Shown: positions 1 through 64,000 of the stretch, in pieces | Layout of the letters: every line of letters begins with the position of its first letter | Position numbering within the stretch: the stretch's first letter is position 1 | Assembly (NCBI GenBank): GCA_965203805.1 | Contig: OZ241917.1 | Span: forward strand, 5,184,001-5,248,000 | Origin: Candidatus Latescibacterota bacterium | GTDB taxonomy: Bacteria; Latescibacterota; UBA2968; GCA-2709665 | Direction of reading: 5' to 3' | DNA: 64,000 bases | Notes under the pieces: generated by a model | Database searches by the model: none | Told to the model about the DNA's origin: nothing | What the model saw: only the letters and a program-made list of their open reading frames with translations | Position numbers and translations under genes: made by a program

Positions 1-330
1 AGCTCAGGGCGCCGCATGCTCAGGGATCGGCTCAGGGGTCGCAAGCTCCAGGCACCGCCAGTGACCGACGCCTGGGTATCAACCGACGCCGCAGTAGATC
101 CTTCGTCAGCCGGCCTTCCGATGAATCGCTGGCAGGCCGGACGCTTCCTCAGGATGACCTGTTGGGCGAGGGCGTAACGGATGCCTTTCGTGGATGAGGA
201 TCGACACACATGTCATTAACTGAAGGACGTCGAAAATCCCTGTTAACAACGTGGTCATTGAGCTTGTCGAAATGCCCGTATATCGGAAACCCCTCGACAG
301 CCCTTCGTTAAGTTCAAGGCGTTGACCAGA
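1..330. repeat. Cluster of REP-like palindromic repeats (GCTCAGGG / GAGCTTGTCGAA / AGATCCTTCG...CTCAGGATGAC)
   Basis: GCTCAGGG x3 at 2-37. AGATCCTTCG...CTCAGGATGAC at 96-158 has an internal hairpin. GGTCATTGAGCTTGTCGAA...TTCGTTAAGTTCAAGGCGTTGACC forms a hairpin at ~253-327. A related copy lies at 60371-60418. Confidence 0.6.
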
Positions 331-452
331 ACGCTAACGGCAGTCCGCGAATGCTGCCTTCTGAGTTGGGACGGGCGTGCTACTTGACGGGCATCGGCGA
401 ACGACAGAAGGGGACAACATCCGATGACACCTGGGTATGCGGCGCGGTGTCA

Positions 453-905
453 TCAGCTTCGACTGTCTCTGACTGGAATCCCCTTCGCCGCCGCGAACTC
501 ATTCAGCGTCTCGATGATTTGCGGTTTGACGATCTGGTTGTCAACATAGCTCAAATTGAACCTCCATTTCACGCGCTTTCCCTCCTTGAGCCCGATTTCC
601 ACTTTCATCAATTGTACTTGAACTTCAGAGATCGTCTCCCAAGGAATCGTGCGCTTCCTGTACAAACTCCCGTCAATTTCCAGGTGCGCGTCGTGAAACG
701 TAACGACATATCGGTGTACACGCTCCGTCAATGCAACAAATAGCAGGAAGATCAAACCGAAGGCAAATTGCACACCGCCGAAAACACCATCGCCCCTCAG
801 TGTGCTGAAGTAACCGCCAGCGATCTCGATAACGCCAAAAATGGTCCAAGTCACGATCATTAAACGGGATACAGGGACCGAGAGATCGAAAGTTCGTGTA
901 TCCAT
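453..905 (-). CDS. Hypothetical membrane protein (2 TM helices plus soluble C-terminal domain)
   Basis: 150-aa ORF with two hydrophobic segments followed by a beta-rich region. Confidence 0.65.
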   Translation of the reverse strand: MDTRTFDLSVPVSRLMIVTWTIFGVIEIAGGYFSTLRGDGVFGGVQFAFGLIFLLFVALTERVHRYVVTFHDAHLEIDGSLYRKRTIPWETISEVQVQLMKVEIGLKEGKRVKWRFNLSYVDNQIVKPQIIETLNEFAAAKGIPVRDSRS

Positions 906-1008
906 GGGTATATTGTCTTACTCTGCGATGGGTAATTTGACTCAGGAACGTGCCGGCTTGGAATGAGTCTTATTTTTAAAAAATCCAACACACACATCCG
1001 CAAGAATG

Positions 1009-2835
1009 TCAGGCCCAGATGATCTTCACAATTTCGAATAATAGGCGATGTCTAATCTCGAGCTCCTCGGATCCGAACCGATCCATCGGCTTTAACTCAA
1101 GATCGTACCTGTCCCGAAAGGCATAAAAGTCGAGATTGGATTTATATGTATCGGGCAGCAAAGTCTCGTTCCAATAAAGAGTGTTAGCGTACGTCTTGAG
1201 TTTATCTTGGAAGGACTCGTTGCCACTTGAAATATTGTCCTTGCCCTTCAATAGGAGAATACCCCCGAGTCGGTTTCGTTCCTGTTCAAAAAGCTCCTCA
1301 TTCTGTTCGAAAAGTGCGAGATTTGCGTCATTACGGGACAAGATATGTTCTACATGGAATCCAGTCTTGGCACCTGTCCGCGTTACAAGATCCCTAATGG
1401 CGTGTCTTGGACAGAGATTCATGTTTTTTGCAAGGAACTCTTCAATTCTCCCGAAGAAGTACCGAATGAAGCGGGAGTTTAGGTTTGCGCTGGTCTGCTT
1501 AAAGGCCAAATAACTGAGAGGAATAGGGTCTGGAAGGTTCCGGCTCTTGGCGATTGCTTCGCGAAGTTGCGAATCGAAGATTTCCCGATAACATTCTGGG
1601 GCTCTTTCGCGTATATCCGCCGATATCAAATATAGGGAATCGTTGAAGCTGTTGCTGTCGTAGGAATTTTGAAGCTGCAGCAGCGTATAGTAACGGTCAA
1701 TCTCCCGTGCGATGGTCCTAATCTTCGCATCTTCATCCGAGTCGCGAAGTCGGCACGCGGAGAGAATCAGAAAAAACGGCGCGTCTAAGTCGAGTAATTT
1801 GCTGTAATACACGCATTCGAGCCCATCAGTTCTGGTTTCAGACGCATCAAGGAGCTTCTTGTATAAACTTCCATAATACGAAAGGCTATCCCTGAGGAAT
1901 GTCTTGACGCCTGACGGGTCGTGGTCCAATTGGAGCCTCTGGTTTACATCCTCCGCAAACATAGTTCTGTGGTACTCACCGTCAAATCGTTGTCCTTCAC
2001 TACGGGTCTCGGCGAACTTGGCCTTCAAGAAGAACCTGAAGAATTCATCGAATTCATCCTCATTATGTGCGTTTATTGACGCAGCCTGTTTCTCCCAGAG
2101 TTCCAGGTATCCTTCTTGATCCAGTTCGTCTTTATCGATCTGTCCGAGAAGCTTTCCTTTAAGTATCTCATAGGGTCGAAGGCGAATTCCACGGTCGTTT
2201 ATAACCTCGAAGACCATTGGAACATCAGTTTGCTCAACCCCTAAGTTGACCATTACCACACGATGAAGCAGGAAAAAAACAAACGTCTCAAATCTGTGTT
2301 GGTTTTGCAATTCACCATCTAGATATTCGCTGATCGTTACATAATTCTGCTTCATATTTATCGCCGTGACGTGAGTTTCCTCGGTAACGTCAGAATCACC
2401 TTTGAACAGAGCATTTTGTGTTGCTTTGTGGTCGACATGGTTCATCCAGAACACTTTGTCTCGGCCGGACTGACCGGCAATCTTCAATTCAATCCATCCT
2501 CGCAATTCCGAATTGTGCGCCTTGGCCATTTGAAACAGCTTCATCAGCATAAGGGATAGCGTTGTCAAACGCTGTTGGCCGTCCACCACGAAGACTCGTC
2601 CATCTACGGTGTTGGTTACGTACGTGTTTAAATAATACCACGGGTATTTCGACACACTCTTGGCGTTCGCGTCAAGATGGGAGTTGTAGTGCTCATTGAA
2701 CTTGTAAAACAAATCATCGAGAAGACGGAAAACGGGTTCATCCGTCCATCGATAGTGGCGCTGATAAAAATCAACGAAATATTGCGTCTTCGAAAAGACG
2801 CTATCTATATTTTGCTTTTCAGGTGCGATTTCCAT
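1009..2835 (-). CDS. gmrSD: GmrSD-family (DUF262 + DUF1524) type IV restriction endonuclease, single chain
   Basis: Motifs YQRHYRW, VVDGQQRLTTL, FEVINDRG and a C-terminal VEHILS...LLLKGKDNISSGN HNH-like motif. Start placed at ATG 2835, which follows a GAGG SD. Confidence 0.88.
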   Translation of the reverse strand: MEIAPEKQNIDSVFSKTQYFVDFYQRHYRWTDEPVFRLLDDLFYKFNEHYNSHLDANAKSVSKYPWYYLNTYVTNTVDGRVFVVDGQQRLTTLSLMLMKLFQMAKAHNSELRGWIELKIAGQSGRDKVFWMNHVDHKATQNALFKGDSDVTEETHVTAINMKQNYVTISEYLDGELQNQHRFETFVFFLLHRVVMVNLGVEQTDVPMVFEVINDRGIRLRPYEILKGKLLGQIDKDELDQEGYLELWEKQAASINAHNEDEFDEFFRFFLKAKFAETRSEGQRFDGEYHRTMFAEDVNQRLQLDHDPSGVKTFLRDSLSYYGSLYKKLLDASETRTDGLECVYYSKLLDLDAPFFLILSACRLRDSDEDAKIRTIAREIDRYYTLLQLQNSYDSNSFNDSLYLISADIRERAPECYREIFDSQLREAIAKSRNLPDPIPLSYLAFKQTSANLNSRFIRYFFGRIEEFLAKNMNLCPRHAIRDLVTRTGAKTGFHVEHILSRNDANLALFEQNEELFEQERNRLGGILLLKGKDNISSGNESFQDKLKTYANTLYWNETLLPDTYKSNLDFYAFRDRYDLELKPMDRFGSEELEIRHRLLFEIVKIIWA

Positions 2836-3057
2836 GCGATTACCTCTTCCGCTGCTTGGAGTTGCGTAACACGTCAGGGCTGGGACTTTTCCTTGTTTGG
2901 ACCATCTCCAATAACGGCAGAAATTCGCGCACTGAGACTCTGGCGCAAATCCTGGGGATCTTTCCATACTATGTGATTATACTGGCGTGTGTCAAAATGA
3001 ACTTTGTCTAATACGTCAGTTCGGCACGAGAAAATGACTGGTATGCCTAGTACTTAC

Positions 3058-3086
3058 TTGACAAAAAAAGCGAAATAATATATCTT
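3058..3086 (+). promoter_or_regulatory. Sigma70-type promoter in the left end of IS630-A
   Basis: TTGACA, 17-nt spacer, TATCTT. Confidence 0.6.
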
Positions 3087-3135
3087 GTGCTCATAGGGAA
3101 TCGATCTCAGTTCAACTGTGGAGAGGAGACCGCCT

Positions 3136-4203
3136 ATGAGCCGCCCCGCCGTGTTGATCACGTTGCGTGACGAGGAAAAAGAGACGCTGTTGAGTTGGAC
3201 ACGTTCAGGCAAGACGCAACACCGTTATGTGCTGCGCGCCCGGATTGTTCTTTCAGCGTCCCAGGGCGATGCGAACCGGGACATCGCCAGGGATCTGGGA
3301 ACGCGCGAGGCCACGGTGTGCAAGTGGCGCCGGCGCTTTCACGAGTCGGGTCTTTCCGGGTTGCAGGACAAGGCGAGATCGGGCAAGCCTGCCAAGTACG
3401 ACCAGTCAAGCGAAAAGCGCATTTTGGAGGCCTTGGACGATGCCCCGCCCAAGGGCTATGGAAACTGGACCGGTCCGTTGTTGGCCGACAAGCTGGGAAT
3501 TTCTGTCCACTATGTCTGGCAGGTCTTGCGCAACCACGGCATTTCGCTGGCCAGAAGGCGCAGCTGGTGTATCAGCACCGATCCGGAATTTGCCACCAAG
3601 GCCGCAGCCATCGTGGGGTTGTATCTGGAACCTCCCAAAAATGCGATTGTCTTGTGCGTCGACGAAAAGCCCGCGATTCAGGCGTTGGAAAGGGTACAGG
3701 GATGGCTCAAGCTGCCCAACGGCAAGGCCGTAACCGGCTTTAACCACGAATACAAGAGAAACGGCACCACCACGTTATTCGCTGCATTGAACGTCGCCAC
3801 CGGCCTCGTCAAGGCCGGGCATTACAAAAGGCGCAAACGACGCCAGTTTCTGAGCTTTATGAACGAACTTGTCGCCGAATACCCCGATCAGGAACTCCAC
3901 ATCATCCTCGACAACCTGAACACCCACAAGCCCAAGAATGACCGCTGGCTGCCACGCCATCCCAATGTCCACTTCTACTACACCCCCACCCACGCATCCT
4001 GGCTCAACCAGATCGAAATCTGGTTCAGCATCCTGTGGAGAAGCGCGCTCAAAGGCGGCTCCTTCACCTCGATTCGAGACTTACGCACCGCCATCAATCA
4101 CTTCATTGACGCCTACAACGAGAACGCACATCCCTTCGAGTGGAAATCCACAAAAGTCCGACCCAAAGCCCTTGAAGAAAAATACTCTAATTTAACCAAT
4201 TAA
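3136..4203 (+). CDS. IS630 transposase
   Basis: N-terminal HTH; DDE motifs CVDEK, ILDNLNTHK, SWLNQIEIWF. ATG 3136 follows AGGAG. Confidence 0.95.
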   Translation: MSRPAVLITLRDEEKETLLSWTRSGKTQHRYVLRARIVLSASQGDANRDIARDLGTREATVCKWRRRFHESGLSGLQDKARSGKPAKYDQSSEKRILEALDDAPPKGYGNWTGPLLADKLGISVHYVWQVLRNHGISLARRRSWCISTDPEFATKAAAIVGLYLEPPKNAIVLCVDEKPAIQALERVQGWLKLPNGKAVTGFNHEYKRNGTTTLFAALNVATGLVKAGHYKRRKRRQFLSFMNELVAEYPDQELHIILDNLNTHKPKNDRWLPRHPNVHFYYTPTHASWLNQIEIWFSILWRSALKGGSFTSIRDLRTAINHFIDAYNENAHPFEWKSTKVRPKALEEKYSNLTN

Positions 4204-5159
4204 GTACTAGTCCATGAGCGAATCCCGCTTCGTAGTAGACGCCACCACGAGCGCCGTCGTCTCCTTGTGTGAAATCCGCGACAACAAACCTAGATCGCCT
4301 TATTTCGGCGATGATCTCATCATCTATTTTGTTGAGATGTTCTTTCTGATCTATGCGAACTGCCATGTAACCCGAATCTTCAATGCCGGTTCTAATGCCG
4401 TGTTCCCATGCGTCTTCCAAGGTCGGTTCGAACCACATCGCGACGAATCCTTGTGACGAATCTGTCGTGGACGTCATTTTGAGATCCGCAAGCCTAGCGT
4501 ATCCGTCAACGGTCAGTACGTACGAAGTTCTCGATATAGAGGACACGCCTTCTTCTATCCAACCCCGCACTTCCAAATAACGTAAAAGAAATTTCATCTC
4601 CTCGTCTTCGGTTGATTCCGACCATGCCAATGCCATCAATGTCGTCGCGTCGCTCGTTTGGAACGTCACATCACTACCTATTGTCGCGGTTCGATACCCG
4701 ATAAATTGGAGAAGCCGATCGCCACGGAGGTATACCGGTGAGTCCTCACGTTGCTCGGCCATTGTGAGCGTGGATTCATCTAATTCTGGACATTCCACTC
4801 CCAATCGCCGTTGATCAACCAACCAGGAAGTCAGACGTGCTCGTACGCGTTCGTCGGCACGTGCCATACACGAATTGGCCGTTCGTGCGATAAAATACCG
4901 GCCGCCCGCCCGCCGCGAATCCACGTATACTCCGTCGCGACCATTGGAGTAATTCTCTACAGCAGGAGTGCCCCATATCGGGCAGCGCGAATCTTGATCC
5001 ATACTCTACTCCGAGGGTTTAGATTTCTACCGTCTGCGTCGATTGTCGCGAACTACAACAAGCCCGTGTCCGTTTGTACAGCTAAGCCAATAATCCAACC
5101 GAAGCCCTTGAATTACTACGAGATCAAGAGTACAGTGTCTCATTGTGCATAGCTATTTC

Positions 5160-5260
5160 ACACCCCAAGAACACCTTTAGCCGCTCCCTGAGCGTTTCAA
5201 TTTTCTTCAATTCACATTACCAAATTATCAGGATCTCCCAACCGAGTTCGCGAAGATGTT
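5160..5260 (-). pseudogene. Very-short-patch repair (Vsr) endonuclease C-terminal remnant
   Basis: Reads LRELGWEILIIW*CELKKIETLRERLKVFLG, i.e. the Vsr C-terminal GW..L.IWECE motif with E replaced by a stop codon. Confidence 0.6.
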
Positions 5261-6910
5261 CTCTCTTGGGGAAAATATCGCGTTTCAAATCGCGGATAAA
5301 CAGAAACCAATATAATTCATCGCGGCGACCAATACAAGATTCGCGCCTGCCATACGCCTGTTCGAGGATCGGCTTAAGGCATCGGTGGTAATGCTTGTGA
5401 TTTGCGCGAATTTTCGCATTGAGCTTTCGCCTTCGTGATTTGGATTCCCGCCGGTTTGGTCCTGACTGGGCAATGCAGCTGGACGTACCTGCCACATTGA
5501 GCGTCCAGTCTGAACTTCCTGACAGTGATCGAGAATCCACGCCGACTATTCGATAGTATTCTGCCTGGGGTCATTGAACCAACCAGGTCCAGTTTCTCTC
5601 AATGCAACCAGCATTGGGACTTACCGAGGTTTCAGGTTGCGCTTGTCGCAAATTGCGCCTATCCCTATAATACCGAATATGTGGCGTCTTGTCGCGTCAT
5701 TTGACTTTTTTCGTTGAATCGTCATCCGCGTGACACTCGACATAATGCGTAAACCGTTGCATTAGGTGAGGTAAGTGCCGCAATGAAAACCACAATTTAC
5801 AAGGCTTTACAAAAGTTCTCGGCGTCGGTTACGGCTAAGTCTACACCTACCACTCTGGGTGAGCCCGAAGAGCAACTTCGCCATCCCTTCGAGACCTTCA
5901 TGGAGGATGCCGCCCAAGCACTCGGATGGAAAGTAGTCTGCAAGGGCGAATCACCCTTGCCGGGTCGTATGGGTCGACCGGATTACGCCGTGTTAATAAA
6001 CCAGCTTCCCGCAGGATACGTCGAATTAAAAGCACCGGGCGTCGGTGCAGATAACGAGCATTTCACGGGTCACAATCTCGATCAATTTGAACGTTTCTCT
6101 GCCGTACCCAATATTCTTTACTCAGATGGCATCGAATGGGCGCTGTATCGTGACGGCAAACGGGTGAAAGACATCGTTCGACTAAAAGGCAACGTAGCTG
6201 CTGATGGCAAGAAGGCAGCAAAAATGCAGGATGCGCGCGCCGTGGAAAACCTGTTACGTGAATTCCTATTGTGGAAACCGAGCATACCTCTCGGGCGGAA
6301 CGACAGGATAGATTTGAAGGGATTCGCGACGCTCTTGGCACCTTTGTGTCGACTGTTGCGTGACGAGGTCAAGGACGCGCTGGATAATCCGTCTTCACCG
6401 TTGGTGAGAATTAGAGAAGACTGGCGGAAACTTCTCTTCCCTGATGCCTCGAACGAACAGTTCGCCGACGCTTACGCCCAGACGGTTACATTCGCTCTAT
6501 TGTTGGGTCGCAGCGAAGGGGCTGAGCCGCTCACCTGCCAGAGCGCACATGACTCCCTTACCGCTCAACACAGTCTACTGTCGAAGGCCCTGCTGATTCT
6601 TACGGATGCCGGTGTGTATTCCGAAATATTAGCTCCTGTCGAGTTACTTCGGCGTGTGATTGGTTCCGTACCACCGACCACGCTTACCGGGTCAGACGAT
6701 CCATGGCTTTATTTCTACGAAGACTTCCTGGAGGTATACGACCCCGATTTACGGAGAAACGTGGGTGCTTATTACACACCGGTCGAAGTGGTTCGCGCTC
6801 AGGTGCGACTGATTGACGAGCTACTTGTGCGGCGCCTTGGAAAACCGCTAGGATTCGCCAATTCGGGGGTTTTTACGCTCGATCCCGCCGTCGGAACAGG
6901 AACCTATCTC

Positions 6911-8075
6911 CTAGTGTTTCGTCCCAGGAGTAACTTGCAAAAATAGTTCACTTGCCATAGATTCCCTATAGCGAAAGGAGGAATCTATGGCCAGGGGACG
7001 TCCGTTAGCGCCACTGAGTATTGGGGATGAGGTTCGTGCGCAACTGGAAACCATTTCCCGTTCAAGAAGCATGTCGCACAGTCTTGTGTGCCGGGCGAAG
7101 ATCGTTCTGATGAGTGATCAAGGGCTGTCGAATCAGCAGATCGGACGACAGCTTGGTCTGTCGGGAGCCACAGTCGGGAAGTGGCGCCGTCGGTTTTTAG
7201 AACAAGGTCTGATGGGGCTTTATGATGAATTGCGCCCCGGGGGGCCCCGCTCGATCAGCGATGAGCGCATCGCCTCGCTGATTCATGCAACGCTCAAAGA
7301 CAAGCCGTCGGGAGCCACCCACTGGACCTGCCGCTCTCTGGCAGCCCAGACGCAACTGTCCAAGTCCACGGTTCAGCGCGTGTGGAAAGCGTTTGGTCTA
7401 CAGCCGCACCGGCAAAAACACTTCAAGCTGTCCAATGATCCGTTCTTTGTCGAGAAGGTACGTGACATTGTCGGACTGTATCTGAACCCTCCCGACAACG
7501 CGATGGTATTATGCGTTGACGAAAAGAGTCAGATCCAGGCATTGGAGCGAACGCAGCCGATATTGCCTTTGGGGTTGGGCTATGTGGAAGGGGTCACCCA
7601 CAATTATATCCGGCACGGCACCACGACCTTGTTCGCCGCGCTGGAGGTCGCTTCCGGCAAGGTGCTGGCCCAATGCAAACCCCGACATCGACACCAGGAA
7701 TTTTTACAATTCCTCAAATATATCGACCAAAACGTCCCGAAGGACCTTGACATTCATCTCGTCGTCGACAACTACGCCACGCACAAGCACGAAAAAATCA
7801 AACGCTGGATCGCAGCCAGGCCCCGATACCACGTTCACTATACACCGACCTATGCGTCCTGGCTCAACCAGGTCGAGATCTGGTTCGGCATCATTACCCA
7901 GAAAGCCATCCGACGCGGGACCTTCAAAAAGGTGAAAGACCTCATCGCCAACATTCAGGATTTCACCAACCATTATAACGCCAACTCACGACCGTTCGTC
8001 TGGACCGCCACCGCAGAATCGATCCTTGACAAGATCACCAGACTTTTTGAACTAATTCATGGGACAAGACACTAG
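6911..8075 (+). mobile_element. IS630-family element B, copy 1
   Basis: CTAG at both ends. TIRs CTAGTGTTTCGTCCCA / CTAGTGTCTTGTCCCA. Confidence 0.93.
6987..8075 (+). CDS. IS630 transposase
   Basis: CVDEKSQIQAL, VVDNYATHK, SWLNQVEIWF. The stop codon is the TAG of the target CTAG. Confidence 0.95.
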   Translation: MARGRPLAPLSIGDEVRAQLETISRSRSMSHSLVCRAKIVLMSDQGLSNQQIGRQLGLSGATVGKWRRRFLEQGLMGLYDELRPGGPRSISDERIASLIHATLKDKPSGATHWTCRSLAAQTQLSKSTVQRVWKAFGLQPHRQKHFKLSNDPFFVEKVRDIVGLYLNPPDNAMVLCVDEKSQIQALERTQPILPLGLGYVEGVTHNYIRHGTTTLFAALEVASGKVLAQCKPRHRHQEFLQFLKYIDQNVPKDLDIHLVVDNYATHKHEKIKRWIAARPRYHVHYTPTYASWLNQVEIWFGIITQKAIRRGTFKKVKDLIANIQDFTNHYNANSRPFVWTATAESILDKITRLFELIHGTRH

Positions 8076-10480
8076 GAGTGATCGAACACGCTCTCGGTCG
8101 GGTTAAATTAGAGCAGGGTGCGGGTGCCGTTCCGGGTCAGGCCACCACGTTAGCTGAGAATCTGCATGCCTTTGAACTAATGGTAGGCCCGTACGCGGTG
8201 AGCGAACTACGAGTGAACCGGGCACTACGTGATTACGGCGCAACACTTTCTAGCGCCGGTACGAAGATTTATTTGACTAACACCCTTGAGAGTCCGCGTG
8301 CGGAACCACCCCAAGTGCCGATGTTCTTCGAGCCTATCGCGGAGCAGCATGCAAAGGCGCTCAAAGTAAAAAAGAATACCCGGGTCATTGTTTGCCTAGG
8401 GAATCCCCCCTATGACCGCCACGACGCAGTCGATACCCAACGTGAGGAAAATCTCTCGCGATATGGGGGTTGGGTCCGCTTTGGCGAACCGCTACCTGGT
8501 AATTTTGTGACAGATAAGAGGGGTAGAAAAAGAGAACTGAAGACTGTTAAGGCAAGGCTTGTGAGGAGACAAGAATTCGCTATACTTCGGGATTTCCTCG
8601 ATCCTGCTATTGCTGCGGGACACGGCGGTCACGTAAAAAACCTATACAATCACTACGTATATTTCTGGCGTTGGGCGCTATGGAAGGTGTTCGAAAACAA
8701 AACCGCTGAAGGTCCCGGCATCGTAAGCTATATTACCGCATCGAGCTACCTAAACGGCGACGCTTTTTGTGGAATGCGGGAACTCATGCGTCGATTCTGT
8801 GACGAAATTTGGATTCTCGATTTAGGTGGTGAAGGGCGTGGCGCTCGGCAGACAGAGAATGTATTCGCGATACGTACCCCTGTGGCAGTCGCAATTGCCC
8901 TACGTTCGAAGAAACCCGAACCCGATAAGCCTGCGAGAGTGCGCTATTCTCACATAAATGGATCGCGTAAGGAGAAACTTGCGATGCTCAACAGAGTGAA
9001 GAGCCTTGCGGATCCAAGCTTGAAATGGCAAGATTGCGCCGAGGACTGGCACGCTCCGTTCTGTCCTGTTGGAGTAGGAAATTACTTCACTTGGCCGTTA
9101 CTAACGGATCTCATGCCTTGGCAGCAATCCGGTGTGCAAGCAGGACGTACATGGGTGATTGCACCTGAAAGTGATACGCTGAAGGAATGTTGGCGTACCT
9201 TGTTGAAGTCTGAGAGCGAAGAACGCAGAAAGCTCTTTAAGGACTCGTCGACGGGGCGCAAAGTACATGATCAAGTTCGCTATCTGCCTCGATCCTCTGA
9301 CACGACCATGAGTTCTATTTCAGACCTAGCAATGGACAGTCCCGCTCCGGATAGCGTTAGATTTTCCTATAGATCATTCGACAGACAGATGATCTTCCGT
9401 GATGGCCGGTTGCTAGATCGACCAAGTCCGTCATTATGGTACGCCCACGGCCGGAAGCAGGTGTATTTGACGACGCTGCTGAACCACCGTCTAGGTAACG
9501 GTCCAGCCGTGACTTCCTGTGCCCATATCCCTGACAGGGATCATTTTTCAGGACGTGGGGGGAAGGATACGATCCCACTCTATCGCACAAATGACGCCAA
9601 GACGGCAAACATTACGCCCTGCCTACTTGATGTACTTGGTCGGCACTACGAGCGCGTTGTCTTGCCAGAAGATTTCCTCTCATACGTTTATGGCGTTCTG
9701 GCACACACGGAATTTACTGCAATGTTTAGAGAGGAGTTGGGCAAAAGCCAGCCACGGGTTCCACTCACAAAGGATGCATTATTGTTCGAGAGAGTCCGTG
9801 CGGAAGGCGAGCGGTTGGTATGGCTACATACATATGGGGAGCGGTTCATTCCTGAGGATCAGACCGTCGGCCAAATCCCGCGCGGTAAAGCAAAGTGCGT
9901 AAAGAGTGTTTCCGGTGGCTCGGAAATGTACCCGGAGAAGTATAGCTATTGCGACCTGACCGAAGCACTCCACGTAGGAGACGGTGAATTTAAGCCGGTC
10001 CGGCTCAACGTCTTCGAGTTTGAGGTATCAGGGCTTAAGGTCGTACAGTCTTGGCTGAAATATCGCATGAAGAAAAGGGCCGGAAGGAAGTCGTCGCCCT
10101 TGGACGATATTCGTCCCGAGCGCTGGACGAGCCAATTCACCACGGAGCTCCTTGATTTGCTCTGGGTGCTGGAGGCGACCGTAAAGACGTACCCCGAACA
10201 GGCGCGGCTGCTTGAGGCGGTCATCGAAGGCGATTGCTTCCGCGCGGACGATTTTCCGCCGGTACCTGCCGAGATGCGCAGACCGCCAAAAGTGCAAAAA
10301 ACGACTGGCGATCTATTTTACGACGCAAAAGGGTGATTGAGGCGTCAAATTGTCTATTGAAATTGCTCGATCATTGCAGGAGTCGACTCGGGTGAGCTGG
10401 TTTCGATCTGACGGTTTTCAACGACATTTGTCTCGCTGAGACCATATTGACCGCGGATAACACAAGAAAAGCGCAGTGAA

Positions 10481-11533
10481 ATGAATGACTCTACCAAGGA
10501 TGACCAGAAAGACGGTACAAATCTGAACGAGCAAGAATTGCAGGCCTTGGAGACGATCTTGAGGCGTACCGTTGCCTTCGAACAATATCGAAGTTTCGCT
10601 CAAAAACTTGAGCGTATTTCGCAAACCAAGAAGTCCAGTAAGAACCAGCGACGCTTGTCCGACCTCGAAGCCGAAGCGAAAGTGTGGCTCGATACTGTTA
10701 AATCCGCCGAAGCAGCCGGAGTCTTACACCCGAGCTATCGGTTTTTACTTACGTTGTACCCGATTGAACGTGTTCACGATGAACGTTGGGTCTGCGGCTG
10801 GTACGAGTCCGACCTTTGCGACATCAAGGCGGGGCTAGACGCCATACGTGAGATAAAGGGCCTTGGTGATGACGAGGACTGCACCATAGGGGAGAGGCCG
10901 GAGGATTGGGAGGAATTGGAACAGCAATACTCAGAAGTCTTAGACAGAAAGTTTGAAGAGGCGCTTCGGGAATTCGGTCTACACGAAATCGCTGATCTAT
11001 ACCACACGGACCGAGACGCATTCGACGCGCAACGTGAGCAAGGGCGTCGGCTCGCACTTGGGGAAATTTCCGATACGGAACAGATCGATGCCGCCGAGAA
11101 ACTGCTCGAAATTGAGGCCGAAGAATGTGCCAAAGCGGGAGCATATTACGCTGCAACGGTCATGATCGGGTCCGCATTGGAGGCTGCTCTCTTATTTGCC
11201 TGCCTGAAGCGCCTTGACGAAGCATTATCTGCCCGGAATCGATTGCCGAAATCTGAGCGACCCGATCGAGAGAATCCGAAGCGCTGGCGATTCGTGGAAC
11301 TGGCACGCATTGCAAATGAGGCGGGATGGCTACCGGATTTTGTAGTAGGGGATCGTAGGGTGTGCTCTCGATCGCTCATGGAAACTTTGCGGAGGCTGCG
11401 GAACCTGGCGCATCCGTCCCGTCACCTGACCGACGCGATAAATCGCGACATAAAAAGTGAGTATGCAAATGCGCGAGCCGCGTACAATCTGCTGAAGCGG
11501 CATTTGGCTGAACCTGGCGGCGATGCTCCGTAA
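10481..11533 (+). CDS. Hypothetical protein with C-terminal HEPN-like (DUF4145-like) domain
   Basis: AYYAATVMIGSALEAALL helix plus RRLRNLAHP (R-x4-H) motif; lies in the defence island. Confidence 0.65.
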   Translation: MNDSTKDDQKDGTNLNEQELQALETILRRTVAFEQYRSFAQKLERISQTKKSSKNQRRLSDLEAEAKVWLDTVKSAEAAGVLHPSYRFLLTLYPIERVHDERWVCGWYESDLCDIKAGLDAIREIKGLGDDEDCTIGERPEDWEELEQQYSEVLDRKFEEALREFGLHEIADLYHTDRDAFDAQREQGRRLALGEISDTEQIDAAEKLLEIEAEECAKAGAYYAATVMIGSALEAALLFACLKRLDEALSARNRLPKSERPDRENPKRWRFVELARIANEAGWLPDFVVGDRRVCSRSLMETLRRLRNLAHPSRHLTDAINRDIKSEYANARAAYNLLKRHLAEPGGDAP

Positions 11534-12154
11534 CTGTTAGAGTTATCAAGCGACTGATTTATTACACAACGCAGTCTCCGATCTCCCCTCAAAGTTGTGT
11601 GATGGGATGGATGTTTTTCGTTTTTCTCTTGTATCGTTGGTCGTGAAAACCTACCACGCGTATAAGTTAATTTTTTTTGTGGAAAAATAATGAGCCAAGG
11701 TCAAATTTGTAAACTTTGTGGGTGTGTCAGTAAACTTCAAAACTCTCATATATTGCCAGAGTTTCTATATAAATACTGTTATGATCCGATGCACCGGGCG
11801 ATCAAATTTAATACTCAGGAAATATCACGAATCATCGTACAAAAGGGAATTCGCGAACCTCTGTTATGTGTGAAGTGTGAGCGACATTTGAGCAAGATTG
11901 AGGGACGTTTTAAAACTGATTGGTATGATCGGGGTCGGTTGCCGGTACAATTTACGAAAGAATATTGGAGATTAGAAGGGTTTGATTATACTATGTTTAA
12001 GTTGTTTCATTTAAGCGTTCTTTGGCGTTGTTCGGTATCTAAAAACAAAGCATTCGCTACTGTTAGTTTAGGGCCTCACGAGCGACGCATCGCTCAACTG
12101 ATTCTCAGTGAAAATGCTGGCGAAGAACATGAGTATTCGATTATTGGCCAGCTT

Positions 12155-13319
12155 CTAGTGTTTCGTCCCAGGAATAACTTGCAAAAATAGTTCACTTGTC
12201 ATAGATTCCCTATAGCGAAAGGAGGAATCTATGGCCAGGGGACGTCCGTTAGCGCCACTGAGTATTGGGGATGAGGTTCGTGCGCAACTGGAAACCATTT
12301 CCCGTTCAAGAAGCATGTCGCACAGTCTTGTGTGCCGGGCGAAGATCGTTCTGATGAGTGATCAAGGGCTGTCGAATCAGCAGATCGGACGACAGCTTGG
12401 TCTGTCGGGAGCCACAGTCGGGAAGTGGCGCCGTCGGTTTTTAGAACAAGGTCTGATGGGGCTTTATGATGAATTGCGCCCCGGGGGGCCCCGCTCGATC
12501 AGCGATGAGCGCATCGCCTCGCTGATTCATGCAACGCTCAAAGACAAGCCGTCGGGAGCCACCCACTGGACCTGCCGCTCTCTGGCAGCCCAGACGCAAC
12601 TGTCCAAGTCCACGGTTCAGCGCGTGTGGAAAGCGTTTGGTCTACAGCCGCACCGGCAAAAACACTTCAAGCTGTCCAATGATCCGTTCTTTGTCGAGAA
12701 GGTACGTGACATTGTCGGACTGTATCTGAACCCTCCCGACAACGCGATGGTATTATGCGTTGACGAAAAGAGTCAGATCCAGGCATTGGAGCGAACGCAG
12801 CCGATATTGCCTTTGGGGTTGGGCTATGTGGAAGGGGTCACCCACAATTATATCCGGCACGGCACCACGACCTTGTTCGCCGCGCTGGAGGTCGCTTCCG
12901 GCAAGGTGCTGGCCCAATGCAAACCCCGACATCGACACCAGGAATTTTTACAATTCCTCAAATATATCGACCAAAACGTCCCGAAGGACCTTGACATTCA
13001 TCTCGTCGTCGACAACTACGCCACGCACAAGCACGAAAAAATCAAACGCTGGATCGCAGCCAGGCCCCGATACCACGTTCACTATACACCGACCTATGCG
13101 TCCTGGCTCAACCAGGTCGAGATCTGGTTCGGCATCATTACCCAGAAAGCCATCCGACGCGGGACCTTCAAAAAGGTGAAAGACCTCATCGCCAACATTC
13201 AGGATTTCACCAACCATTATAACGCCAACTCACGACCGTTCGTCTGGACCGCCACCGCAGAATCGATCCTTGACAAGATCACCAGACTTTTTGAACTAAT
13301 TCATGGGACAAGACACTAG
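12155..13319 (+). mobile_element. IS630-family element B, copy 2
   Basis: Near-identical to 6911-8075 and flanked by CTAG. Two substitutions seen in the left non-coding end. Confidence 0.93.
12231..13319 (+). CDS. IS630 transposase (protein identical to 6987-8075)
   Basis: The 362-aa translations in the ORF track are identical. Confidence 0.95.
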   Translation: MARGRPLAPLSIGDEVRAQLETISRSRSMSHSLVCRAKIVLMSDQGLSNQQIGRQLGLSGATVGKWRRRFLEQGLMGLYDELRPGGPRSISDERIASLIHATLKDKPSGATHWTCRSLAAQTQLSKSTVQRVWKAFGLQPHRQKHFKLSNDPFFVEKVRDIVGLYLNPPDNAMVLCVDEKSQIQALERTQPILPLGLGYVEGVTHNYIRHGTTTLFAALEVASGKVLAQCKPRHRHQEFLQFLKYIDQNVPKDLDIHLVVDNYATHKHEKIKRWIAARPRYHVHYTPTYASWLNQVEIWFGIITQKAIRRGTFKKVKDLIANIQDFTNHYNANSRPFVWTATAESILDKITRLFELIHGTRH

Positions 13320-13819
13320 TCCACAATGATGCTATTGTTCACAGTCTTGTATCTCCGGCGTTTAGGCTTAGATTAGACGGTTTGCATGTATATCTATTGG
13401 CTTACGGAGGCTGTGAGTGGTTCCTCCATGTTTCACGACATAATAAGACCGAAGTTAAAGAATTAGGGTTTGGAAAAGACGGAAGTCTAATTCTTATACG
13501 ACAGTCGTTCTTAGAATCAATTACTGCAAGGCTTATGGATGTAGAATTGCGGACAAAAGCAGGTCAGGATTTCGTGCAGGCGTATAAGAAACTAAGGAAG
13601 AAGTATGAGTGTCTCGAATCACAATAGTTGAGTTTTAAATACTGATGATATTATCGCAGAACTGCAAATGGACTACATCGGTCTTGCGGCGAGAATAATC
13701 GACGTCCCTTTGTCCGGTGCAGTTACAAGTATGGCTTCTGACGGACTACTACTTGTAGAAGATTCAGTTACCGGAACTTAGTGCCAAACAATCCGCCACA
13801 TATCGCGGCCGAGAGACAG

Positions 13820-14020
13820 ATGAACATCGCGACCAGTTTTCCGGACGGTTGGGACGAGAAACGTGTCCGCCGGCTCTTGGACCATTATGAATCACAGACC
13901 GAGGACGAGGCAGTGGCGGAAGACGATGGGGTACTGGAAGACAAAACACAAACGCTGATGGCAATTCCCAATGCGTTGGTTCCGGCCGTGAAGGCGCTTC
14001 TTTCGCGACACGCCAGATGA
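13820..14020 (+). CDS. Small acidic conserved hypothetical protein, antitoxin-like
   Basis: FPDGWDEKRVRRLLDHYESQTEDEAVAED pattern, which I recall from small TA-associated proteins; ATG at 13820. Confidence 0.55.
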   Translation: MNIATSFPDGWDEKRVRRLLDHYESQTEDEAVAEDDGVLEDKTQTLMAIPNALVPAVKALLSRHAR

Positions 14021-14750
14021 ACCCTTGGCTTGCTCGCGACCCTGGCGTATCCCACCCATCAACTCCCCGCACCATCCGACAACCGCTCTTTGTATCTGAT
14101 TAAATCCTTGCGAGTTATGGCCTCCGGCGGCACCAATTGGTATTGTCTCTCCGAGACGATTCGGATGTCGTCTCCATCCGTCTCGAATTCCAGCAGGGCA
14201 ATCACATTCTCACGCAAGATTTGTGCGCCTATGGGTCGGCAAATCAGGTCCGGCAATTTGTCGGCACAAAGCGCGATGTCCTGCTCGATCTGAATTCTGT
14301 TCAGTCTATCGCTGCCGCCCTTTGCCTGGACGGGTATCACATAGTGCGAGCCGCTCTTGTCGACACCCACGTAGATTTCGTCGGTCTCGACCTGACCCAT
14401 ATTTGGCACTGTCGTTCGGAGATGGTTCTGTAACGAATAGCACGCGATGCCAAGGAAGATGTCAATCAGGCGATTGTATCGAACCCGGGCCAAAACCGCC
14501 TGTTCATCATTGAACGCATATTTTGCGATGATTCCCGGAGTAGAGTCCGGCACCTTTGTCACCGAAAGATTCGGATTGGGCGTGAGCGGTATGTCGCTTA
14601 CCAATACAAACCTGTATTTGCCAGTTCCGGCAGGCCGAATAATCCATGTTTCGCCATCGGGTGCCTTGTCAAGAATACTCCTTGGAAGCGTCCTCCTGTA
14701 GCGAAACGTGTAGATCAAGTCACCCAGATTCTTCGGCAAGTCAACGTTGA

Positions 14751-16569
14751 GTCCACTCCGAAAAGTCGCATTTACTTATGCTGGTGAAAGTACTAAATTC
14801 GAAGTGTGAAAAGTCAGCAAGGATGAAGTATTGAGAATTACAATTGTAGAGAGCGTGGGAGAGGACAGATGTATAAGCCGAGTGCGTCGTGCAGTCAACC
14901 GGATCTGTTTTCGAATTTCGAGTCGCATTTCACACAGCGGAAGCAGGCGCAGTTGAATGATCCGAAGTCGTGGCATAATCTGTTTTACCAGCACATCACG
15001 TCAGAGATCGACGAGGATGTGTTTTCCGTGTTGTTTGATCCCGACATAGGCCGTCCCAATGCCCCGATTCGTCAGTTGGCGGCGATGATGGTCTTGAAGG
15101 AGGGCTTCGGGTGGAGCGATGCACAACTGTTCGAGCAATGTCGGTTCAATATCCTGGCGATGCGGGCATTGGGGTTGATGAATCTGTCTGATGAGGCGCC
15201 TGTGGAGTCGACGTATTATCTGTTCAAACAGTCCTTGTATGCGTATCAACTGAAAACCGGTCGGGATCTGGTTGGCGAGACCTTTAGCAGCTTAACGAAG
15301 ACGCAGGCCGACGCCTTTGGTGTGCTGGGTCAGCAAATCCGAATGGACAGTAAGTTAATCGGCTCGAACATTGCGCTATGTTGTCGGTTGCAGTTGGTGG
15401 TGGGTTGTTTACAACGGTTCTGGGGATCGTTGGACGAGGCCCGGAAGCGGCGATTATCAGGAAAACACCGGCAGGTTCTGGACGGAATGCTCAAGGTGAA
15501 GCCCCATCAGGTTGTCTACCGTCTCACCCGTGCTGAAAAAGGTGAGAAGCTACAGGAATACGGTGTGTTATTGAGCAGGCTTCAAGCGATCTATACCGAG
15601 AAAGACAGCGATCACTATGGTGTGATGGCGCGTGTTTTTGGAGACCAGTATTCGGTTTTATCCTCCTCCAAACAGGTGCTTCCCAAGCCGCCTGATGAGA
15701 TCTCCGCATCCTCCTTGCAGTCCCCCGATGACGAAGATGCGGCCTTTCGTAAGAAAGGGGAAGCGAAGGTGAAAGGATACAGTGTGAACCTCACCGAGAC
15801 CTGCGGTGAGGAGGGCCTCAATTTGATCACGGACATTGACGTCAAATCCGCGACAGCGCCCGACAACGCGTTTGTGCAAGCGGCCGTAGGGCGCACACAG
15901 CACGTGGTAGGGCAGGTTCGAGACGTGTCGATGGATGGGGCCTATAATGATCAATCCAACGCCGAGTACGCAAACGAACACGACAAGCAATTCTATTACA
16001 GTGGCCTGCAAGGAACCCCAGGGCGTTTCATTTATCGACGAACAAGAGAAGGCGTCGAAGTCATGGATCGAAATACCCAAGCCGTGCAGCTTGCCCAAGA
16101 ATACAAACCGGGGAAATACAAACTCATCATGGATGGCAAACCCCGATACTTTAAAGAACAGGCCATCGACAACTACATCAAACGCAAACAGAGTGAAGCC
16201 CTGCCTGAACACATCAGAAACCGACGCAATAACGTCGAAGCCAGCCTCTTCCAGTTGAGCTATTACACCCGAAACGGCAAAACTCGCTATCGTGGATTGA
16301 TGCCACATCAGCTGTGGGCGCACTGTCGTGGCTTATGGGTCAATCTCGTTCGGATCCAGAATTACCTCACCTCACCCACGATGCTCCCCGCATAAGATGC
16401 GACTTTTTTATGCATATCCTTGCCCCAAAACCACGCGAGCAACCTCGTAAACCGCCTCTGTGTTGATGGGCCGCAACCCGATGCACTTTCACCACGCAAC
16501 GCGACCTCTCAATACACAACACTGACACCTACACACGAAATCTTCCTGAACCCCCTTCTCGGAGGGGAC
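14751..16569 (+). mobile_element. IS1182/IS5-like (DDE) insertion sequence
   Basis: TIRs GTCCACTCCGAAAAG / GTCCCCTCCGAGAAG. 10-bp TSD TCAACGTTGA at 14741-14750 and 16570-16579. Confidence 0.9.
14869..16395 (+). CDS. DDE transposase (IS1182/IS5-like)
   Basis: GRPNAP..WSD (DUF772-like), RMDSKLI, SPDDEDA, DGAY and RNNVEA motifs. Confidence 0.88.
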   Translation: MYKPSASCSQPDLFSNFESHFTQRKQAQLNDPKSWHNLFYQHITSEIDEDVFSVLFDPDIGRPNAPIRQLAAMMVLKEGFGWSDAQLFEQCRFNILAMRALGLMNLSDEAPVESTYYLFKQSLYAYQLKTGRDLVGETFSSLTKTQADAFGVLGQQIRMDSKLIGSNIALCCRLQLVVGCLQRFWGSLDEARKRRLSGKHRQVLDGMLKVKPHQVVYRLTRAEKGEKLQEYGVLLSRLQAIYTEKDSDHYGVMARVFGDQYSVLSSSKQVLPKPPDEISASSLQSPDDEDAAFRKKGEAKVKGYSVNLTETCGEEGLNLITDIDVKSATAPDNAFVQAAVGRTQHVVGQVRDVSMDGAYNDQSNAEYANEHDKQFYYSGLQGTPGRFIYRRTREGVEVMDRNTQAVQLAQEYKPGKYKLIMDGKPRYFKEQAIDNYIKRKQSEALPEHIRNRRNNVEASLFQLSYYTRNGKTRYRGLMPHQLWAHCRGLWVNLVRIQNYLTSPTMLPA

Positions 16570-16717
16570 TCAACGTTGAGTTCAGAGGCAAACGTAACGA
16601 TGTCCTGCCTAACAAAATTAACTTCACGTTGGCCCGATTGAAACCCGGCTTGGAAAATCGCTTCTATGATGGCGGAATAGCGATCAGTCGTGGAAATGTC
16701 GTGCTCCTCTCCAATAG

Positions 16718-18022
16718 TCAACGGCCGGGCCATTCGAGTGTCACGACTTCCTCCCTGAGCTGTTCCCCGGTTACCGTGGAAAGTCGGGTTCGAAAGAGAT
16801 CGATGCCGGTAACAGTATAGCCCAGGGATTTGGCGACACCGGCCAACAGTTCGCCGGTTCGGATCATGACCCGTAGATAGGATGCCTGATCACCCACCAC
16901 ATAGGCGAGCTTGGCACCGGGTCTGAGTGCCGGCCGCAATGACGCGAGATGCTTCGCCATCCCCCCGAAGTACAGGAGTGTGACACGCGAATACTGCCGC
17001 TCGAAACCTGATGTCTTGCCCATTGCAATGCGTCGATTCTCAATCTCATTCGCAAGTCTGCGTATTTCTATATTGTCCGCGATTTCGCTGTCGTCGGTAT
17101 CAGCTTTGTACACACCGCGAGTGTTCGACCTGACCAGGTTCTGCTTCAGCATCCTCAGTTCGTGTCGGTTCTTTATGAGGCCAAGGACGACGGATTCCAG
17201 GCGTGTCGTTCTCGTGTAGTCCTTCTCGTTGGGATACGGCGGAGAAGTAATCACAACGTCGACGGAGCCCGGTTCAAGGATGCCTTCCACGCTGCGAGCG
17301 TCGGCATTAATGATGTGACTGGCCGTGCTTGCCAGACCAACGTAACGGTGAACGTCCCTGACAGCAGTCCGTATACATTCAAGCCAGGCGTCCACGACCG
17401 GTGCATCGTATTTGATCTTCCCGACCCCGACCTCCGGCCCGAACTTCAGATTGCTGATACGGTGTACCAGTGCATTGGCAAGGCAAAGGCGACCGTAACG
17501 CTGTAACTGACGATTACCGTGCCGGTCGATAGCGTCCAAGAGTACGAGCGCCTTGTGGAGAGGGCGGGGGCTGATCGAATCCTTTAAAAGTATATGCGAT
17601 CGCTCAGCAGGCAGCTCCTTAAGCGTGGCCGTCGGATTTCCATTTGCAGCGAACAGTGGAAGATCCTTCCATTCGTCCAATCCCTGTTCTTTCAGCGTCT
17701 TCTTCGTGGACTGCGCAACCTTTTCCGCGTAGTCGAGCAACGCTTCGTGGCATACACCCCAGTCGACCTTCACCGAACTTGCGAAATACGCCATCGGATT
17801 CGGCTCGATCCCGATGCTGCCAATGCCGAGTTTCTTGCACTCAACGGTCGTGGTCCCGGTCCCGCAGAATGGATCCAGCACGGTGTGAGAAGGTCGCACG
17901 TCGAACCGGTCAAGATACTTGCGGACCAGATGAGGAGGGTACGACAGGACAAACCGGTACCAGTCATGAACTTCCCGGTCTTCCGGCCGCAGCTTGTTCA
18001 ATTCCTTCATCTTCGTAGCCAT
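16718..18022 (-). CDS. DNA methyltransferase, alpha-order N4-cytosine type
   Basis: Motif I LDPFCGTGTT is N-terminal and catalytic TSPPY is downstream. Confidence 0.88.
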   Translation of the reverse strand: MATKMKELNKLRPEDREVHDWYRFVLSYPPHLVRKYLDRFDVRPSHTVLDPFCGTGTTTVECKKLGIGSIGIEPNPMAYFASSVKVDWGVCHEALLDYAEKVAQSTKKTLKEQGLDEWKDLPLFAANGNPTATLKELPAERSHILLKDSISPRPLHKALVLLDAIDRHGNRQLQRYGRLCLANALVHRISNLKFGPEVGVGKIKYDAPVVDAWLECIRTAVRDVHRYVGLASTASHIINADARSVEGILEPGSVDVVITSPPYPNEKDYTRTTRLESVVLGLIKNRHELRMLKQNLVRSNTRGVYKADTDDSEIADNIEIRRLANEIENRRIAMGKTSGFERQYSRVTLLYFGGMAKHLASLRPALRPGAKLAYVVGDQASYLRVMIRTGELLAGVAKSLGYTVTGIDLFRTRLSTVTGEQLREEVVTLEWPGR

Positions 18023-18476
18023 TCGATCGATCTGTGTGAGATATAACTTATTATATTTAAATAGAATATTGGAATTAACGGCCGAGGAATCGGATTCGAA
18101 ACCGGGCGTGAATTCCGGTGTCTGCCGGTAATATAGTCAGTAACACAATGGATTGCAAGATTCCGAAGGGTTTCTAGAGGATCCGGATATGTGGCCTTGT
18201 GTTGTGTTGCTGCAACGTCGGCATCAGGGGGCAGCGCTGATTTTAGATTTCCCTTGACTCGAAGCGGATCTTGGATTTCCTTCTTTGTCTGGCGAATGAA
18301 TCTGGTTGCTGCGGTTTGCGGGTGGTGTTGGGGTTTGTGAATTCGCGAAATTGAGTCGTCCCGTTCACTCGACCTCCGGGCGCGAGGAATGAAGAACAGA
18401 GCCGGATGTTCTTCATCATTCGCGCGCGCTCACCTCGGGGTCCAGGAGACGGGTTTTTTGTCCACATTGGGATGGT

Positions 18477-20111
18477 ATGCGGTCCATATCAGAGTTTCTG
18501 AGCGGCAAGACGCTGTTTGTGACGGGCGCAACGGGGTTTCTGGCGAAGGGATTCGTGGAGAAGATCCTGTTTTCGTCCCCTGAAGTGGCGCGGATCTATC
18601 TCCTGATCCGCCCCCGGTTGCGTTCCAACGGAAGACTGGTTTCTGAAACGGAACGGCTGGAGACCGAAGTTCTTCAGTCTCGCGCGTTCGGGAGGCTTCG
18701 AGAGAAGTGGGGCGCGGCGTTTCCGTCGGTGATGGCCGAGAAGATCCAGCCGGTTGCCGGCGATCTGACCGAAGACGGACTGGGGATTGCCTCCGGCCAG
18801 CACGAGCGTCTTGTTGACGAAGTCGATTTCGTCGTCAACTTTGCGGGTACCGTGGTCTTCGACGAGCCCATCGACAGCGCGCTCGAGCAGAACACGATGG
18901 GCGCCGCGCGGGTCGTGGCTTTCGCGAAGGCCTGCCGGCAAGCCGCGCTCGTACACGTGTCGACGGCGTACGTGAGCGGACAGCGGACCGGGCGGATTCA
19001 GGAAACCCCTTTTCCCCAGGACCGGAGCGTAACGGACCTCATCAACGGAAGCGCGGCCGGATTCGACCTTCAGGGCGAGATTGACGCCATTCGGTCCTTT
19101 GCGAAGAAGGTGAGGGAGGCGTCCAATGAGCCCGAATTGGAGGCGGCATTCCTGAAGCAGCTCCGGCGCAAGGACCGCGGCAAACGCGTGACCGACTACC
19201 GGAAGGCGCACCAGGTCGAGGCCCTCCGCCAGCGCTGGATCCGGAAGCAACTGGTGGATGAAGGGATGCGGCGGGCCAGGCGCTTCGGATGGAACGACAG
19301 CTATACGCTCACGAAGGCGATGGGTGAGCAGTTGATCGTAAAGTCGCACGGCGATCTGCCAATGGCCATCGTCCGGCCGGCGATCGTGGAAAGCAGCCTC
19401 GAGGACCCGGAGCCGGGATGGGTCGAAGACCTGAAAGTCGCCGATCCGCTGATCGTCCACTACGGCAAGGGCCGGCTGTCGAATTTTCCGATCGATCCCG
19501 GAATCGTCCTGGACATTGTACCCGTGGATGTGCTGAACAACGCCGTCGCGGCGGTACTCCCGCAGGTACACGGGTCGCATGAGATGAAGGTCTACCACGT
19601 GGCGTCGGGCTCGCAGAATCCGGTGCGTGCGAGTGAAGTGGTGGAACACGTTTACGGGTACTTCAAGACCTCGCCCTTACGCGACCGGAAAGGGCAGCCC
19701 ATCGAAGTCCGGCCCTGGCAGTTCATCGGCAGACGGCGGTTCTCATGGATTGTCCTTCTGAAATACAAGCTTCCGCTGCGCTTCCTGAAGGCGGCCGTAG
19801 ACTATTTGCCAACCCGGTGGGTTTCCCGTTACAGGCGCCGGGTGATGGCTTTGGAAGCCATACTGGTCAGGCTCGAGTCCCTGCTCGACATTTATTGCGG
19901 GTACACCCATCTGGACTGTGAATTCGAGACGGAGAATACGCGCCGGTTGTTCCAGGGGCTGAATCCTGAGGACCAGAGGGTGTTCAATTTCGACGTGACG
20001 CGCATCAACTGGCGGGAATACTTCCAGGAGATCCACATTCCGGGATTGAAACACCACGTGTTGAAAGAAGGGGACGGGGCGGTTTCCACGCTGACCGCCG
20101 GGGCCGATTGA
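18477..20111 (+). CDS. far: Fatty acyl-CoA reductase (fatty-alcohol forming; NAD_binding_4 + Sterile domain)
   Basis: TGATGFLAK, HVSTAYV, YTLTKAMGE, IVRPAIV, DIVPVD and C-terminal FNFDVTRINW...HIPGL. Confidence 0.92.
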   Translation: MRSISEFLSGKTLFVTGATGFLAKGFVEKILFSSPEVARIYLLIRPRLRSNGRLVSETERLETEVLQSRAFGRLREKWGAAFPSVMAEKIQPVAGDLTEDGLGIASGQHERLVDEVDFVVNFAGTVVFDEPIDSALEQNTMGAARVVAFAKACRQAALVHVSTAYVSGQRTGRIQETPFPQDRSVTDLINGSAAGFDLQGEIDAIRSFAKKVREASNEPELEAAFLKQLRRKDRGKRVTDYRKAHQVEALRQRWIRKQLVDEGMRRARRFGWNDSYTLTKAMGEQLIVKSHGDLPMAIVRPAIVESSLEDPEPGWVEDLKVADPLIVHYGKGRLSNFPIDPGIVLDIVPVDVLNNAVAAVLPQVHGSHEMKVYHVASGSQNPVRASEVVEHVYGYFKTSPLRDRKGQPIEVRPWQFIGRRRFSWIVLLKYKLPLRFLKAAVDYLPTRWVSRYRRRVMALEAILVRLESLLDIYCGYTHLDCEFETENTRRLFQGLNPEDQRVFNFDVTRINWREYFQEIHIPGLKHHVLKEGDGAVSTLTAGAD

Positions 20112-20132
20112 CCGGCTTGCGGGTTTTTACGA

Positions 20133-22073
20133 ATGAATCGAAACATTAAAGCGCCCGTGCACAGAATGTTGTTGCAGGATCCTGCCCGTCTGGTGGCCGC
20201 TTACGATCAGGCGGCCTCGGAACTGATCGTCGCCGTTCAGCCCGAAGGCTATTTCAAGGGGTGGACGGCCGAGGATCTGGCGTGGCCGGCCGGCGGCGCC
20301 GACGACGTCGGCCTCGAGGGTCTGCGCAAACGGGCGCGGATTGTGGACGCGATCTGCCGGGGTGTACCCGGTCTGCGGGACAACCGGCTGAAGGAGGCGC
20401 ACGACCATTTCGTCGAACTGACGCCGGCTTACCACGAAGGGAACCGGATCTACCTTCGGCTTCGGGATGAATTCATTGAAGCGGGCGCCGGAACAGGCCC
20501 GGACTTTCTGAAACTGTATCAGTCCCTCTACGTGGAGGCGCTCGCAAAAGGAGATGATTTCTCGCCCGACCCGGCAGAAACCGCACTGGCGCGAGCCCGG
20601 ATCTCCCGGGTACCGCTGTCGCACGCCAGGGCGGTTGCGGAAGCGCTGCCCAGCGTGACCACGGACGACGATCCGCGCTGGAGTGTGGAATACGCCTGCA
20701 CGGTGAGTGGCGAGACCTGGAGCGGAACCCTCCGGGAACTCCTGGAAGACGTGGCGCAGCGGACCCTGCACTACATCGCGGCCGGAGAGCTTCTCGCCAC
20801 GCGCTACAACACCTACAATAACCTGGGCTGGTTCGGCAGTTCGGTGTGGAAGGTAGTCGCGGAAGCCGATGTGCGCCTGTATCGGATGGAGGGATCGGAT
20901 CCCGCGCGCTCGGAGATGCTGAAGGCCGACGTAGACCTGGCACGCGGCATGCTCGTGGAGTTCCTGGCGGCGCACCGGGAGGATCCCGCCCGGCTCAGGC
21001 CGGAGAACTACTGGTACGGGCAGCCGTACAGCTATCTGACGCGGGACATGATCGACCTGAGCGTCCGGATCGCGGACGGCTTGAATTCGGCGGCAAGGGA
21101 ACTGGACGGGGTGACCGAAATGGCACTCCCGCCCCTGCTGGCGGGCGCCCGCACGGGCCGGTTTCTGGACTACGCCCACGTGGGCGTGACCGAGGAACAG
21201 ACGTCATTCCAGAGGAAAATCAGGATGTTGCGCTGGGCGAGACGGTGCTGGCGGGTGGGGAAACGCAGGCGCCGGATCGCGGAGGAGGACCTCACGCCGT
21301 CCCAGAGGCACGAACGCGCGTGGGAGGTCTGGCTGGATTGGTCCCGGGACACAATGAAAGCATTCGGCATCCGGCTGGACGTCACAATCGCCCCGATGTT
21401 CCGGACACTCGTCCGGGAAATGGACCTTGCGGCCGGCGGCCGGCGGATCCTGTTCCTGCCCTCGCACCAGAGCATGCTCGAGCATTTCGTGGTGTTTTCC
21501 GTATTCAACGATCCGGTCTTTCTGGATGCGATGGGTTGGGATCGGTCCCGGCCTGTCGTACAACTCGCCCGAACGGGCCTGGCGAAGTCAACGTCGGTGA
21601 AGATCGGGTCCCGAGAAATCAGTATCTTCGGGATGTCTCCGGACAGGTTCGACCGGATGTTCGAGACCGTCGACGGTTTCATCACCCGGGACAGCGTGGA
21701 CATCTCTTCGCATACGATTCCGCGAATCCTGCAGGAGATGGAGCGGCGTCCGGGTGTGATTTATCCGATGGGCACGACGGCTTCCTTCGACGTGCAGTTG
21801 TTCCCGCTGCAACACGCGCTTTTCGCGAAACTGCCCCAGGACGTCGTGATGGTCCCGATCGTGTTTCGGGGCAGCCATGCGCTATGGCCCAAGTGTCCGG
21901 CGCGCAATCTGAATATCAATCCCGGCGTGATCGAGGCGGTGATCCTGCCCCCGATGCCGGGTGAGACCACGCTGCTGCCGCGCCGCCGGTCCCTGCGCAT
22001 CCAGCTGGAGGCCGCCAATCTGCTTCAGGCGGTGCATATTTCGAATCTGCTGAATCCGGAACCCTCGCGATGA
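20133..22073 (+). CDS. Atypical glycerolipid acyltransferase (C-terminal PlsC-like domain, uncharacterised N-terminal domain); putative DHAP acyltransferase
   Basis: PSHQSMLEH (HxxxxD variant), GFITRD, IYPMGT (FPEGT variant), VPIVFRG. Located between far and agps. Confidence 0.65.
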   Translation: MNRNIKAPVHRMLLQDPARLVAAYDQAASELIVAVQPEGYFKGWTAEDLAWPAGGADDVGLEGLRKRARIVDAICRGVPGLRDNRLKEAHDHFVELTPAYHEGNRIYLRLRDEFIEAGAGTGPDFLKLYQSLYVEALAKGDDFSPDPAETALARARISRVPLSHARAVAEALPSVTTDDDPRWSVEYACTVSGETWSGTLRELLEDVAQRTLHYIAAGELLATRYNTYNNLGWFGSSVWKVVAEADVRLYRMEGSDPARSEMLKADVDLARGMLVEFLAAHREDPARLRPENYWYGQPYSYLTRDMIDLSVRIADGLNSAARELDGVTEMALPPLLAGARTGRFLDYAHVGVTEEQTSFQRKIRMLRWARRCWRVGKRRRRIAEEDLTPSQRHERAWEVWLDWSRDTMKAFGIRLDVTIAPMFRTLVREMDLAAGGRRILFLPSHQSMLEHFVVFSVFNDPVFLDAMGWDRSRPVVQLARTGLAKSTSVKIGSREISIFGMSPDRFDRMFETVDGFITRDSVDISSHTIPRILQEMERRPGVIYPMGTTASFDVQLFPLQHALFAKLPQDVVMVPIVFRGSHALWPKCPARNLNINPGVIEAVILPPMPGETTLLPRRRSLRIQLEAANLLQAVHISNLLNPEPSR

Positions 22074-22113
22074 GAAACCGGATCCGGCCGATTGTTGTCA
22101 TCGGGAGTACGTA

Positions 22114-23961
22114 ATGCCTGAGTGGGGAATCGCAGCGGTTGTCGCCGCGACAATTCTGCTGATCGCGCTTCTGCCCAGACGGAGGGGCGCCGGAAGCGAA
22201 CCGGACGAATTCTTCGATCATTCCGAAGCGGAACGGTTTCCCCACAAGTGGGGATACACGGACACGCGGTTCGAGTTTGTGGACGATCGCACGCTGAAGG
22301 TGACCGGCAACAGGTACCCCATCTCGGGATACCGCATGCCGTTTCTGATCGACTTTGTGGAGGACGTGCTGGGCATTGCGATCCGGAAGGAAGACGCGTT
22401 TGCCGAGCGCGACGAAATTGAAGCGACGGAACCGAACGTGGACGCGGCGTTCGGGAACGCGGTGAAGGAGCGGTTCGGAGACGGGCAGGTTTCCTTGGAT
22501 CCGCAAGCCAGGCTGGTGCACAGCCACGGACAGCTGAGCGTGGAGGAAGTGTATCGCGTGATGTATGGCGATTCGCTACCCAGGCTGGTCGACCTGGTGT
22601 TCTATCCCGAAGAGGAGGCCGACGTCAAGGCCATGATCGACCTCGCCAACGAGCATAACGTGTGCCTGGTGCCCTATGGCGGCGGGACGAACGTGAGCGG
22701 TGCGCTGGCGTGTCCGGCCGACGAGCGGCGCACGATCGTTTCGGTGGATATGCGCCGGATGGACCGGGTGATGTGGATTGACGAGGCCAATCTTCAGGCC
22801 GGCGTCGAGGCGGGGATTTCGGGCAAGGCGATGGAGAGAGCGCTTGGAGAGCGGGGGTACACCTCGGGACACGATCCCGATAGCGTGGAATTGTCCACCA
22901 TGGGCGGCTGGATCTCGACCAATGCGAGCGGGATGAAGAAGAACCGGTACGGCAATATCGAAGACATCGTGCTCGAAGCGACGCTGGTGACGCCTACCGG
23001 CGAAATCGCAACCCGCCAGGTCACGCCCAGAAACTCCACGGGCGTCCAGCCGCGGGGTCTGCTGTTCGGAAGCGAAGGCAATTTCGGTATTATCACCACG
23101 GCGGTGATCAAGATTCATCCGATCCCCGAGGCGCGCAAGTACGGGGCGCTCGTCTTCCCTGCTTTCGAGAAGGGCGTTTCTTATCTGAAGGCGCTCCGGC
23201 AGACCGGCATGCTGCCCGCGAGCATCCGCCTGGTCAACAACAACGAATTCCGGTTCGGACAGGCCCTGAAAGGGGAACCGACGTTCCTGAAAGGCGTCAA
23301 GGAAAAGGTTCAGAAATTCGTCCTGTTGAAGGTGATGGGTTTCGATCCGATGAAGATGGGCGCGTGTACCATCGTGATGGAGGGCACGCATGACGAAGTG
23401 CGCCAGCAGGAACGCACGATCTTCAGCCTGGCGAAGAAATACGGCGCCAAGAGCGCGGGCGCCAGCAACGGCAAGCGAGGCTATTCGCTGACGTTCGGCA
23501 TCGCCTACATTCGTGATTTCCTGAATCAATACGGCATCCTGGGCGAAACCTTCGAGACGTCTGTTCCCTGGGACCGGATCCACCAGGTTTGCGATGCGGT
23601 ATCGAAGGAACTGGTGACGCAGGCCACGATGCACAACGTGCCGGGGAAACCCTATCTCTCGTACCGGGTGACCCAGACCTACCATACGGGCGTCTGTATC
23701 TATTTCACCATGGGCATTTACGGCAAGGGCCTGGAAGCGCCGGGCCGGACGTTTCACGTGATCGAACACCGGCTTCGGCAGGTGATCCTGGACAACGGAG
23801 GGTCTTTGTCGCACCACCACGGCGTTGGAAAGGTAAGAAAGGACTTCCTGCCGCAGATTCAGAGCGATAACAGTATCCAGGTCATGCGTCAGGCCAAGAA
23901 CGCGATGGATCCGAACAACATCTTCGGGATCAGAAATGGTGTTTTCGGGGAGATTGAGTGA
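22114..23961 (+). CDS. agps: Alkyldihydroxyacetonephosphate synthase (FAD-linked)
   Basis: PYGGGTNVS, GHDPDSVELSTMGGWISTNASGMKKNRYGNIEDIV, GSEGNFG, FETSVPW, RVTQTYHTGVCIYF and LSHHHGVGK. N-terminal hydrophobic anchor. Confidence 0.9.
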   Translation: MPEWGIAAVVAATILLIALLPRRRGAGSEPDEFFDHSEAERFPHKWGYTDTRFEFVDDRTLKVTGNRYPISGYRMPFLIDFVEDVLGIAIRKEDAFAERDEIEATEPNVDAAFGNAVKERFGDGQVSLDPQARLVHSHGQLSVEEVYRVMYGDSLPRLVDLVFYPEEEADVKAMIDLANEHNVCLVPYGGGTNVSGALACPADERRTIVSVDMRRMDRVMWIDEANLQAGVEAGISGKAMERALGERGYTSGHDPDSVELSTMGGWISTNASGMKKNRYGNIEDIVLEATLVTPTGEIATRQVTPRNSTGVQPRGLLFGSEGNFGIITTAVIKIHPIPEARKYGALVFPAFEKGVSYLKALRQTGMLPASIRLVNNNEFRFGQALKGEPTFLKGVKEKVQKFVLLKVMGFDPMKMGACTIVMEGTHDEVRQQERTIFSLAKKYGAKSAGASNGKRGYSLTFGIAYIRDFLNQYGILGETFETSVPWDRIHQVCDAVSKELVTQATMHNVPGKPYLSYRVTQTYHTGVCIYFTMGIYGKGLEAPGRTFHVIEHRLRQVILDNGGSLSHHHGVGKVRKDFLPQIQSDNSIQVMRQAKNAMDPNNIFGIRNGVFGEIE

Positions 23962-24036
23962 CGGCTGATGGGCCTCTCGAGGTGGGGGCGCCCGGCCGGT
24001 CGCCCCGACAATGCCGAATCGCAGGGAAGGCAAATC

Positions 24037-24843
24037 ATGTTCAACGGTAAAGTGGTCGCGATAACCGGGGCGTCGTCGGGTCTGGGCGCAACGCTGGCTC
24101 TGGCGTTCGCGGAGGAAGGGGCGGACCTGGCCCTTTTCGCCCTGGACGACGGCGTCCACGAAACGGCGGCTGACTGCAGGGAGCGCGGCAGCCGCGTGAC
24201 CACGGAAACGGGTGACGTCGGAAATCCGGCGGACTGCGAGGCCTGGATCGACGCCGCGGTATCCGGACTGGGAGGCGTGGACTACCTGGTTGCCTGCGCG
24301 GGAATCAGCATGTGGGCGCGGTTCGACGAGGTGGAGGACCTGACGATTTTTCGCAGGTTGATGGAAACGAACTATCTGGGCATCGTGCATTGCGTATACT
24401 ACGCATTGCCCCACTTAAAGGCGCGCGACGGGATGGTGGTGGCGATTTCCTCCATCCAGGGCAAGATCGGCGTGCCCCTGCATACGGGTTACGTGGCGTC
24501 CAAGCACGCCGTTCAGGGCTTCTTCGAGTCGCTGCGGACGGAACTTCTGGACACGGGCGTGGACGTGCTGACGGTACTGCCCCACTGGCTGCGCGGGACC
24601 AATCTGCGCAAGGCGGCTTTCGGAAAGGATGGCGGGGCTCTCGGCGGGTCGAGCCGCAAGCACAGCAGGGAGTCGATATCCCTGGACGACGCAAGCACGG
24701 CCATCATCGAAGCGATGAAGAAGAGGAAGCGGGAACTGATCATCCCGTTCAAGCTGAGATTTCTGCCCTGGCTGCACCTGATCAATCCGAAGATCGTCGA
24801 ATATCTGGTCACGCGCGGGGTGGCGAAACAGGAAAAAGGGTAG
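24037..24843 (+). CDS. SDR oxidoreductase, DHRS7B/PexRAP-like; putative acyl/alkyl-DHAP reductase
   Basis: TGASSGLG, METNYLG, VAISSIQGK and YVASKHA motifs. Confidence 0.8.
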   Translation: MFNGKVVAITGASSGLGATLALAFAEEGADLALFALDDGVHETAADCRERGSRVTTETGDVGNPADCEAWIDAAVSGLGGVDYLVACAGISMWARFDEVEDLTIFRRLMETNYLGIVHCVYYALPHLKARDGMVVAISSIQGKIGVPLHTGYVASKHAVQGFFESLRTELLDTGVDVLTVLPHWLRGTNLRKAAFGKDGGALGGSSRKHSRESISLDDASTAIIEAMKKRKRELIIPFKLRFLPWLHLINPKIVEYLVTRGVAKQEKG

Positions 24844-24882
24844 CGGCTCGTCGGTTCGGCGGGTTGCGGCGCGAGGCCGGAT

Positions 24883-25572
24883 TCAGGAAAAGACCCCGTC
24901 CACATCCAGGTGTTCTTCAATCAGTTCGGGCATGCGTCCGAGATGCCCGGCATCCACGTCCACGCCCGGATCGAATGGCACGATGCCCAGTGACGCGGCC
25001 CCGGTCAGGCGCGTGACCACCTCCGGACTGCTGCGGGCGGCCCTCGGGTCGCCGGGTCCGGTCGTATTGTAGACGACGCCCCGAATTTCCAGGTTGCGCG
25101 TCTTCGCGGCCTCGAGCGTGAGCATCGTGTGGTTGATGGCGCCCAGCGCGGCACGCGCGACCAACAGCAGTGGCAGGTCAAGACGGTCGGCGAGGTCCGC
25201 GACCAGGAAGTCATCACGGATCGGAACCAGCAGGCCGCCCACACCCTCGACCAGTACGGTTTCATGCAGGCGGATCAGGCGGTTAAACGCATCCACGATG
25301 GGTTCCAGCGGAACCCGGCGGCCCTCCAGTTCGGCGGCCACGTTCGGCGACAACGGCGCGGCGAGCCGGACGGGATTGACGAGTTCGAGCCCATCTGAGA
25401 CGCCCGCCGCCTTCACCAGGAATCGCGCATCCGCCGCGCCGCCCGACGACACGGGCTTGAACACACCCACGTCCACGCCGCGTCCCCGAAGAACGGCGGC
25501 AATTCCGGCGGTCACGGCGGTTTTGCCCGCGCCGGTGTCCGTGGCGGTAACGAAGACTCCCCTGGATTGCAT
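24883..25572 (-). CDS. bioD: Dethiobiotin synthase
   Basis: TATDTGAGKT, FKPVSSG, VEGVGGLLVP, LGAINHT. Confidence 0.95.
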   Translation of the reverse strand: MQSRGVFVTATDTGAGKTAVTAGIAAVLRGRGVDVGVFKPVSSGGAADARFLVKAAGVSDGLELVNPVRLAAPLSPNVAAELEGRRVPLEPIVDAFNRLIRLHETVLVEGVGGLLVPIRDDFLVADLADRLDLPLLLVARAALGAINHTMLTLEAAKTRNLEIRGVVYNTTGPGDPRAARSSPEVVTRLTGAASLGIVPFDPGVDVDAGHLGRMPELIEEHLDVDGVFS

Positions 25573-25592
25573 GGTCGTATTGCCCCCGGAAG

Positions 25593-26963
25593 TCAGGCCG
25601 CGTTCGTCACGGCGCGGATGGACTCGCAGGCGATATCCAGCAGCTCTTCGAGATCGCGGTCGGAAATGGCCAGGGGCGGCATGAGGACAATCGTGTCTCC
25701 CAGCGGGCGGATGAGCAGACCCCGTTTCCGGGCCTCGCCGCAGACGCGGTTGCCGACTCTCTCCGACGTCGGATACGGCCGTCCGCCAGCGCTGTCGGCA
25801 ACCAGTTCGATGCCGGCGATGAAACCGCACCGGCGAACGTCCCCCACATGCGGGAGGGTCCTGAAGCGCTTGAGTCCGCGAGCGAGACGCTCGATCCTGG
25901 GTTGCAGCGACGCCAGTACGTTGCGGCTCTCGAATCGTTCGATGGCTGCCAGCGCCGCGGCGCAGCCGAGCGGATTGCCTGTATACGTGTGGCCGTGGAA
26001 GAACGTCTTGCCTTCGCTGTCTTCGCCCAGAAACGCATCGAAGATCCCGCCGGTGGTCAGCGTGGCGGCCACAGGCAGGTATCCGCCCGTGAGTCCCTTG
26101 CCCAGGCAGAGAATGTCGGGCGCGACCCCTTCTTTCTCGCAGGCGAACATGGCGCCGGTGCGACCGAAGCCGGTGGCGATCTCGTCGGCGATGAGCAGCA
26201 CGTCGTGCGCCCTGCAGAGGTCGGCGACTCCCTTCAGATAGCCCTCGGGATGGACCAGCATCCCACCGGCGCCCTGGATCAGCGGCTCAATGATGAAGGC
26301 GGCGATGCGGTGGGCGTTTTGTTTCAGGATTTCTTCGACCGCCCTCAAACAGCCCTGGTTGCACGCGCTTGCGCGGGCGCAGAACGCGCAGCGATACGGA
26401 TGGGGCGACGGCGCATTCAGCGACGGAAAGAGGAGCGGGCCGTACGCCTTGTGGAAAGTGTCGATATTCCCAACGCTCATGGCGCCGACGGTGTCGCCGT
26501 GATAGCTCCGCTCGAGGCTCAGAAAGCTGGTCTTGCCGGGTCGCGGGTCCGGTCTCTGCCGCCAGTACTGGAAGGCGATCTTGAGCGCGATCTCAACGGC
26601 GCAGGCGCCCGTGTCCGAATAGAACACGTGGTCCAGACCATCCGGTGTGATCGCCACCAGTTTTTCGGCCAGCCGGATCGCGGGTACGTTGGAAAGGCCC
26701 AGCAGCGTGCTGTGCGCTACCTGGTCCAGTTGTTCGCGGATGGCGGTGTCGATTTCCCCGGCGCGGTGGCCGTGTACGTTGCACCACATCGAGGAGTATC
26801 CGTCCAGATACCGGTTACCGTCGATGTCCTCCAGATAGACGCCGTCCGCACGAGCGATGACGATGGGGTCTTCGCTCGCATACGTGCGCATCTGGGTGAA
26901 CGGGTGCCACACGAGGCGCCGGTCGAGGTCTTTCAGGCGGGCCTTGTCGTCCGGGGACATCAT
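25593..26963 (-). CDS. bioA: Adenosylmethionine-8-amino-7-oxononanoate aminotransferase
   Basis: [52 protein letters not shown]. Confidence 0.95.
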
Positions 26964-27003
26964 CGTATGGATGGGGATTCGGTACGGGCGGCGAATGGTC
27001 TGG

Positions 27004-27939
27004 TTACCGCCTGCTTGCGCCGATGCTCTCAAGGATGTCAATGGGCATTTTGCAGACCATGGTGTACGCGGGGTCGTAGACGTTGCCCACGTCGTACTCC
27101 ACGGCCTGGCCCATGAGGATGTGTATGGACCGGGTATCCAGGCCGTAGTCTTCCTGGAGGAACCGGATCAATTCGGTGGTGGCGTGTTGGGTTGCCTGGT
27201 CCAGCGGGCGGGCGTTGCCCACGGCCATCACGTGGGTTTCGTTGATCGCCCTGGGCCAGTGGATGGTTTTGCCCTTCAGCAGGCGCAGCGTAAAGGTGAC
27301 GTCGAAGGAGATTTCGATGCCCGTGCCCGCGATTTCGCCGTCGCCCTGAACCGCGTGGCCGTCGCCGATGTGGAACAGCCCGCCCTCGACGAAGACGGGG
27401 AAGTACACGGTGACGCCCTGGACGAATTCCCGGTAGTCCATGTTGCCGCCGTGGGTATCGGATGTGGCGGTGGAGATGGCTTGGCCGCGGGGCGGCGCCA
27501 CGCCGAAGCAGCCCACCATCGGCTTCAGAGGGATCCGGAGCCTGCCGATGGGGAGGTCATCGAAGCCGATGGGCGTGGCCGTGTTGTTGTCGAAGTCGAT
27601 TTCCCAATCCAGGAGGCGGCCGCGGTCGTCGTCGAATTCGGGCGTGTACCCGAAATCCAGCACGTTGGCGGCGACAATGCCCGACGTGTATCCGACGTTG
27701 CGGTTGGGCGCCAGTTTGTCGAAGGTTACGGCCAGCGTATCGCCCGGTTCCGCGCCCTCGAGGTAGAAGGGTCCGGTCTGGGGATTGCCCGCCGGCGTGA
27801 TCGGTTGGCCCGAGGCGTCGCTTCCGCCGGCGTCGACGGTGGTGGTTGAGATGGTGTCGCCGCTGGCGACGTGCAGCACCGGGTCGTGCGCGCCCATGGC
27901 AGTGTGATAGGTTTCAGGGACGAATTGGTGGTGGGCCAT
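27004..27939 (-). CDS. Acetamidase/formamidase family protein
   Basis: NPQTGPFY, HGGNMD, GDGHAVQGDGEIAGTGIE. Confidence 0.9.
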   Translation of the reverse strand: MAHHQFVPETYHTAMGAHDPVLHVASGDTISTTTVDAGGSDASGQPITPAGNPQTGPFYLEGAEPGDTLAVTFDKLAPNRNVGYTSGIVAANVLDFGYTPEFDDDRGRLLDWEIDFDNNTATPIGFDDLPIGRLRIPLKPMVGCFGVAPPRGQAISTATSDTHGGNMDYREFVQGVTVYFPVFVEGGLFHIGDGHAVQGDGEIAGTGIEISFDVTFTLRLLKGKTIHWPRAINETHVMAVGNARPLDQATQHATTELIRFLQEDYGLDTRSIHILMGQAVEYDVGNVYDPAYTMVCKMPIDILESIGASRR

Positions 27940-28030
27940 GGATACTCCTCTTAAGAAAGTACGGGTGCGAGAGCGGGGCGATCGACGGTTCCCGGGGCCC
28001 GCTGGAGGGCGCCCGGTTTCGGTGGTCTCG

Positions 28031-28954
28031 TTACTGGGGAACCGCAATCATGCGGATGTTCGAGGGCGCTTTCCACGCTGATGTCCAGGAAAGGCCTCGA
28101 TCCTGGCTGCCGAACAGGGTATCGCCAACTGCCGACCAGGCGCGGCCGTCGGGCGTGAAGCCAATGTGAAAGGTGTCGATGTTGCCCGCTGTGGTTTCGG
28201 GAAAGCCGTCGGTGACGTGCGACCAGTCGCGCCCGCCGTTATCGGTACGGTAGAGCTGACCCTGGGCGTCTCCGTGGGGCCCCGTGCTGACCGAGGCAAG
28301 AAGGCATTCCGGTTCGTCAGGGTGCACGGCGATGGCCCTGCCGTAGAAATAGGGAAAGCCGTCGGACCGGTGCAGCCAGGATCTCCCGCGGTCGTTGCTG
28401 AGGTAAACGGCACGGGCCGTGTTTGCGTACACCCGTTCGTCTTCCATGGACGACGTGGCAACCTGATGCACGTCCTGGTGCAGGTCCGGCGTGACGGGTT
28501 CCCAGGTGCGGCCCCGGTCGGGCGAACGCATGATGCTGCCCACGTGGATGTCGGCGTAGACCCAGCCGTCCCGTGTGGAGGCCATGCTGCGGACGGCCGC
28601 GGGGCCGCCCCATGGCGTGTACCAGTCGTCGCGGCATTCGAGGGCGTCGAAGGCGTCAAGACGCTCGGTCCCGCCGTCCGTCACGGCGTAAATGTGGGGA
28701 GCCTCCACGCCAACGAGGAAGCGCAGCGGTTCTTCTTCCAGAATGAGAAGGCATTCGATGGGGTCATCAATGCCGGTGGCGAGGGTTCGGGCGCCGGTTT
28801 GCGAAAGCACGGCGACCGCCCCGTCATCCCGGGCCGCCAGGCCGTGGGACCGCCCTTCCGCAATCGCCTGGACGTGGCCGCCATTCAGTACGGCCTGCGG
28901 TTCGGCCTGTTTCCCGTTCAGGGAATATACGGTGTCGCGGGTGGCGATTAACAT
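28031..28954 (-). CDS. BNR/Asp-box beta-propeller protein
   Basis: Repeated S-x-D-x-G-x-(T/S)-W boxes (SPDRGRTW, SNDRGRSW, TDNGGRDW, SQDRGLSW). Confidence 0.8.
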   Translation of the reverse strand: MLIATRDTVYSLNGKQAEPQAVLNGGHVQAIAEGRSHGLAARDDGAVAVLSQTGARTLATGIDDPIECLLILEEEPLRFLVGVEAPHIYAVTDGGTERLDAFDALECRDDWYTPWGGPAAVRSMASTRDGWVYADIHVGSIMRSPDRGRTWEPVTPDLHQDVHQVATSSMEDERVYANTARAVYLSNDRGRSWLHRSDGFPYFYGRAIAVHPDEPECLLASVSTGPHGDAQGQLYRTDNGGRDWSHVTDGFPETTAGNIDTFHIGFTPDGRAWSAVGDTLFGSQDRGLSWTSAWKAPSNIRMIAVPQ

Positions 28955-29011
28955 AGGTACTCCTCTCAAGTGTCCTGTCCCAAAAATACCTCACCATTCT
29001 TCCGCCGATTC

Positions 29012-29189
29012 ATCCCGTCTCGCAGCGTTGCCTTCGCTCGCCGACCTGGCCAGGTCGCCTGCGCTCTGGCGCTGGGTCCAGAGCCTGTCGAAGGATGCGA
29101 GCCGGGCGACTCGACGGCCGAATTCAGGCAACTTATTTCCGGGACAGAACACCAGCAACGGATCGGCCGGCCGCCGTCCGCGACGGGAT
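29012..29189. repeat. Nested intergenic hairpin / REP-like element
   Basis: Outer ATCCCGTC(T)CGC / GCGACGGGAT stem, perfect palindrome CGACCTGGCCAGGTCG (29042-29057) and GAGCCTGTCGAAG motif. Confidence 0.5.
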
Positions 29190-29216
29190 TTCATGGTCTG
29201 GCTGCGAGGCAGGGCC

Positions 29217-30281
29217 TCAAAAGTAGCGGACGTCCCGGCCGCCGTCCGGCAACGGCAGGTCGACCGCCCGGTGTTCGTCCGCGGCGCGATTCCAGGCCAG
29301 GCAGAGTTCCAGCACGTTGCGGGCGTGTTCCGGGGTCACGTCGAGAGGATGACTGTCGCGGACGGAGCGGACGAAGCGTTCGACCGCGGCGTCGATGGTG
29401 TCGTTCTGAGCGCGGTAGAACACGCGGGGAGCGCCGTCGTCGTCTTTGTGCCAGACAATGCCTTCCATCACATCCAGATGCGCACGGGCAACACCATCGG
29501 TGCCGACCACTTCCATCTCCCATGCCGGGGCGCCGCAGGAAACGTTGAAGATGATGTCCATGGATCCCATTCGCCCGTCTTCGAACCGGACGGTGCCCTT
29601 GCCGGTATCCATCCAGATGCTGTGAGGCGTGGCCAGGTTGTCGTATTCGGCATAGGCGCGCACGGCGGGTGAATCGATGAGCCAGAGTAGCAGGTCCGCG
29701 GCGTAGACGCCCAGAGAAAGCCCGATGCCGCCCTGTCCGGGGCCGAATTCACCGCTGCCTTCGAAAACCGTTCCCGGTCCGAAGCAGCCGTGTTGAATCC
29801 ATGCCCTCGACGAGATGACGCGTCCGACAGCCCCGTCCCGCACCCGGGTGGCCATCGCGCGGATGGCGCCGTCTTCCCGTCCGGGCAGCAGGGCGGACAG
29901 CAGCACGTTGTTTCGGCGGGCCGCGGCGACCATGGCGTCCGCGCCATCGAGGGTCATACACATCGGTTTGCTGATAAAGGCGTGGGCGCCCGCGTCCGCC
30001 GCGCTGGCTGCGTGCCGCGGCTTCAGCCTGTCCTCGCACGTCACGAAAACGAGGTCGAGCGACTCGGCGCGGACCATCTCCGGCACGGAGGCATACGCCC
30101 GGATGCCGTATTGGGCGCCGAACCCCTCCCTGGACCGCATGCCGAGTCTGCCGAGGGTTTCGTCGCTCTGGTCCAGATGCGCGAACGCCGCCAGGTCGAT
30201 GTCCGGATTTCGCATCGCGGTCCGGGCAAACGCGTTCGAATAGTAGGATCCGATGCCGCACACGCCGGCTCTAAGCGCCAT
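29217..30281 (-). CDS. Gfo/Idh/MocA family oxidoreductase
   Basis: N-terminal Rossmann fold GVCGIG and SKPM (EKP variant). Confidence 0.85.
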   Translation of the reverse strand: MALRAGVCGIGSYYSNAFARTAMRNPDIDLAAFAHLDQSDETLGRLGMRSREGFGAQYGIRAYASVPEMVRAESLDLVFVTCEDRLKPRHAASAADAGAHAFISKPMCMTLDGADAMVAAARRNNVLLSALLPGREDGAIRAMATRVRDGAVGRVISSRAWIQHGCFGPGTVFEGSGEFGPGQGGIGLSLGVYAADLLLWLIDSPAVRAYAEYDNLATPHSIWMDTGKGTVRFEDGRMGSMDIIFNVSCGAPAWEMEVVGTDGVARAHLDVMEGIVWHKDDDGAPRVFYRAQNDTIDAAVERFVRSVRDSHPLDVTPEHARNVLELCLAWNRAADEHRAVDLPLPDGGRDVRYF

Positions 30282-30530
30282 GGGTACGATCTCCCCGTTC
30301 CTGGTGACGAGCGGCGCCGAATCGCGGATCAACCCGCCGGTCGTCCCGTCCGTGACCGCACATCCACACGGCCGTTCGCGCGGGTATTCACGTTAAAATC
30401 AGCGGTATTGTCAAGCGCAATCGTTCACGCATGCGGTCTGGCGCGGGCGCGTGCCGCACCTGAATGGGACGGCGCCATGCTGTCGGGAAATGAAGGAGTT
30501 CCGTCCGGTAAACCGGTGACAGGAGGCTGA

Positions 30531-31973
30531 ATGAACGAAGCTGGAACGGGGATTCGACTGGAGACGGCGGATGACGCGCGGTTGCGCGCGGACCCATCGC
30601 CGGCCGGCAGCGACATTGACGAACGACTGTGTGAGATCCGGGAGCTCTTTTCGCAGGAGGCGTCCCTCTCCACGGATACCCTGTCGCGGTACGGACGCGC
30701 CTGGACGCGCAGCCACCTGCAGGTCGGGGATCTCAAACGGACGGTGGGACTCGCGAATCGGGCGCGGGACGAATTCGCCGCGCTGGTCACGGTGGGCGTC
30801 GGTGGATCCGACCTGAGCGCGCGGGTCTTCCACGACGTGCTCAACCCCGCATACCACAATCTCCTGGCCGTTGATGAAAGGGGCGGCGCGCCGGAAGTCT
30901 ACTTCGCGGGGGATACGTTCGATCCGCGACGGCTGGGGGCTCTGCTGGGGATGCTGGACCGGCGCGGGGTACTGGAACGCACCCTGTTTAACGTGATCAG
31001 CAAATCCGGGCGTACGGACGAGACCGTCAGCGCGCTGATGGTGGTGCGGGAATGGCTGTTGCGGCGCGCCCCCGGGAGCAGGAAAGACTGGCGTGGCTGC
31101 ATTGTGGCGACAACGGGGTCGGACGCAGGGAGCGCGCTGTATGTATTGCACAGGCAACGTCCGTTCTACGGCGACACGTTGCTGCCCGTGCCCGATGGGG
31201 TGGGAGGCAGGTTTTCGGCATTCTCGCCCGTGGGGACGTTCTTCCTGGCGATGACAGCCGGAAACGGGACGTCACCCGGTTCGCGCGTAAGGGACCTGCT
31301 CGGCGGCGTCGCGTGGGCGGACGCGCGATGGGGCCTTCCCCGGCAGGACGAGCGAAACATCGCCTTTCGCCTTGCCCGGTGGCTGCATCTCCACGAGCGG
31401 TATGGCCGGATGCGTGCGCTGGTGTTCTACAATTTCGCGGACAACCGGCGCCTGGGAGACTGGTTCCAGCAGCTGTACGACGAATCGCTGCAGGAACGGG
31501 GCGGCGGCCTCCACGTCGTTCCCGTCGTCGGACCGGCCGGCAGCCACTCCGTTCTGAACGGGATCGTCGGCGGCCCTGCGAACCGGGCGGTTCTCTTCGT
31601 TCACTGGGAGGACCTGGGGCGGGATCTGCAGATTCCGGACGGATCGGAAATCGGGAGCGAGACGGCGGCGTTCGCCGGGCTGCGTATGAGCCAGGCGCAG
31701 TCGGCCTCGTACCTCGGAACGTGCCGGGATTTTACCGCAAGGGGGATTCCGAACGCGACGCTGCACGTGGGACGGCGGGACGAGAGACACCTTGGCGCCC
31801 TGATGCGCGTACTGATGGATACCGTCGCGGTGAAGGGGCGCCTGCAGGGCCTGCACGTCAACGACGCGGGCGAAGTGGATCCCGCCGCCGATCTCACGTA
31901 TTCGCAGGTCGGGGTGGAAGGATATAAACAACGAACCCGCGATCAGTTCCTTCAATTGAAATCCGGGCGCTGA
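30531..31973 (+). CDS. pgi: Glucose-6-phosphate isomerase-like protein (divergent)
   Basis: [42 protein letters not shown]. Confidence 0.75.
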
Positions 31974-32101
31974 CCCGGCGCCGCGGACCGGGATGGGTTT
32001 CCCGGGCAGCCGGGCCCGCGCTACCGGTTGTGCCCCCCTCCGGATCTGATTATCTTGACCGCTGGCGCGGCATATCCAAAAAGGAAAAAAGGAGCGGATC
32101 G

Positions 32102-34294
32102 ATGGCTGTTGAGATTGGCGGCTTGAGGGTTAGCGAGATCCTGTACAATCTGGTCAGGGACGAGATTGCTCCGGGTACGGATGTGGACCCTGGAGCATTC
32201 TGGATTGCGTTGGGCGAGATCGTCCGGGAACTGGGTCCCGGGAACCGGGCGTTGCTGGAAAGGCGGGATCGTATTCAGGAGAAGATGGACCGGTGGTACC
32301 GGGAGCGGAAGGGCCGGTCCCTGGACCGGGACGAGTACCGGGCATTTCTGGCCGACGTCGGCTACCTGGTGCCGGAGGGCGACCATTTCGAGCTGACCAC
32401 GGCACGCGTGGATCCCGAAATCGCAAGCGTTGCCGGACCGCAGCTGGTGGTGCCGGTGGACAATGCGCGTTACGCGCTGAACGCGGCGAATGCGCGTTGG
32501 GGCAGTCTTTACGACGCCCTGTACGGAACAGACGTGATTCCGGAGGAACCCGGCGCCGAAAAGGGCGACACTTACAACCCGGTCCGGGGGGCGCGGGTGA
32601 TTGCGGCGGCGGAAGCGTTTCTGGATGACGCGGCGGGTCTGGCGTCCGGTCGCTGGTCGGAGGCGACGGGTTTTGCCCTGGAAGACGCTGGCGGGGCCCA
32701 ACGGCTCGTTGTCGCGCTGCGGAGTGGTACGGAGGTCGGACTCGCTGACCCCGAACAGTTCGCCGGGTACCGGAAGGACCGGGGCGAACTTTCGAGCGCG
32801 CTGCTGGTGAACAACGGTCTTCACATCGAGATCAGCATCGATCACGACCATCCCGTAGGCGCCGCGCATCCGGCAGGTGTCAATGACGTCCTGCTGGAGG
32901 CGGCGGTGACGACGATCCAGGACTGCGAGGATTCGGTATCGGCCGTGGACGCACAGGACAAGGCGAGGGTGTACGCCAACTGGAACGGCATCATGAAAGG
33001 CACGTTGGAAACGACCTTCGAAAAGGGAGACCGGGAGATTACGCGGCGTCTGAATCCGGACCGGGAATTTACGGCGCCGGACGGCGGGGCCTTCGTCCTG
33101 CCGGGACGGAGCCTCCTGCTGGTGCGGAACGTCGGCATCCACATGTACACCGATAGCGTGACGAGCAGCGACGGCGAGGAGATTCCCGAGGGGTTCCTGG
33201 ACGCGATGGTGACCGCACTTGCGGCCAAACACGATTTGAAGCGGGAAGGCGAATTCGTCAACAGCCGCGCGGGCAGCATTTACATCGTGAAACCCAAACT
33301 GCACGGCCCGGATGAGGTCGCGGCCACGATCGATCTGTTCGAACGCGTGGAAGCGGCGCTGGGACTGGAGCGCAATACGCTCAAGGTCGGCATTATGGAT
33401 GAAGAGCGCAGGACCACGGTAAACCTGAAAGCGGCGATTCGTGAGGCACGGGATCGTGTGGTGTTCATCAATACAGGTTTCCTGGACCGTACAGGCGACG
33501 AGATCCATACGAGCATGGAAGCCGGTCCGATGCATCCGAAGGCGGACATCAGGGCGCAACCCTGGCTTGCGTCGTACGAGGACTGGAACGTGGACGTGGG
33601 GGTGGAGACCGGCTTCAGCGGCAGGGGGCAGATCGGGAAAGGGATGTGGACGATGCCGGACGAGATGCGGGAGATGGTGGAGACCAAGGTTGGACATCCG
33701 GAAGCGGGCGCGAGCACGGCGTGGGTACCGTCCCCCACGGCGGCGGTTCTTCACGCCATGCACTATCATCGGGTGGACGTGGCGGCCAGACAGGCGGAGC
33801 TTGCCCGGCGGGAGCGGGCGAGTCTGGACGAAATCCTGACGCCGCCGCTGCTTGACAGGGAATTGTCGCCAGGCGAGATCCAGCGGGAGCTGGACAACAA
33901 CGCCCAGGGCATCCTGGGCTACGTCGTGCGTTGGGTGGACCAGGGCGTGGGTTGCTCGAAGGTTCCGGATATCAACGACGTGGGCCTGATGGAAGACCGG
34001 GCGACGCTGCGCATTTCCAGCCAGCACATCGCCAACTGGCTGCACCACGGGATTGTGAGCGAGGAACAGGTGCGGGCGACGTTCGAGAAAATGGCGGCAT
34101 TGGTCGACGAACAGAACAGCGGAGACCCGGAATATCGGAATATGGCGCCGGACTTCGAGCGAAGCGTCGCGTTTCAGGCGGCGCTGGACCTGGTTTTCGA
34201 CGGCACGGCGGAGCCGAACGGCTACACCGAACGCGTGCTTCACCAGCGGCGGCGCGAAGTGAAAAAGCGGGGAGACGCAAGACGTGAGACGTGA
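32102..34294 (+). CDS. glcB: Malate synthase G
   Basis: [65 protein letters not shown]. Confidence 0.97.
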
Positions 34295-34396
34295 GAGATT
34301 GCCTGCCCTGTGCGGTTTCGTTTCTTGCCGGAGGCTTAAAGGAAGAGGCAATCGGGCAAGGATGTCATCTACCGTCTTCCGTCTCCCGTCTCACCG
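34270..34396. repeat. Heptamer-flanked (GTGAGAC/CGTCTCA) intergenic repeat, copy 1
   Basis: The ~80-nt core GTGCGGTTTC.TTCTTGCCGGAGGC...GCAATCGGG...GTCATCT.CCGTCT is shared with 57515-57599. Confidence 0.7.
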
Positions 34397-34499
34397 GTTT
34401 CAGGTTGTTCATTGACTTTTGCCCCGTGCGTATTAACTTTGGCATGAATTACCCATACCGGCGTCAGATCGGGATTATCGAGAATCAGGAGGGCAGGAT

Positions 34500-36692
34500 A
34501 TGCAGGCCCAGGGCGAATTGAAATCCGTCGGGCAGCGGGTGGCCAGGCTGAACGGACCGGATATCGTGACGGGGCGGATTCAGTATGCCGACGACATCCA
34601 GCTTCCGGGGATGTTGTATGGCCGCATCCTCCGCAGTCCGCACGGTCACGCGCGTATCCGGAAGATCGATACCTCTCGCGCCGGAAAGCTGCCCGGGGTG
34701 GTGGACGTGGTGTGCGGCCCGGACGTGCCCGAGCTGTCTGTCTTCGAGTCCGAAGAGGTCTGCTATCAGGGGCAGAAGGTGGCGGCCGTGGCGGCCGTGG
34801 ATCCGGATATCGCGGAGGACGCCCTTGCGTTGATCGAGGTGGACTATGAAGTGTTGCCGGCGGTTGTGGATCCCGTACACGCCATGGATCCGGACGCTCC
34901 GGAGGCCGTCCTGGGTGCGCCAACCGAGGATGTAAGGGATCCGGAAGGCAGAAGGCTGCAGAACGTGACCGCCTATAATGTACTGGAAGAGGGAGACGTT
35001 GAACAGGGCTTCGAGGATGCGGACGCCGTTGTCGAGGCGGAATACCAGGTGCCCTTCTTCAATCAGACCTACATGGAGCCGAACGCGGCCACGGCGCGCG
35101 TGGAGGCGGACGGAAGGCTGACGGTTTGGGCCGCTGGACAGGGTACATTCACGAAACGGGAGGGCCTCGCGGAGGCGCTGAACATCCCCGAGGGGCGCAT
35201 CCGGGTGATTATGACGGAAACGGGCGGCAGCTTCGGAGGCAAGAACCGGATCAATATCGAGGCGCACACGGCGCTGCTGGCCATGCGTACGGGTCGCCCT
35301 GTAAGGGTTACGATCAACAGGGGGGAAGATTTCCGGGACAGCCGACCGGGGCCCGGGTGCTGGGTGCGGTTGAAAACGGGCGCGCGCAAGGACGGAACGC
35401 TCACGGCCGTTGAAGGGCGAATCGTATGGGACGGCGGCGTTCAGGGCAGCGGTGGGGCCGCGAACCGGTTGCTGGGACCCTACAGGATCCCGCACGTCAG
35501 GCTGGAGGGGATGGCCGTCCGGACCAACAAACCCGGGCCGGGCGCGTATCGGGCCCCCGGAGGGCCGCAGACGGCGCTGGCGAGGGAGTCCAACCTGGAT
35601 ATGCTGGCTCACAAGCTAGGTATCGACCCGGTGGAAATCCGTTTGAAGAACGGTTTGAGCAAGGGCGACCAGCCGGTGATCCAGCACGACTGGCTCAAAG
35701 ACACCATCCGCAAGACCGCCGGGTCCGCAGGATGGGGACGGCGAGAGCTGAAGCCCAATCAGGGCATGGGAATCGCGGTTGGAGACTGGCACAACGCCTC
35801 CGGTCCGACCAACGCGTTCGTGACGATGTCGGCGGACGGATCCGTAGCCCTGGTGACCGGGCAGGTGGACATCACGGGTCTGCATACGGTAATGGCGCAG
35901 GTGGCGGCCGAGGAACTGGGCGTCCCGGTCGAAAAGGTGACGGTGCGTCTCGGCGACACGGATACCGTGCCCTACGCGTCGTTGAGCGCGGGAAGCAAGG
36001 CGGCGTATTCGGCCGGAACGGCGGCGAGGGAGGCGGCCCGGGAGGCACGCGACCAGTTGTTGCGTATGGCCTCCGAAAAACTGGAGGCCGCCGTCGACGA
36101 CCTGGTCATCGCAAACGAGCGGGTGCAGATCGTCGGTTCGCCCGACCATGCCATCGGCCTGGGCGAATTGGCCGCCGAAGCGATCGAGTCCAGCGGCGCC
36201 GTCAACGGCCGGTGCGTGCTGAGCAGTGTTCCCACCTATCCCTCGTATTCGGTAAACGTCGCCACCGTGGAGGTGGACCCTGGCACGGGACAGGTCCGAC
36301 TGATCGACCTGGTGGCCGGGCAGGACGTGGGCAGGGCGCTCAACCCCCTTCTGGTGGAGGGTCAGATACAGGGCGGCGCCATACAGTCAATCGGGTTCGG
36401 CCTGATGGAGGGTTACCGGTATGACGAGACGGGCCGGATGCTGAATCCCAATCTATTGGACTATGCCATCCCCACGGCGCTGGACGTGCCCAACATTCAG
36501 ACGGTGATGGTCGAAGACCCGTGCGAGCACGGGCCCTACGGCGGCAAGGGGGTAGGGGAGCCACCGATTATCCCGGGAGGCGCGGCGGTGGCCAACGCGA
36601 TCTTCGACGCCGTGGGCGCGAGGGTCCGGGAACTCCCCATGACGCCTGAGCGGGTGGTAGCGGCGTTGCAGGAAGCCAACAACGGACGGTAA
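34500..36692 (+). CDS. Xanthine dehydrogenase family molybdopterin-binding (large) subunit
   Basis: GGSFGGK, AYRAPGGPQ, VEGQIQGG, GKGVGEPP. Confidence 0.92.
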   Translation: MQAQGELKSVGQRVARLNGPDIVTGRIQYADDIQLPGMLYGRILRSPHGHARIRKIDTSRAGKLPGVVDVVCGPDVPELSVFESEEVCYQGQKVAAVAAVDPDIAEDALALIEVDYEVLPAVVDPVHAMDPDAPEAVLGAPTEDVRDPEGRRLQNVTAYNVLEEGDVEQGFEDADAVVEAEYQVPFFNQTYMEPNAATARVEADGRLTVWAAGQGTFTKREGLAEALNIPEGRIRVIMTETGGSFGGKNRINIEAHTALLAMRTGRPVRVTINRGEDFRDSRPGPGCWVRLKTGARKDGTLTAVEGRIVWDGGVQGSGGAANRLLGPYRIPHVRLEGMAVRTNKPGPGAYRAPGGPQTALARESNLDMLAHKLGIDPVEIRLKNGLSKGDQPVIQHDWLKDTIRKTAGSAGWGRRELKPNQGMGIAVGDWHNASGPTNAFVTMSADGSVALVTGQVDITGLHTVMAQVAAEELGVPVEKVTVRLGDTDTVPYASLSAGSKAAYSAGTAAREAAREARDQLLRMASEKLEAAVDDLVIANERVQIVGSPDHAIGLGELAAEAIESSGAVNGRCVLSSVPTYPSYSVNVATVEVDPGTGQVRLIDLVAGQDVGRALNPLLVEGQIQGGAIQSIGFGLMEGYRYDETGRMLNPNLLDYAIPTALDVPNIQTVMVEDPCEHGPYGGKGVGEPPIIPGGAAVANAIFDAVGARVRELPMTPERVVAALQEANNGR

Positions 36693-36707
36693 GAGGAGGT
36701 CGAAGAA

Positions 36708-37604
36708 TTGAATCGTTTCGAATATTTCGCTCCCGCGACCGTGCGGGAGGCCGTTGAGGTACTGAACGACCGCCCGGGCGCGAAGTTGCTCGCCGGGGGC
36801 ACCGACCTGCTGGTGCAGATGAAGGAACGGATGCGTACCCCCGATACACTGGTGGATATCCGGCGGATTCCCGGCGCTGACGAACTCCGCTTCGACAGCA
36901 AATCCGGACTCACGATCGGGGCGGCCGTGACCATGCGTCAGGTGGAGCTTATGCCGGCTGCACAATCACATTACGCGGGTCTCGCCGAAGGCGCCCGTGT
37001 GGTGGGATCCTTTCAGATCCGAAACCTCGCGACCATCGTCGGCAATATCTGCAATGCGGCGCCTTCCGCGGATGCGGCGCCGGGATTGATCGTACACGGC
37101 GCGAAGGTGAAGGTCGCCGGTCCGACGGGACGGCGCGCAATGCTCGTGGAGAATTTCATGACGGGTCCCGGCCGGACCACGCTCCGGGACGGAGAATTCG
37201 TGGTTGGCCTCCACGTTCCGGTTCCATCTGCGCGGACCGGGTCGGCCTATATGCGGCACACGCCCAGGGGCGCAATGGATATCGCGATGGTGGGTGTGGG
37301 CGCGGCCGTGACGCTGGCGCCGAGAACCCGCGCCTGCCAGGACGTCCGCATCGTGCTGGGCGCCGTGGCGCCCACGCCCCTCCGGGCGAGGGCGGCCGAG
37401 CGGTTGCTGAAAGGACAGCGGCTGACCGGTGAGCTGATCGCCAGGGCGGCGGAAACGGCGGCTGAAGAGGCCCGCCCGATCAGTGACGTGAGGGGCTCGG
37501 CGGAATTCAGACGCGAGATGGTGCGGGTGTTGACGGGTCGGATGGTTAGTGCGGCGTTCGAAAACGCGCAGGAACGGTCGGGCAACAAAAGGAGGGCGGC
37601 GTGA
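36708..37604 (+). CDS. Xanthine dehydrogenase family FAD-binding (medium) subunit
   Basis: LAGGTDL, QIRNLATIVGN, PISDVRGSAEFR. Confidence 0.92.
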   Translation: MNRFEYFAPATVREAVEVLNDRPGAKLLAGGTDLLVQMKERMRTPDTLVDIRRIPGADELRFDSKSGLTIGAAVTMRQVELMPAAQSHYAGLAEGARVVGSFQIRNLATIVGNICNAAPSADAAPGLIVHGAKVKVAGPTGRRAMLVENFMTGPGRTTLRDGEFVVGLHVPVPSARTGSAYMRHTPRGAMDIAMVGVGAAVTLAPRTRACQDVRIVLGAVAPTPLRARAAERLLKGQRLTGELIARAAETAAEEARPISDVRGSAEFRREMVRVLTGRMVSAAFENAQERSGNKRRAA

Positions 37605-38098
37605 ACCACGAGATCCAATTGAACGTCAACGACACCGTCTACGACCTCTCTTTAGAGCCGCGTAAGACGCTGCTGGCCGTTTTGAGGGATCGCCTTGGGC
37701 TGACCGGCACCAAGGAGGGTTGCTCCACCGGCGACTGCGGCGCCTGTACGGTTCTGATCGACGGTGAGCCCGTCACGTCCTGCCTGGTACTCGCCGTTGC
37801 CGCCGCCGGTCGGGAAGTTACGACCGTGGAGGGTGTCGCGGACAAGGCCTCGTTGCATCCGGTCCAGGAGGCCATGGTAAGTTCGGGCGGGCTGCAGTGC
37901 GGCTTCTGCACGCCAGGATTCATTGTCTCATCCTATGGGCTTCTGCGGAAGAATCCCTCGCCGTCCGAGGATGAAATCCGGCGGGCCCTCGCCGGCAATC
38001 TCTGCCGGTGTACCGGATATACGAAAATTGTGGAGGCGGTGCAGGAGGCCGCAAAGCGAATGGCCGGTAAAAAGGAACGGAAACGGGCAGCCGCGTAG
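37601..38098 (+). CDS. Xanthine dehydrogenase family 2Fe-2S (small) subunit
   Basis: GCSTGDCGAC, QCGFCTPG, NLCRCTGY. Confidence 0.94.
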   Translation: MNHEIQLNVNDTVYDLSLEPRKTLLAVLRDRLGLTGTKEGCSTGDCGACTVLIDGEPVTSCLVLAVAAAGREVTTVEGVADKASLHPVQEAMVSSGGLQCGFCTPGFIVSSYGLLRKNPSPSEDEIRRALAGNLCRCTGYTKIVEAVQEAAKRMAGKKERKRAAA

Positions 38099-38175
38099 AC
38101 CCTTGGGCTGATCCGGTGAAATCGGCAACGAAAAAACGCCGTGTCTTATGACGCGGCGTTGTTCGCTATCAGGTG

Positions 38176-38192
38176 GTTTACCAGTGGTAAAC
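38176..38192. promoter_or_regulatory. Palindromic putative operator
   Basis: GTTTACCA-G-TGGTAAAC perfect inverted repeat upstream of 38315. Confidence 0.35.
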
Positions 38193-38314
38193 TGCTGAAA
38201 TGAACCGGATTCACGACGCATTGAGAATCTGGTCTTTAAATCCCCGCCAATGGGACCAGAGATATCATCACCTCGTCCTGTTGGCGATATGGAAACCGGA
38301 GGAATGAACGCGCC

Positions 38315-39334
38315 ATGGCGAAATTCAAGGCGGGCATCATCGGATGCGGGGGCCGGGGCCGCGGTCATGCGGAGGGGTATGCCGCATCGCCCGAGGTCGA
38401 AATCGTGGCGTGCGCGGATCCGGCCGAGGCGGCCAGGGGAAACCTGGCGGAACAATTCGACGTTTCGCAAACCTACGGCGACTACCGGGAAATGCTGGCG
38501 CGTGAGGACCTCGACATCGTCAGCGTGTGTACCTGGATCGGGATGCACCGGGAGATGGTCATCGCGGCGGCCGAGAGCGGCGCGCGGGCCATTCATTCCG
38601 AGAAGCCGATGGCGCCCACGTGGGGCGATGCGAAAGCGATGGTTCAGGCCTGCGGCGACCATGGCGTCACCATTACGTTCTGCCACCAGCGTCGTTTCGA
38701 GCGGTCTTTCAAAAAGGCGAAGGCCCTGGTACATGAAGGGGCGATCGGGCAGCTTATCCGGGTGGAAGGCGCGTGCTCCAATCTGCTCGACTGGGGCACG
38801 CACTGGTTCGATATGTTCTTCTTCTACAATGACGACGCGCCCGCCGAGTGGGTGCTGGGGCAGGTCGACGCTTCCGAAAGGCGCGAAATATTCGGCGTGG
38901 AGGTGGAAGCGGGCGGGCTTTCGTGGGTGCGCTGGCGGAACGGGCTGGAGGGATTGCTCGCTACCGGCGACGCGGCCCTGAAGGGCGTAGCGAACCGGCT
39001 GATCGGCACGGACGGGATCATCGAAGTGATTGGAGGGCGAGACAGGCCCCCGATCCGGATCATGCGCCCGGGCTCGGACTGGGAGGTTCCCGATCTGCCG
39101 GGGCCGCAGGTGAATCCGACCGTGCTCTCGGTGCTGGACCTGGTGGATTGCGTCAAGACGGGGCGCGAACCGGTGTTGAGCGGTCGGAAGGCGTTGCAGG
39201 CAACGGAGCTGATCTTTGCGACCTATGAGTCCAGTCGTCGTCGCGGGCGGGTGGACCTGCCCCTGGACGTGGAGGATTCCGCGCTGCTGACCATGCTGGA
39301 CGAAGGGACGATCGGCGGGGAGAGAAGCGATTGA
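38315..39334 (+). CDS. Gfo/Idh/MocA family oxidoreductase
   Basis: GIIGCG, SEKPMA, DWGTHWFD. Confidence 0.9.
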   Translation: MAKFKAGIIGCGGRGRGHAEGYAASPEVEIVACADPAEAARGNLAEQFDVSQTYGDYREMLAREDLDIVSVCTWIGMHREMVIAAAESGARAIHSEKPMAPTWGDAKAMVQACGDHGVTITFCHQRRFERSFKKAKALVHEGAIGQLIRVEGACSNLLDWGTHWFDMFFFYNDDAPAEWVLGQVDASERREIFGVEVEAGGLSWVRWRNGLEGLLATGDAALKGVANRLIGTDGIIEVIGGRDRPPIRIMRPGSDWEVPDLPGPQVNPTVLSVLDLVDCVKTGREPVLSGRKALQATELIFATYESSRRRGRVDLPLDVEDSALLTMLDEGTIGGERSD

Positions 39335-39396
39335 GTCGTTGCGGAAACGGACAAGCATCGGGTTAGTGACCGGTATCGCTGACTGACTATCACTAA
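39330..39396 (+). pseudogene. Collapsed HigB toxin remnant
   Basis: Frameshifted fragments IESLR..SI / RVSDRYR / LTDYH* lie immediately upstream of higA and match the HigB C-terminal pattern (SIRINDQ.R...DYH*). Confidence 0.5.
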
Positions 39397-39412
39397 ATAA
39401 TCTGGAGGCAAA

Positions 39413-39700
39413 ATGCTGCCGGAAAACCGAATTACGACCCATCCTGGGGAAGTTCTTCTGGAAGAATTCCTGAAGCCCCTGGAAATTACTCAGGTGGCGT
39501 TCGCCAGGCACATCGAAGTACCTATCCAGAGGGTGAACGAGATCATCCGTGGCAAACGAGGAGTAACCCCGAATACCGCCTGGCTGTTTGCTCAAGCTCT
39601 GGGAACGACGCCGGAGTTATGGTTAAATCTACAACGAAATCATGACCTGGCCAAAAGTCGACCCGTTAGGGAAATACAGAGACTTCAATCGGTTGGATAA
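39413..39700 (+). CDS. higA: HigA family antitoxin
   Basis: THPGEVLLEEFL, NEIIRGKRGVT, WLNLQ. Confidence 0.92.
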   Translation: MLPENRITTHPGEVLLEEFLKPLEITQVAFARHIEVPIQRVNEIIRGKRGVTPNTAWLFAQALGTTPELWLNLQRNHDLAKSRPVREIQRLQSVG

Positions 39701-39724
39701 ACCAGGATTCACCAGGAGGATGAC

Positions 39725-40354
39725 GTGAGTTTTGACGTCTATGATTTTCGAACGGATGTGTGCAACATGCTCGTCACGCCCTGGATCCGGTCGCGTTTCT
39801 TGCGGATGGAGCCTGGCGAATCTGCATCTCTGCACAGCCACGATCTGGGCCACGAGATCTTCCTTGTGCTCGCCGGCCGGGCTGAGTTTACGATCGACGG
39901 CGGCGTCAGGGAGGTGGGTCCCGGACAGCTGTGCGTGGCGCTCGCCGACGAAATCCACTCGGTGCGGACCGTGGGAGATGAGCCGATGACGATGTACCTG
40001 TCCGTCACCCCGCACATCCAGCCCACGCACACGGGTCGGACCGGGGCCGGCGAGCGGTTGCCGACCCGCTTCGCGCCTTCGCACACGTACGACGTGGCGC
40101 CGGACGACTCACCATCGATGACAGATGTGGTCGATCGCAACATGGAGGCGGCCCGCGCCCTGGCGCGTGATGCGGCGGCGCTGGTCCGGACGCAGGAGGA
40201 GACGGCGGGTCGATTTCACGGCGCCAGGGAGGACGCCGTCGAGGCCAGAGAAGCGGTGTGGGAGGCGCTATACAGTGTGTTCAAGCACGCGTACGATCTC
40301 GGGGACGCGTGGAACGTGCTGGCGGACCGCGTCGAACGGATGCCGGACGGTTAG
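39725..40354 (+). CDS. Cupin domain protein
   Basis: HSHDLGHEIF...EIHSV metal-binding cupin motifs. Confidence 0.82.
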   Translation: MSFDVYDFRTDVCNMLVTPWIRSRFLRMEPGESASLHSHDLGHEIFLVLAGRAEFTIDGGVREVGPGQLCVALADEIHSVRTVGDEPMTMYLSVTPHIQPTHTGRTGAGERLPTRFAPSHTYDVAPDDSPSMTDVVDRNMEAARALARDAAALVRTQEETAGRFHGAREDAVEAREAVWEALYSVFKHAYDLGDAWNVLADRVERMPDG

Positions 40355-40421
40355 GCTCGGTCGTTTCCATTCGCCGCGGTTCTTCCGCGGCTCCGGATTC
40401 CGGGGAGAAAGGGCAATCCAC

Positions 40422-41513
40422 ATGGCTCCCGTCAAGCTGGGCGTCGTAGGTTGCGGCGCAATCGCACAGATACAGCATCTGCCGAATCTGGCGGGATTGC
40501 AAGAGGAATTCGAGGTCGCAATGGTATGCGATCTGTCGCCGGGGCTTGCCGCCTGGGCGGCAGAGACGTTCCACGTGCCCGCTTCGGTGACGGATTATCG
40601 GCGGCTTGTCGCGTCGGACGACGTGGAGGCGGTGCTCCTGTGCCATTCGGACCCGAAGACCGATGCTGCCGTGGCCGCGCTGGAGGCCGGAAAGCACGTG
40701 CTGATTGAAAAGCCGGTCTGCTTTACGCTCCGGGAGGTGGATGCGATTGCACAGGCGGCTGACCGGGCCGGCGTGGTGGCGCAGGCGGGTTATATGAAGG
40801 TGTACGATCCGGCGTTCGAGACGGCGAAAGCCGAGGTGGACGGGATGACGGATATTCGCTTCGTCCAGGTGAACCATCTGCACCCGGACAACCGGCTCCA
40901 TCTGCGTCAGTTCAGGCTGAAGCGGTTTGACGACCTGCCCGCGGGACCCGTGGCGGAGACGCATGCAGCCCGGCAGTCGGCGGTTCGCGAGGCGATCGGC
41001 GAGGCGCCGGAAGACGCGGTTCGCGCGTTCTTCACGCTATCGGGAAGCATGATCCACGACTTGTATTGTCTTCGTGCAATGATGGGGACGCCGGAGTCGG
41101 TGGTCAGCACGGAGGTTTGGAACGAAGGGCGGGCGATTTCAACAGTACTGTCATACAGTAACGGCGCGCGTTGCGTGGCATCCTGGGTGGACCTGCCGGA
41201 CCTCTGGGATTTCAGGGAGACCCTTGAAGTGTACAGCGCCGACCGGCGCGTGCTGGTTTCATATTCCACCGGGTTCGCAAGGGGGATTCTGTCTACGGTT
41301 GTCGTCTACGAGATGGACCCCCGCGGGGAGACGTCCGCCCGGCGGCCGGCGGTTGCATGGGAGAGCCCATTCGTGCGCGAACTGCGTCACTTCCATTCGT
41401 GCATTGCCGGGCAGGACGCCTGCCGGACGCCGGTGACCGACGCCAGGGAGGACATCGGGCTGATTATCGATATCACCCGGCGTTACATGGAGCGCGGGCC
41501 GAAAACGGAATAG
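40422..41513 (+). CDS. Gfo/Idh/MocA family oxidoreductase
   Basis: GVVGCGAIAQ, HVLIEKP, SMIHDL. Confidence 0.9.
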   Translation: MAPVKLGVVGCGAIAQIQHLPNLAGLQEEFEVAMVCDLSPGLAAWAAETFHVPASVTDYRRLVASDDVEAVLLCHSDPKTDAAVAALEAGKHVLIEKPVCFTLREVDAIAQAADRAGVVAQAGYMKVYDPAFETAKAEVDGMTDIRFVQVNHLHPDNRLHLRQFRLKRFDDLPAGPVAETHAARQSAVREAIGEAPEDAVRAFFTLSGSMIHDLYCLRAMMGTPESVVSTEVWNEGRAISTVLSYSNGARCVASWVDLPDLWDFRETLEVYSADRRVLVSYSTGFARGILSTVVVYEMDPRGETSARRPAVAWESPFVRELRHFHSCIAGQDACRTPVTDAREDIGLIIDITRRYMERGPKTE

Positions 41514-41532
41514 CCTGAAGTCGAAGACGATT

Positions 41533-41566
41533 CAGAAAAGCCCGGGGCGATCTCCGGGCTTTTCTG
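41533..41566. terminator. Bidirectional rho-independent terminator
   Basis: CAGAAAAGCCCGGGG-CGAT-CTCCGGGCTTTTCTG between convergent genes. Confidence 0.85.
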
Positions 41567-41597
41567 TTTCTGCAAGTTCCGTGTGGGCAACAGGCCT

Positions 41598-42569
41598 CTA
41601 TCGGGGACCATCCGAAACCGGGTAGAGCGTCAGCCTGCCTTTCCTTCCCGCGCCTTCATCGGCGACGATGAGCGTACCGTCCGAGGCGAAGGTAATTCCT
41701 TCGACCTGTCGATGCCACCGGGCTTGAAACTTCCTGACGTTGAGCACCTTCCCGTCGGGCGTCATTTCCGCGATCGCCCCCTGGCGGGCGGCCAAGACAT
41801 AGTAGTTCCCCGATACAGGATGCCGTTCGATCCCCGAGGGTTGGAATTTTCGGCCTTTGATGTGTCTCGCAAATCTCTTGACAGGTATCACGATTCGTAC
41901 ATCTTCATTCAATTGCCTCTTGTCAAGTGACCAGTGGTATATTGCCAGCTTCCGTTCCATTTCCAGGCTGCGAGCGTCCTTGCACATCAACAGGAGTCCC
42001 CGACGGCTCCGGTCATACGTCAAGCCCTCTATTTCGCAATCTCTTCCCACGCCGGTCGCGTAGACGTTAAAGAGAACGGATTCGCCGGGAGATCCCTCGC
42101 GAAACTCGAACAGCCGCCCCGAACTTGAGACGAGGTAGATCCTGTCGTCAGTTGCGGCAACCCCCTCGAAATCGCCGGCAACCGGAAAACTCATATCCGA
42201 TAACTGGAATGACTTGACGATTGACCCATTCCGATAATCGATCTCGAAAACGATCGCTCTTTCGTCGTTGTGCGCCAGAAGCCGGTTGTCTGCGGTCATC
42301 GCCAGTCCGGAGACCTCCTCCAGTTCCCTGGGGAGCTTCCAATGTGTCGCGGTCTCGGGTTCCAGGGGATAGCTGTCGAGAGATATTCTCCGTTTCGATG
42401 CCGCGGCTGCGTCCGCCTGCGAGATGACGCCTGAAATACCCTTAGTCGTGTCGACCAAATCTCCAGCGACTTCCGCGGATGCACTCGTTCCTGCTCCCGT
42501 CGCCAGCATATAGAGAAGAATGCCGAAACCAGGACAGTTGAGCGGAAATTTAGTCTTGATGTTATTCAT
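41598..42569 (-). CDS. SdiA-regulated (YjiK-like) secreted beta-propeller protein
   Basis: Signal peptide; repeated EVSGL / DFEGV / EIEGL / QPSGI / QVEGI blades. Confidence 0.75.
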   Translation of the reverse strand: MNNIKTKFPLNCPGFGILLYMLATGAGTSASAEVAGDLVDTTKGISGVISQADAAAASKRRISLDSYPLEPETATHWKLPRELEEVSGLAMTADNRLLAHNDERAIVFEIDYRNGSIVKSFQLSDMSFPVAGDFEGVAATDDRIYLVSSSGRLFEFREGSPGESVLFNVYATGVGRDCEIEGLTYDRSRRGLLLMCKDARSLEMERKLAIYHWSLDKRQLNEDVRIVIPVKRFARHIKGRKFQPSGIERHPVSGNYYVLAARQGAIAEMTPDGKVLNVRKFQARWHRQVEGITFASDGTLIVADEGAGRKGRLTLYPVSDGPR

Positions 42570-42752
42570 TTCAGATTATGCTGTTTCGTCCGCGACGTAA
42601 ACTGCCAATTTGCGGTACCGGTTCAGGCGCCTTCGGTGCTGATTCACTCCTCGTCACCTTGCAGGGGCGCCCTGGCTCCGGTGTTGGCGGTGATCCTCCG
42701 TGGCTTCTTGCCGCACGGGGTCATCGCTCTTTTTGGGAATCAACGTCAATGG

Positions 42753-43706
42753 CTACACGCTCTGATCATTCTCAACGTCGGTCAGTTCCACGTCCTTAAT
42801 ACGCTTCTTCCCCCTCTTCTCAATCTCCCGGACAAGGGAGGTCAGATCGACGGACTGTCTCAAAGAGACGTGATACGCAACGACGACCGTGCCATCCAGG
42901 TTCTCGATCACTTCAGCCACGTTCCACTTTGCGCCAACGGACTCGAGAGTCGGTCCTGCTGCTTTCTGTGCTGCGTCGACATTTGTTGCATGCACGGCTA
43001 TCCTGCAATTGGAGAAATCTTCCTGGGTTTCACCGCCCAATTCGGAGGTCTCCACCGATTTTTTGCGTGACACGAGTTTCCAGCCGGAGAGTATCGGAGG
43101 TTGGGCTCCGTAATTGGTCTTCCATACCCCAAGTGTTATGGTCACAAATGCCAGCGATGCGATGAATGCGACTGTCGTAAGCTGGGTACCGGCGGCCAGC
43201 CCGATCCCGATCACCATAAACATGTAAACGGCATCCATTGTCTCCCTGAGCGAGATCCGGAAACTGACGGCGGCCACGATGCCAGCCAGGCTGAACGCAA
43301 GGGCAAGACTGCCTTTAACCAGGAAGACAACCAGCGATATCGCTACGGGCATCACGAGCAACGTGTGCGCAAATGACTGGCTGTACTTCTTGGACGGCCG
43401 CGTCCAGGCATAGACCCACGTGATCGGAAGGGTAACCCCGAAGGACAGTACCAGAGCGACCACAACCGGAATCGTGTGCGCCGGATCGAGAAGGCGGTTT
43501 ATGCCTTCCTTGATGTTTCCAAGTGGAATTGCGGCATCGGCGCCCGAGCCAAGCGTTTTTCCCACGAATATGCGTTCTCGCTCCTTGGCGACGTAATGCA
43601 GGATTTCGGGATAGAAATGGAAGATCGAATTGAGAATCACCAGCCACACGACATAATAGAAGAGCAGACGTACGATGATGTTCTTGAACACGGCACCCTC
43701 CATCAT
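42753..43706 (-). CDS. DUF4956-family membrane protein
   Basis: SLALAFSLAGIVAAVSFR...DAVYMFMVIGIGLAAG; multiple TM segments. Confidence 0.78.
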   Translation of the reverse strand: MMEGAVFKNIIVRLLFYYVVWLVILNSIFHFYPEILHYVAKERERIFVGKTLGSGADAAIPLGNIKEGINRLLDPAHTIPVVVALVLSFGVTLPITWVYAWTRPSKKYSQSFAHTLLVMPVAISLVVFLVKGSLALAFSLAGIVAAVSFRISLRETMDAVYMFMVIGIGLAAGTQLTTVAFIASLAFVTITLGVWKTNYGAQPPILSGWKLVSRKKSVETSELGGETQEDFSNCRIAVHATNVDAAQKAAGPTLESVGAKWNVAEVIENLDGTVVVAYHVSLRQSVDLTSLVREIEKRGKKRIKDVELTDVENDQSV

Positions 43707-43709
43707 TAA

Positions 43710-46487
43710 CTAGAACATGAAACCAGCACGCAAATATACGCCCGTTAAATCATCGCCATTTACGACTGCCAGGCTCAAGGTATGCCGGCGTTTCAAAAGC
43801 GATAGCCAGAATCCGCCACCGAAACTCGCGTGCCATTGATCGGCGCCGGGCGGGTCTCCGTCGTAGAACACACGGCCCGCGTCTGCTATTCCGAACACGC
43901 CCAACTCTCCCCGGAACAGGAGCTTGATTCTCGCCAGAACCAGGCGCAATTCGGAATTTCCAAACAGCGCGGTATCGCCGGCAAAACGGTTTTTCCGGAA
44001 TCCTCGCAGGTTGCCGATGGATGTCCCGCTGCCGATAGCGCCCGGCCCCCCCAGGAACGCACTCTCGAAAAAGGGAAAGGAACCCCACAGCCTCCTGGCG
44101 CCGCCTCTCAGTGCAAGCGTCGGGTCGGCGGGAACACGAGCAGTCAGATAAGTACTGACTTCGCCGTCGATGCTGGCAAACGTCGATTCCACGTCCCAGA
44201 CGCCGGGATAGACGGCTGCACCCGCCCTTATCTGGACTCCGCGATCAGGATATCCCGGATTGTTGCGCGTATCGTACGTGAATTCACCCCTTGCGCCGAC
44301 CTGACCGAAGGAACCTGTACCATAAGGCGGCTCAACCGTCGAGGCGACAAATCTGCCTTTGTTGGATTCGAGCGGGGTGTTTGAATATTTGAGGATCGGC
44401 CCGAAATCCACGGTTACTTTCGACCGAAACGAACCCGGACCGTTCCCGGAAGTCTCTTCATTGCGTTCTACTGCCCGAAACTCGAACGCGGGGGCGATTT
44501 CGAGGGTTTTCTGCTCCACTTTGTAGTAGGAAGACGGATGCGGAACCTCGGTTTCGTTTCCGAACCCGTTGAAACGCAGCAACTGGATTCCGGAGTAATT
44601 GAAGTTGACTCTGGCGTCAAAGTCTGCCACAGGTTGGCGAAACTTCACGGTATAGGAAACAAAGGACTTGATGCTATTGATATCACTTTGCCTCGCAAGG
44701 CCGACGCTAAACAGATGTTGTGAAGAGTATGGGTACTTCCGATAGCCGAAATACTGCCGGTTATGTACTACTCCGGCGTAAATATTCAGGTCGGGGTTTA
44801 TTGTAAAAATCGGAAGCGTAATGGCCTGCATGCCCCAATCGAGCGCGTATCTTGCACGGAGAATCCGGGCGGGCGGGCGTTTGTACGGCCGCCCGTCGAT
44901 CCTGGCACCGGTGTACCGGTTTTTTCCACGATAATCATAGTAGCGGATCTCCGAGTCACCGTTCCGCGATGAATCTGTGAGCGTGTCGTCCCCGCCGCCG
45001 CCATCGATACGGACGCGAATCCGACCGTTCGTCCCCGATATCTCCGCACGGTCATCTCCGCCACGGAGGTATACCCGCACTTCCCGGGTTTCTTTGCGAT
45101 GGAAGGTCCTCTGGAAGTAGGGTGTTTCCTTCGAGCCGAACGTGTTTTCCATCAGCCCGAGACGGAGAACGAGATCACCGTCGGGCAAGTGTTCCAAATG
45201 CACGTACTCATCCCTGTCGGTCGCCTGAATTTCGACCTGACGGGAGATGAATTCATAGTATCCGGCGGCGAATTCGGGCAACGCGTTCCGACGGGATTTG
45301 AGGGCGTACGTCAATGTCTCCCCCACAAGCCTGTAATACGGTGGCGGCAGTTTTCGTACGGCTTCCTCGATGACGTCATCGGTCAGACTGGCGCAAAACG
45401 CGTACGCTACCGAATCCCAGGCCGCCTTTTGAAGTTCGGCCAGAAACTCCCGGTCCAGTTCCCAGCCCGTGGTCGACAAGCCCACCGGGTTTGGATACCT
45501 GGCGTCGAATCTGATCTGCCTGGGGAGCCCGATTCTCGCCACCGCCATTGCAAGTCCCTCAAAGCCGATAAACGCCTGGTCGCGGTCCTCCGGTATCGGA
45601 AGCCAGGTATGACAGGCGCCATCGGGAAACCGCGCCCACCTCCACTGACCGTAATGACGATCCTTGTCGTTGATGAGAAAATCCATCAGTCTCGCCTTTA
45701 GATAGGCACGGGCGTCCACGCGGTGGCAGGGACCCTTTTCCAGGTGTTTCCACAGCTTCTCCGTGCCGCTGATCTTGCGGGATCCCGCGAATCCGGGTGT
45801 ATCGCCGGCGCCTTCCGAAGGGTGTTCCTGCAGCATGCCTATCAGGCCGGCGAATTGCGCGCGGTACTCCTTGAGCCTGGGATCGTCCGGAATGACGACG
45901 AGCGTATGCTTTGCGTGGAGGATGCCCGCGGCTTCCATCAGCGGATCGACCACGAGCGCCCCGGTCGGCAGAAGCGCGCTGATCAGATCCTGCAGGACGT
46001 CGTCCGCAATTGTATCCTTGAGCTCGTCCCATATCTTCCTGGACGGATCTTTATCCAGGGAACGTACCGTATAGCGGCGGCCGTCATTTCCTGAAAAGTG
46101 AAGGGAGACGGACTGTCCGGCGCCGCCGGGACGAAGCGGCGTCAGGCCGCCGCCTACGCTGTCAAGGTCCAGCACTGCAACCTCGATCGGCGTTGTCCAG
46201 AGATCCCTGTAGTTGCCGCCGTAGAACCAGCGTTTGAGCCCGCCGGCTCGAAACCTTTCCCCTGGAACCACCACGTGGGTCTTTGCGCCATTCGGAGGAA
46301 TTGAATGGTGAATCCTGTACCCCGGCGTCGGCGAATCCTTCTGTGGCGCCGATTCTGTCGGAACAGGAAAAGCGAACGACAACAGAATCAAAGAAGGGAG
46401 CCAGTTGGGAAATACCATCCTTGTACGGTTCATTTTAAGAGTATCAAAGATGACTTGCAAACCAAACGGTCGAAAACACGCATGCAA
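43710..46487 (-). CDS. Omp85/BamA-TamA-type beta-barrel protein with N-terminal kinase-like passenger domain
   Basis: C-terminal LRGFRKNRFAG and terminal GFMF. N-terminal DFLINDKDRHYGQW...IPEDRDQAF. True start may be ~46433. Confidence 0.75.
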   Translation of the reverse strand: MHACFRPFGLQVIFDTLKMNRTRMVFPNWLPSLILLSFAFPVPTESAPQKDSPTPGYRIHHSIPPNGAKTHVVVPGERFRAGGLKRWFYGGNYRDLWTTPIEVAVLDLDSVGGGLTPLRPGGAGQSVSLHFSGNDGRRYTVRSLDKDPSRKIWDELKDTIADDVLQDLISALLPTGALVVDPLMEAAGILHAKHTLVVIPDDPRLKEYRAQFAGLIGMLQEHPSEGAGDTPGFAGSRKISGTEKLWKHLEKGPCHRVDARAYLKARLMDFLINDKDRHYGQWRWARFPDGACHTWLPIPEDRDQAFIGFEGLAMAVARIGLPRQIRFDARYPNPVGLSTTGWELDREFLAELQKAAWDSVAYAFCASLTDDVIEEAVRKLPPPYYRLVGETLTYALKSRRNALPEFAAGYYEFISRQVEIQATDRDEYVHLEHLPDGDLVLRLGLMENTFGSKETPYFQRTFHRKETREVRVYLRGGDDRAEISGTNGRIRVRIDGGGGDDTLTDSSRNGDSEIRYYDYRGKNRYTGARIDGRPYKRPPARILRARYALDWGMQAITLPIFTINPDLNIYAGVVHNRQYFGYRKYPYSSQHLFSVGLARQSDINSIKSFVSYTVKFRQPVADFDARVNFNYSGIQLLRFNGFGNETEVPHPSSYYKVEQKTLEIAPAFEFRAVERNEETSGNGPGSFRSKVTVDFGPILKYSNTPLESNKGRFVASTVEPPYGTGSFGQVGARGEFTYDTRNNPGYPDRGVQIRAGAAVYPGVWDVESTFASIDGEVSTYLTARVPADPTLALRGGARRLWGSFPFFESAFLGGPGAIGSGTSIGNLRGFRKNRFAGDTALFGNSELRLVLARIKLLFRGELGVFGIADAGRVFYDGDPPGADQWHASFGGGFWLSLLKRRHTLSLAVVNGDDLTGVYLRAGFMF

Positions 46488-46490
46488 ACG

Positions 46491-48848
46491 TCAAAATCCA
46501 AATCCGATTCCCGTATAGATCCGGATTTTTCTTTTTTCAGTGCTTACAACGTCAACGCGCATGGGACCAAGGAAAGATGTGTTGACATATCCGCCGATTC
46601 CAAATCCGTGGATCCAGACATTCGGCCGGTTGGGATTGGTAACCATATTATAAATACCGCCCTGGTAGAAAACCCCGATTGCACTGCGAGGCAGGGTTTC
46701 CCAGGTTTTTACGTGTTTCCAGACAGATACGCCCAGGGAGACGAACCTCGATACCTTCAGTTCGTCTCGATTGAGTCCAACCACGGGCAATGCCGCGTCA
46801 CTGAAGTGTCCGGCTCCACCTAAAGCGAGATATTCGTGCATGGGCGCCGACCGTGTCACATAGCCTCCCGAGGACCGGACGCCGACGCTCAATCGCGAAT
46901 ACGGGCTGGAGAAAATCGCGAACTCTGTCTGCAACTGTTTCTGCGAATATGCCGGCCGGACCCATTTTATCCGTGTTCGAAAGTAGATCCCTCTTTTCGG
47001 CAAATGCGAATTGTCCCGCGTGTCTATACTCCCTGAAAACCACAGACCGGGCATATACTCGGACGCGTTGTCGATTGAGCGGTCGACATTGCGGATGCGG
47101 ACCTGCTCTACCTGATATCCCGCTTTGAGACCGCCCCAACTTCCGAACAGAACCTGCATGCCCATTCGTGCACGAAGACGCCTCTCTTTGTACGCGCCCC
47201 GGCGTTGCCGGTCCTGAAAATACAGCCTCTCCTGATGCCATCCCCGAAGCTCACCGAGAAGACGCAGACTCCCGGATGAGCGGAAGAACAGGTTCAATTC
47301 CGCAAAGCTCAAATTGCCCGCCATGCCACGCAGATAGAGCTCGGATACCCGGCCGTAAGTGCTTTGGTGTACGAACTCGCCCAGTGCCGAAACCCGAAAA
47401 TCGTTGTCGTAACGAAGTCCCGCTCTCACCTCGCTGGGTGGGTTTTCAAGCACGTAAAAAACCAGCTCCGTCCGGCCTTCACGGTCAAGAATCTGGTAAT
47501 TTACAGTCTGGAACAATCCCGTGGCGTAAAGGCGGGCGGATTCGCTTTCCAGCTTCCGAAACGACACGGGCTTATTTTTGATGTTTTCAAACCGCCGTTC
47601 GAACAATTCGTGCGAATAGCGCTTCAGACCTTTAATCCGTACCCGGTCAATGACAATATCGGGCGGAATATCCGTCCACTTCCTGATGTCAAGACCGTCT
47701 GGTAGAATTGACGTTCCGGACGCTCCGGTCCGCCTGGAAACCCCGAGCGTCCCCAGTGCACTCCGGATGGCCTTCAGGTGGTTTTCGGCTTCCGTGATCC
47801 CAATCGCGATCAAGGTGTGGGAGAGATTGAAATCGGCGCCATCGAATCCCTTCAGATCGGGTGTCATCAACACATGCGCGAGTTTTCGATTTGCGATCTT
47901 TTTCTCTTCAATTCGAAAACTGACCGCCTGATCGATGACGTCGACGATATCGTCGACTTCATGTTTTCGAGTCCGCAGGGGCGTGGCACAATCCACGGCG
48001 ATAACCAGATCAGCGCCCGCGTCCAGTGCGACATCCACCGGCAGATTATTAACAATGCCCCCGTCGACAAGATGGGTCTGTTCTGTGCTCATCGGCGCAA
48101 ATATGCCGGGGACTGAAATACTGGCCCTGATCGCAGCGCCTAAAGAGCCACTCTTGAGCACGACCTGGTCTCCGGACAGGATATCTGTTGCGATCGCGCG
48201 AAATGGAATGGGAAGCCGATCAAAATCGCTTCGGGCCCGATAGGTCGCGCCCAGGGTCAACTGATTGAGAAATTGCTGGATCTTCTGCCCGGCGAAGATG
48301 CCGTAAGGCAATTTCAGTTCCAGGTTATCGAGCCGCAATGCGACCATCTGACGATCGGCCACGGGTTTGCGATTCAGATTGGACAGACGACGGTCGGGGC
48401 TGTTGTTCGTGATTTCTCCCCAGTCCGTGTCCGCGATTATACGTTCAAGATTGTCGACAGAATATCCTGCAGCGTACAACCCTCCCACAAGAGCGCCGTA
48501 GCTGACACCGACGATAAGATCAATGGGGACGCCTTCACGCTCCAGCACGCGCAACACGCCGATATGCGCCCCGCCTCGCGCGCCCCCGCCACTGAGCACA
48601 AGGGCGACCCGGGGTCGTTGATCCGCAAAAGAAGGAAGCGCAAAAAGGGCAATGCCTATACACAACAGACCCGCGCTCCGGGCGGACTGGCTTTGAACGA
48701 TACAGCGATTCTTCCCTGGATGCTTCCCGCCAAACATCCGGTACCCTGCTTTGGATGGACCGTTCGTTCCAGGCGCCACACAGCTTGCAACTGACTTGAA
48801 TGCCCCTGAAGAAAGGTAGTATTCGAACCCGTGGCTTCGTATGTTCAA
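46491..48848 (-). CDS. Patatin-like phospholipase-POTRA-Omp85 protein (PlpD-like, type Vd)
   Basis: LSGGGARGGAHIG, GVSYG, VDGGIVNN, a POTRA-like segment and a C-terminal barrel ending in GFGF. True start is probably downstream of 48848. Confidence 0.85.
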   Translation of the reverse strand: MNIRSHGFEYYLSSGAFKSVASCVAPGTNGPSKAGYRMFGGKHPGKNRCIVQSQSARSAGLLCIGIALFALPSFADQRPRVALVLSGGGARGGAHIGVLRVLEREGVPIDLIVGVSYGALVGGLYAAGYSVDNLERIIADTDWGEITNNSPDRRLSNLNRKPVADRQMVALRLDNLELKLPYGIFAGQKIQQFLNQLTLGATYRARSDFDRLPIPFRAIATDILSGDQVVLKSGSLGAAIRASISVPGIFAPMSTEQTHLVDGGIVNNLPVDVALDAGADLVIAVDCATPLRTRKHEVDDIVDVIDQAVSFRIEEKKIANRKLAHVLMTPDLKGFDGADFNLSHTLIAIGITEAENHLKAIRSALGTLGVSRRTGASGTSILPDGLDIRKWTDIPPDIVIDRVRIKGLKRYSHELFERRFENIKNKPVSFRKLESESARLYATGLFQTVNYQILDREGRTELVFYVLENPPSEVRAGLRYDNDFRVSALGEFVHQSTYGRVSELYLRGMAGNLSFAELNLFFRSSGSLRLLGELRGWHQERLYFQDRQRRGAYKERRLRARMGMQVLFGSWGGLKAGYQVEQVRIRNVDRSIDNASEYMPGLWFSGSIDTRDNSHLPKRGIYFRTRIKWVRPAYSQKQLQTEFAIFSSPYSRLSVGVRSSGGYVTRSAPMHEYLALGGAGHFSDAALPVVGLNRDELKVSRFVSLGVSVWKHVKTWETLPRSAIGVFYQGGIYNMVTNPNRPNVWIHGFGIGGYVNTSFLGPMRVDVVSTEKRKIRIYTGIGFGF

Positions 48849-49046
48849 GATAGTGGCCGGAGGGTCTCTCCCGCAAGTCCTTCATTGCGGCAGAAGCGTA
48901 ATCGGACCGACGCGTATGCCGCGGACAGAACTCCTTTTTGGTACTCGACCTGAGTCCAGGCGGCCGGTTCGACGTTCGTCTTCGGAGGGCGGTCACTCGA
49001 ACTGGTCTTTTTGTCCGGCTTCAGCATTATCGACAGGAGGTGAAAC

Positions 49047-52000
49047 ATGGAGAACCTGGCGTTGTACATGAATGGAAGCCGGCCGTACGTAAGCAGCATT
49101 TCGTACAACTACCACGCCTCCAGGATCAACGACGGGATCCGGCCGACTGAAGTGGCCTCCACGAGCGATACGGCCTGGGTTTCGGCGTCCGAACCCCTGC
49201 CGCAGTGGGCGGCGGTTGTGTTTGCGAGGGCCGCCCGGGTTGACCGCGTGGTGGTTTACTGGGGGAAGGGACGAATGCCCGAATCCTCGCGCAGAATCGA
49301 AGTCCAGGGACGGGTCGAGGGCGCGTGGGCGGCCATCGCGGCGAGGGATATCCCGACGCCCGGGCTTAAGACCGAACTGGTGTTCGATCCTGTTCAGATT
49401 GAGGCGGTACGGATTTGGCAGGACGCGGATGGAGGGCCGGAATCAACGCCGGGCCGGATGCACGTCGCGCAGCTTGAAGCGTACGGCGATTTCGTCGAAG
49501 ATCGAGCGGTGGATTGTCTGAAGATCCGTGATTCGCTCCGGGAGGAGTGGGAGCGCAATTTCCAGGCGTCGCGGCGGGAGATTACGCGGGAGGTGCTGGA
49601 ACGGATCGACCGATCCTCCGCGCTCCGGTCGTTGACCGGACCGGTGCGGGTTGACGAAATCGCGCGTGCGCGGCGCAACCGCGCGTCCACGGCGTGGGGC
49701 AGGGCGCAGGCTGACAGGATCCTGAACGATGCGTCGTGGTGGCTGGACAAGGACGATGAGTTTATCTACCGAATGATCCCCACGGAGAATCCCCGGGCGA
49801 TTTCGCCGAGTTACGAGCGGGGTTGTCCGATCCACGGCGGCGGGCGCAAATGTATGCGGACGAATACGGCGCTGGAGTACCGGTGGCAGTGCGTCATCGG
49901 CGGGGAGTGGTGGTACAACGGCGCGGTCGTACAAAATCCGGCCACGGGAGAGCCGGTGGAGGTGCGGGACGACGACGACGGATGGACCGCGCCGGAGGGA
50001 TTCCCTGATGCCGGCACGGTCTACCACTTCAATTCCGCGTGGCGATATTATGCGCTCACAAAGCTGTTCTTTCATCCTTACGAGTTGACGATCCCTTCCC
50101 GGGATGCCTATACCGGCGATACGGCCATTCTGCAGTTGTCGCGCGCCTATGCAATTACAGGCGACGAGCGGTACGCCCATAGAGCCGGCGTTATGCTGAA
50201 CCGGCTGGCGGAGGTCTACCGGTACTGCAATGGAACGGTGGACGAGCAGCGTCCGCTGACGCGCGGCTATGTGGTGCAGGTGAGCTGGGAAGAAATGCTG
50301 ATTTATAACTGTATGTCTGCCTGCGACCTGGTGATGGACTCCATGTTGAAAGACGAAGCACTCCTGGCATTCTTCAGGGCAAAGGGCGACTGCGACTACA
50401 ATTCCGACGGACGGGTGGACTTCGAGGACATCCGCTACAATATCCGGCACAATCTGTTCGGCTATATGTACGAGTGGCTGCACCGGGCCATGGCGATCCA
50501 GACCGGGGACTACATCATACGGGAAGGCCTGGTGCTCTGGGCGCTGGGCGAAATGCTCGGCAATGAGGAACTGGTAGACGAGGCCATCGAAGGGCGGTAC
50601 GGTCTGGCCGTAAATTTGACCAACAACACGTTCCGCGACGGAAAGTGGTGGTACGACGCGCCCGGCTACTCGGTGAGTTCGATGACGCGGACGATTCTGG
50701 ACCGGCTGTTTTCGATGAAGGGCACGGAACGGCTCCGTGATCCCCGCCTCCGGATTCGTGAGTCCATAGCGTTCGCCCGGAACATCTATTGCGATGGCCG
50801 GATTCCCGCAATCGGCGACACTGGAGGCGGCGATTCCAGAATGAAGGTGCTGGATCCGCTCGCGAACTGCGACGTCGAGGAACTGGCATATATCCACACC
50901 GGTGACGACGAGTATCGGAGCCGGCTGCTCGCGCTCTCGGAAGGGGACGTGGACGGGGCCAGAGAGCGATATGCCGATGCGAACCTGCTGTTTCACGCGG
51001 ATGCGGTCGCTGGAACCGCCGCCCCGCATGTCCCCGGCACGACGCTCTTCCACGACTCGGGCATCGCGATCCTCAGGACGGGGAGCGAAGTGGCGACGAG
51101 GAAGCATCTGGTTTTGAACTACGGAAAGGGCAGCGGCGGACACGGGCACCGGGACAAGCTGTCGATCAACCTGATTGCGTTCGGGTACGATCTGGCGTGC
51201 GATCTGGGGTATCCGACGACGTTTACGCACAAGAAGGTGGACGGATGGGAGAAGCATACCGCCAGCCATGCGACCGTTTGCATCGATGGCCGGGCGCAGG
51301 AAATCGCCACGGGCAGCCTGCGGTTCTTCGGACGCACGCCGGGAATGCAGGCCGTCTGCGCATCCGGAGAACGGGCGTATCCGGAATGCGCCGGGGTGTA
51401 CGAGCGGACGCTTGTGATGGTGGATGCGCCGGGATCCGACACGTATGTCTTTGATCTGTTCCGCGTCCGGGGAGGCGCGACCCACGACTATATGTTCCGG
51501 AGTCTGAGCGGGGACGACGGCGAGGGCTTCAGTACGGAATTTCCCGCCGGGACGAAGACGGTGCGCCAGCCCGGGGGTACGGCCGCGGGGGAAGACGTTG
51601 CGTTCGGGACCTCGCCCGGGCCCGGATATATCAAGGATGTCACCCGGAGGTTCTGTTCGGGCACGTGGTCCGCCACGTGGCGGGCGGGTGACGAGGACAG
51701 TACGGGCATCCGCCTGACGATGCTGGGGCATTCCGGCCGGGAGATTATTAATGGAAAGGGAGAAGGATTCGGGTTTTTCGGACAGAGTCCGTGGGACGCG
51801 TGCGTGGCGGTGAGACAATCGACTGAAGGCGGCGAGTCGATCTTCACAGGCGTGCTGGAGCCGTTCCAGGGCGAACCCTTCGTCAGGTCGGTGGTAGCGT
51901 TGGACGTGTCAGGTGGTATCGGCGCAAGGGTATGCCTGGATGGCAGAACCGATTACGTGTATCGCAGATTGAAGTCGGGGTCAGTCTGTACGACAGCCAT

Positions 52001-52682
52001 CGACGGCGTTCCCGTGGCGTTCGACGCGGAGGTGGCGAGGATTGTCTTTCATGATTCCGGCGAACGCGAATTGCAGTTGCTGCAGGGCACACGGATGCGG
52101 CTTGGAGACGAGGTCCTCGAGTGCGGGGCGAACCCTGCCGGCCGGGTAGACGACGTCGATCCGGAGGACCGGTCGGTCATTCTGGTCATGGATTCCGGGG
52201 ACGGAATTCTCAGGGGAGATCTGATCGTGTTCAGCAACCCGGCCTATGCGTGCAATTCCAGCTACGAAGTTACCGCCGCTGAAGCGATGGACGGAAACCG
52301 GTTCAGGATAGGGTTAAGCATGTCCCTGAACCTGTCGGAAGGCGTTGTACGATCGGTAGACAGTGCGCGCGGTTTATTTGCGACGGACACATGCATGACC
52401 AAGCTGGAAGCGTGTCCGGGCGGACTGTTCGACGGGAAGGCGGTCCACTCGGCCGGCAGAGCCGTCGGCGCGATCGAGACGGCGGGGAAAGACATCCTCG
52501 GGCCGGAAGAACGGACATTTGCGAGCGGGACAGGCGGCGGGAGTGCGTCCTTGAACTATTTCAGGTACCAGGATCCGCGCTCGGCGTCGCGGATTGACGT
52601 GGGGGACCGGTTCCTGGTGTGCGACCTGAATGCGGGCGATCGCTTTGAGGTCATGCGATCGGTATTCAGGACCGTTGGGTGA
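49047..52682 (+). CDS. Heparinase II/III-like polysaccharide lyase with N-terminal discoidin-like domain
   Basis: GHGHRDKLSI, DLGYP and HATVCIDG motifs; SD AGGAGG. Confidence 0.75.
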   Translation: MENLALYMNGSRPYVSSISYNYHASRINDGIRPTEVASTSDTAWVSASEPLPQWAAVVFARAARVDRVVVYWGKGRMPESSRRIEVQGRVEGAWAAIAARDIPTPGLKTELVFDPVQIEAVRIWQDADGGPESTPGRMHVAQLEAYGDFVEDRAVDCLKIRDSLREEWERNFQASRREITREVLERIDRSSALRSLTGPVRVDEIARARRNRASTAWGRAQADRILNDASWWLDKDDEFIYRMIPTENPRAISPSYERGCPIHGGGRKCMRTNTALEYRWQCVIGGEWWYNGAVVQNPATGEPVEVRDDDDGWTAPEGFPDAGTVYHFNSAWRYYALTKLFFHPYELTIPSRDAYTGDTAILQLSRAYAITGDERYAHRAGVMLNRLAEVYRYCNGTVDEQRPLTRGYVVQVSWEEMLIYNCMSACDLVMDSMLKDEALLAFFRAKGDCDYNSDGRVDFEDIRYNIRHNLFGYMYEWLHRAMAIQTGDYIIREGLVLWALGEMLGNEELVDEAIEGRYGLAVNLTNNTFRDGKWWYDAPGYSVSSMTRTILDRLFSMKGTERLRDPRLRIRESIAFARNIYCDGRIPAIGDTGGGDSRMKVLDPLANCDVEELAYIHTGDDEYRSRLLALSEGDVDGARERYADANLLFHADAVAGTAAPHVPGTTLFHDSGIAILRTGSEVATRKHLVLNYGKGSGGHGHRDKLSINLIAFGYDLACDLGYPTTFTHKKVDGWEKHTASHATVCIDGRAQEIATGSLRFFGRTPGMQAVCASGERAYPECAGVYERTLVMVDAPGSDTYVFDLFRVRGGATHDYMFRSLSGDDGEGFSTEFPAGTKTVRQPGGTAAGEDVAFGTSPGPGYIKDVTRRFCSGTWSATWRAGDEDSTGIRLTMLGHSGREIINGKGEGFGFFGQSPWDACVAVRQSTEGGESIFTGVLEPFQGEPFVRSVVALDVSGGIGARVCLDGRTDYVYRRLKSGSVCTTAIDGVPVAFDAEVARIVFHDSGERELQLLQGTRMRLGDEVLECGANPAGRVDDVDPEDRSVILVMDSGDGILRGDLIVFSNPAYACNSSYEVTAAEAMDGNRFRIGLSMSLNLSEGVVRSVDSARGLFATDTCMTKLEACPGGLFDGKAVHSAGRAVGAIETAGKDILGPEERTFASGTGGGSASLNYFRYQDPRSASRIDVGDRFLVCDLNAGDRFEVMRSVFRTVG

Positions 52683-52690
52683 ACAATCAC

Positions 52691-52810
52691 AAAAAAAACG
52701 GCCATTACCAGAGGCCCCAAGGTAGTGGTATCTGCGGGCTGACGATCGACTGAACGATTCTCAGGTGCCGCTAAAGGTTGGCTACCTCTGGCGCCTGGGC
52801 AATGGCTTGC
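52691..52810 (-). ncRNA. Candidate ~120-nt structured non-coding RNA (rod with central bubble)
   Basis: Long imperfect hairpin 52701-52806, a U8 tract and a dedicated promoter directly upstream. Confidence 0.6.
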
Positions 52811-52815
52811 GTGAC

Positions 52816-52844
52816 AAGATAGATCCGGGCATCCGGGAAGTCAA
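52816..52844 (-). promoter_or_regulatory. Sigma70-type promoter of the candidate ncRNA
   Basis: TTGACT, 17-nt spacer, TATCTT on the minus strand. Confidence 0.65.
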
Positions 52845-52874
52845 CAGTAAATATCGGTTGTGATGTGCGTGGGA

Positions 52875-53501
52875 TCAGGCGGTCCGGATGCGGGCGATCA
52901 GGTCCCGGGTTGCGGCTTCGGGGTCGTCCCGGCAGCAGACCGCCGATATCACCGCGACGCCGTGTGCCCCCGACCGCACCACGTCTGCAGCGTTTTCCGC
53001 GCCGATGCCCCCGATGGCGATCACGGGCGCTTGCACGACTCGGGCGAAGTCAGCCAGCTTCTCCAGACCCTGCGCTTCGCCGGCATCGTTCTTGGAACCG
53101 GTGGGAAAAACAGGGCCGAATCCCACGTAGTCCGCGCCGTCCTCGATACCGCGGCGGGCTTCTTCGGGATTTCCGGCGGATACGCCGATGATCCGCCCGG
53201 CGCCCAGGATATTTCTGGCGAGCGAGACCGGGAAATCGTCCTGTCCGAGGTGTACGCCGTCGGCGTCCGCGGCGAGGGCGACGTCGACGCGGTCGTTGAC
53301 AATGAGGGGAACGCCCGACCGCGAACAGATATCCCGCATGGCGCGCGCGGTCTCGATCATGGCCCGGGTGTGTCCGGTTTTCTGCCGGTACTGCACGGTG
53401 TCCGCGCCGCCGCCGACGGCCATGCGTGCAAGGTCTGCATGGGAGTTACGGGTCTGCAGAACGGTATCTGTGAGGACGTGGAGCGCGCCGATTCGGTTCA
53501 T
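52875..53501 (-). CDS. thiE: Thiamine-phosphate synthase
   Basis: VQYRQK, IVNDRVDVA, GVHLGQDD, GPVFPTGSK, AIGGI. Confidence 0.93.
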   Translation of the reverse strand: MNRIGALHVLTDTVLQTRNSHADLARMAVGGGADTVQYRQKTGHTRAMIETARAMRDICSRSGVPLIVNDRVDVALAADADGVHLGQDDFPVSLARNILGAGRIIGVSAGNPEEARRGIEDGADYVGFGPVFPTGSKNDAGEAQGLEKLADFARVVQAPVIAIGGIGAENAADVVRSGAHGVAVISAVCCRDDPEAATRDLIARIRTA

Positions 53502-54295
53502 TGCCGGTCGTCGAGAAGGTAGAAGTGATGGGTGGGTCCGCGGCCCCCGCCAATGTCGAGTCCGCGGCGAATGGCTTCGGTTACGTACGTTTTGGCGTTT
53601 TCGACGGCGGATATGACGTCGCAGCCCTTGGCGAGGTTCGCCGCGACCGCGGCCGACAGGGTGCAACCCGTGCCGTGCGTGTTCCGGGCCGCAATTCGTC
53701 CTCGTGAAAAAACGGTGACTTCGGATCCGTCGTACATCACGTCCGCCGCGGAGTCGTTATCGCACAGATGCCCGCCTTTCACGAGCACGGCCCCGGGGCC
53801 GGCATCGAAGATGACGCGGGCAGCCGCCTTCGCTTGCTCCAGGGTCTCGACGGGCGCGCCCGCCAGAATCCGGGCTTCGCGCAAGTTGGGCGTGACGAGC
53901 GCGGCCAGGGGAAGGAGCCGTTCTCTAAGGCTGCGAACGGCTTCGGGTTCAAGCAGGTCGACGCCGCTGGAGGAGACCATCACCGGGTCGACGACGACGT
54001 TGGGCGCGCGAGATTCGGCGAGTCTGTCGGCGACGACGTCGACCACCCGTTCCGAAGACAGCATCCCGGTCTTCACCGCGGAAACGTCGAAGTCATCGAA
54101 CACCGCGTCAATCTGGGATTCGATGAGGTCTGCCGGCAGTTCGAACGTCTGCCTGACCTCTCTCGTGTTCTGTGCGGTTACCGCTGTGACAACCGATAGG
54201 CCGTAGACGCCGTTGGCGTGAAAGGACTTGAGGTCGGCCTGGATACCCGCGCCGCCGCCCGGGTCGGAACCGGCAATGGTGAGGACCTGTTTCAT
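53498..54295 (-). CDS. thiD: Hydroxymethylpyrimidine/phosphomethylpyrimidine kinase
   Basis: [34 protein letters not shown]. Confidence 0.96.
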
Positions 54296-54957
54296 GGGGG
54301 CTGCGGATGGGGTTGGCCGGGTTCGGACGCCCAGGCCTTGATATAGCCGGTCACGGCTGACGGGATATCGTCCGCGGCGAGGATTCCCGACATAACGGCA
54401 ACGCCCGCGGCGCCGTTTTCCTTGCATGCGGCGACGCGTCCGGGTGTGATACCGCCCAGGGCGTATACGGGAAGGGACGAGCATTCCGTGGCGCGGCGCA
54501 GGGCGGCGGCCCCCGCGCCGGGACCGTATCCCGGTTTCGAACCCGGACGGTAGATTGGGCCGAAAGTGATAAAATCGGCGCCGTCGGAATCCTTGCATTC
54601 CTCCCGGTTGTGGGTTGAACGGCCGATGAGCAGGCGGTTTCCATATTGCTGTCGAATCCTCGACGGGGCGGGTCCGTATGCCGGAAGATGGACGCCGGCC
54701 GCGCCGATGTCCCGTGCGAGCCGGGCATGCGTGTTGACGAGCATGAGCGCGCCATATTTCTCAACGCGTCTATGGAGGCGTGACGCCAGCCCCCGGAGTT
54801 CGCGCGACTCGAGGTGTTTTTCCCTCAGCTGGATGAGGCGGACACCGGCATCCAGCGCCTCGGCGAGAGCGTCCTCCAGTTCGCCGGGCGCGCACGTTGC
54901 CCGGTCCGCAATCAGATAGAGGGAGGGCAGGTTCTTCGCGCGCGTTGTCTCATTCAT
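54292..54957 (-). CDS. ThiE paralogue / TenI-like thiazole tautomerase
   Basis: IQLREK, GVHLP (not GVHLGQ), RSTH, ALGGI. Confidence 0.75.
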
Positions 54958-55729
54958 GGCCGACCACGCCCTCCATTGACGTGGAAGCCGTGGCGTAGAG
55001 CTTTTGGGGGATGCGTCCGGCCTCGTACGCAAGCCGGCCCGCGCGGACGGCCTGACCCATGGCTTCCGCCATCAGCACGGGGCGGCGGGCGCCTGCCACG
55101 GCCGTATTCAGCATCACGCCGTCGCAGCCGAGCTCCATCGCCTCGGCGGCGTCGGAGGCAGTGCCCACCCCGGCGTCGACGATAACGGGGAGGTCGACCG
55201 TGTCCAGGATGATGCGGAGATTGTAAGGGTTGCGAATGCCCATTCCGGAGCCGATAGGCGCGCCGAGGGGCATGATAGCGGCACAGCCGGCGTCTTCCAG
55301 CTTCTTGCAGGTTACGGGGTCGTCGTTGCAGTAGGGCAACACCGTGAATCCGTCCCGAATCAATTCGTTCGCCGCTTCCAGCAATCCGGCAACGTCCGGG
55401 AAGAGAGTGTTCTCGTCTCCGATGACCTCCAGCTTGATCAGGTCGGTTTTCAAGGCTTCGCGCGCGAGCCTGGCCGTGAGCACGGCGTCCCGGGCGGTGA
55501 AACACCCCGCGGTGTTTGGCAGCAGCGTGAACCGGTTGCGGTCGATCAGATCGATCAGGTTCTCGCCGGAGGGATCGTTCAGGTTGATGCGGCGGATGCC
55601 GACGGTCACGATATCGGCCCCGCTGGCGCGAATGGCGTCCAGCATAACCTGCATGTTGGGGTACCGCGCGGTCCCTATAATCAGCCGGGAAGCGTAGGTC
55701 GCGCCGGCAATGGTCAGGCCGTCAGACAT
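54950..55729 (-). CDS. thiG: Thiazole synthase
   Basis: [35 protein letters not shown]. Confidence 0.97.
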
Positions 55730-55782
55730 ATTTCCCTCGTTGAATCGCGTCTCGGACACGCGGGCGTCCTGCTGTCTTGCAA

Positions 55783-55989
55783 CTATCCGCCCTGGACCGC
55801 GGCGATGATGTCCACCCTGTCGCCGCTGCCGAGCCGCTTTGAAATCCACTCCGCCCGGGTCACGATTTCGGCATTGACGGCAACCGCGATGCCTTTGCGG
55901 TCCGGATCATGAGACAGGTCGATCAGCAGGTCCCGGATGGAGATGCCGCAGTCGACGGTCCTGTTTTCTCCGTTCAACGTGATCTGCAT
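55783..55989 (-). CDS. thiS: Sulfur carrier protein
   Basis: MQITLNGE...IAVAVN...VQGG C-terminus. Confidence 0.95.
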
Positions 55990-56000
55990 GGCGTCTTGTT

Positions 56001-57137
56001 TCAGGCGGTGAATCGGTAGATGCCGAACGGTCGGATTTCCTCCGGCGTGTTTCCGGTGAGCACAAGTTCGGCGATGGCACAGGCGGTGACGGGCGCCAGC
56101 AGGATGCCCTTGCGATAATGGCCCGTGGCCATGATAAGGCCGTCGACCGGCGTTTTTCCGAGGATGGGCGCGTCGTCCCGACTGCCCGGCCGAAGTCCGG
56201 CGGCGGTTTCGGCGATCGGCAGGTCGTAAATCCCGGGAACGACCTCCCAGGCCGCGCGCAGGAGTTCGAAAATGCCGCCGGCCGTCAGGCTGCTGTCGTA
56301 ACCCATTTCTTCGGATGTGGCCCCCAAGACGAGGCGACCTCGATCTTTCGGACACAGGTAGGCAACGGCCGATGACGCGGTGCGGTTGTACCAGACGATG
56401 GTTTTCAGGGTGCAGTCGTCGGTCATCTGCAGCCGGAGGATCTGGCCGCGGACAGGTCGCACCGGTGGTTTTGCGGCATCCGGCAGACCCGGAATGAGCC
56501 GCGACCAGCAGCCCGCCGCCAGAATGACCGCAGCCGCAGGGTACGATTCTTCGCCGGCCACAACGCCTTCGACCCGGTTCCGGGCAATGCCGATGTTCTC
56601 GACCGGCGTGGATTCCACGAGGGATCCGCCGGCCCTCAGGAATGCCCGCCGCAGGGCCTGTACCAGCCGCCGGTTGTCCACCTGGTGGTCTCCAGGGCAC
56701 CAGACCGCGGCGCCGACCTGTGGCGAGAGTTGCGGCTCCCGCGCACGTGCCTCGACGCCGTTCAGCCATTCCACGGGCAGGCCGAGGCCCTGCTGGTAGT
56801 CGTAGCGGAAACGCAGGTATTCGATGTCGTCGCGGGTGACGCCCACGAGAAGGACGCCGTCGGGGCGATAGCCCACGCGCATCCCGCTCTCGGACTCGAG
56901 TTCCGACGCAAAGTCCGGGAATCGCTCGAGACTCTTCAGGCCAAGCCGAAGGAGCCCCTCCTCTTCGTGTCGCACCTCCGCCAGCGGCGTGAGCATACCG
57001 GCGGAAGCCCGGCTGGCGGCCTGACCCGCGCGGTCCCGATCGAAGATCAGGACGTCCCGTCCCGCCCTGGCGAGTCGCCAGCCGATGCCGAGTCCGATAA
57101 CGCCCGCGCCGACGATAATGATCCGGTCCGATGCCAA
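56001..57137 (-). CDS. thiO: Glycine oxidase
   Basis: IVGAGVIG, ASAGML, PVRGQ, GHYRKGILLAP. TTG start after the riboswitch terminator. Confidence 0.93.
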   Translation of the reverse strand: MASDRIIIVGAGVIGLGIGWRLARAGRDVLIFDRDRAGQAASRASAGMLTPLAEVRHEEEGLLRLGLKSLERFPDFASELESESGMRVGYRPDGVLLVGVTRDDIEYLRFRYDYQQGLGLPVEWLNGVEARAREPQLSPQVGAAVWCPGDHQVDNRRLVQALRRAFLRAGGSLVESTPVENIGIARNRVEGVVAGEESYPAAAVILAAGCWSRLIPGLPDAAKPPVRPVRGQILRLQMTDDCTLKTIVWYNRTASSAVAYLCPKDRGRLVLGATSEEMGYDSSLTAGGIFELLRAAWEVVPGIYDLPIAETAAGLRPGSRDDAPILGKTPVDGLIMATGHYRKGILLAPVTACAIAELVLTGNTPEEIRPFGIYRFTA

Positions 57138-57150
57138 CGGATACAGTCCC

Positions 57151-57280
57151 AAAAAAGCCGCCGCCCTCGAACAGGTCGAAAAGCGGCTGGGGTGCGGTTC
57201 CTGGACTCCCTGCGCCGGCATAATCCGGATCAGGTTCAAAGGGTATGTTCTCAGCTCGGCGGGCGAGCACCCCTGCGTTG
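57151..57280 (-). promoter_or_regulatory. TPP riboswitch with transcription-terminator expression platform
   Basis: GGGGTGC...GCTGAGAACATACCCTTTGAACCTGATCCGGATTATGCCGGCGCAGGGA, followed by hairpin AGCCGC...GCGGCTTTTTT. Confidence 0.95.
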
Positions 57281-57289
57281 TTATGCGTT

Positions 57290-57318
57290 AAGATAGCGGT
57301 TCGGCCGCCCTCCGTCAA
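57290..57318 (-). promoter_or_regulatory. Sigma70-type promoter of the thi operon
   Basis: TTGACG, 17-nt spacer, TATCTT. Confidence 0.65.
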
Positions 57319-57360
57319 GCGATTCCGCTTGACATCGATGGATGATTGATTATTAAAGGC

Positions 57361-57599
57361 GGTGAGACGGGAGAGGGTGGACGGGAGACGATATGAGTGC
57401 CTTATGGTTTTTCCGGTCGTAACGATAACGAAAAAAAACTGGCACGGTTAATGTCGAAACACTGTGGAAACGCCTTCCTCTACCGTCTTGCGTCTCACGT
57501 CTCACCGGTTTTTTTGCCCGTGCGGTTTCAGTTCTTGCCGGAGGCATTAACGAAGAAGCAATCGGGAACGGACGTCATCTGCCGTCTCACGTCTAACCG
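57361..57599. repeat. Heptamer-flanked intergenic repeat, copy 2 (compound)
   Basis: GTGAGACGGGAGA...CGTCTTGCGTCTCACGTCTCAC, followed by the core shared with 34270-34396. Confidence 0.7.
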
Positions 57600-57615
57600 A
57601 ATTTAAGGGGGTTAT

Positions 57616-58812
57616 GTGGCTGATTTCACACTGAGGGTTCACGCCGGGCCGCACCGGCGAATCAACTGTCCGGTTTCCATAATTGTAGCCGGAACTGAAA
57701 GGACGCAACCTGTTCTCGATCGTCTGGATCGGAACGGGTCCGGTGCGGGGATTGGAAATCTGGTTGGCAGGAACGGCAGTATCCCCTGCCAGGTGCATCG
57801 TGAGGGGGACGGCTTCCGGTTCAGTTGGATCGTGGACGATCTGCCCGAGGGGGAAACGGCGGACTTTGGCCTGGAAGCAGGCGGACACGCGTCGTCCGGC
57901 GGCGGGGTCGAACTGTCCGAAGCCGGTGATCGCGTCCAGGTGCGGATCGACGGTACCCAGTTCACGAGTTATTGCTTCGGAAAGGACCTCGTCAGACCGC
58001 ACCTTTACCCGGTCATCGGGCCGTACGGGGACGGGATCACGCGACCCCTGATCGACGAGGGAGAAGGCGACCATCACCACCACCGCTCCGTCTGGATTTC
58101 GCACGGCCACGTCAACGGATGGAACAACTGGGGTGAAGGCGAGGGACACGCGTGGACCCGCCATCAGCGATTCGACGGCCTGGAAAGCGGCCCGGTCTGC
58201 GGCCGGATCGTATCGGTCAGCAACTGGGAGGGCGCCGATGCATGGCGCGGCGAGCATGGGTCCAACGTAATCTGCGAGGAACGGGCGGAGTGGACATTCT
58301 ACCGGACCGGACCGGACGTGCGGATCTTCGACCTGCGCCTTACGCTGACCGCGCCGAAGATCGACGTCCTCTTCGGCGACACGAAGGAAGGCGGCCTGGC
58401 GTCGATCAGGGTGGCCGAATCCATGGAAGTTCGGTCCGGTGAGGGCGGAAAAATCGAAAACGCGACTGGGGGTGTCAACGAGGACGAAACATGGGGCAAG
58501 CGAGCCGCGTGGTGCCACTATACCGGGCCGGTGAACGGCAACCGCGTGGGCGTAGCCATCATGGACCATCCCGACAGTTTCCGGCATCCCGTATACTGGC
58601 ACGTACGCAATTACGGCCTGATGACGGCCAATCCGTTCGGTCATTCGCATTTTTACGCCGACCCGGAACGGCGAGGGAACCACGTACTCCCGCCCGGCGA
58701 GTCGATCACCGGCCGTTACAGGTTCTACGTGCACAAAGGAGACGCGGCCGAGGGTCGGATCACCGACCGTTATCACGATTTCGCCTACCCTCCGACGGTG
58801 GAGGTCGCGTAG
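57616..58812 (+). CDS. PmoA-like/DUF6807 family protein (carbohydrate-related beta-sandwich, not a methane monooxygenase)
   Basis: RPHLYPV, DHHHHRSVW, FGDTKEGG, WHVRNYGLMTANPFG. Confidence 0.75.
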   Translation: MADFTLRVHAGPHRRINCPVSIIVAGTERTQPVLDRLDRNGSGAGIGNLVGRNGSIPCQVHREGDGFRFSWIVDDLPEGETADFGLEAGGHASSGGGVELSEAGDRVQVRIDGTQFTSYCFGKDLVRPHLYPVIGPYGDGITRPLIDEGEGDHHHHRSVWISHGHVNGWNNWGEGEGHAWTRHQRFDGLESGPVCGRIVSVSNWEGADAWRGEHGSNVICEERAEWTFYRTGPDVRIFDLRLTLTAPKIDVLFGDTKEGGLASIRVAESMEVRSGEGGKIENATGGVNEDETWGKRAAWCHYTGPVNGNRVGVAIMDHPDSFRHPVYWHVRNYGLMTANPFGHSHFYADPERRGNHVLPPGESITGRYRFYVHKGDAAEGRITDRYHDFAYPPTVEVA

Positions 58813-58858
58813 GCAACCTCCGCATGGCGCCGACTCGCGGAAGGCCGGGGACTTTCCG

Positions 58859-60298
58859 ATGGCCGATTCCTTCGAGCGACCACACATCGTCTTCATAACG
58901 ACGGACCAGCAGCGCGGCGACTGCACCGGGATCGACGGCCACCCGATTCTGGAAACGCCTCACCTGGACCAGCTTGCGAACGAGGGCGTCTATTTTTCGA
59001 AAGCGTACTCTCCCTGTCCCGTTTGCGTGCCCGCGCGCATGGTGATGATGACGGGCCAGTCTCCGTACGATACCGGATTCTTCACCAACTCGAGCAAAGC
59101 GATTGGAACGACCGAAACCCTGCCCCGGATTCTGGGCGGCCTGGGGTACCAGACGCAGCTGATCGGCAAGGCGCATTTCAGTCCCCAGCGGGCAAGGCTG
59201 GGGTTCGACAATACGATCATCAACGAGTCCGGCCGGTACCGCGACGGCGACGATTATCACCGGTGGTTGAAGAAGACGCCCTACGCGGGTCTCGAGCGGG
59301 CGACGAGCATCGGGAACAACGACGTGTTCTCCAGAAGGTCGGTCGTGCCCGAGACCCATCACGTGAACACGTGGACGGCGAACGAGTGTATCGAGTTTCT
59401 GGACAGGCGGGATCCCACCTGTCCCTTTTTTCTGTGGATGTCTTTCAGCCGGCCGCATTCACAGTACGATCCGCCCGCGCCGTACGACACCTGGTACGAT
59501 CCGGCCGACGTGCCGCCGCCCATTCGCGCCCCCGGCGACGGTTTTCTTCCACCGGAACTGCAGGAGGCGCCGCTGCGTTTCGACTGGGACCGCATGTCAC
59601 CCGCGCGGGTCGCCCGCGCGCGAGGGCACTATCTGGGGCAGATTACGCATATCGACCATCAGATCGGGCGGTTTCTGGCCGCGCTCCGGTGGAAGGGGTT
59701 GTGGGACGACACGCTGGTGGTTTTTGCCTCGGACCACGGCGACATGATGGGAGACTACGGGCTTTTCTTTAAATCTCATTTTTTCGAGGGTTCCGGTCGC
59801 GTTCCACTGATTCTGCGGCCCCCGAGAGGCAGGCAGGGCGCGATACCGGCGCAGCGGTATGACAAGCCCGTGTCGCTCGTCGACGTGCTGCCCACGCTGG
59901 TCTCGGCGGCGGGCGGCGCCGTTCCCGGGCAGGCGGACGGGGTGTCGCTTCTGCCGGCGCTGGACGGCGAAGACCCGGTCGGCGACCGGATATTTCACGG
60001 GGAAATCGGCGCGGCGCCGCGGCGCCACCACTGCCTGACGGACGGGCGGTACAAATATATGTGGTTCCGGCTGGGGGGCCGGGAATACCTGTTCGACCTG
60101 AAGGAAGACCCCGGCGAAGTGAGCAATCTCGCGGGTGATGAGGCCCGGGCTGCCGTGTGGAGAAACCGGTTGATCGAACTGTTGCTGGCGCGCGGCGATT
60201 CGGCCGTGAAGGACGGGGCGCTGGTGGCCACGCCGTACAGACCAACGCCGGAGGCGGAACTGCGGGCGATGGATCCGTTCGGCCGAAGGCCGCATTAA
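58859..60298 (+). CDS. Sulfatase (Cys-type)
   Basis: TDQQRGD, CVPAR (CxPxR), GKAH, PHSQY, SDHGD. Confidence 0.93.
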   Translation: MADSFERPHIVFITTDQQRGDCTGIDGHPILETPHLDQLANEGVYFSKAYSPCPVCVPARMVMMTGQSPYDTGFFTNSSKAIGTTETLPRILGGLGYQTQLIGKAHFSPQRARLGFDNTIINESGRYRDGDDYHRWLKKTPYAGLERATSIGNNDVFSRRSVVPETHHVNTWTANECIEFLDRRDPTCPFFLWMSFSRPHSQYDPPAPYDTWYDPADVPPPIRAPGDGFLPPELQEAPLRFDWDRMSPARVARARGHYLGQITHIDHQIGRFLAALRWKGLWDDTLVVFASDHGDMMGDYGLFFKSHFFEGSGRVPLILRPPRGRQGAIPAQRYDKPVSLVDVLPTLVSAAGGAVPGQADGVSLLPALDGEDPVGDRIFHGEIGAAPRRHHCLTDGRYKYMWFRLGGREYLFDLKEDPGEVSNLAGDEARAAVWRNRLIELLLARGDSAVKDGALVATPYRPTPEAELRAMDPFGRRPH

Positions 60299-60370
60299 TC
60301 TGGTTCATTCGAAAACATGGACCTATACAGGGTGTACCCTACAATTTACATTATTTCACAACATTGCCCT

Positions 60371-60418
60371 GTCACCCTGAGCCGCTCCCTGAGCTTGTCG
60401 AAAGGTCGGCGAAGGGTC
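60371..60418. repeat. REP-like repeat (same family as 1-330)
   Basis: GTCACCCTGAGCCGCTCCCTGAGCTTGTCGAA; the reverse complement matches 18-37 at 19/20. Confidence 0.6.
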
Positions 60419-60514
60419 GAAAAGTCACGGAAACGCGGGCGCAACACCGTGGCCCGCGGGTAACTGCATCCGAAATCGGGTTTAATCGGGTGTGCGGAAA
60501 GAGGTTGGATCTCT

Positions 60515-60997
60515 GTGGCTGAATCTATTGAAGAACGTCTGGGCGGTCTGCTGGTTGACCGGGGCTGGACCCTTTCGGTCGCTGAAACGACGGCGGGCGG
60601 ACTGATTTGCGCGCGCATCGTGGGTGTGCCCGGCAGTTCGGCTTGGTTCGAACGCGGCGTGGTGGCTTACAGCACACAAAGCAAGATTCAATGGTTGGGC
60701 GTTCAGGATTCCTTGCTGGAGCGCCACGGTACCGTGAGCGGGGAGGTGGCTTCGGCCATGGCCGCGGGCGTGGGCAGGGCGGGCCGGTCCACTTTGGGGC
60801 TGGCCGAGACCGGCATCGCCGGGCCGATTCGGGGACGGTCGCCCAAGCCGTTGGGTACCGCGTATATCGCGCTGTGGACGCCGGAAGGGACCAGATGCCA
60901 ACGCTTCGCGTTTGAGGGGGACCGGAGCAGGATTCGCGAACGGATTGCCGAGCAGGCCCTGGTGACGGCAGCGAGTTTTGTGCAAGATGCGGCTTGA
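60515..60997 (+). CDS. pncC: CinA C-terminal / NMN amidohydrolase
   Basis: AETTAGG, GSSAWF..GVVAYS..SK, TGIAGP. Confidence 0.85.
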   Translation: MAESIEERLGGLLVDRGWTLSVAETTAGGLICARIVGVPGSSAWFERGVVAYSTQSKIQWLGVQDSLLERHGTVSGEVASAMAAGVGRAGRSTLGLAETGIAGPIRGRSPKPLGTAYIALWTPEGTRCQRFAFEGDRSRIRERIAEQALVTAASFVQDAA

Positions 60998-61069
60998 CAC
61001 CGGCTGTTCATTGACATACATTGACACCCTGACCTGACGCGGGTCTCCTGACTTCAATCCGGAGGTTGC

Positions 61070-61354
61070 ATGGCAAAAGAGGAAAAGGTCTCACTCGAAG
61101 GAACCGTCACGGATACCCTTCCCGACGGGCAGTACATGGTGGAAGTGGAGGGCGGACATCAGATTCTGGGTTATACGTCGGGCAAGATGCGGCGGTTCAA
61201 TATCCGGGTTCTGGTGGGCGACCGCGTAACAATCGAGACCTCGCCTTACGATCTGAATCGGGGGCGCATCGTGTGGCTGCACCGGTTGCCCCCGCCCGAC
61301 GATGCCGGCGGAAAGCGCCGAGGCGGCGGTAACCGACCCAGGCGTCGGCGATAG
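61070..61354 (+). CDS. infA: Translation initiation factor IF-1 with Arg/Gly-rich tail
   Basis: SGKMRRFNIRVLVGDRV..E.SPYDL.RGRI; SD GGAGG. Confidence 0.93.
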   Translation: MAKEEKVSLEGTVTDTLPDGQYMVEVEGGHQILGYTSGKMRRFNIRVLVGDRVTIETSPYDLNRGRIVWLHRLPPPDDAGGKRRGGGNRPRRRR

Positions 61355-61716
61355 TCGGCTGGTCGTTAATTCCCGTAATTACAAGCAGTTCCAATCCATA
61401 CGGATTTCCGCGCGAAAGGCCTGCGCCAACCGCGACACGTATCGTACATTGAATTGGAACTCTACGCTCCGGGCCGTATCAGAATATCGATCGGCCTTTT
61501 TTCATTCCCTGGCTGAACCCTGGCGTCTCAACGAAACTCAAAACCGTTGCAAGATTCGCATTATTGGATTATATCTTGGTTACACGAGAACCTTTAGTGA
61601 CGCGGCCTGCCGACGTCCCCCGCCGCGCCTTCCCCCGGGTCAGGCCGGAACCCGCCTTATCTGCAGCCTTCCGTTTATAGTCCGAATTCCTTTCATCCAT
61701 CTCGCCGGCGTTCGCC

Positions 61717-62439
61717 ATGGAAAATGGAAGGTGTACAATAAAGACTTCGGACTATGCGCTATTCCTGTCGGAATTGGTGGATCAGAGTGTCGATCTGATC
61801 TTGACCGACCCTCCCTATACCATCAGCCGCAGAACTGGATTCAAGAACGTCGGTCCCAGGAGCGTCGAGCGGTTCGCCGTGGACATGGATTTCGGGGCAT
61901 GGGACCACGCCAGAATCGACCTGGACGTTCTGGCCGAACAGGCATTGCGCGTCCTCCGTCGAGGCGGAACGGCAATCATCTTTTACGATTTGTGGAAGAT
62001 GAGCTATCTGGCTGACAGCATGCACAAAGCCGGTTTCAAGCAATTGCGTTTCATCGAGTGGGTCAAGAAAAACCCCGTTCCGCTGAATAGCAAACGGAAC
62101 TACCTGACCAACAGCCGAGAGATTGCCGTATCGGGTGTCCGGACAGGCAAGCCTACGTTTCATAGCGAATACGACAACGGGATATACTCGTTTCCCATAC
62201 CGAACAATGGCAAACGACATCATCCAACTCAAAAGCCAATGTCTTTATTCAAAGAGCTGATTGAAAAACACAGCAACGACGGTGATCTGGTGGTCGATCC
62301 ATTCCTCGGATCGGGGACCACCGCGATTGCCGCATTGAGCCTTTCAAGGCGTTTCAGCGGATGCGATATCGACAAAGGCTATGTCAAAATTGCGAAAGAG
62401 AGAGTCGATGAGGCGAACCAGGGCAGGCATGACTATTGA
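61717..62439 (+). CDS. Beta-class amino DNA methyltransferase
   Basis: TDPPY is N-terminal; HPTQKP and DPFLGSGTT are C-terminal. Confidence 0.92.
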   Translation: MENGRCTIKTSDYALFLSELVDQSVDLILTDPPYTISRRTGFKNVGPRSVERFAVDMDFGAWDHARIDLDVLAEQALRVLRRGGTAIIFYDLWKMSYLADSMHKAGFKQLRFIEWVKKNPVPLNSKRNYLTNSREIAVSGVRTGKPTFHSEYDNGIYSFPIPNNGKRHHPTQKPMSLFKELIEKHSNDGDLVVDPFLGSGTTAIAALSLSRRFSGCDIDKGYVKIAKERVDEANQGRHDY

Positions 62440-62630
62440 GCTCGCTGGCGGAATCGACGAAGGACGAATTTACAGGGAAAGTGTCCGTAAGTGAGTGAGT
62501 TCTCCGGTCAGGGCAGTGACAACTGTAAAAATCTCGTCTTGACGACATAGGAAAATAAACTTGACACGAGTGCCGAGTTAGTGTACCGTTTCCACAAAGG
62601 TACCAACACGTACGACTGGGAGCATGTGAC

Positions 62631-63122
62631 ATGGGCACTACAGTGATGGATGTAAAGTCAGTGGAGAATTTGCCGTTTGCAATACATAGGCCAATAAGGC
62701 AATATATGGGTGGCCTATCGCACCCCTCGAACGTGAAAGAAATCCGCTTGGGGTTTGAGGAAACGAATAAGGCTATTTTGGCAGTAATGGCCGACTGGTA
62801 CAAGTTTTTGCAGTTGCTTGAGCAGAACCCACAGAATTACAAGTCTATGTGCCGTGACGGCGACGTGGCGGCAACAATCGAAGGACTGGAGGAAGTCGGG
62901 AACAATCCACCTACGGAAGTTTGGACGTCCTTTGGTAAGTTGATTAAGAGATTCGACACCGCCACGTACGAAAAGTTCAAAGAGGTAGATGAAAATGCGA
63001 AGGCGTGCCGCGCACTCCTTCGGGAAGTAAGTTGGAACTTGCTGCTTTTGGACCGAGAACACAAGCCCTGCACTGGAGGCTCTTATCCCATTGATGAAGT
63101 AATTGCAAGTCTGCGGAGTTAG
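62631..63122 (+). CDS. Hypothetical protein, putative antitoxin
   Basis: 163-aa acidic helical ORF ending 2 nt before the RelE-like gene. Confidence 0.55.
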   Translation: MGTTVMDVKSVENLPFAIHRPIRQYMGGLSHPSNVKEIRLGFEETNKAILAVMADWYKFLQLLEQNPQNYKSMCRDGDVAATIEGLEEVGNNPPTEVWTSFGKLIKRFDTATYEKFKEVDENAKACRALLREVSWNLLLLDREHKPCTGGSYPIDEVIASLRS

Positions 63123-63124
63123 AA

Positions 63125-63427
63125 TTGTATGGATCGTTTTTTCCACCCATCGAGCGCATAGAGTTCTATGATAATGGCGTAAAAAAGGACGCACGTAAGT
63201 TGCCGGATCCCGTAAAGGAACGCCTTCGAGAATTCGTAGACGACCTAAAAAACGGCCATGTTTCATCGGTGGGGAAAAATATCTCGCATATCTCAGGCAT
63301 TAAAAAATACCGATTGAACGATCAATTTCGCGTGGCGTTTACCATACGGAAAGACACAGCAAGTATATTATGCATCGGAAACCATGATGAAATGGACGAA
63401 TTCTTGAAAGCAGCCAGACGCCTCTAA
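63125..63427 (+). CDS. RelE/ParE-superfamily toxin
   Basis: KKDARKLP...YRLNDQFRVAF...IGNHDE; about 100 aa. Confidence 0.7.
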   Translation: MYGSFFPPIERIEFYDNGVKKDARKLPDPVKERLREFVDDLKNGHVSSVGKNISHISGIKKYRLNDQFRVAFTIRKDTASILCIGNHDEMDEFLKAARRL

Positions 63428-64000
63428 GCCAATTCCCACCTCTTGTCCCCCCGGCTTTTCAGCCACCGCAGCCACGACGGAAGACCCACCTCATCCGGAC
63501 AATCGTTTGAGCCTTACGGGCATTGTGACGGCCCGCGAACTCCTGGGCATAAATAACCCTTGAATTGAAATCATCTTGCCACATCTTGAAACGTGGCGTC
63601 GTGTGGGATCAAGCCCGATGCTGGGGTAACGGAGTTCCATAGACCACGACGGCGTCGCGAATCGGTGGACCACCCGGGATCAGGCGTCCGGCTGTGAGCG
63701 GAATTTTCCCCGGCTGAACCATGTGTCCTCCGGAGATTTCATGGGGTCCTGGAGATAGAGGCAGCGTTCTCCAAGGACCCTTTTCGTTTTTGGAATATTA
63801 CCGGAAGCAGTAAATAGTGGACAGTGGCCAGTGGTCAGGAAGAGCACGTGTCAGCTTCCATTTATACCCAAGAGCGACAAATAGGTGACAACCAGTCCCC
63901 ACCAATGGAGAGTACGTGGATATAAACTGTAGCGTGCTCCCCGTAATGTGCCTCGCTCAGACCGATTTGCCGGTCGTTTTTCCGGAAAAACGGGCGTATA

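Follow-up and report, generated by a model that had tools for sequence, protein, structure and literature searches.

The eukaryotic peroxisomal ether-lipid pathway consists of FAR1, GNPAT, AGPS and the reductase DHRS7B/PexRAP, and the N terminus of animal AGPS bears a peroxisomal targeting signal. [quoted passage not shown] An operon encoding AGPS, a FAR-acyltransferase and an NAD-reductase has been published for M. xanthus, where deletion of MXAN_1676 reduces ether lipids, according to the available text of two reports (PMC9131029, PMC13012113). Matches to agps have also been reported for 67 of 92 Black Sea Latescibacterota MAGs (PMC11868695) and for sponge Latescibacterota MAGs (bioRxiv 10.64898/2026.06.23.733905), again as far as the available text of these sources goes.

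Here we describe a four-gene cluster in a sponge-associated Latescibacterota bacterium, located within a window of 64,000 nucleotides, the whole stretch of DNA that was analysed. The genes encode an alcohol-forming fatty acyl reductase (FAR), a 646-residue protein designated X646, an alkylglycerone phosphate synthase (AGPS) and a classical SDR (Table 1). As that operon is described in the available text, M. xanthus also unites AGPS, FAR, an acyltransferase and an NAD-dependent oxidoreductase in a bacterial operon. The novelty that the original prediction ascribed to a complete four-step operon was thus overstated, since the same four activities had already been found together. The present cluster differs in that it comprises four separate genes in pathway order, in that its proposed acyltransferase, X646, is neither PF01553/GNPAT-like by sequence nor fused to FAR, and in that its reductase is a classical SDR rather than one of the extended epimerase type. 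In addition, the M. xanthus route is presented in the available text as minor beside ElbD and as running alongside ordinary lipid synthesis, whereas the clade studied here yielded no GpsA, no PlsY and a single PlsX match over the cut-off. With the M. xanthus operon and the Latescibacterota agps matches already published, the idea is not wholly new. In a literature search of incomplete coverage, made on main texts, neither the four-gene cluster nor the X646 family turned up, and no account of missing GpsA, PlsX and PlsY in Latescibacterota was seen.

We propose that the cluster is an operon encoding a “DHAP-first” route, named after dihydroxyacetone phosphate (DHAP), leading to 1-O-alkyl-G3P, and that most if not all glycerolipid synthesis in this lineage probably starts in this way, a reading to which we assign a probability of about 0.68.

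Results

The host genome is 99.81% complete and consists of one contig, with a MAG contamination of 9.32%. As had been predicted, the four genes are tightly spaced on the same strand. The ORFs run co-directionally on the + strand from 18477 to 24843 and are separated by gaps of 21, 40 and 6 nt, the last of which widens to 75 nt if SDR begins at the downstream Met discussed below. The cluster thus combines a single strand, short gaps and an order kept across genomes, as an operon should. A promoter and terminator scan of the cluster gave results equal to those of shuffles. Each of the four genes is partly covered, at 90-99% identity, by metatranscriptome contigs from three libraries (two studies); none spans two cluster genes and the comparison was made without a silent-stretch control, and we take these contigs as a weak hint that the cluster is expressed.

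Table 1. Features of the cluster (positions in the window).
Feature	Position	Strand	Basis
Alcohol-forming fatty acyl reductase (FAR), 544 aa	18477..20111	+	PF07993 + PF03015
X646, 646 aa, proposed sn-1 (DHAP) acyltransferase, start uncertain	20133..22073	+	Fold and motif
X646 N-terminal helical domain, residues 1-355	20133..21197	+	Predicted structure
PlsC-like acyltransferase domain of X646 with its two leading helices, residues 356-646	21198..22073	+	Predicted structure
H445-Q-S-M-L-E450, HX4E variant of the HX4D-type catalytic motif	21465..21482	+	Alignment
Alkyl-DHAP (alkylglycerone phosphate) synthase AGPS, 615 aa, hydrophobic N-terminal segment	22114..23961	+	4bby match
Classical SDR, 291 aa, proposed acyl/alkyl-DHAP reductase	23968..24843	+	PF00106; likely start 24037

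The identities given to FAR, AGPS and SDR were borne out by their Pfam domains and, for AGPS, by comparison with the solved enzymes. FAR contains the NAD_binding_4 domain (PF07993; 4.7e-63, 213.2 bits) followed by the Sterile domain (PF03015; 9.7e-16, 58.2 bits), the arrangement that defines this enzyme. At 214.6 bits it is the sole strong FAR of the genome, the runner-up scoring 45.7.

Sequence comparison identifies the third gene product as a true AGPS rather than an oxidase of lactate or glycolate. Its architecture is of the VAO type, with FAD_binding_4 (PF01565, 7.4e-38) and FAD-oxidase_C (PF02913, 6.2e-36) domains, and its residues 44-608 align with residues 94-656 of guinea-pig AGPS (4bby; 504 bits, E 4.7e-150). 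Dictyostelium AGPS (2uuu) scored 282 bits (E 1.3e-82), whereas the other solved FAD oxidases reached at most 92 bits (E 2.5e-25 or weaker), showing that the similarity to solved AGPS is full-length and stands above that to other FAD oxidases. All strings that the original prediction quoted for this protein can be read in the translation (SGMKKNRYGNIED, PASIRL, RVTQTY and SHHHGVGK), and PASIRL, CIYF and SHHHGVGK match 4bby residue for residue. The equivalents of guinea-pig R419, T568, Y578 and H615-617 are kept in the same alignment; Arg419, Tyr578 and the His615-617 loop are what we take to be active-site residues.

If this protein were instead another FAD-linked oxidase, acting on glycolate or D-lactate in a cluster unrelated to ether lipids, one might expect the NCBIfam outcome, in which it matches GlcD-type models only, all far under their cut-offs, and the label “FAD-binding oxidoreductase” that several relatives carry in their source annotations. 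Nevertheless, a grouping with such oxidases, raised beforehand as a check, was not observed. The end-to-end match to a solved AGPS, the conservation of the AGPS-specific HHH loop, Tyr and Arg, and the JGI label alkyldihydroxyacetonephosphate synthase on several relatives make this alternative almost certainly wrong. The predicted activity of AGPS would be acyl/alkyl exchange on acyl-DHAP. Its homologues are all bacterial, at 60-94% identity, among the 120 matches listed. AGPS sequences are reported to carry no phylogenetic signal, according to the available text of PMC13012113.

The fourth gene product contains an adh_short domain (PF00106, 1.2e-42), scores 279.9 bits against NF004825 (cut-off 215) and displays the TGxxxGxG motif and the Ser-Tyr-Lys triad, readable as TGASSGLG and SS...YVASK. 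METNYLG, VAISSIQGK and ASKHAVQGFF, quoted earlier for this protein, are present in its translation. The start proposed for it, position 24037, is Met24 of the ORF and is favored because the matches in relatives mostly begin at ORF residues 21-25. Among solved structures it comes closest to clavulanate dehydrogenase and 11-beta-HSD1, and its nearest ESM Atlas clusters are all bacterial. From these features and its context, we propose that it may act as an acyl/alkyl-DHAP reductase (EC 1.1.1.101).

Sequence searches did not connect X646 with any described family. It matched nothing in Pfam even at E 10, nothing in NCBIfam at 0.1 and nothing among PDB sequences (phmmer, E 10), and hhalign of its family with the genome's own PlsC returned a probability of 0.28%. 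Because Pfam and hhalign were both negative, we do not file X646 as a PF01553 member. Searched with the family profile, 1.84 billion representatives yielded 66 matches at E<=1e-3, its own family and fragments only, the longest member being at most 665 aa. Thus, with no PF01553 domain and a profile that retrieves its own family only, X646 is not a GNPAT (EC 2.3.1.42) homologue by sequence. As the database copy has 635 aa, Met12 may be the true start.

Structure prediction linked the C-terminal part of the protein to known acyltransferases. In the AF2 model of X646 (pLDDT 87.8, pTM 0.90), residues 356-646 superimpose on T. maritima PlsC (5kym) with a Z of 15.7 and an rmsd of 3.6 over 232 of 241 residues (VIA-align). 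The next match after PlsC is a GPAT at Z 9.1, plant and algal GPATs lying between 8.5 and 9.1. The top Foldseek matches are PlsC and plant GPATs with a probability of 1.00, and PF01553 clusters make up 23 of the 30 ESM Atlas feature matches, which serve as a lead only. The alpha/beta acyltransferase fold is thus seen on the predicted model only. X646 shares with PlsC and the GPAT/LPLAT superfamily this predicted fold, the two N-terminal helices and an HX4D-type motif. In contrast with PlsC, it has 11% identity, no PF01553 match, an extra N-terminal domain of 355 residues, and YPxGTT as motif III in place of the FPEGTR of PlsC. The N-terminal domain folded alone with a pLDDT of 85.9; against 48,161 chains its best matches were two designed helical proteins, at Z 8.9 (a de novo helical barrel) and 8.4, a range that is uninformative for helical bundles.

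The HX4D motif of GPAT/LPLAT enzymes is present in the X646 family, whose alignment shows an invariant His445 and an acidic position occupied by Asp in 18 of 23 sequences and by Glu in 5 of 23, this protein included. The description “acyltransferase-domain protein” in the original prediction hence finds no confirmation in sequence families (Pfam, NCBIfam, PDB) and is confirmed by fold and by the H445-x4-E450 motif. Predicted structure and this short motif together suggest that X646 is an acyltransferase. It belongs to an isolated family, undescribed in the databases and literature searched, for which a GNPAT-like way of working is possible and GNPAT membership is not. In the X646 of this genome, the acidic residue of the motif is Glu instead of Asp.

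PlsC, an sn-2 lysophosphatidate acyltransferase, is by far the best fold match, two-helix motif included, and X646 might accordingly be an AGPAT-like sn-2 acyltransferase for 1-O-alkyl-G3P, with DHAP acylated by another, unrecognized protein. However, the fold does not separate sn-1 from sn-2 enzymes, as the plant GPATs also match. The genome already encodes a canonical PlsC in a housekeeping context, a 247-aa protein beside cmk and rpsA that is its one PF01553 gene product. PlsY, PlsX and a PlsB-size PF01553 gene were not found in the genome, so the sn-1 step would be left without a candidate. We thus judge an sn-2 role quite unlikely. The single PF01553 gene also implies that no canonical sn-1 acyltransferase is left in the host genome.

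We determined the gene neighborhood of X646 in 80 loci, the best of 158 that were confirmed; almost every one bears a Latescibacterota label. The gene immediately upstream of X646 encodes a FAR in 52 of these 80; AGPS is found in 44 and SDR in 39. The complete set occurs in identical order in 39 of 80 loci, which argues that the arrangement is not due to chance and provides the conserved synteny that had been named as a check. Of the 44 loci with AGPS, 39 also have SDR and four of the other five are contig ends; in two genomes in which AGPS is apart from X646, SDR adjoins AGPS there too. We considered a third partner upstream of AGPS and rejected it, the unannotated ORFs found in two genomes of split architecture being unrelated to each other.

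Within the best 80 of 158 loci, five with full flanks (L025, L028, L039, L051 and L080) have FAR-X646 without AGPS or SDR within 7 kb, and the genome of L025 has no AGPS anywhere. As a FAR plus an acyltransferase is the standard wax ester recipe, these loci might indicate that FAR and X646 make wax or neutral alkyl esters with fatty alcohol as acceptor, AGPS-SDR being an unconnected neighboring module. We find this very unlikely. X646 is universal and present once per genome in a clade for which no canonical sn-1 machinery turned up, which fits a core membrane role better than storage; in family f3 X646 adjoins no FAR; and the known wax synthases of bacteria have a different fold, that of the WS/DGAT family.

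The phyletic pattern was established on a sample of 121 genomes of the phylum, 97 of them, including this one, from families f1-f4 and 24 from families f5-f13, with SDR presence scored at E<=1e-55. In the first group we found X646 in 97 genomes, FAR in 96, AGPS in 92 and SDR in 89, and among the same 97 genomes PlsY and GpsA in none and PlsX in two (one over the cut-off). The second group showed the reverse, with PlsY in 21, GpsA in 21, PlsX in 22, X646 in two, AGPS in one and SDR in none of 24. X646 occurs singly in all 97 genomes of f1-f4; in the fragmented assembly G085 it is in two pieces on two contigs. All 93 AGPS-positive genomes carry X646. On the basis of this pattern the cluster looks like the main DHAP-first glycerolipid entry of the lineage; since kin are not independent, the pattern may reflect very few evolutionary events. 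The reading as an accessory ether-lipid pathway was an understatement, as the comparative data suggest that the cluster stands in for GpsA, PlsX and PlsY across a large Latescibacterota clade.

Conversely, an AGPS match is missing in 6 of the 99 X646-positive genomes of the sample, one of them at a contig end, and X646 was without AGPS in three of five genomes checked by hand. X646 therefore does not depend on AGPS, and use of DHAP is not required. The host genome also encodes a glycerol kinase (GlpK, 675.8 bits), through which G3P is obtainable from glycerol, and X646 could thus be a general sn-1 G3P acyltransferase that replaces PlsB/PlsY. Its adjacency to FAR and AGPS would then reflect shared lipid regulation, and acyl-DHAP would arise from a side activity or another enzyme. 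Its single occurrence in each of the 97 genomes, none of which yielded PlsY, agrees with such a role, as does the fact that PlsC, its closest fold match, uses a G3P derivative. Nonetheless, GpsA, the source of G3P, was found in none of these 97 genomes as against 21 of the 24 others, so that de novo G3P would hang on outside glycerol. AGPS requires acyl-DHAP, for which the only other acyltransferase candidate in the genome is the small PlsC, and an SDR that tracks AGPS is sensible only if a keto intermediate needs reduction. We consider a G3P acyltransferase unlikely. The AGPS context and the failure to find GpsA suggest rather that X646 would acylate DHAP. SDR was not detected at E<=1e-55 in 8 of the 97 genomes, in which GpsA is missing too, and another reductase would be needed there.

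Discussion

In the pathway that we infer, substrates and order of steps included, FAR would supply the fatty alcohol by reducing an activated fatty acid, and X646, a PlsC-fold enzyme of a new family playing GNPAT's part, would acylate DHAP at sn-1. AGPS would then exchange the acyl group for the fatty alcohol, creating the ether bond with no need for O2. Alkyl-DHAP, probably along with acyl-DHAP, would have its keto group reduced by SDR, giving the sn-glycerol-3-phosphate backbone that the single PlsC of the genome would acylate at sn-2. For the lineage this is probably the chief, if not the sole, way into membrane glycerolipids, and it would replace GpsA and PlsX/PlsY there. A bolder proposal is that a class-level Latescibacterota clade has abandoned GpsA and then PlsX/PlsY or PlsB, so that all glycerolipid backbones are made DHAP-first in a peroxisome-like manner, X646 founds a new family of sn-1 acyltransferases and 1-O-alkyl ether lipids are a default, perhaps dominant, constituent of the membrane; we would give this somewhat less than even odds.

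The proposed chemistry and step order are those of the eukaryotic peroxisomal pathway, AGPS is a clear homologue and FAR has the same two Pfam domains. In contrast, X646 is no GNPAT by sequence and has its predicted acyltransferase domain at the C terminus, behind a 355-residue helical domain; no organelle is involved, and AGPS begins with a hydrophobic segment. The distinction drawn originally from the PlsA/Ger route is supported by the lack of a PF09989 match in the host genome, the control being positive. PF10520 (PEDS1/CarF) had no match in the host genome, but its control matched nowhere either, which makes this result uninformative on plasmalogens.

A large uncultured clade with FAR, X646, AGPS and SDR for GpsA, PlsY and PlsX would depart clearly from a rule that is close to universal, and the acyl-DHAP route would, if the proposal is true, be core bacterial metabolism. 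A previously unannotated protein family gains a name and a testable function. The cluster is a candidate bacterial source of the 1-O-alkylglycerol ether lipids of sponges and marine sediments, and its clade would be a plausible environmental origin of monoalkyl glycerol ethers in both. It could sharpen gene-based surveys of ether lipids, which so far use agps and elbD matches only, and it brings an unfused, non-myxobacterial form of the pathway into the debate on the origin of eukaryotic ether-lipid synthesis.

The cluster is also distinct from the myxobacterial ElbD route, as had been proposed: the FAR frame of the host genome, 572 aa, is unfused, and its one PF01553 gene encodes the 247-aa PlsC. 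Fusions of the ElbD type do exist among relatives. Family f3 and other genomes carry FAR + AMP-binding + PF01553 fusions, or fusions with HAD, of about 1230-1470 aa, beside X646. In genome G020, none of X646, PlsY, GpsA and PlsX was found, which means that a further solution must exist; possibly, it is the 1449-aa FAR-containing frame of that genome.

The four genes of the cluster

The original prediction placed a FAR, an acyltransferase-domain protein, an alkyl-DHAP synthase (AGPS) and an SDR in a peroxisome-like ether-lipid operon, and we found matching plus-strand ORFs at those positions, separated by gaps of 21, 40 and 6 nt. A 454-nt gap lies upstream, followed by a divergent DNA methylase gene.

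Coordinates of the cluster and of other features in the window
Feature	Coordinates	Strand	Basis or remark
Low-GC stretch	1-18022		borders the cluster
GmrSD-type restriction enzyme	1009-2967	-	Pfam
DDE_3 transposase, first	3118-4203		Pfam
HSDR_N protein	5783-6946		Pfam
DDE_3 transposase, second	6987-8075		Pfam
Type ISP specificity-domain protein	8078-10336		Pfam
DDE_3 transposase, third	12231-13319		Pfam
DUF772 transposase	14869-16395		Pfam
DNA methylase	16718-18022	-	Pfam
FAR gene	18477-20111	+	ORF
X646 gene	20133-22073	+	ORF
AGPS gene	22114-23961	+	ORF
SDR gene	23968-24843	+	ORF; likelier start 24037
BioD-like gene	24883-25830		Pfam; downstream, convergent with the cluster
Overlapping ORFs	25848-30530		no Pfam match
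925-aa protein	43710-46487	-	no Pfam match
Patatin-like phospholipase	46491-48848	-	785 aa

The first gene encodes both FAR domains (PF07993, 4.7e-63; PF03015, 9.7e-16) and is the only strong FAR of the source genome. The product of the third gene matched guinea-pig AGPS (4bby) over residues 44-608 with 504 bits (E 4.7e-150) and Dictyostelium AGPS with 282 bits, against 92 bits for the best non-AGPS FAD oxidase. It is thus an AGPS, as predicted, and does not group with the lactate or glycolate oxidases, an outcome that would have spoken against the prediction. In the 4bby alignment it keeps the equivalents of guinea-pig R419 (PASIRL), T568 (RVTQTY), Y578 (CIYF) and H615-617 (SHHHGVGK), which we take to be catalytic or disease-linked residues. 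Its N terminus (residues 1-25, positions 22114-22190) is a hydrophobic segment followed by RRRG, a sequence that suggests a membrane anchor; alignments with relatives begin only at residues 7-30.

The fourth gene product is a classical SDR (PF00106, 1.2e-42; NF004825, 279.9 bits with a cut-off of 215), and the DHRS7B-type strings attributed to it can be read in its translation. Among solved structures, clavulanate dehydrogenase and 11-beta-HSD1 are its closest relatives, and an Asp that follows the second strand (FALDDG) hints at NADH use. Matches in relatives mostly begin at residues 21-25, and therefore the start originally proposed is the likelier one.

Expression is hinted at only weakly: three metatranscriptome libraries from two studies hold contigs that match portions of each of the four genes at 90-99% identity, and none of these contigs bridges two cluster genes. 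In one sponge-labelled metagenome run, a single DNA contig extends over the entire stretch, differing from it 63 times in 6601 bases.

X646 resembles PlsC in predicted fold

The 646-residue product of the second gene, X646, has no match in Pfam (E up to 10), NCBIfam or PDB sequences, and belongs to neither PF01553 nor GNPAT. The proteins related to it are a close-knit group of approximately 626-685 residues, and almost all of them are unnamed or annotated as "hypothetical." When 1.84 billion cluster representatives were searched by profile, there were 66 matches, all of them members or fragments of this family, and as none exceeded 665 residues, neither FAR fusions nor a bridge to other families was found.

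An AlphaFold2 model built with 23 family members was confident, with a pLDDT of 87.8 and a pTM of 0.90, and Foldseek ranked PlsC and plant GPATs at the top with a probability of 1.00. By VIA-align, residues 356-646 matched Thermotoga maritima PlsC (5kym) with a Z score of 15.7 and an rmsd of 3.6 (232 of 241 residues aligned); all lower rows, GPATs among them, scored 9.1 or less. The family alignment contains an HX4D-type motif with an invariant His and an acidic residue that is Asp in 18 and Glu in 5 of 23 sequences, the window protein carrying one of the Glu variants (H445-QSML-E450). Of 30 ESM Atlas feature matches, 23 were PF01553 clusters, which we treat as a lead only. Against this, hhalign of the family with the source genome's own PlsC gave a probability of 0.28%; we therefore class X646 as an acyltransferase on the strength of its predicted fold and motif rather than of any sequence family. 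The remaining residues, 1-355, are predicted to form a helical domain (pLDDT 85.9 when folded alone), for which a structure search returned no convincing relative, the best being a designed helical barrel (Z 8.9).

Conservation of gene order

A scan of the genome collection identified 158 confirmed X646 loci, and neighbors were counted in the best 80. Of these 80 loci, 52 have FAR directly upstream of X646, 44 have AGPS downstream and 39 have the SDR; the complete set of four, in the order seen in the window, is found in 39. The synteny is thus conserved, in line with the original prediction. Eight FAR-positive loci lack AGPS, three being cut by a contig end and five having full flanks, and of the five AGPS-positive loci without SDR, four are cut by contig ends. 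The remaining 28 loci, whose X646 is 41-46% identical, have no FAR, AGPS or SDR within 7 kb.

We checked five genomes without AGPS at the X646 locus, four from the latter group and one whose locus (L025) keeps FAR. In two, AGPS is found elsewhere (64-66% identical) with the SDR still directly after it; in the other three no AGPS was found. FAR-bearing frames scanned in two of the checked genomes combine FAR with AMP-binding and HAD domains (1231 aa) or with AMP-binding and PF01553 domains (1440 aa). These ElbD-like fusions, in the Latescibacterota genomes G047 (=G002) and G001 (L091:6383-10078, L092:4247-8569), coexist with X646.

Besides Latescibacterota, the AGPS-rich phyla include Poribacteria, Marinisomatota and Gemmatimonadota. 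Other AGPS variants were noted. Genera g18 and g21 (genomes G072 and G093; locus L029) have a divergent form with 45-46% identity and lack the SDR orthologue at E<=1e-55. One listed homologue, P0130 (1060 aa, 67% identical to the window AGPS), joins AGPS to aminotransferase domains (PF00155, PF01212, PF01053), either through a fusion or perhaps through an error in gene calling.

The cluster and the canonical route in the phylum

In the canonical bacterial route, DHAP is converted to G3P by GpsA and then acylated at sn-1 by PlsX/PlsY or PlsB. A single set of 121 genomes from the phylum, each at least 85% complete, served for all seven queries; it comprised 97 genomes of families f1-f4, which include the source genome, and 24 of families f5-f13.

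Occurrence of the cluster genes and of canonical genes in the 121 genomes
Query	f1-f4	f5-f13
X646	97/97	2/24
FAR	96/97	3/24
AGPS	92/97	1/24
SDR	89/97	0/24
PlsY	0/97	21/24
GpsA (PF07479)	0/97	21/24
PlsX	2/97 (one above the cut-off; its genome has 7% contamination)	22/24

No candidate genes for the canonical route were thus found in f1-f4, apart from the PlsX matches; instead, the clade appears from sequence to hold exactly those four activities that make up an acyl-DHAP route. The controls were positive, and nearly all genomes that have GpsA and PlsY carry them on one contig, separated by approximately 1 kb. All AGPS-positive genomes of the sample carry X646 (93/93), which was found once per genome except in the fragmented assembly G085, where two pieces lie on two contigs. 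The SDR is missing at E<=1e-55 in 8 of the 97 f1-f4 genomes. As kin are not independent, very few events may underlie this distribution.

Both systems occur in one genome, G024 of family f8, which has PlsY, GpsA and PlsX, together with FAR, X646 and AGPS on a small contig (C112); the cluster may have been acquired by transfer, may stem from faulty binning or may mark a transitional state. G008 has FAR-X646 and lacks AGPS, PlsY and GpsA. G020 has neither system, and its FAR lies within a 1449-aa frame; another solution therefore exists. FAR is free-standing and adjoins X646 in families f1, f2 and f4, as in the window, and in f3 it is mostly part of frames of approximately 1400 aa, located elsewhere than beside X646. 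In genus g4, eleven FAR matches contain one in-frame TAG, which may reflect an alignment running past the stop, or something else.

A proposed DHAP-first pathway

The failure to find the canonical genes, together with the presence of the four activities, supports and widens the pathway originally predicted. X646 would acylate DHAP, AGPS would replace the acyl group with the FAR-derived alcohol, the SDR would then create the glycerol-3-phosphate center, and PlsC would complete the molecule at sn-2. The single PF01553 gene of the source genome encodes a 247-aa PlsC-like protein and adjoins cmk and rpsA; no PlsA/Ger-type gene was found there. Alternatively, X646 may acylate G3P derived from glycerol, as the source genome has a glycerol kinase; X646 also occurs without AGPS. 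The DHAP-first pathway is the most economical model. Judged from sequence, the cluster seems to belong to core lipid metabolism rather than to an accessory pathway. The observation itself is confirmed and its interpretation partly supported.

The nearest described system is the Myxococcus xanthus operon MXAN_1676-1675-1674. Deletion of MXAN_1676 is reported to cause a minor ether-lipid loss (PMC9131029; PMC13012113). Published work also records agps matches in Latescibacterota MAGs (PMC11868695; bioRxiv 10.64898/2026.06.23.733905). Three features are new here: a cluster of four unfused genes that follow the order of the pathway, the X646 family in the place of GNPAT and the apparent replacement of GpsA/PlsX/PlsY; a literature search with partial coverage returned no description of any of the three.

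Genomic setting

The window (G000:C1:5184001-5248000) comes from a single-contig genome of 5.87 Mb (completeness 99.81%, contamination 9.32%) whose closest relatives are Candidatus Latescibacterota MAGs. Public runs containing the stretch come from seven studies, and most of them bear a sponge or marine metagenome label. The low-GC stretch bordering the cluster (approximately 0.50, versus 0.58-0.66 downstream) is rich in defence and mobile genes; its second and third DDE_3 transposases have identical Pfam scores and are therefore probably identical IS copies. Downstream of the cluster, gene calls are uncertain in a high-GC region with several overlapping ORFs of 246-422 aa. The patatin-like phospholipase and the adjoining 925-aa protein may be lipid-related, but lie outside the four-gene cluster.
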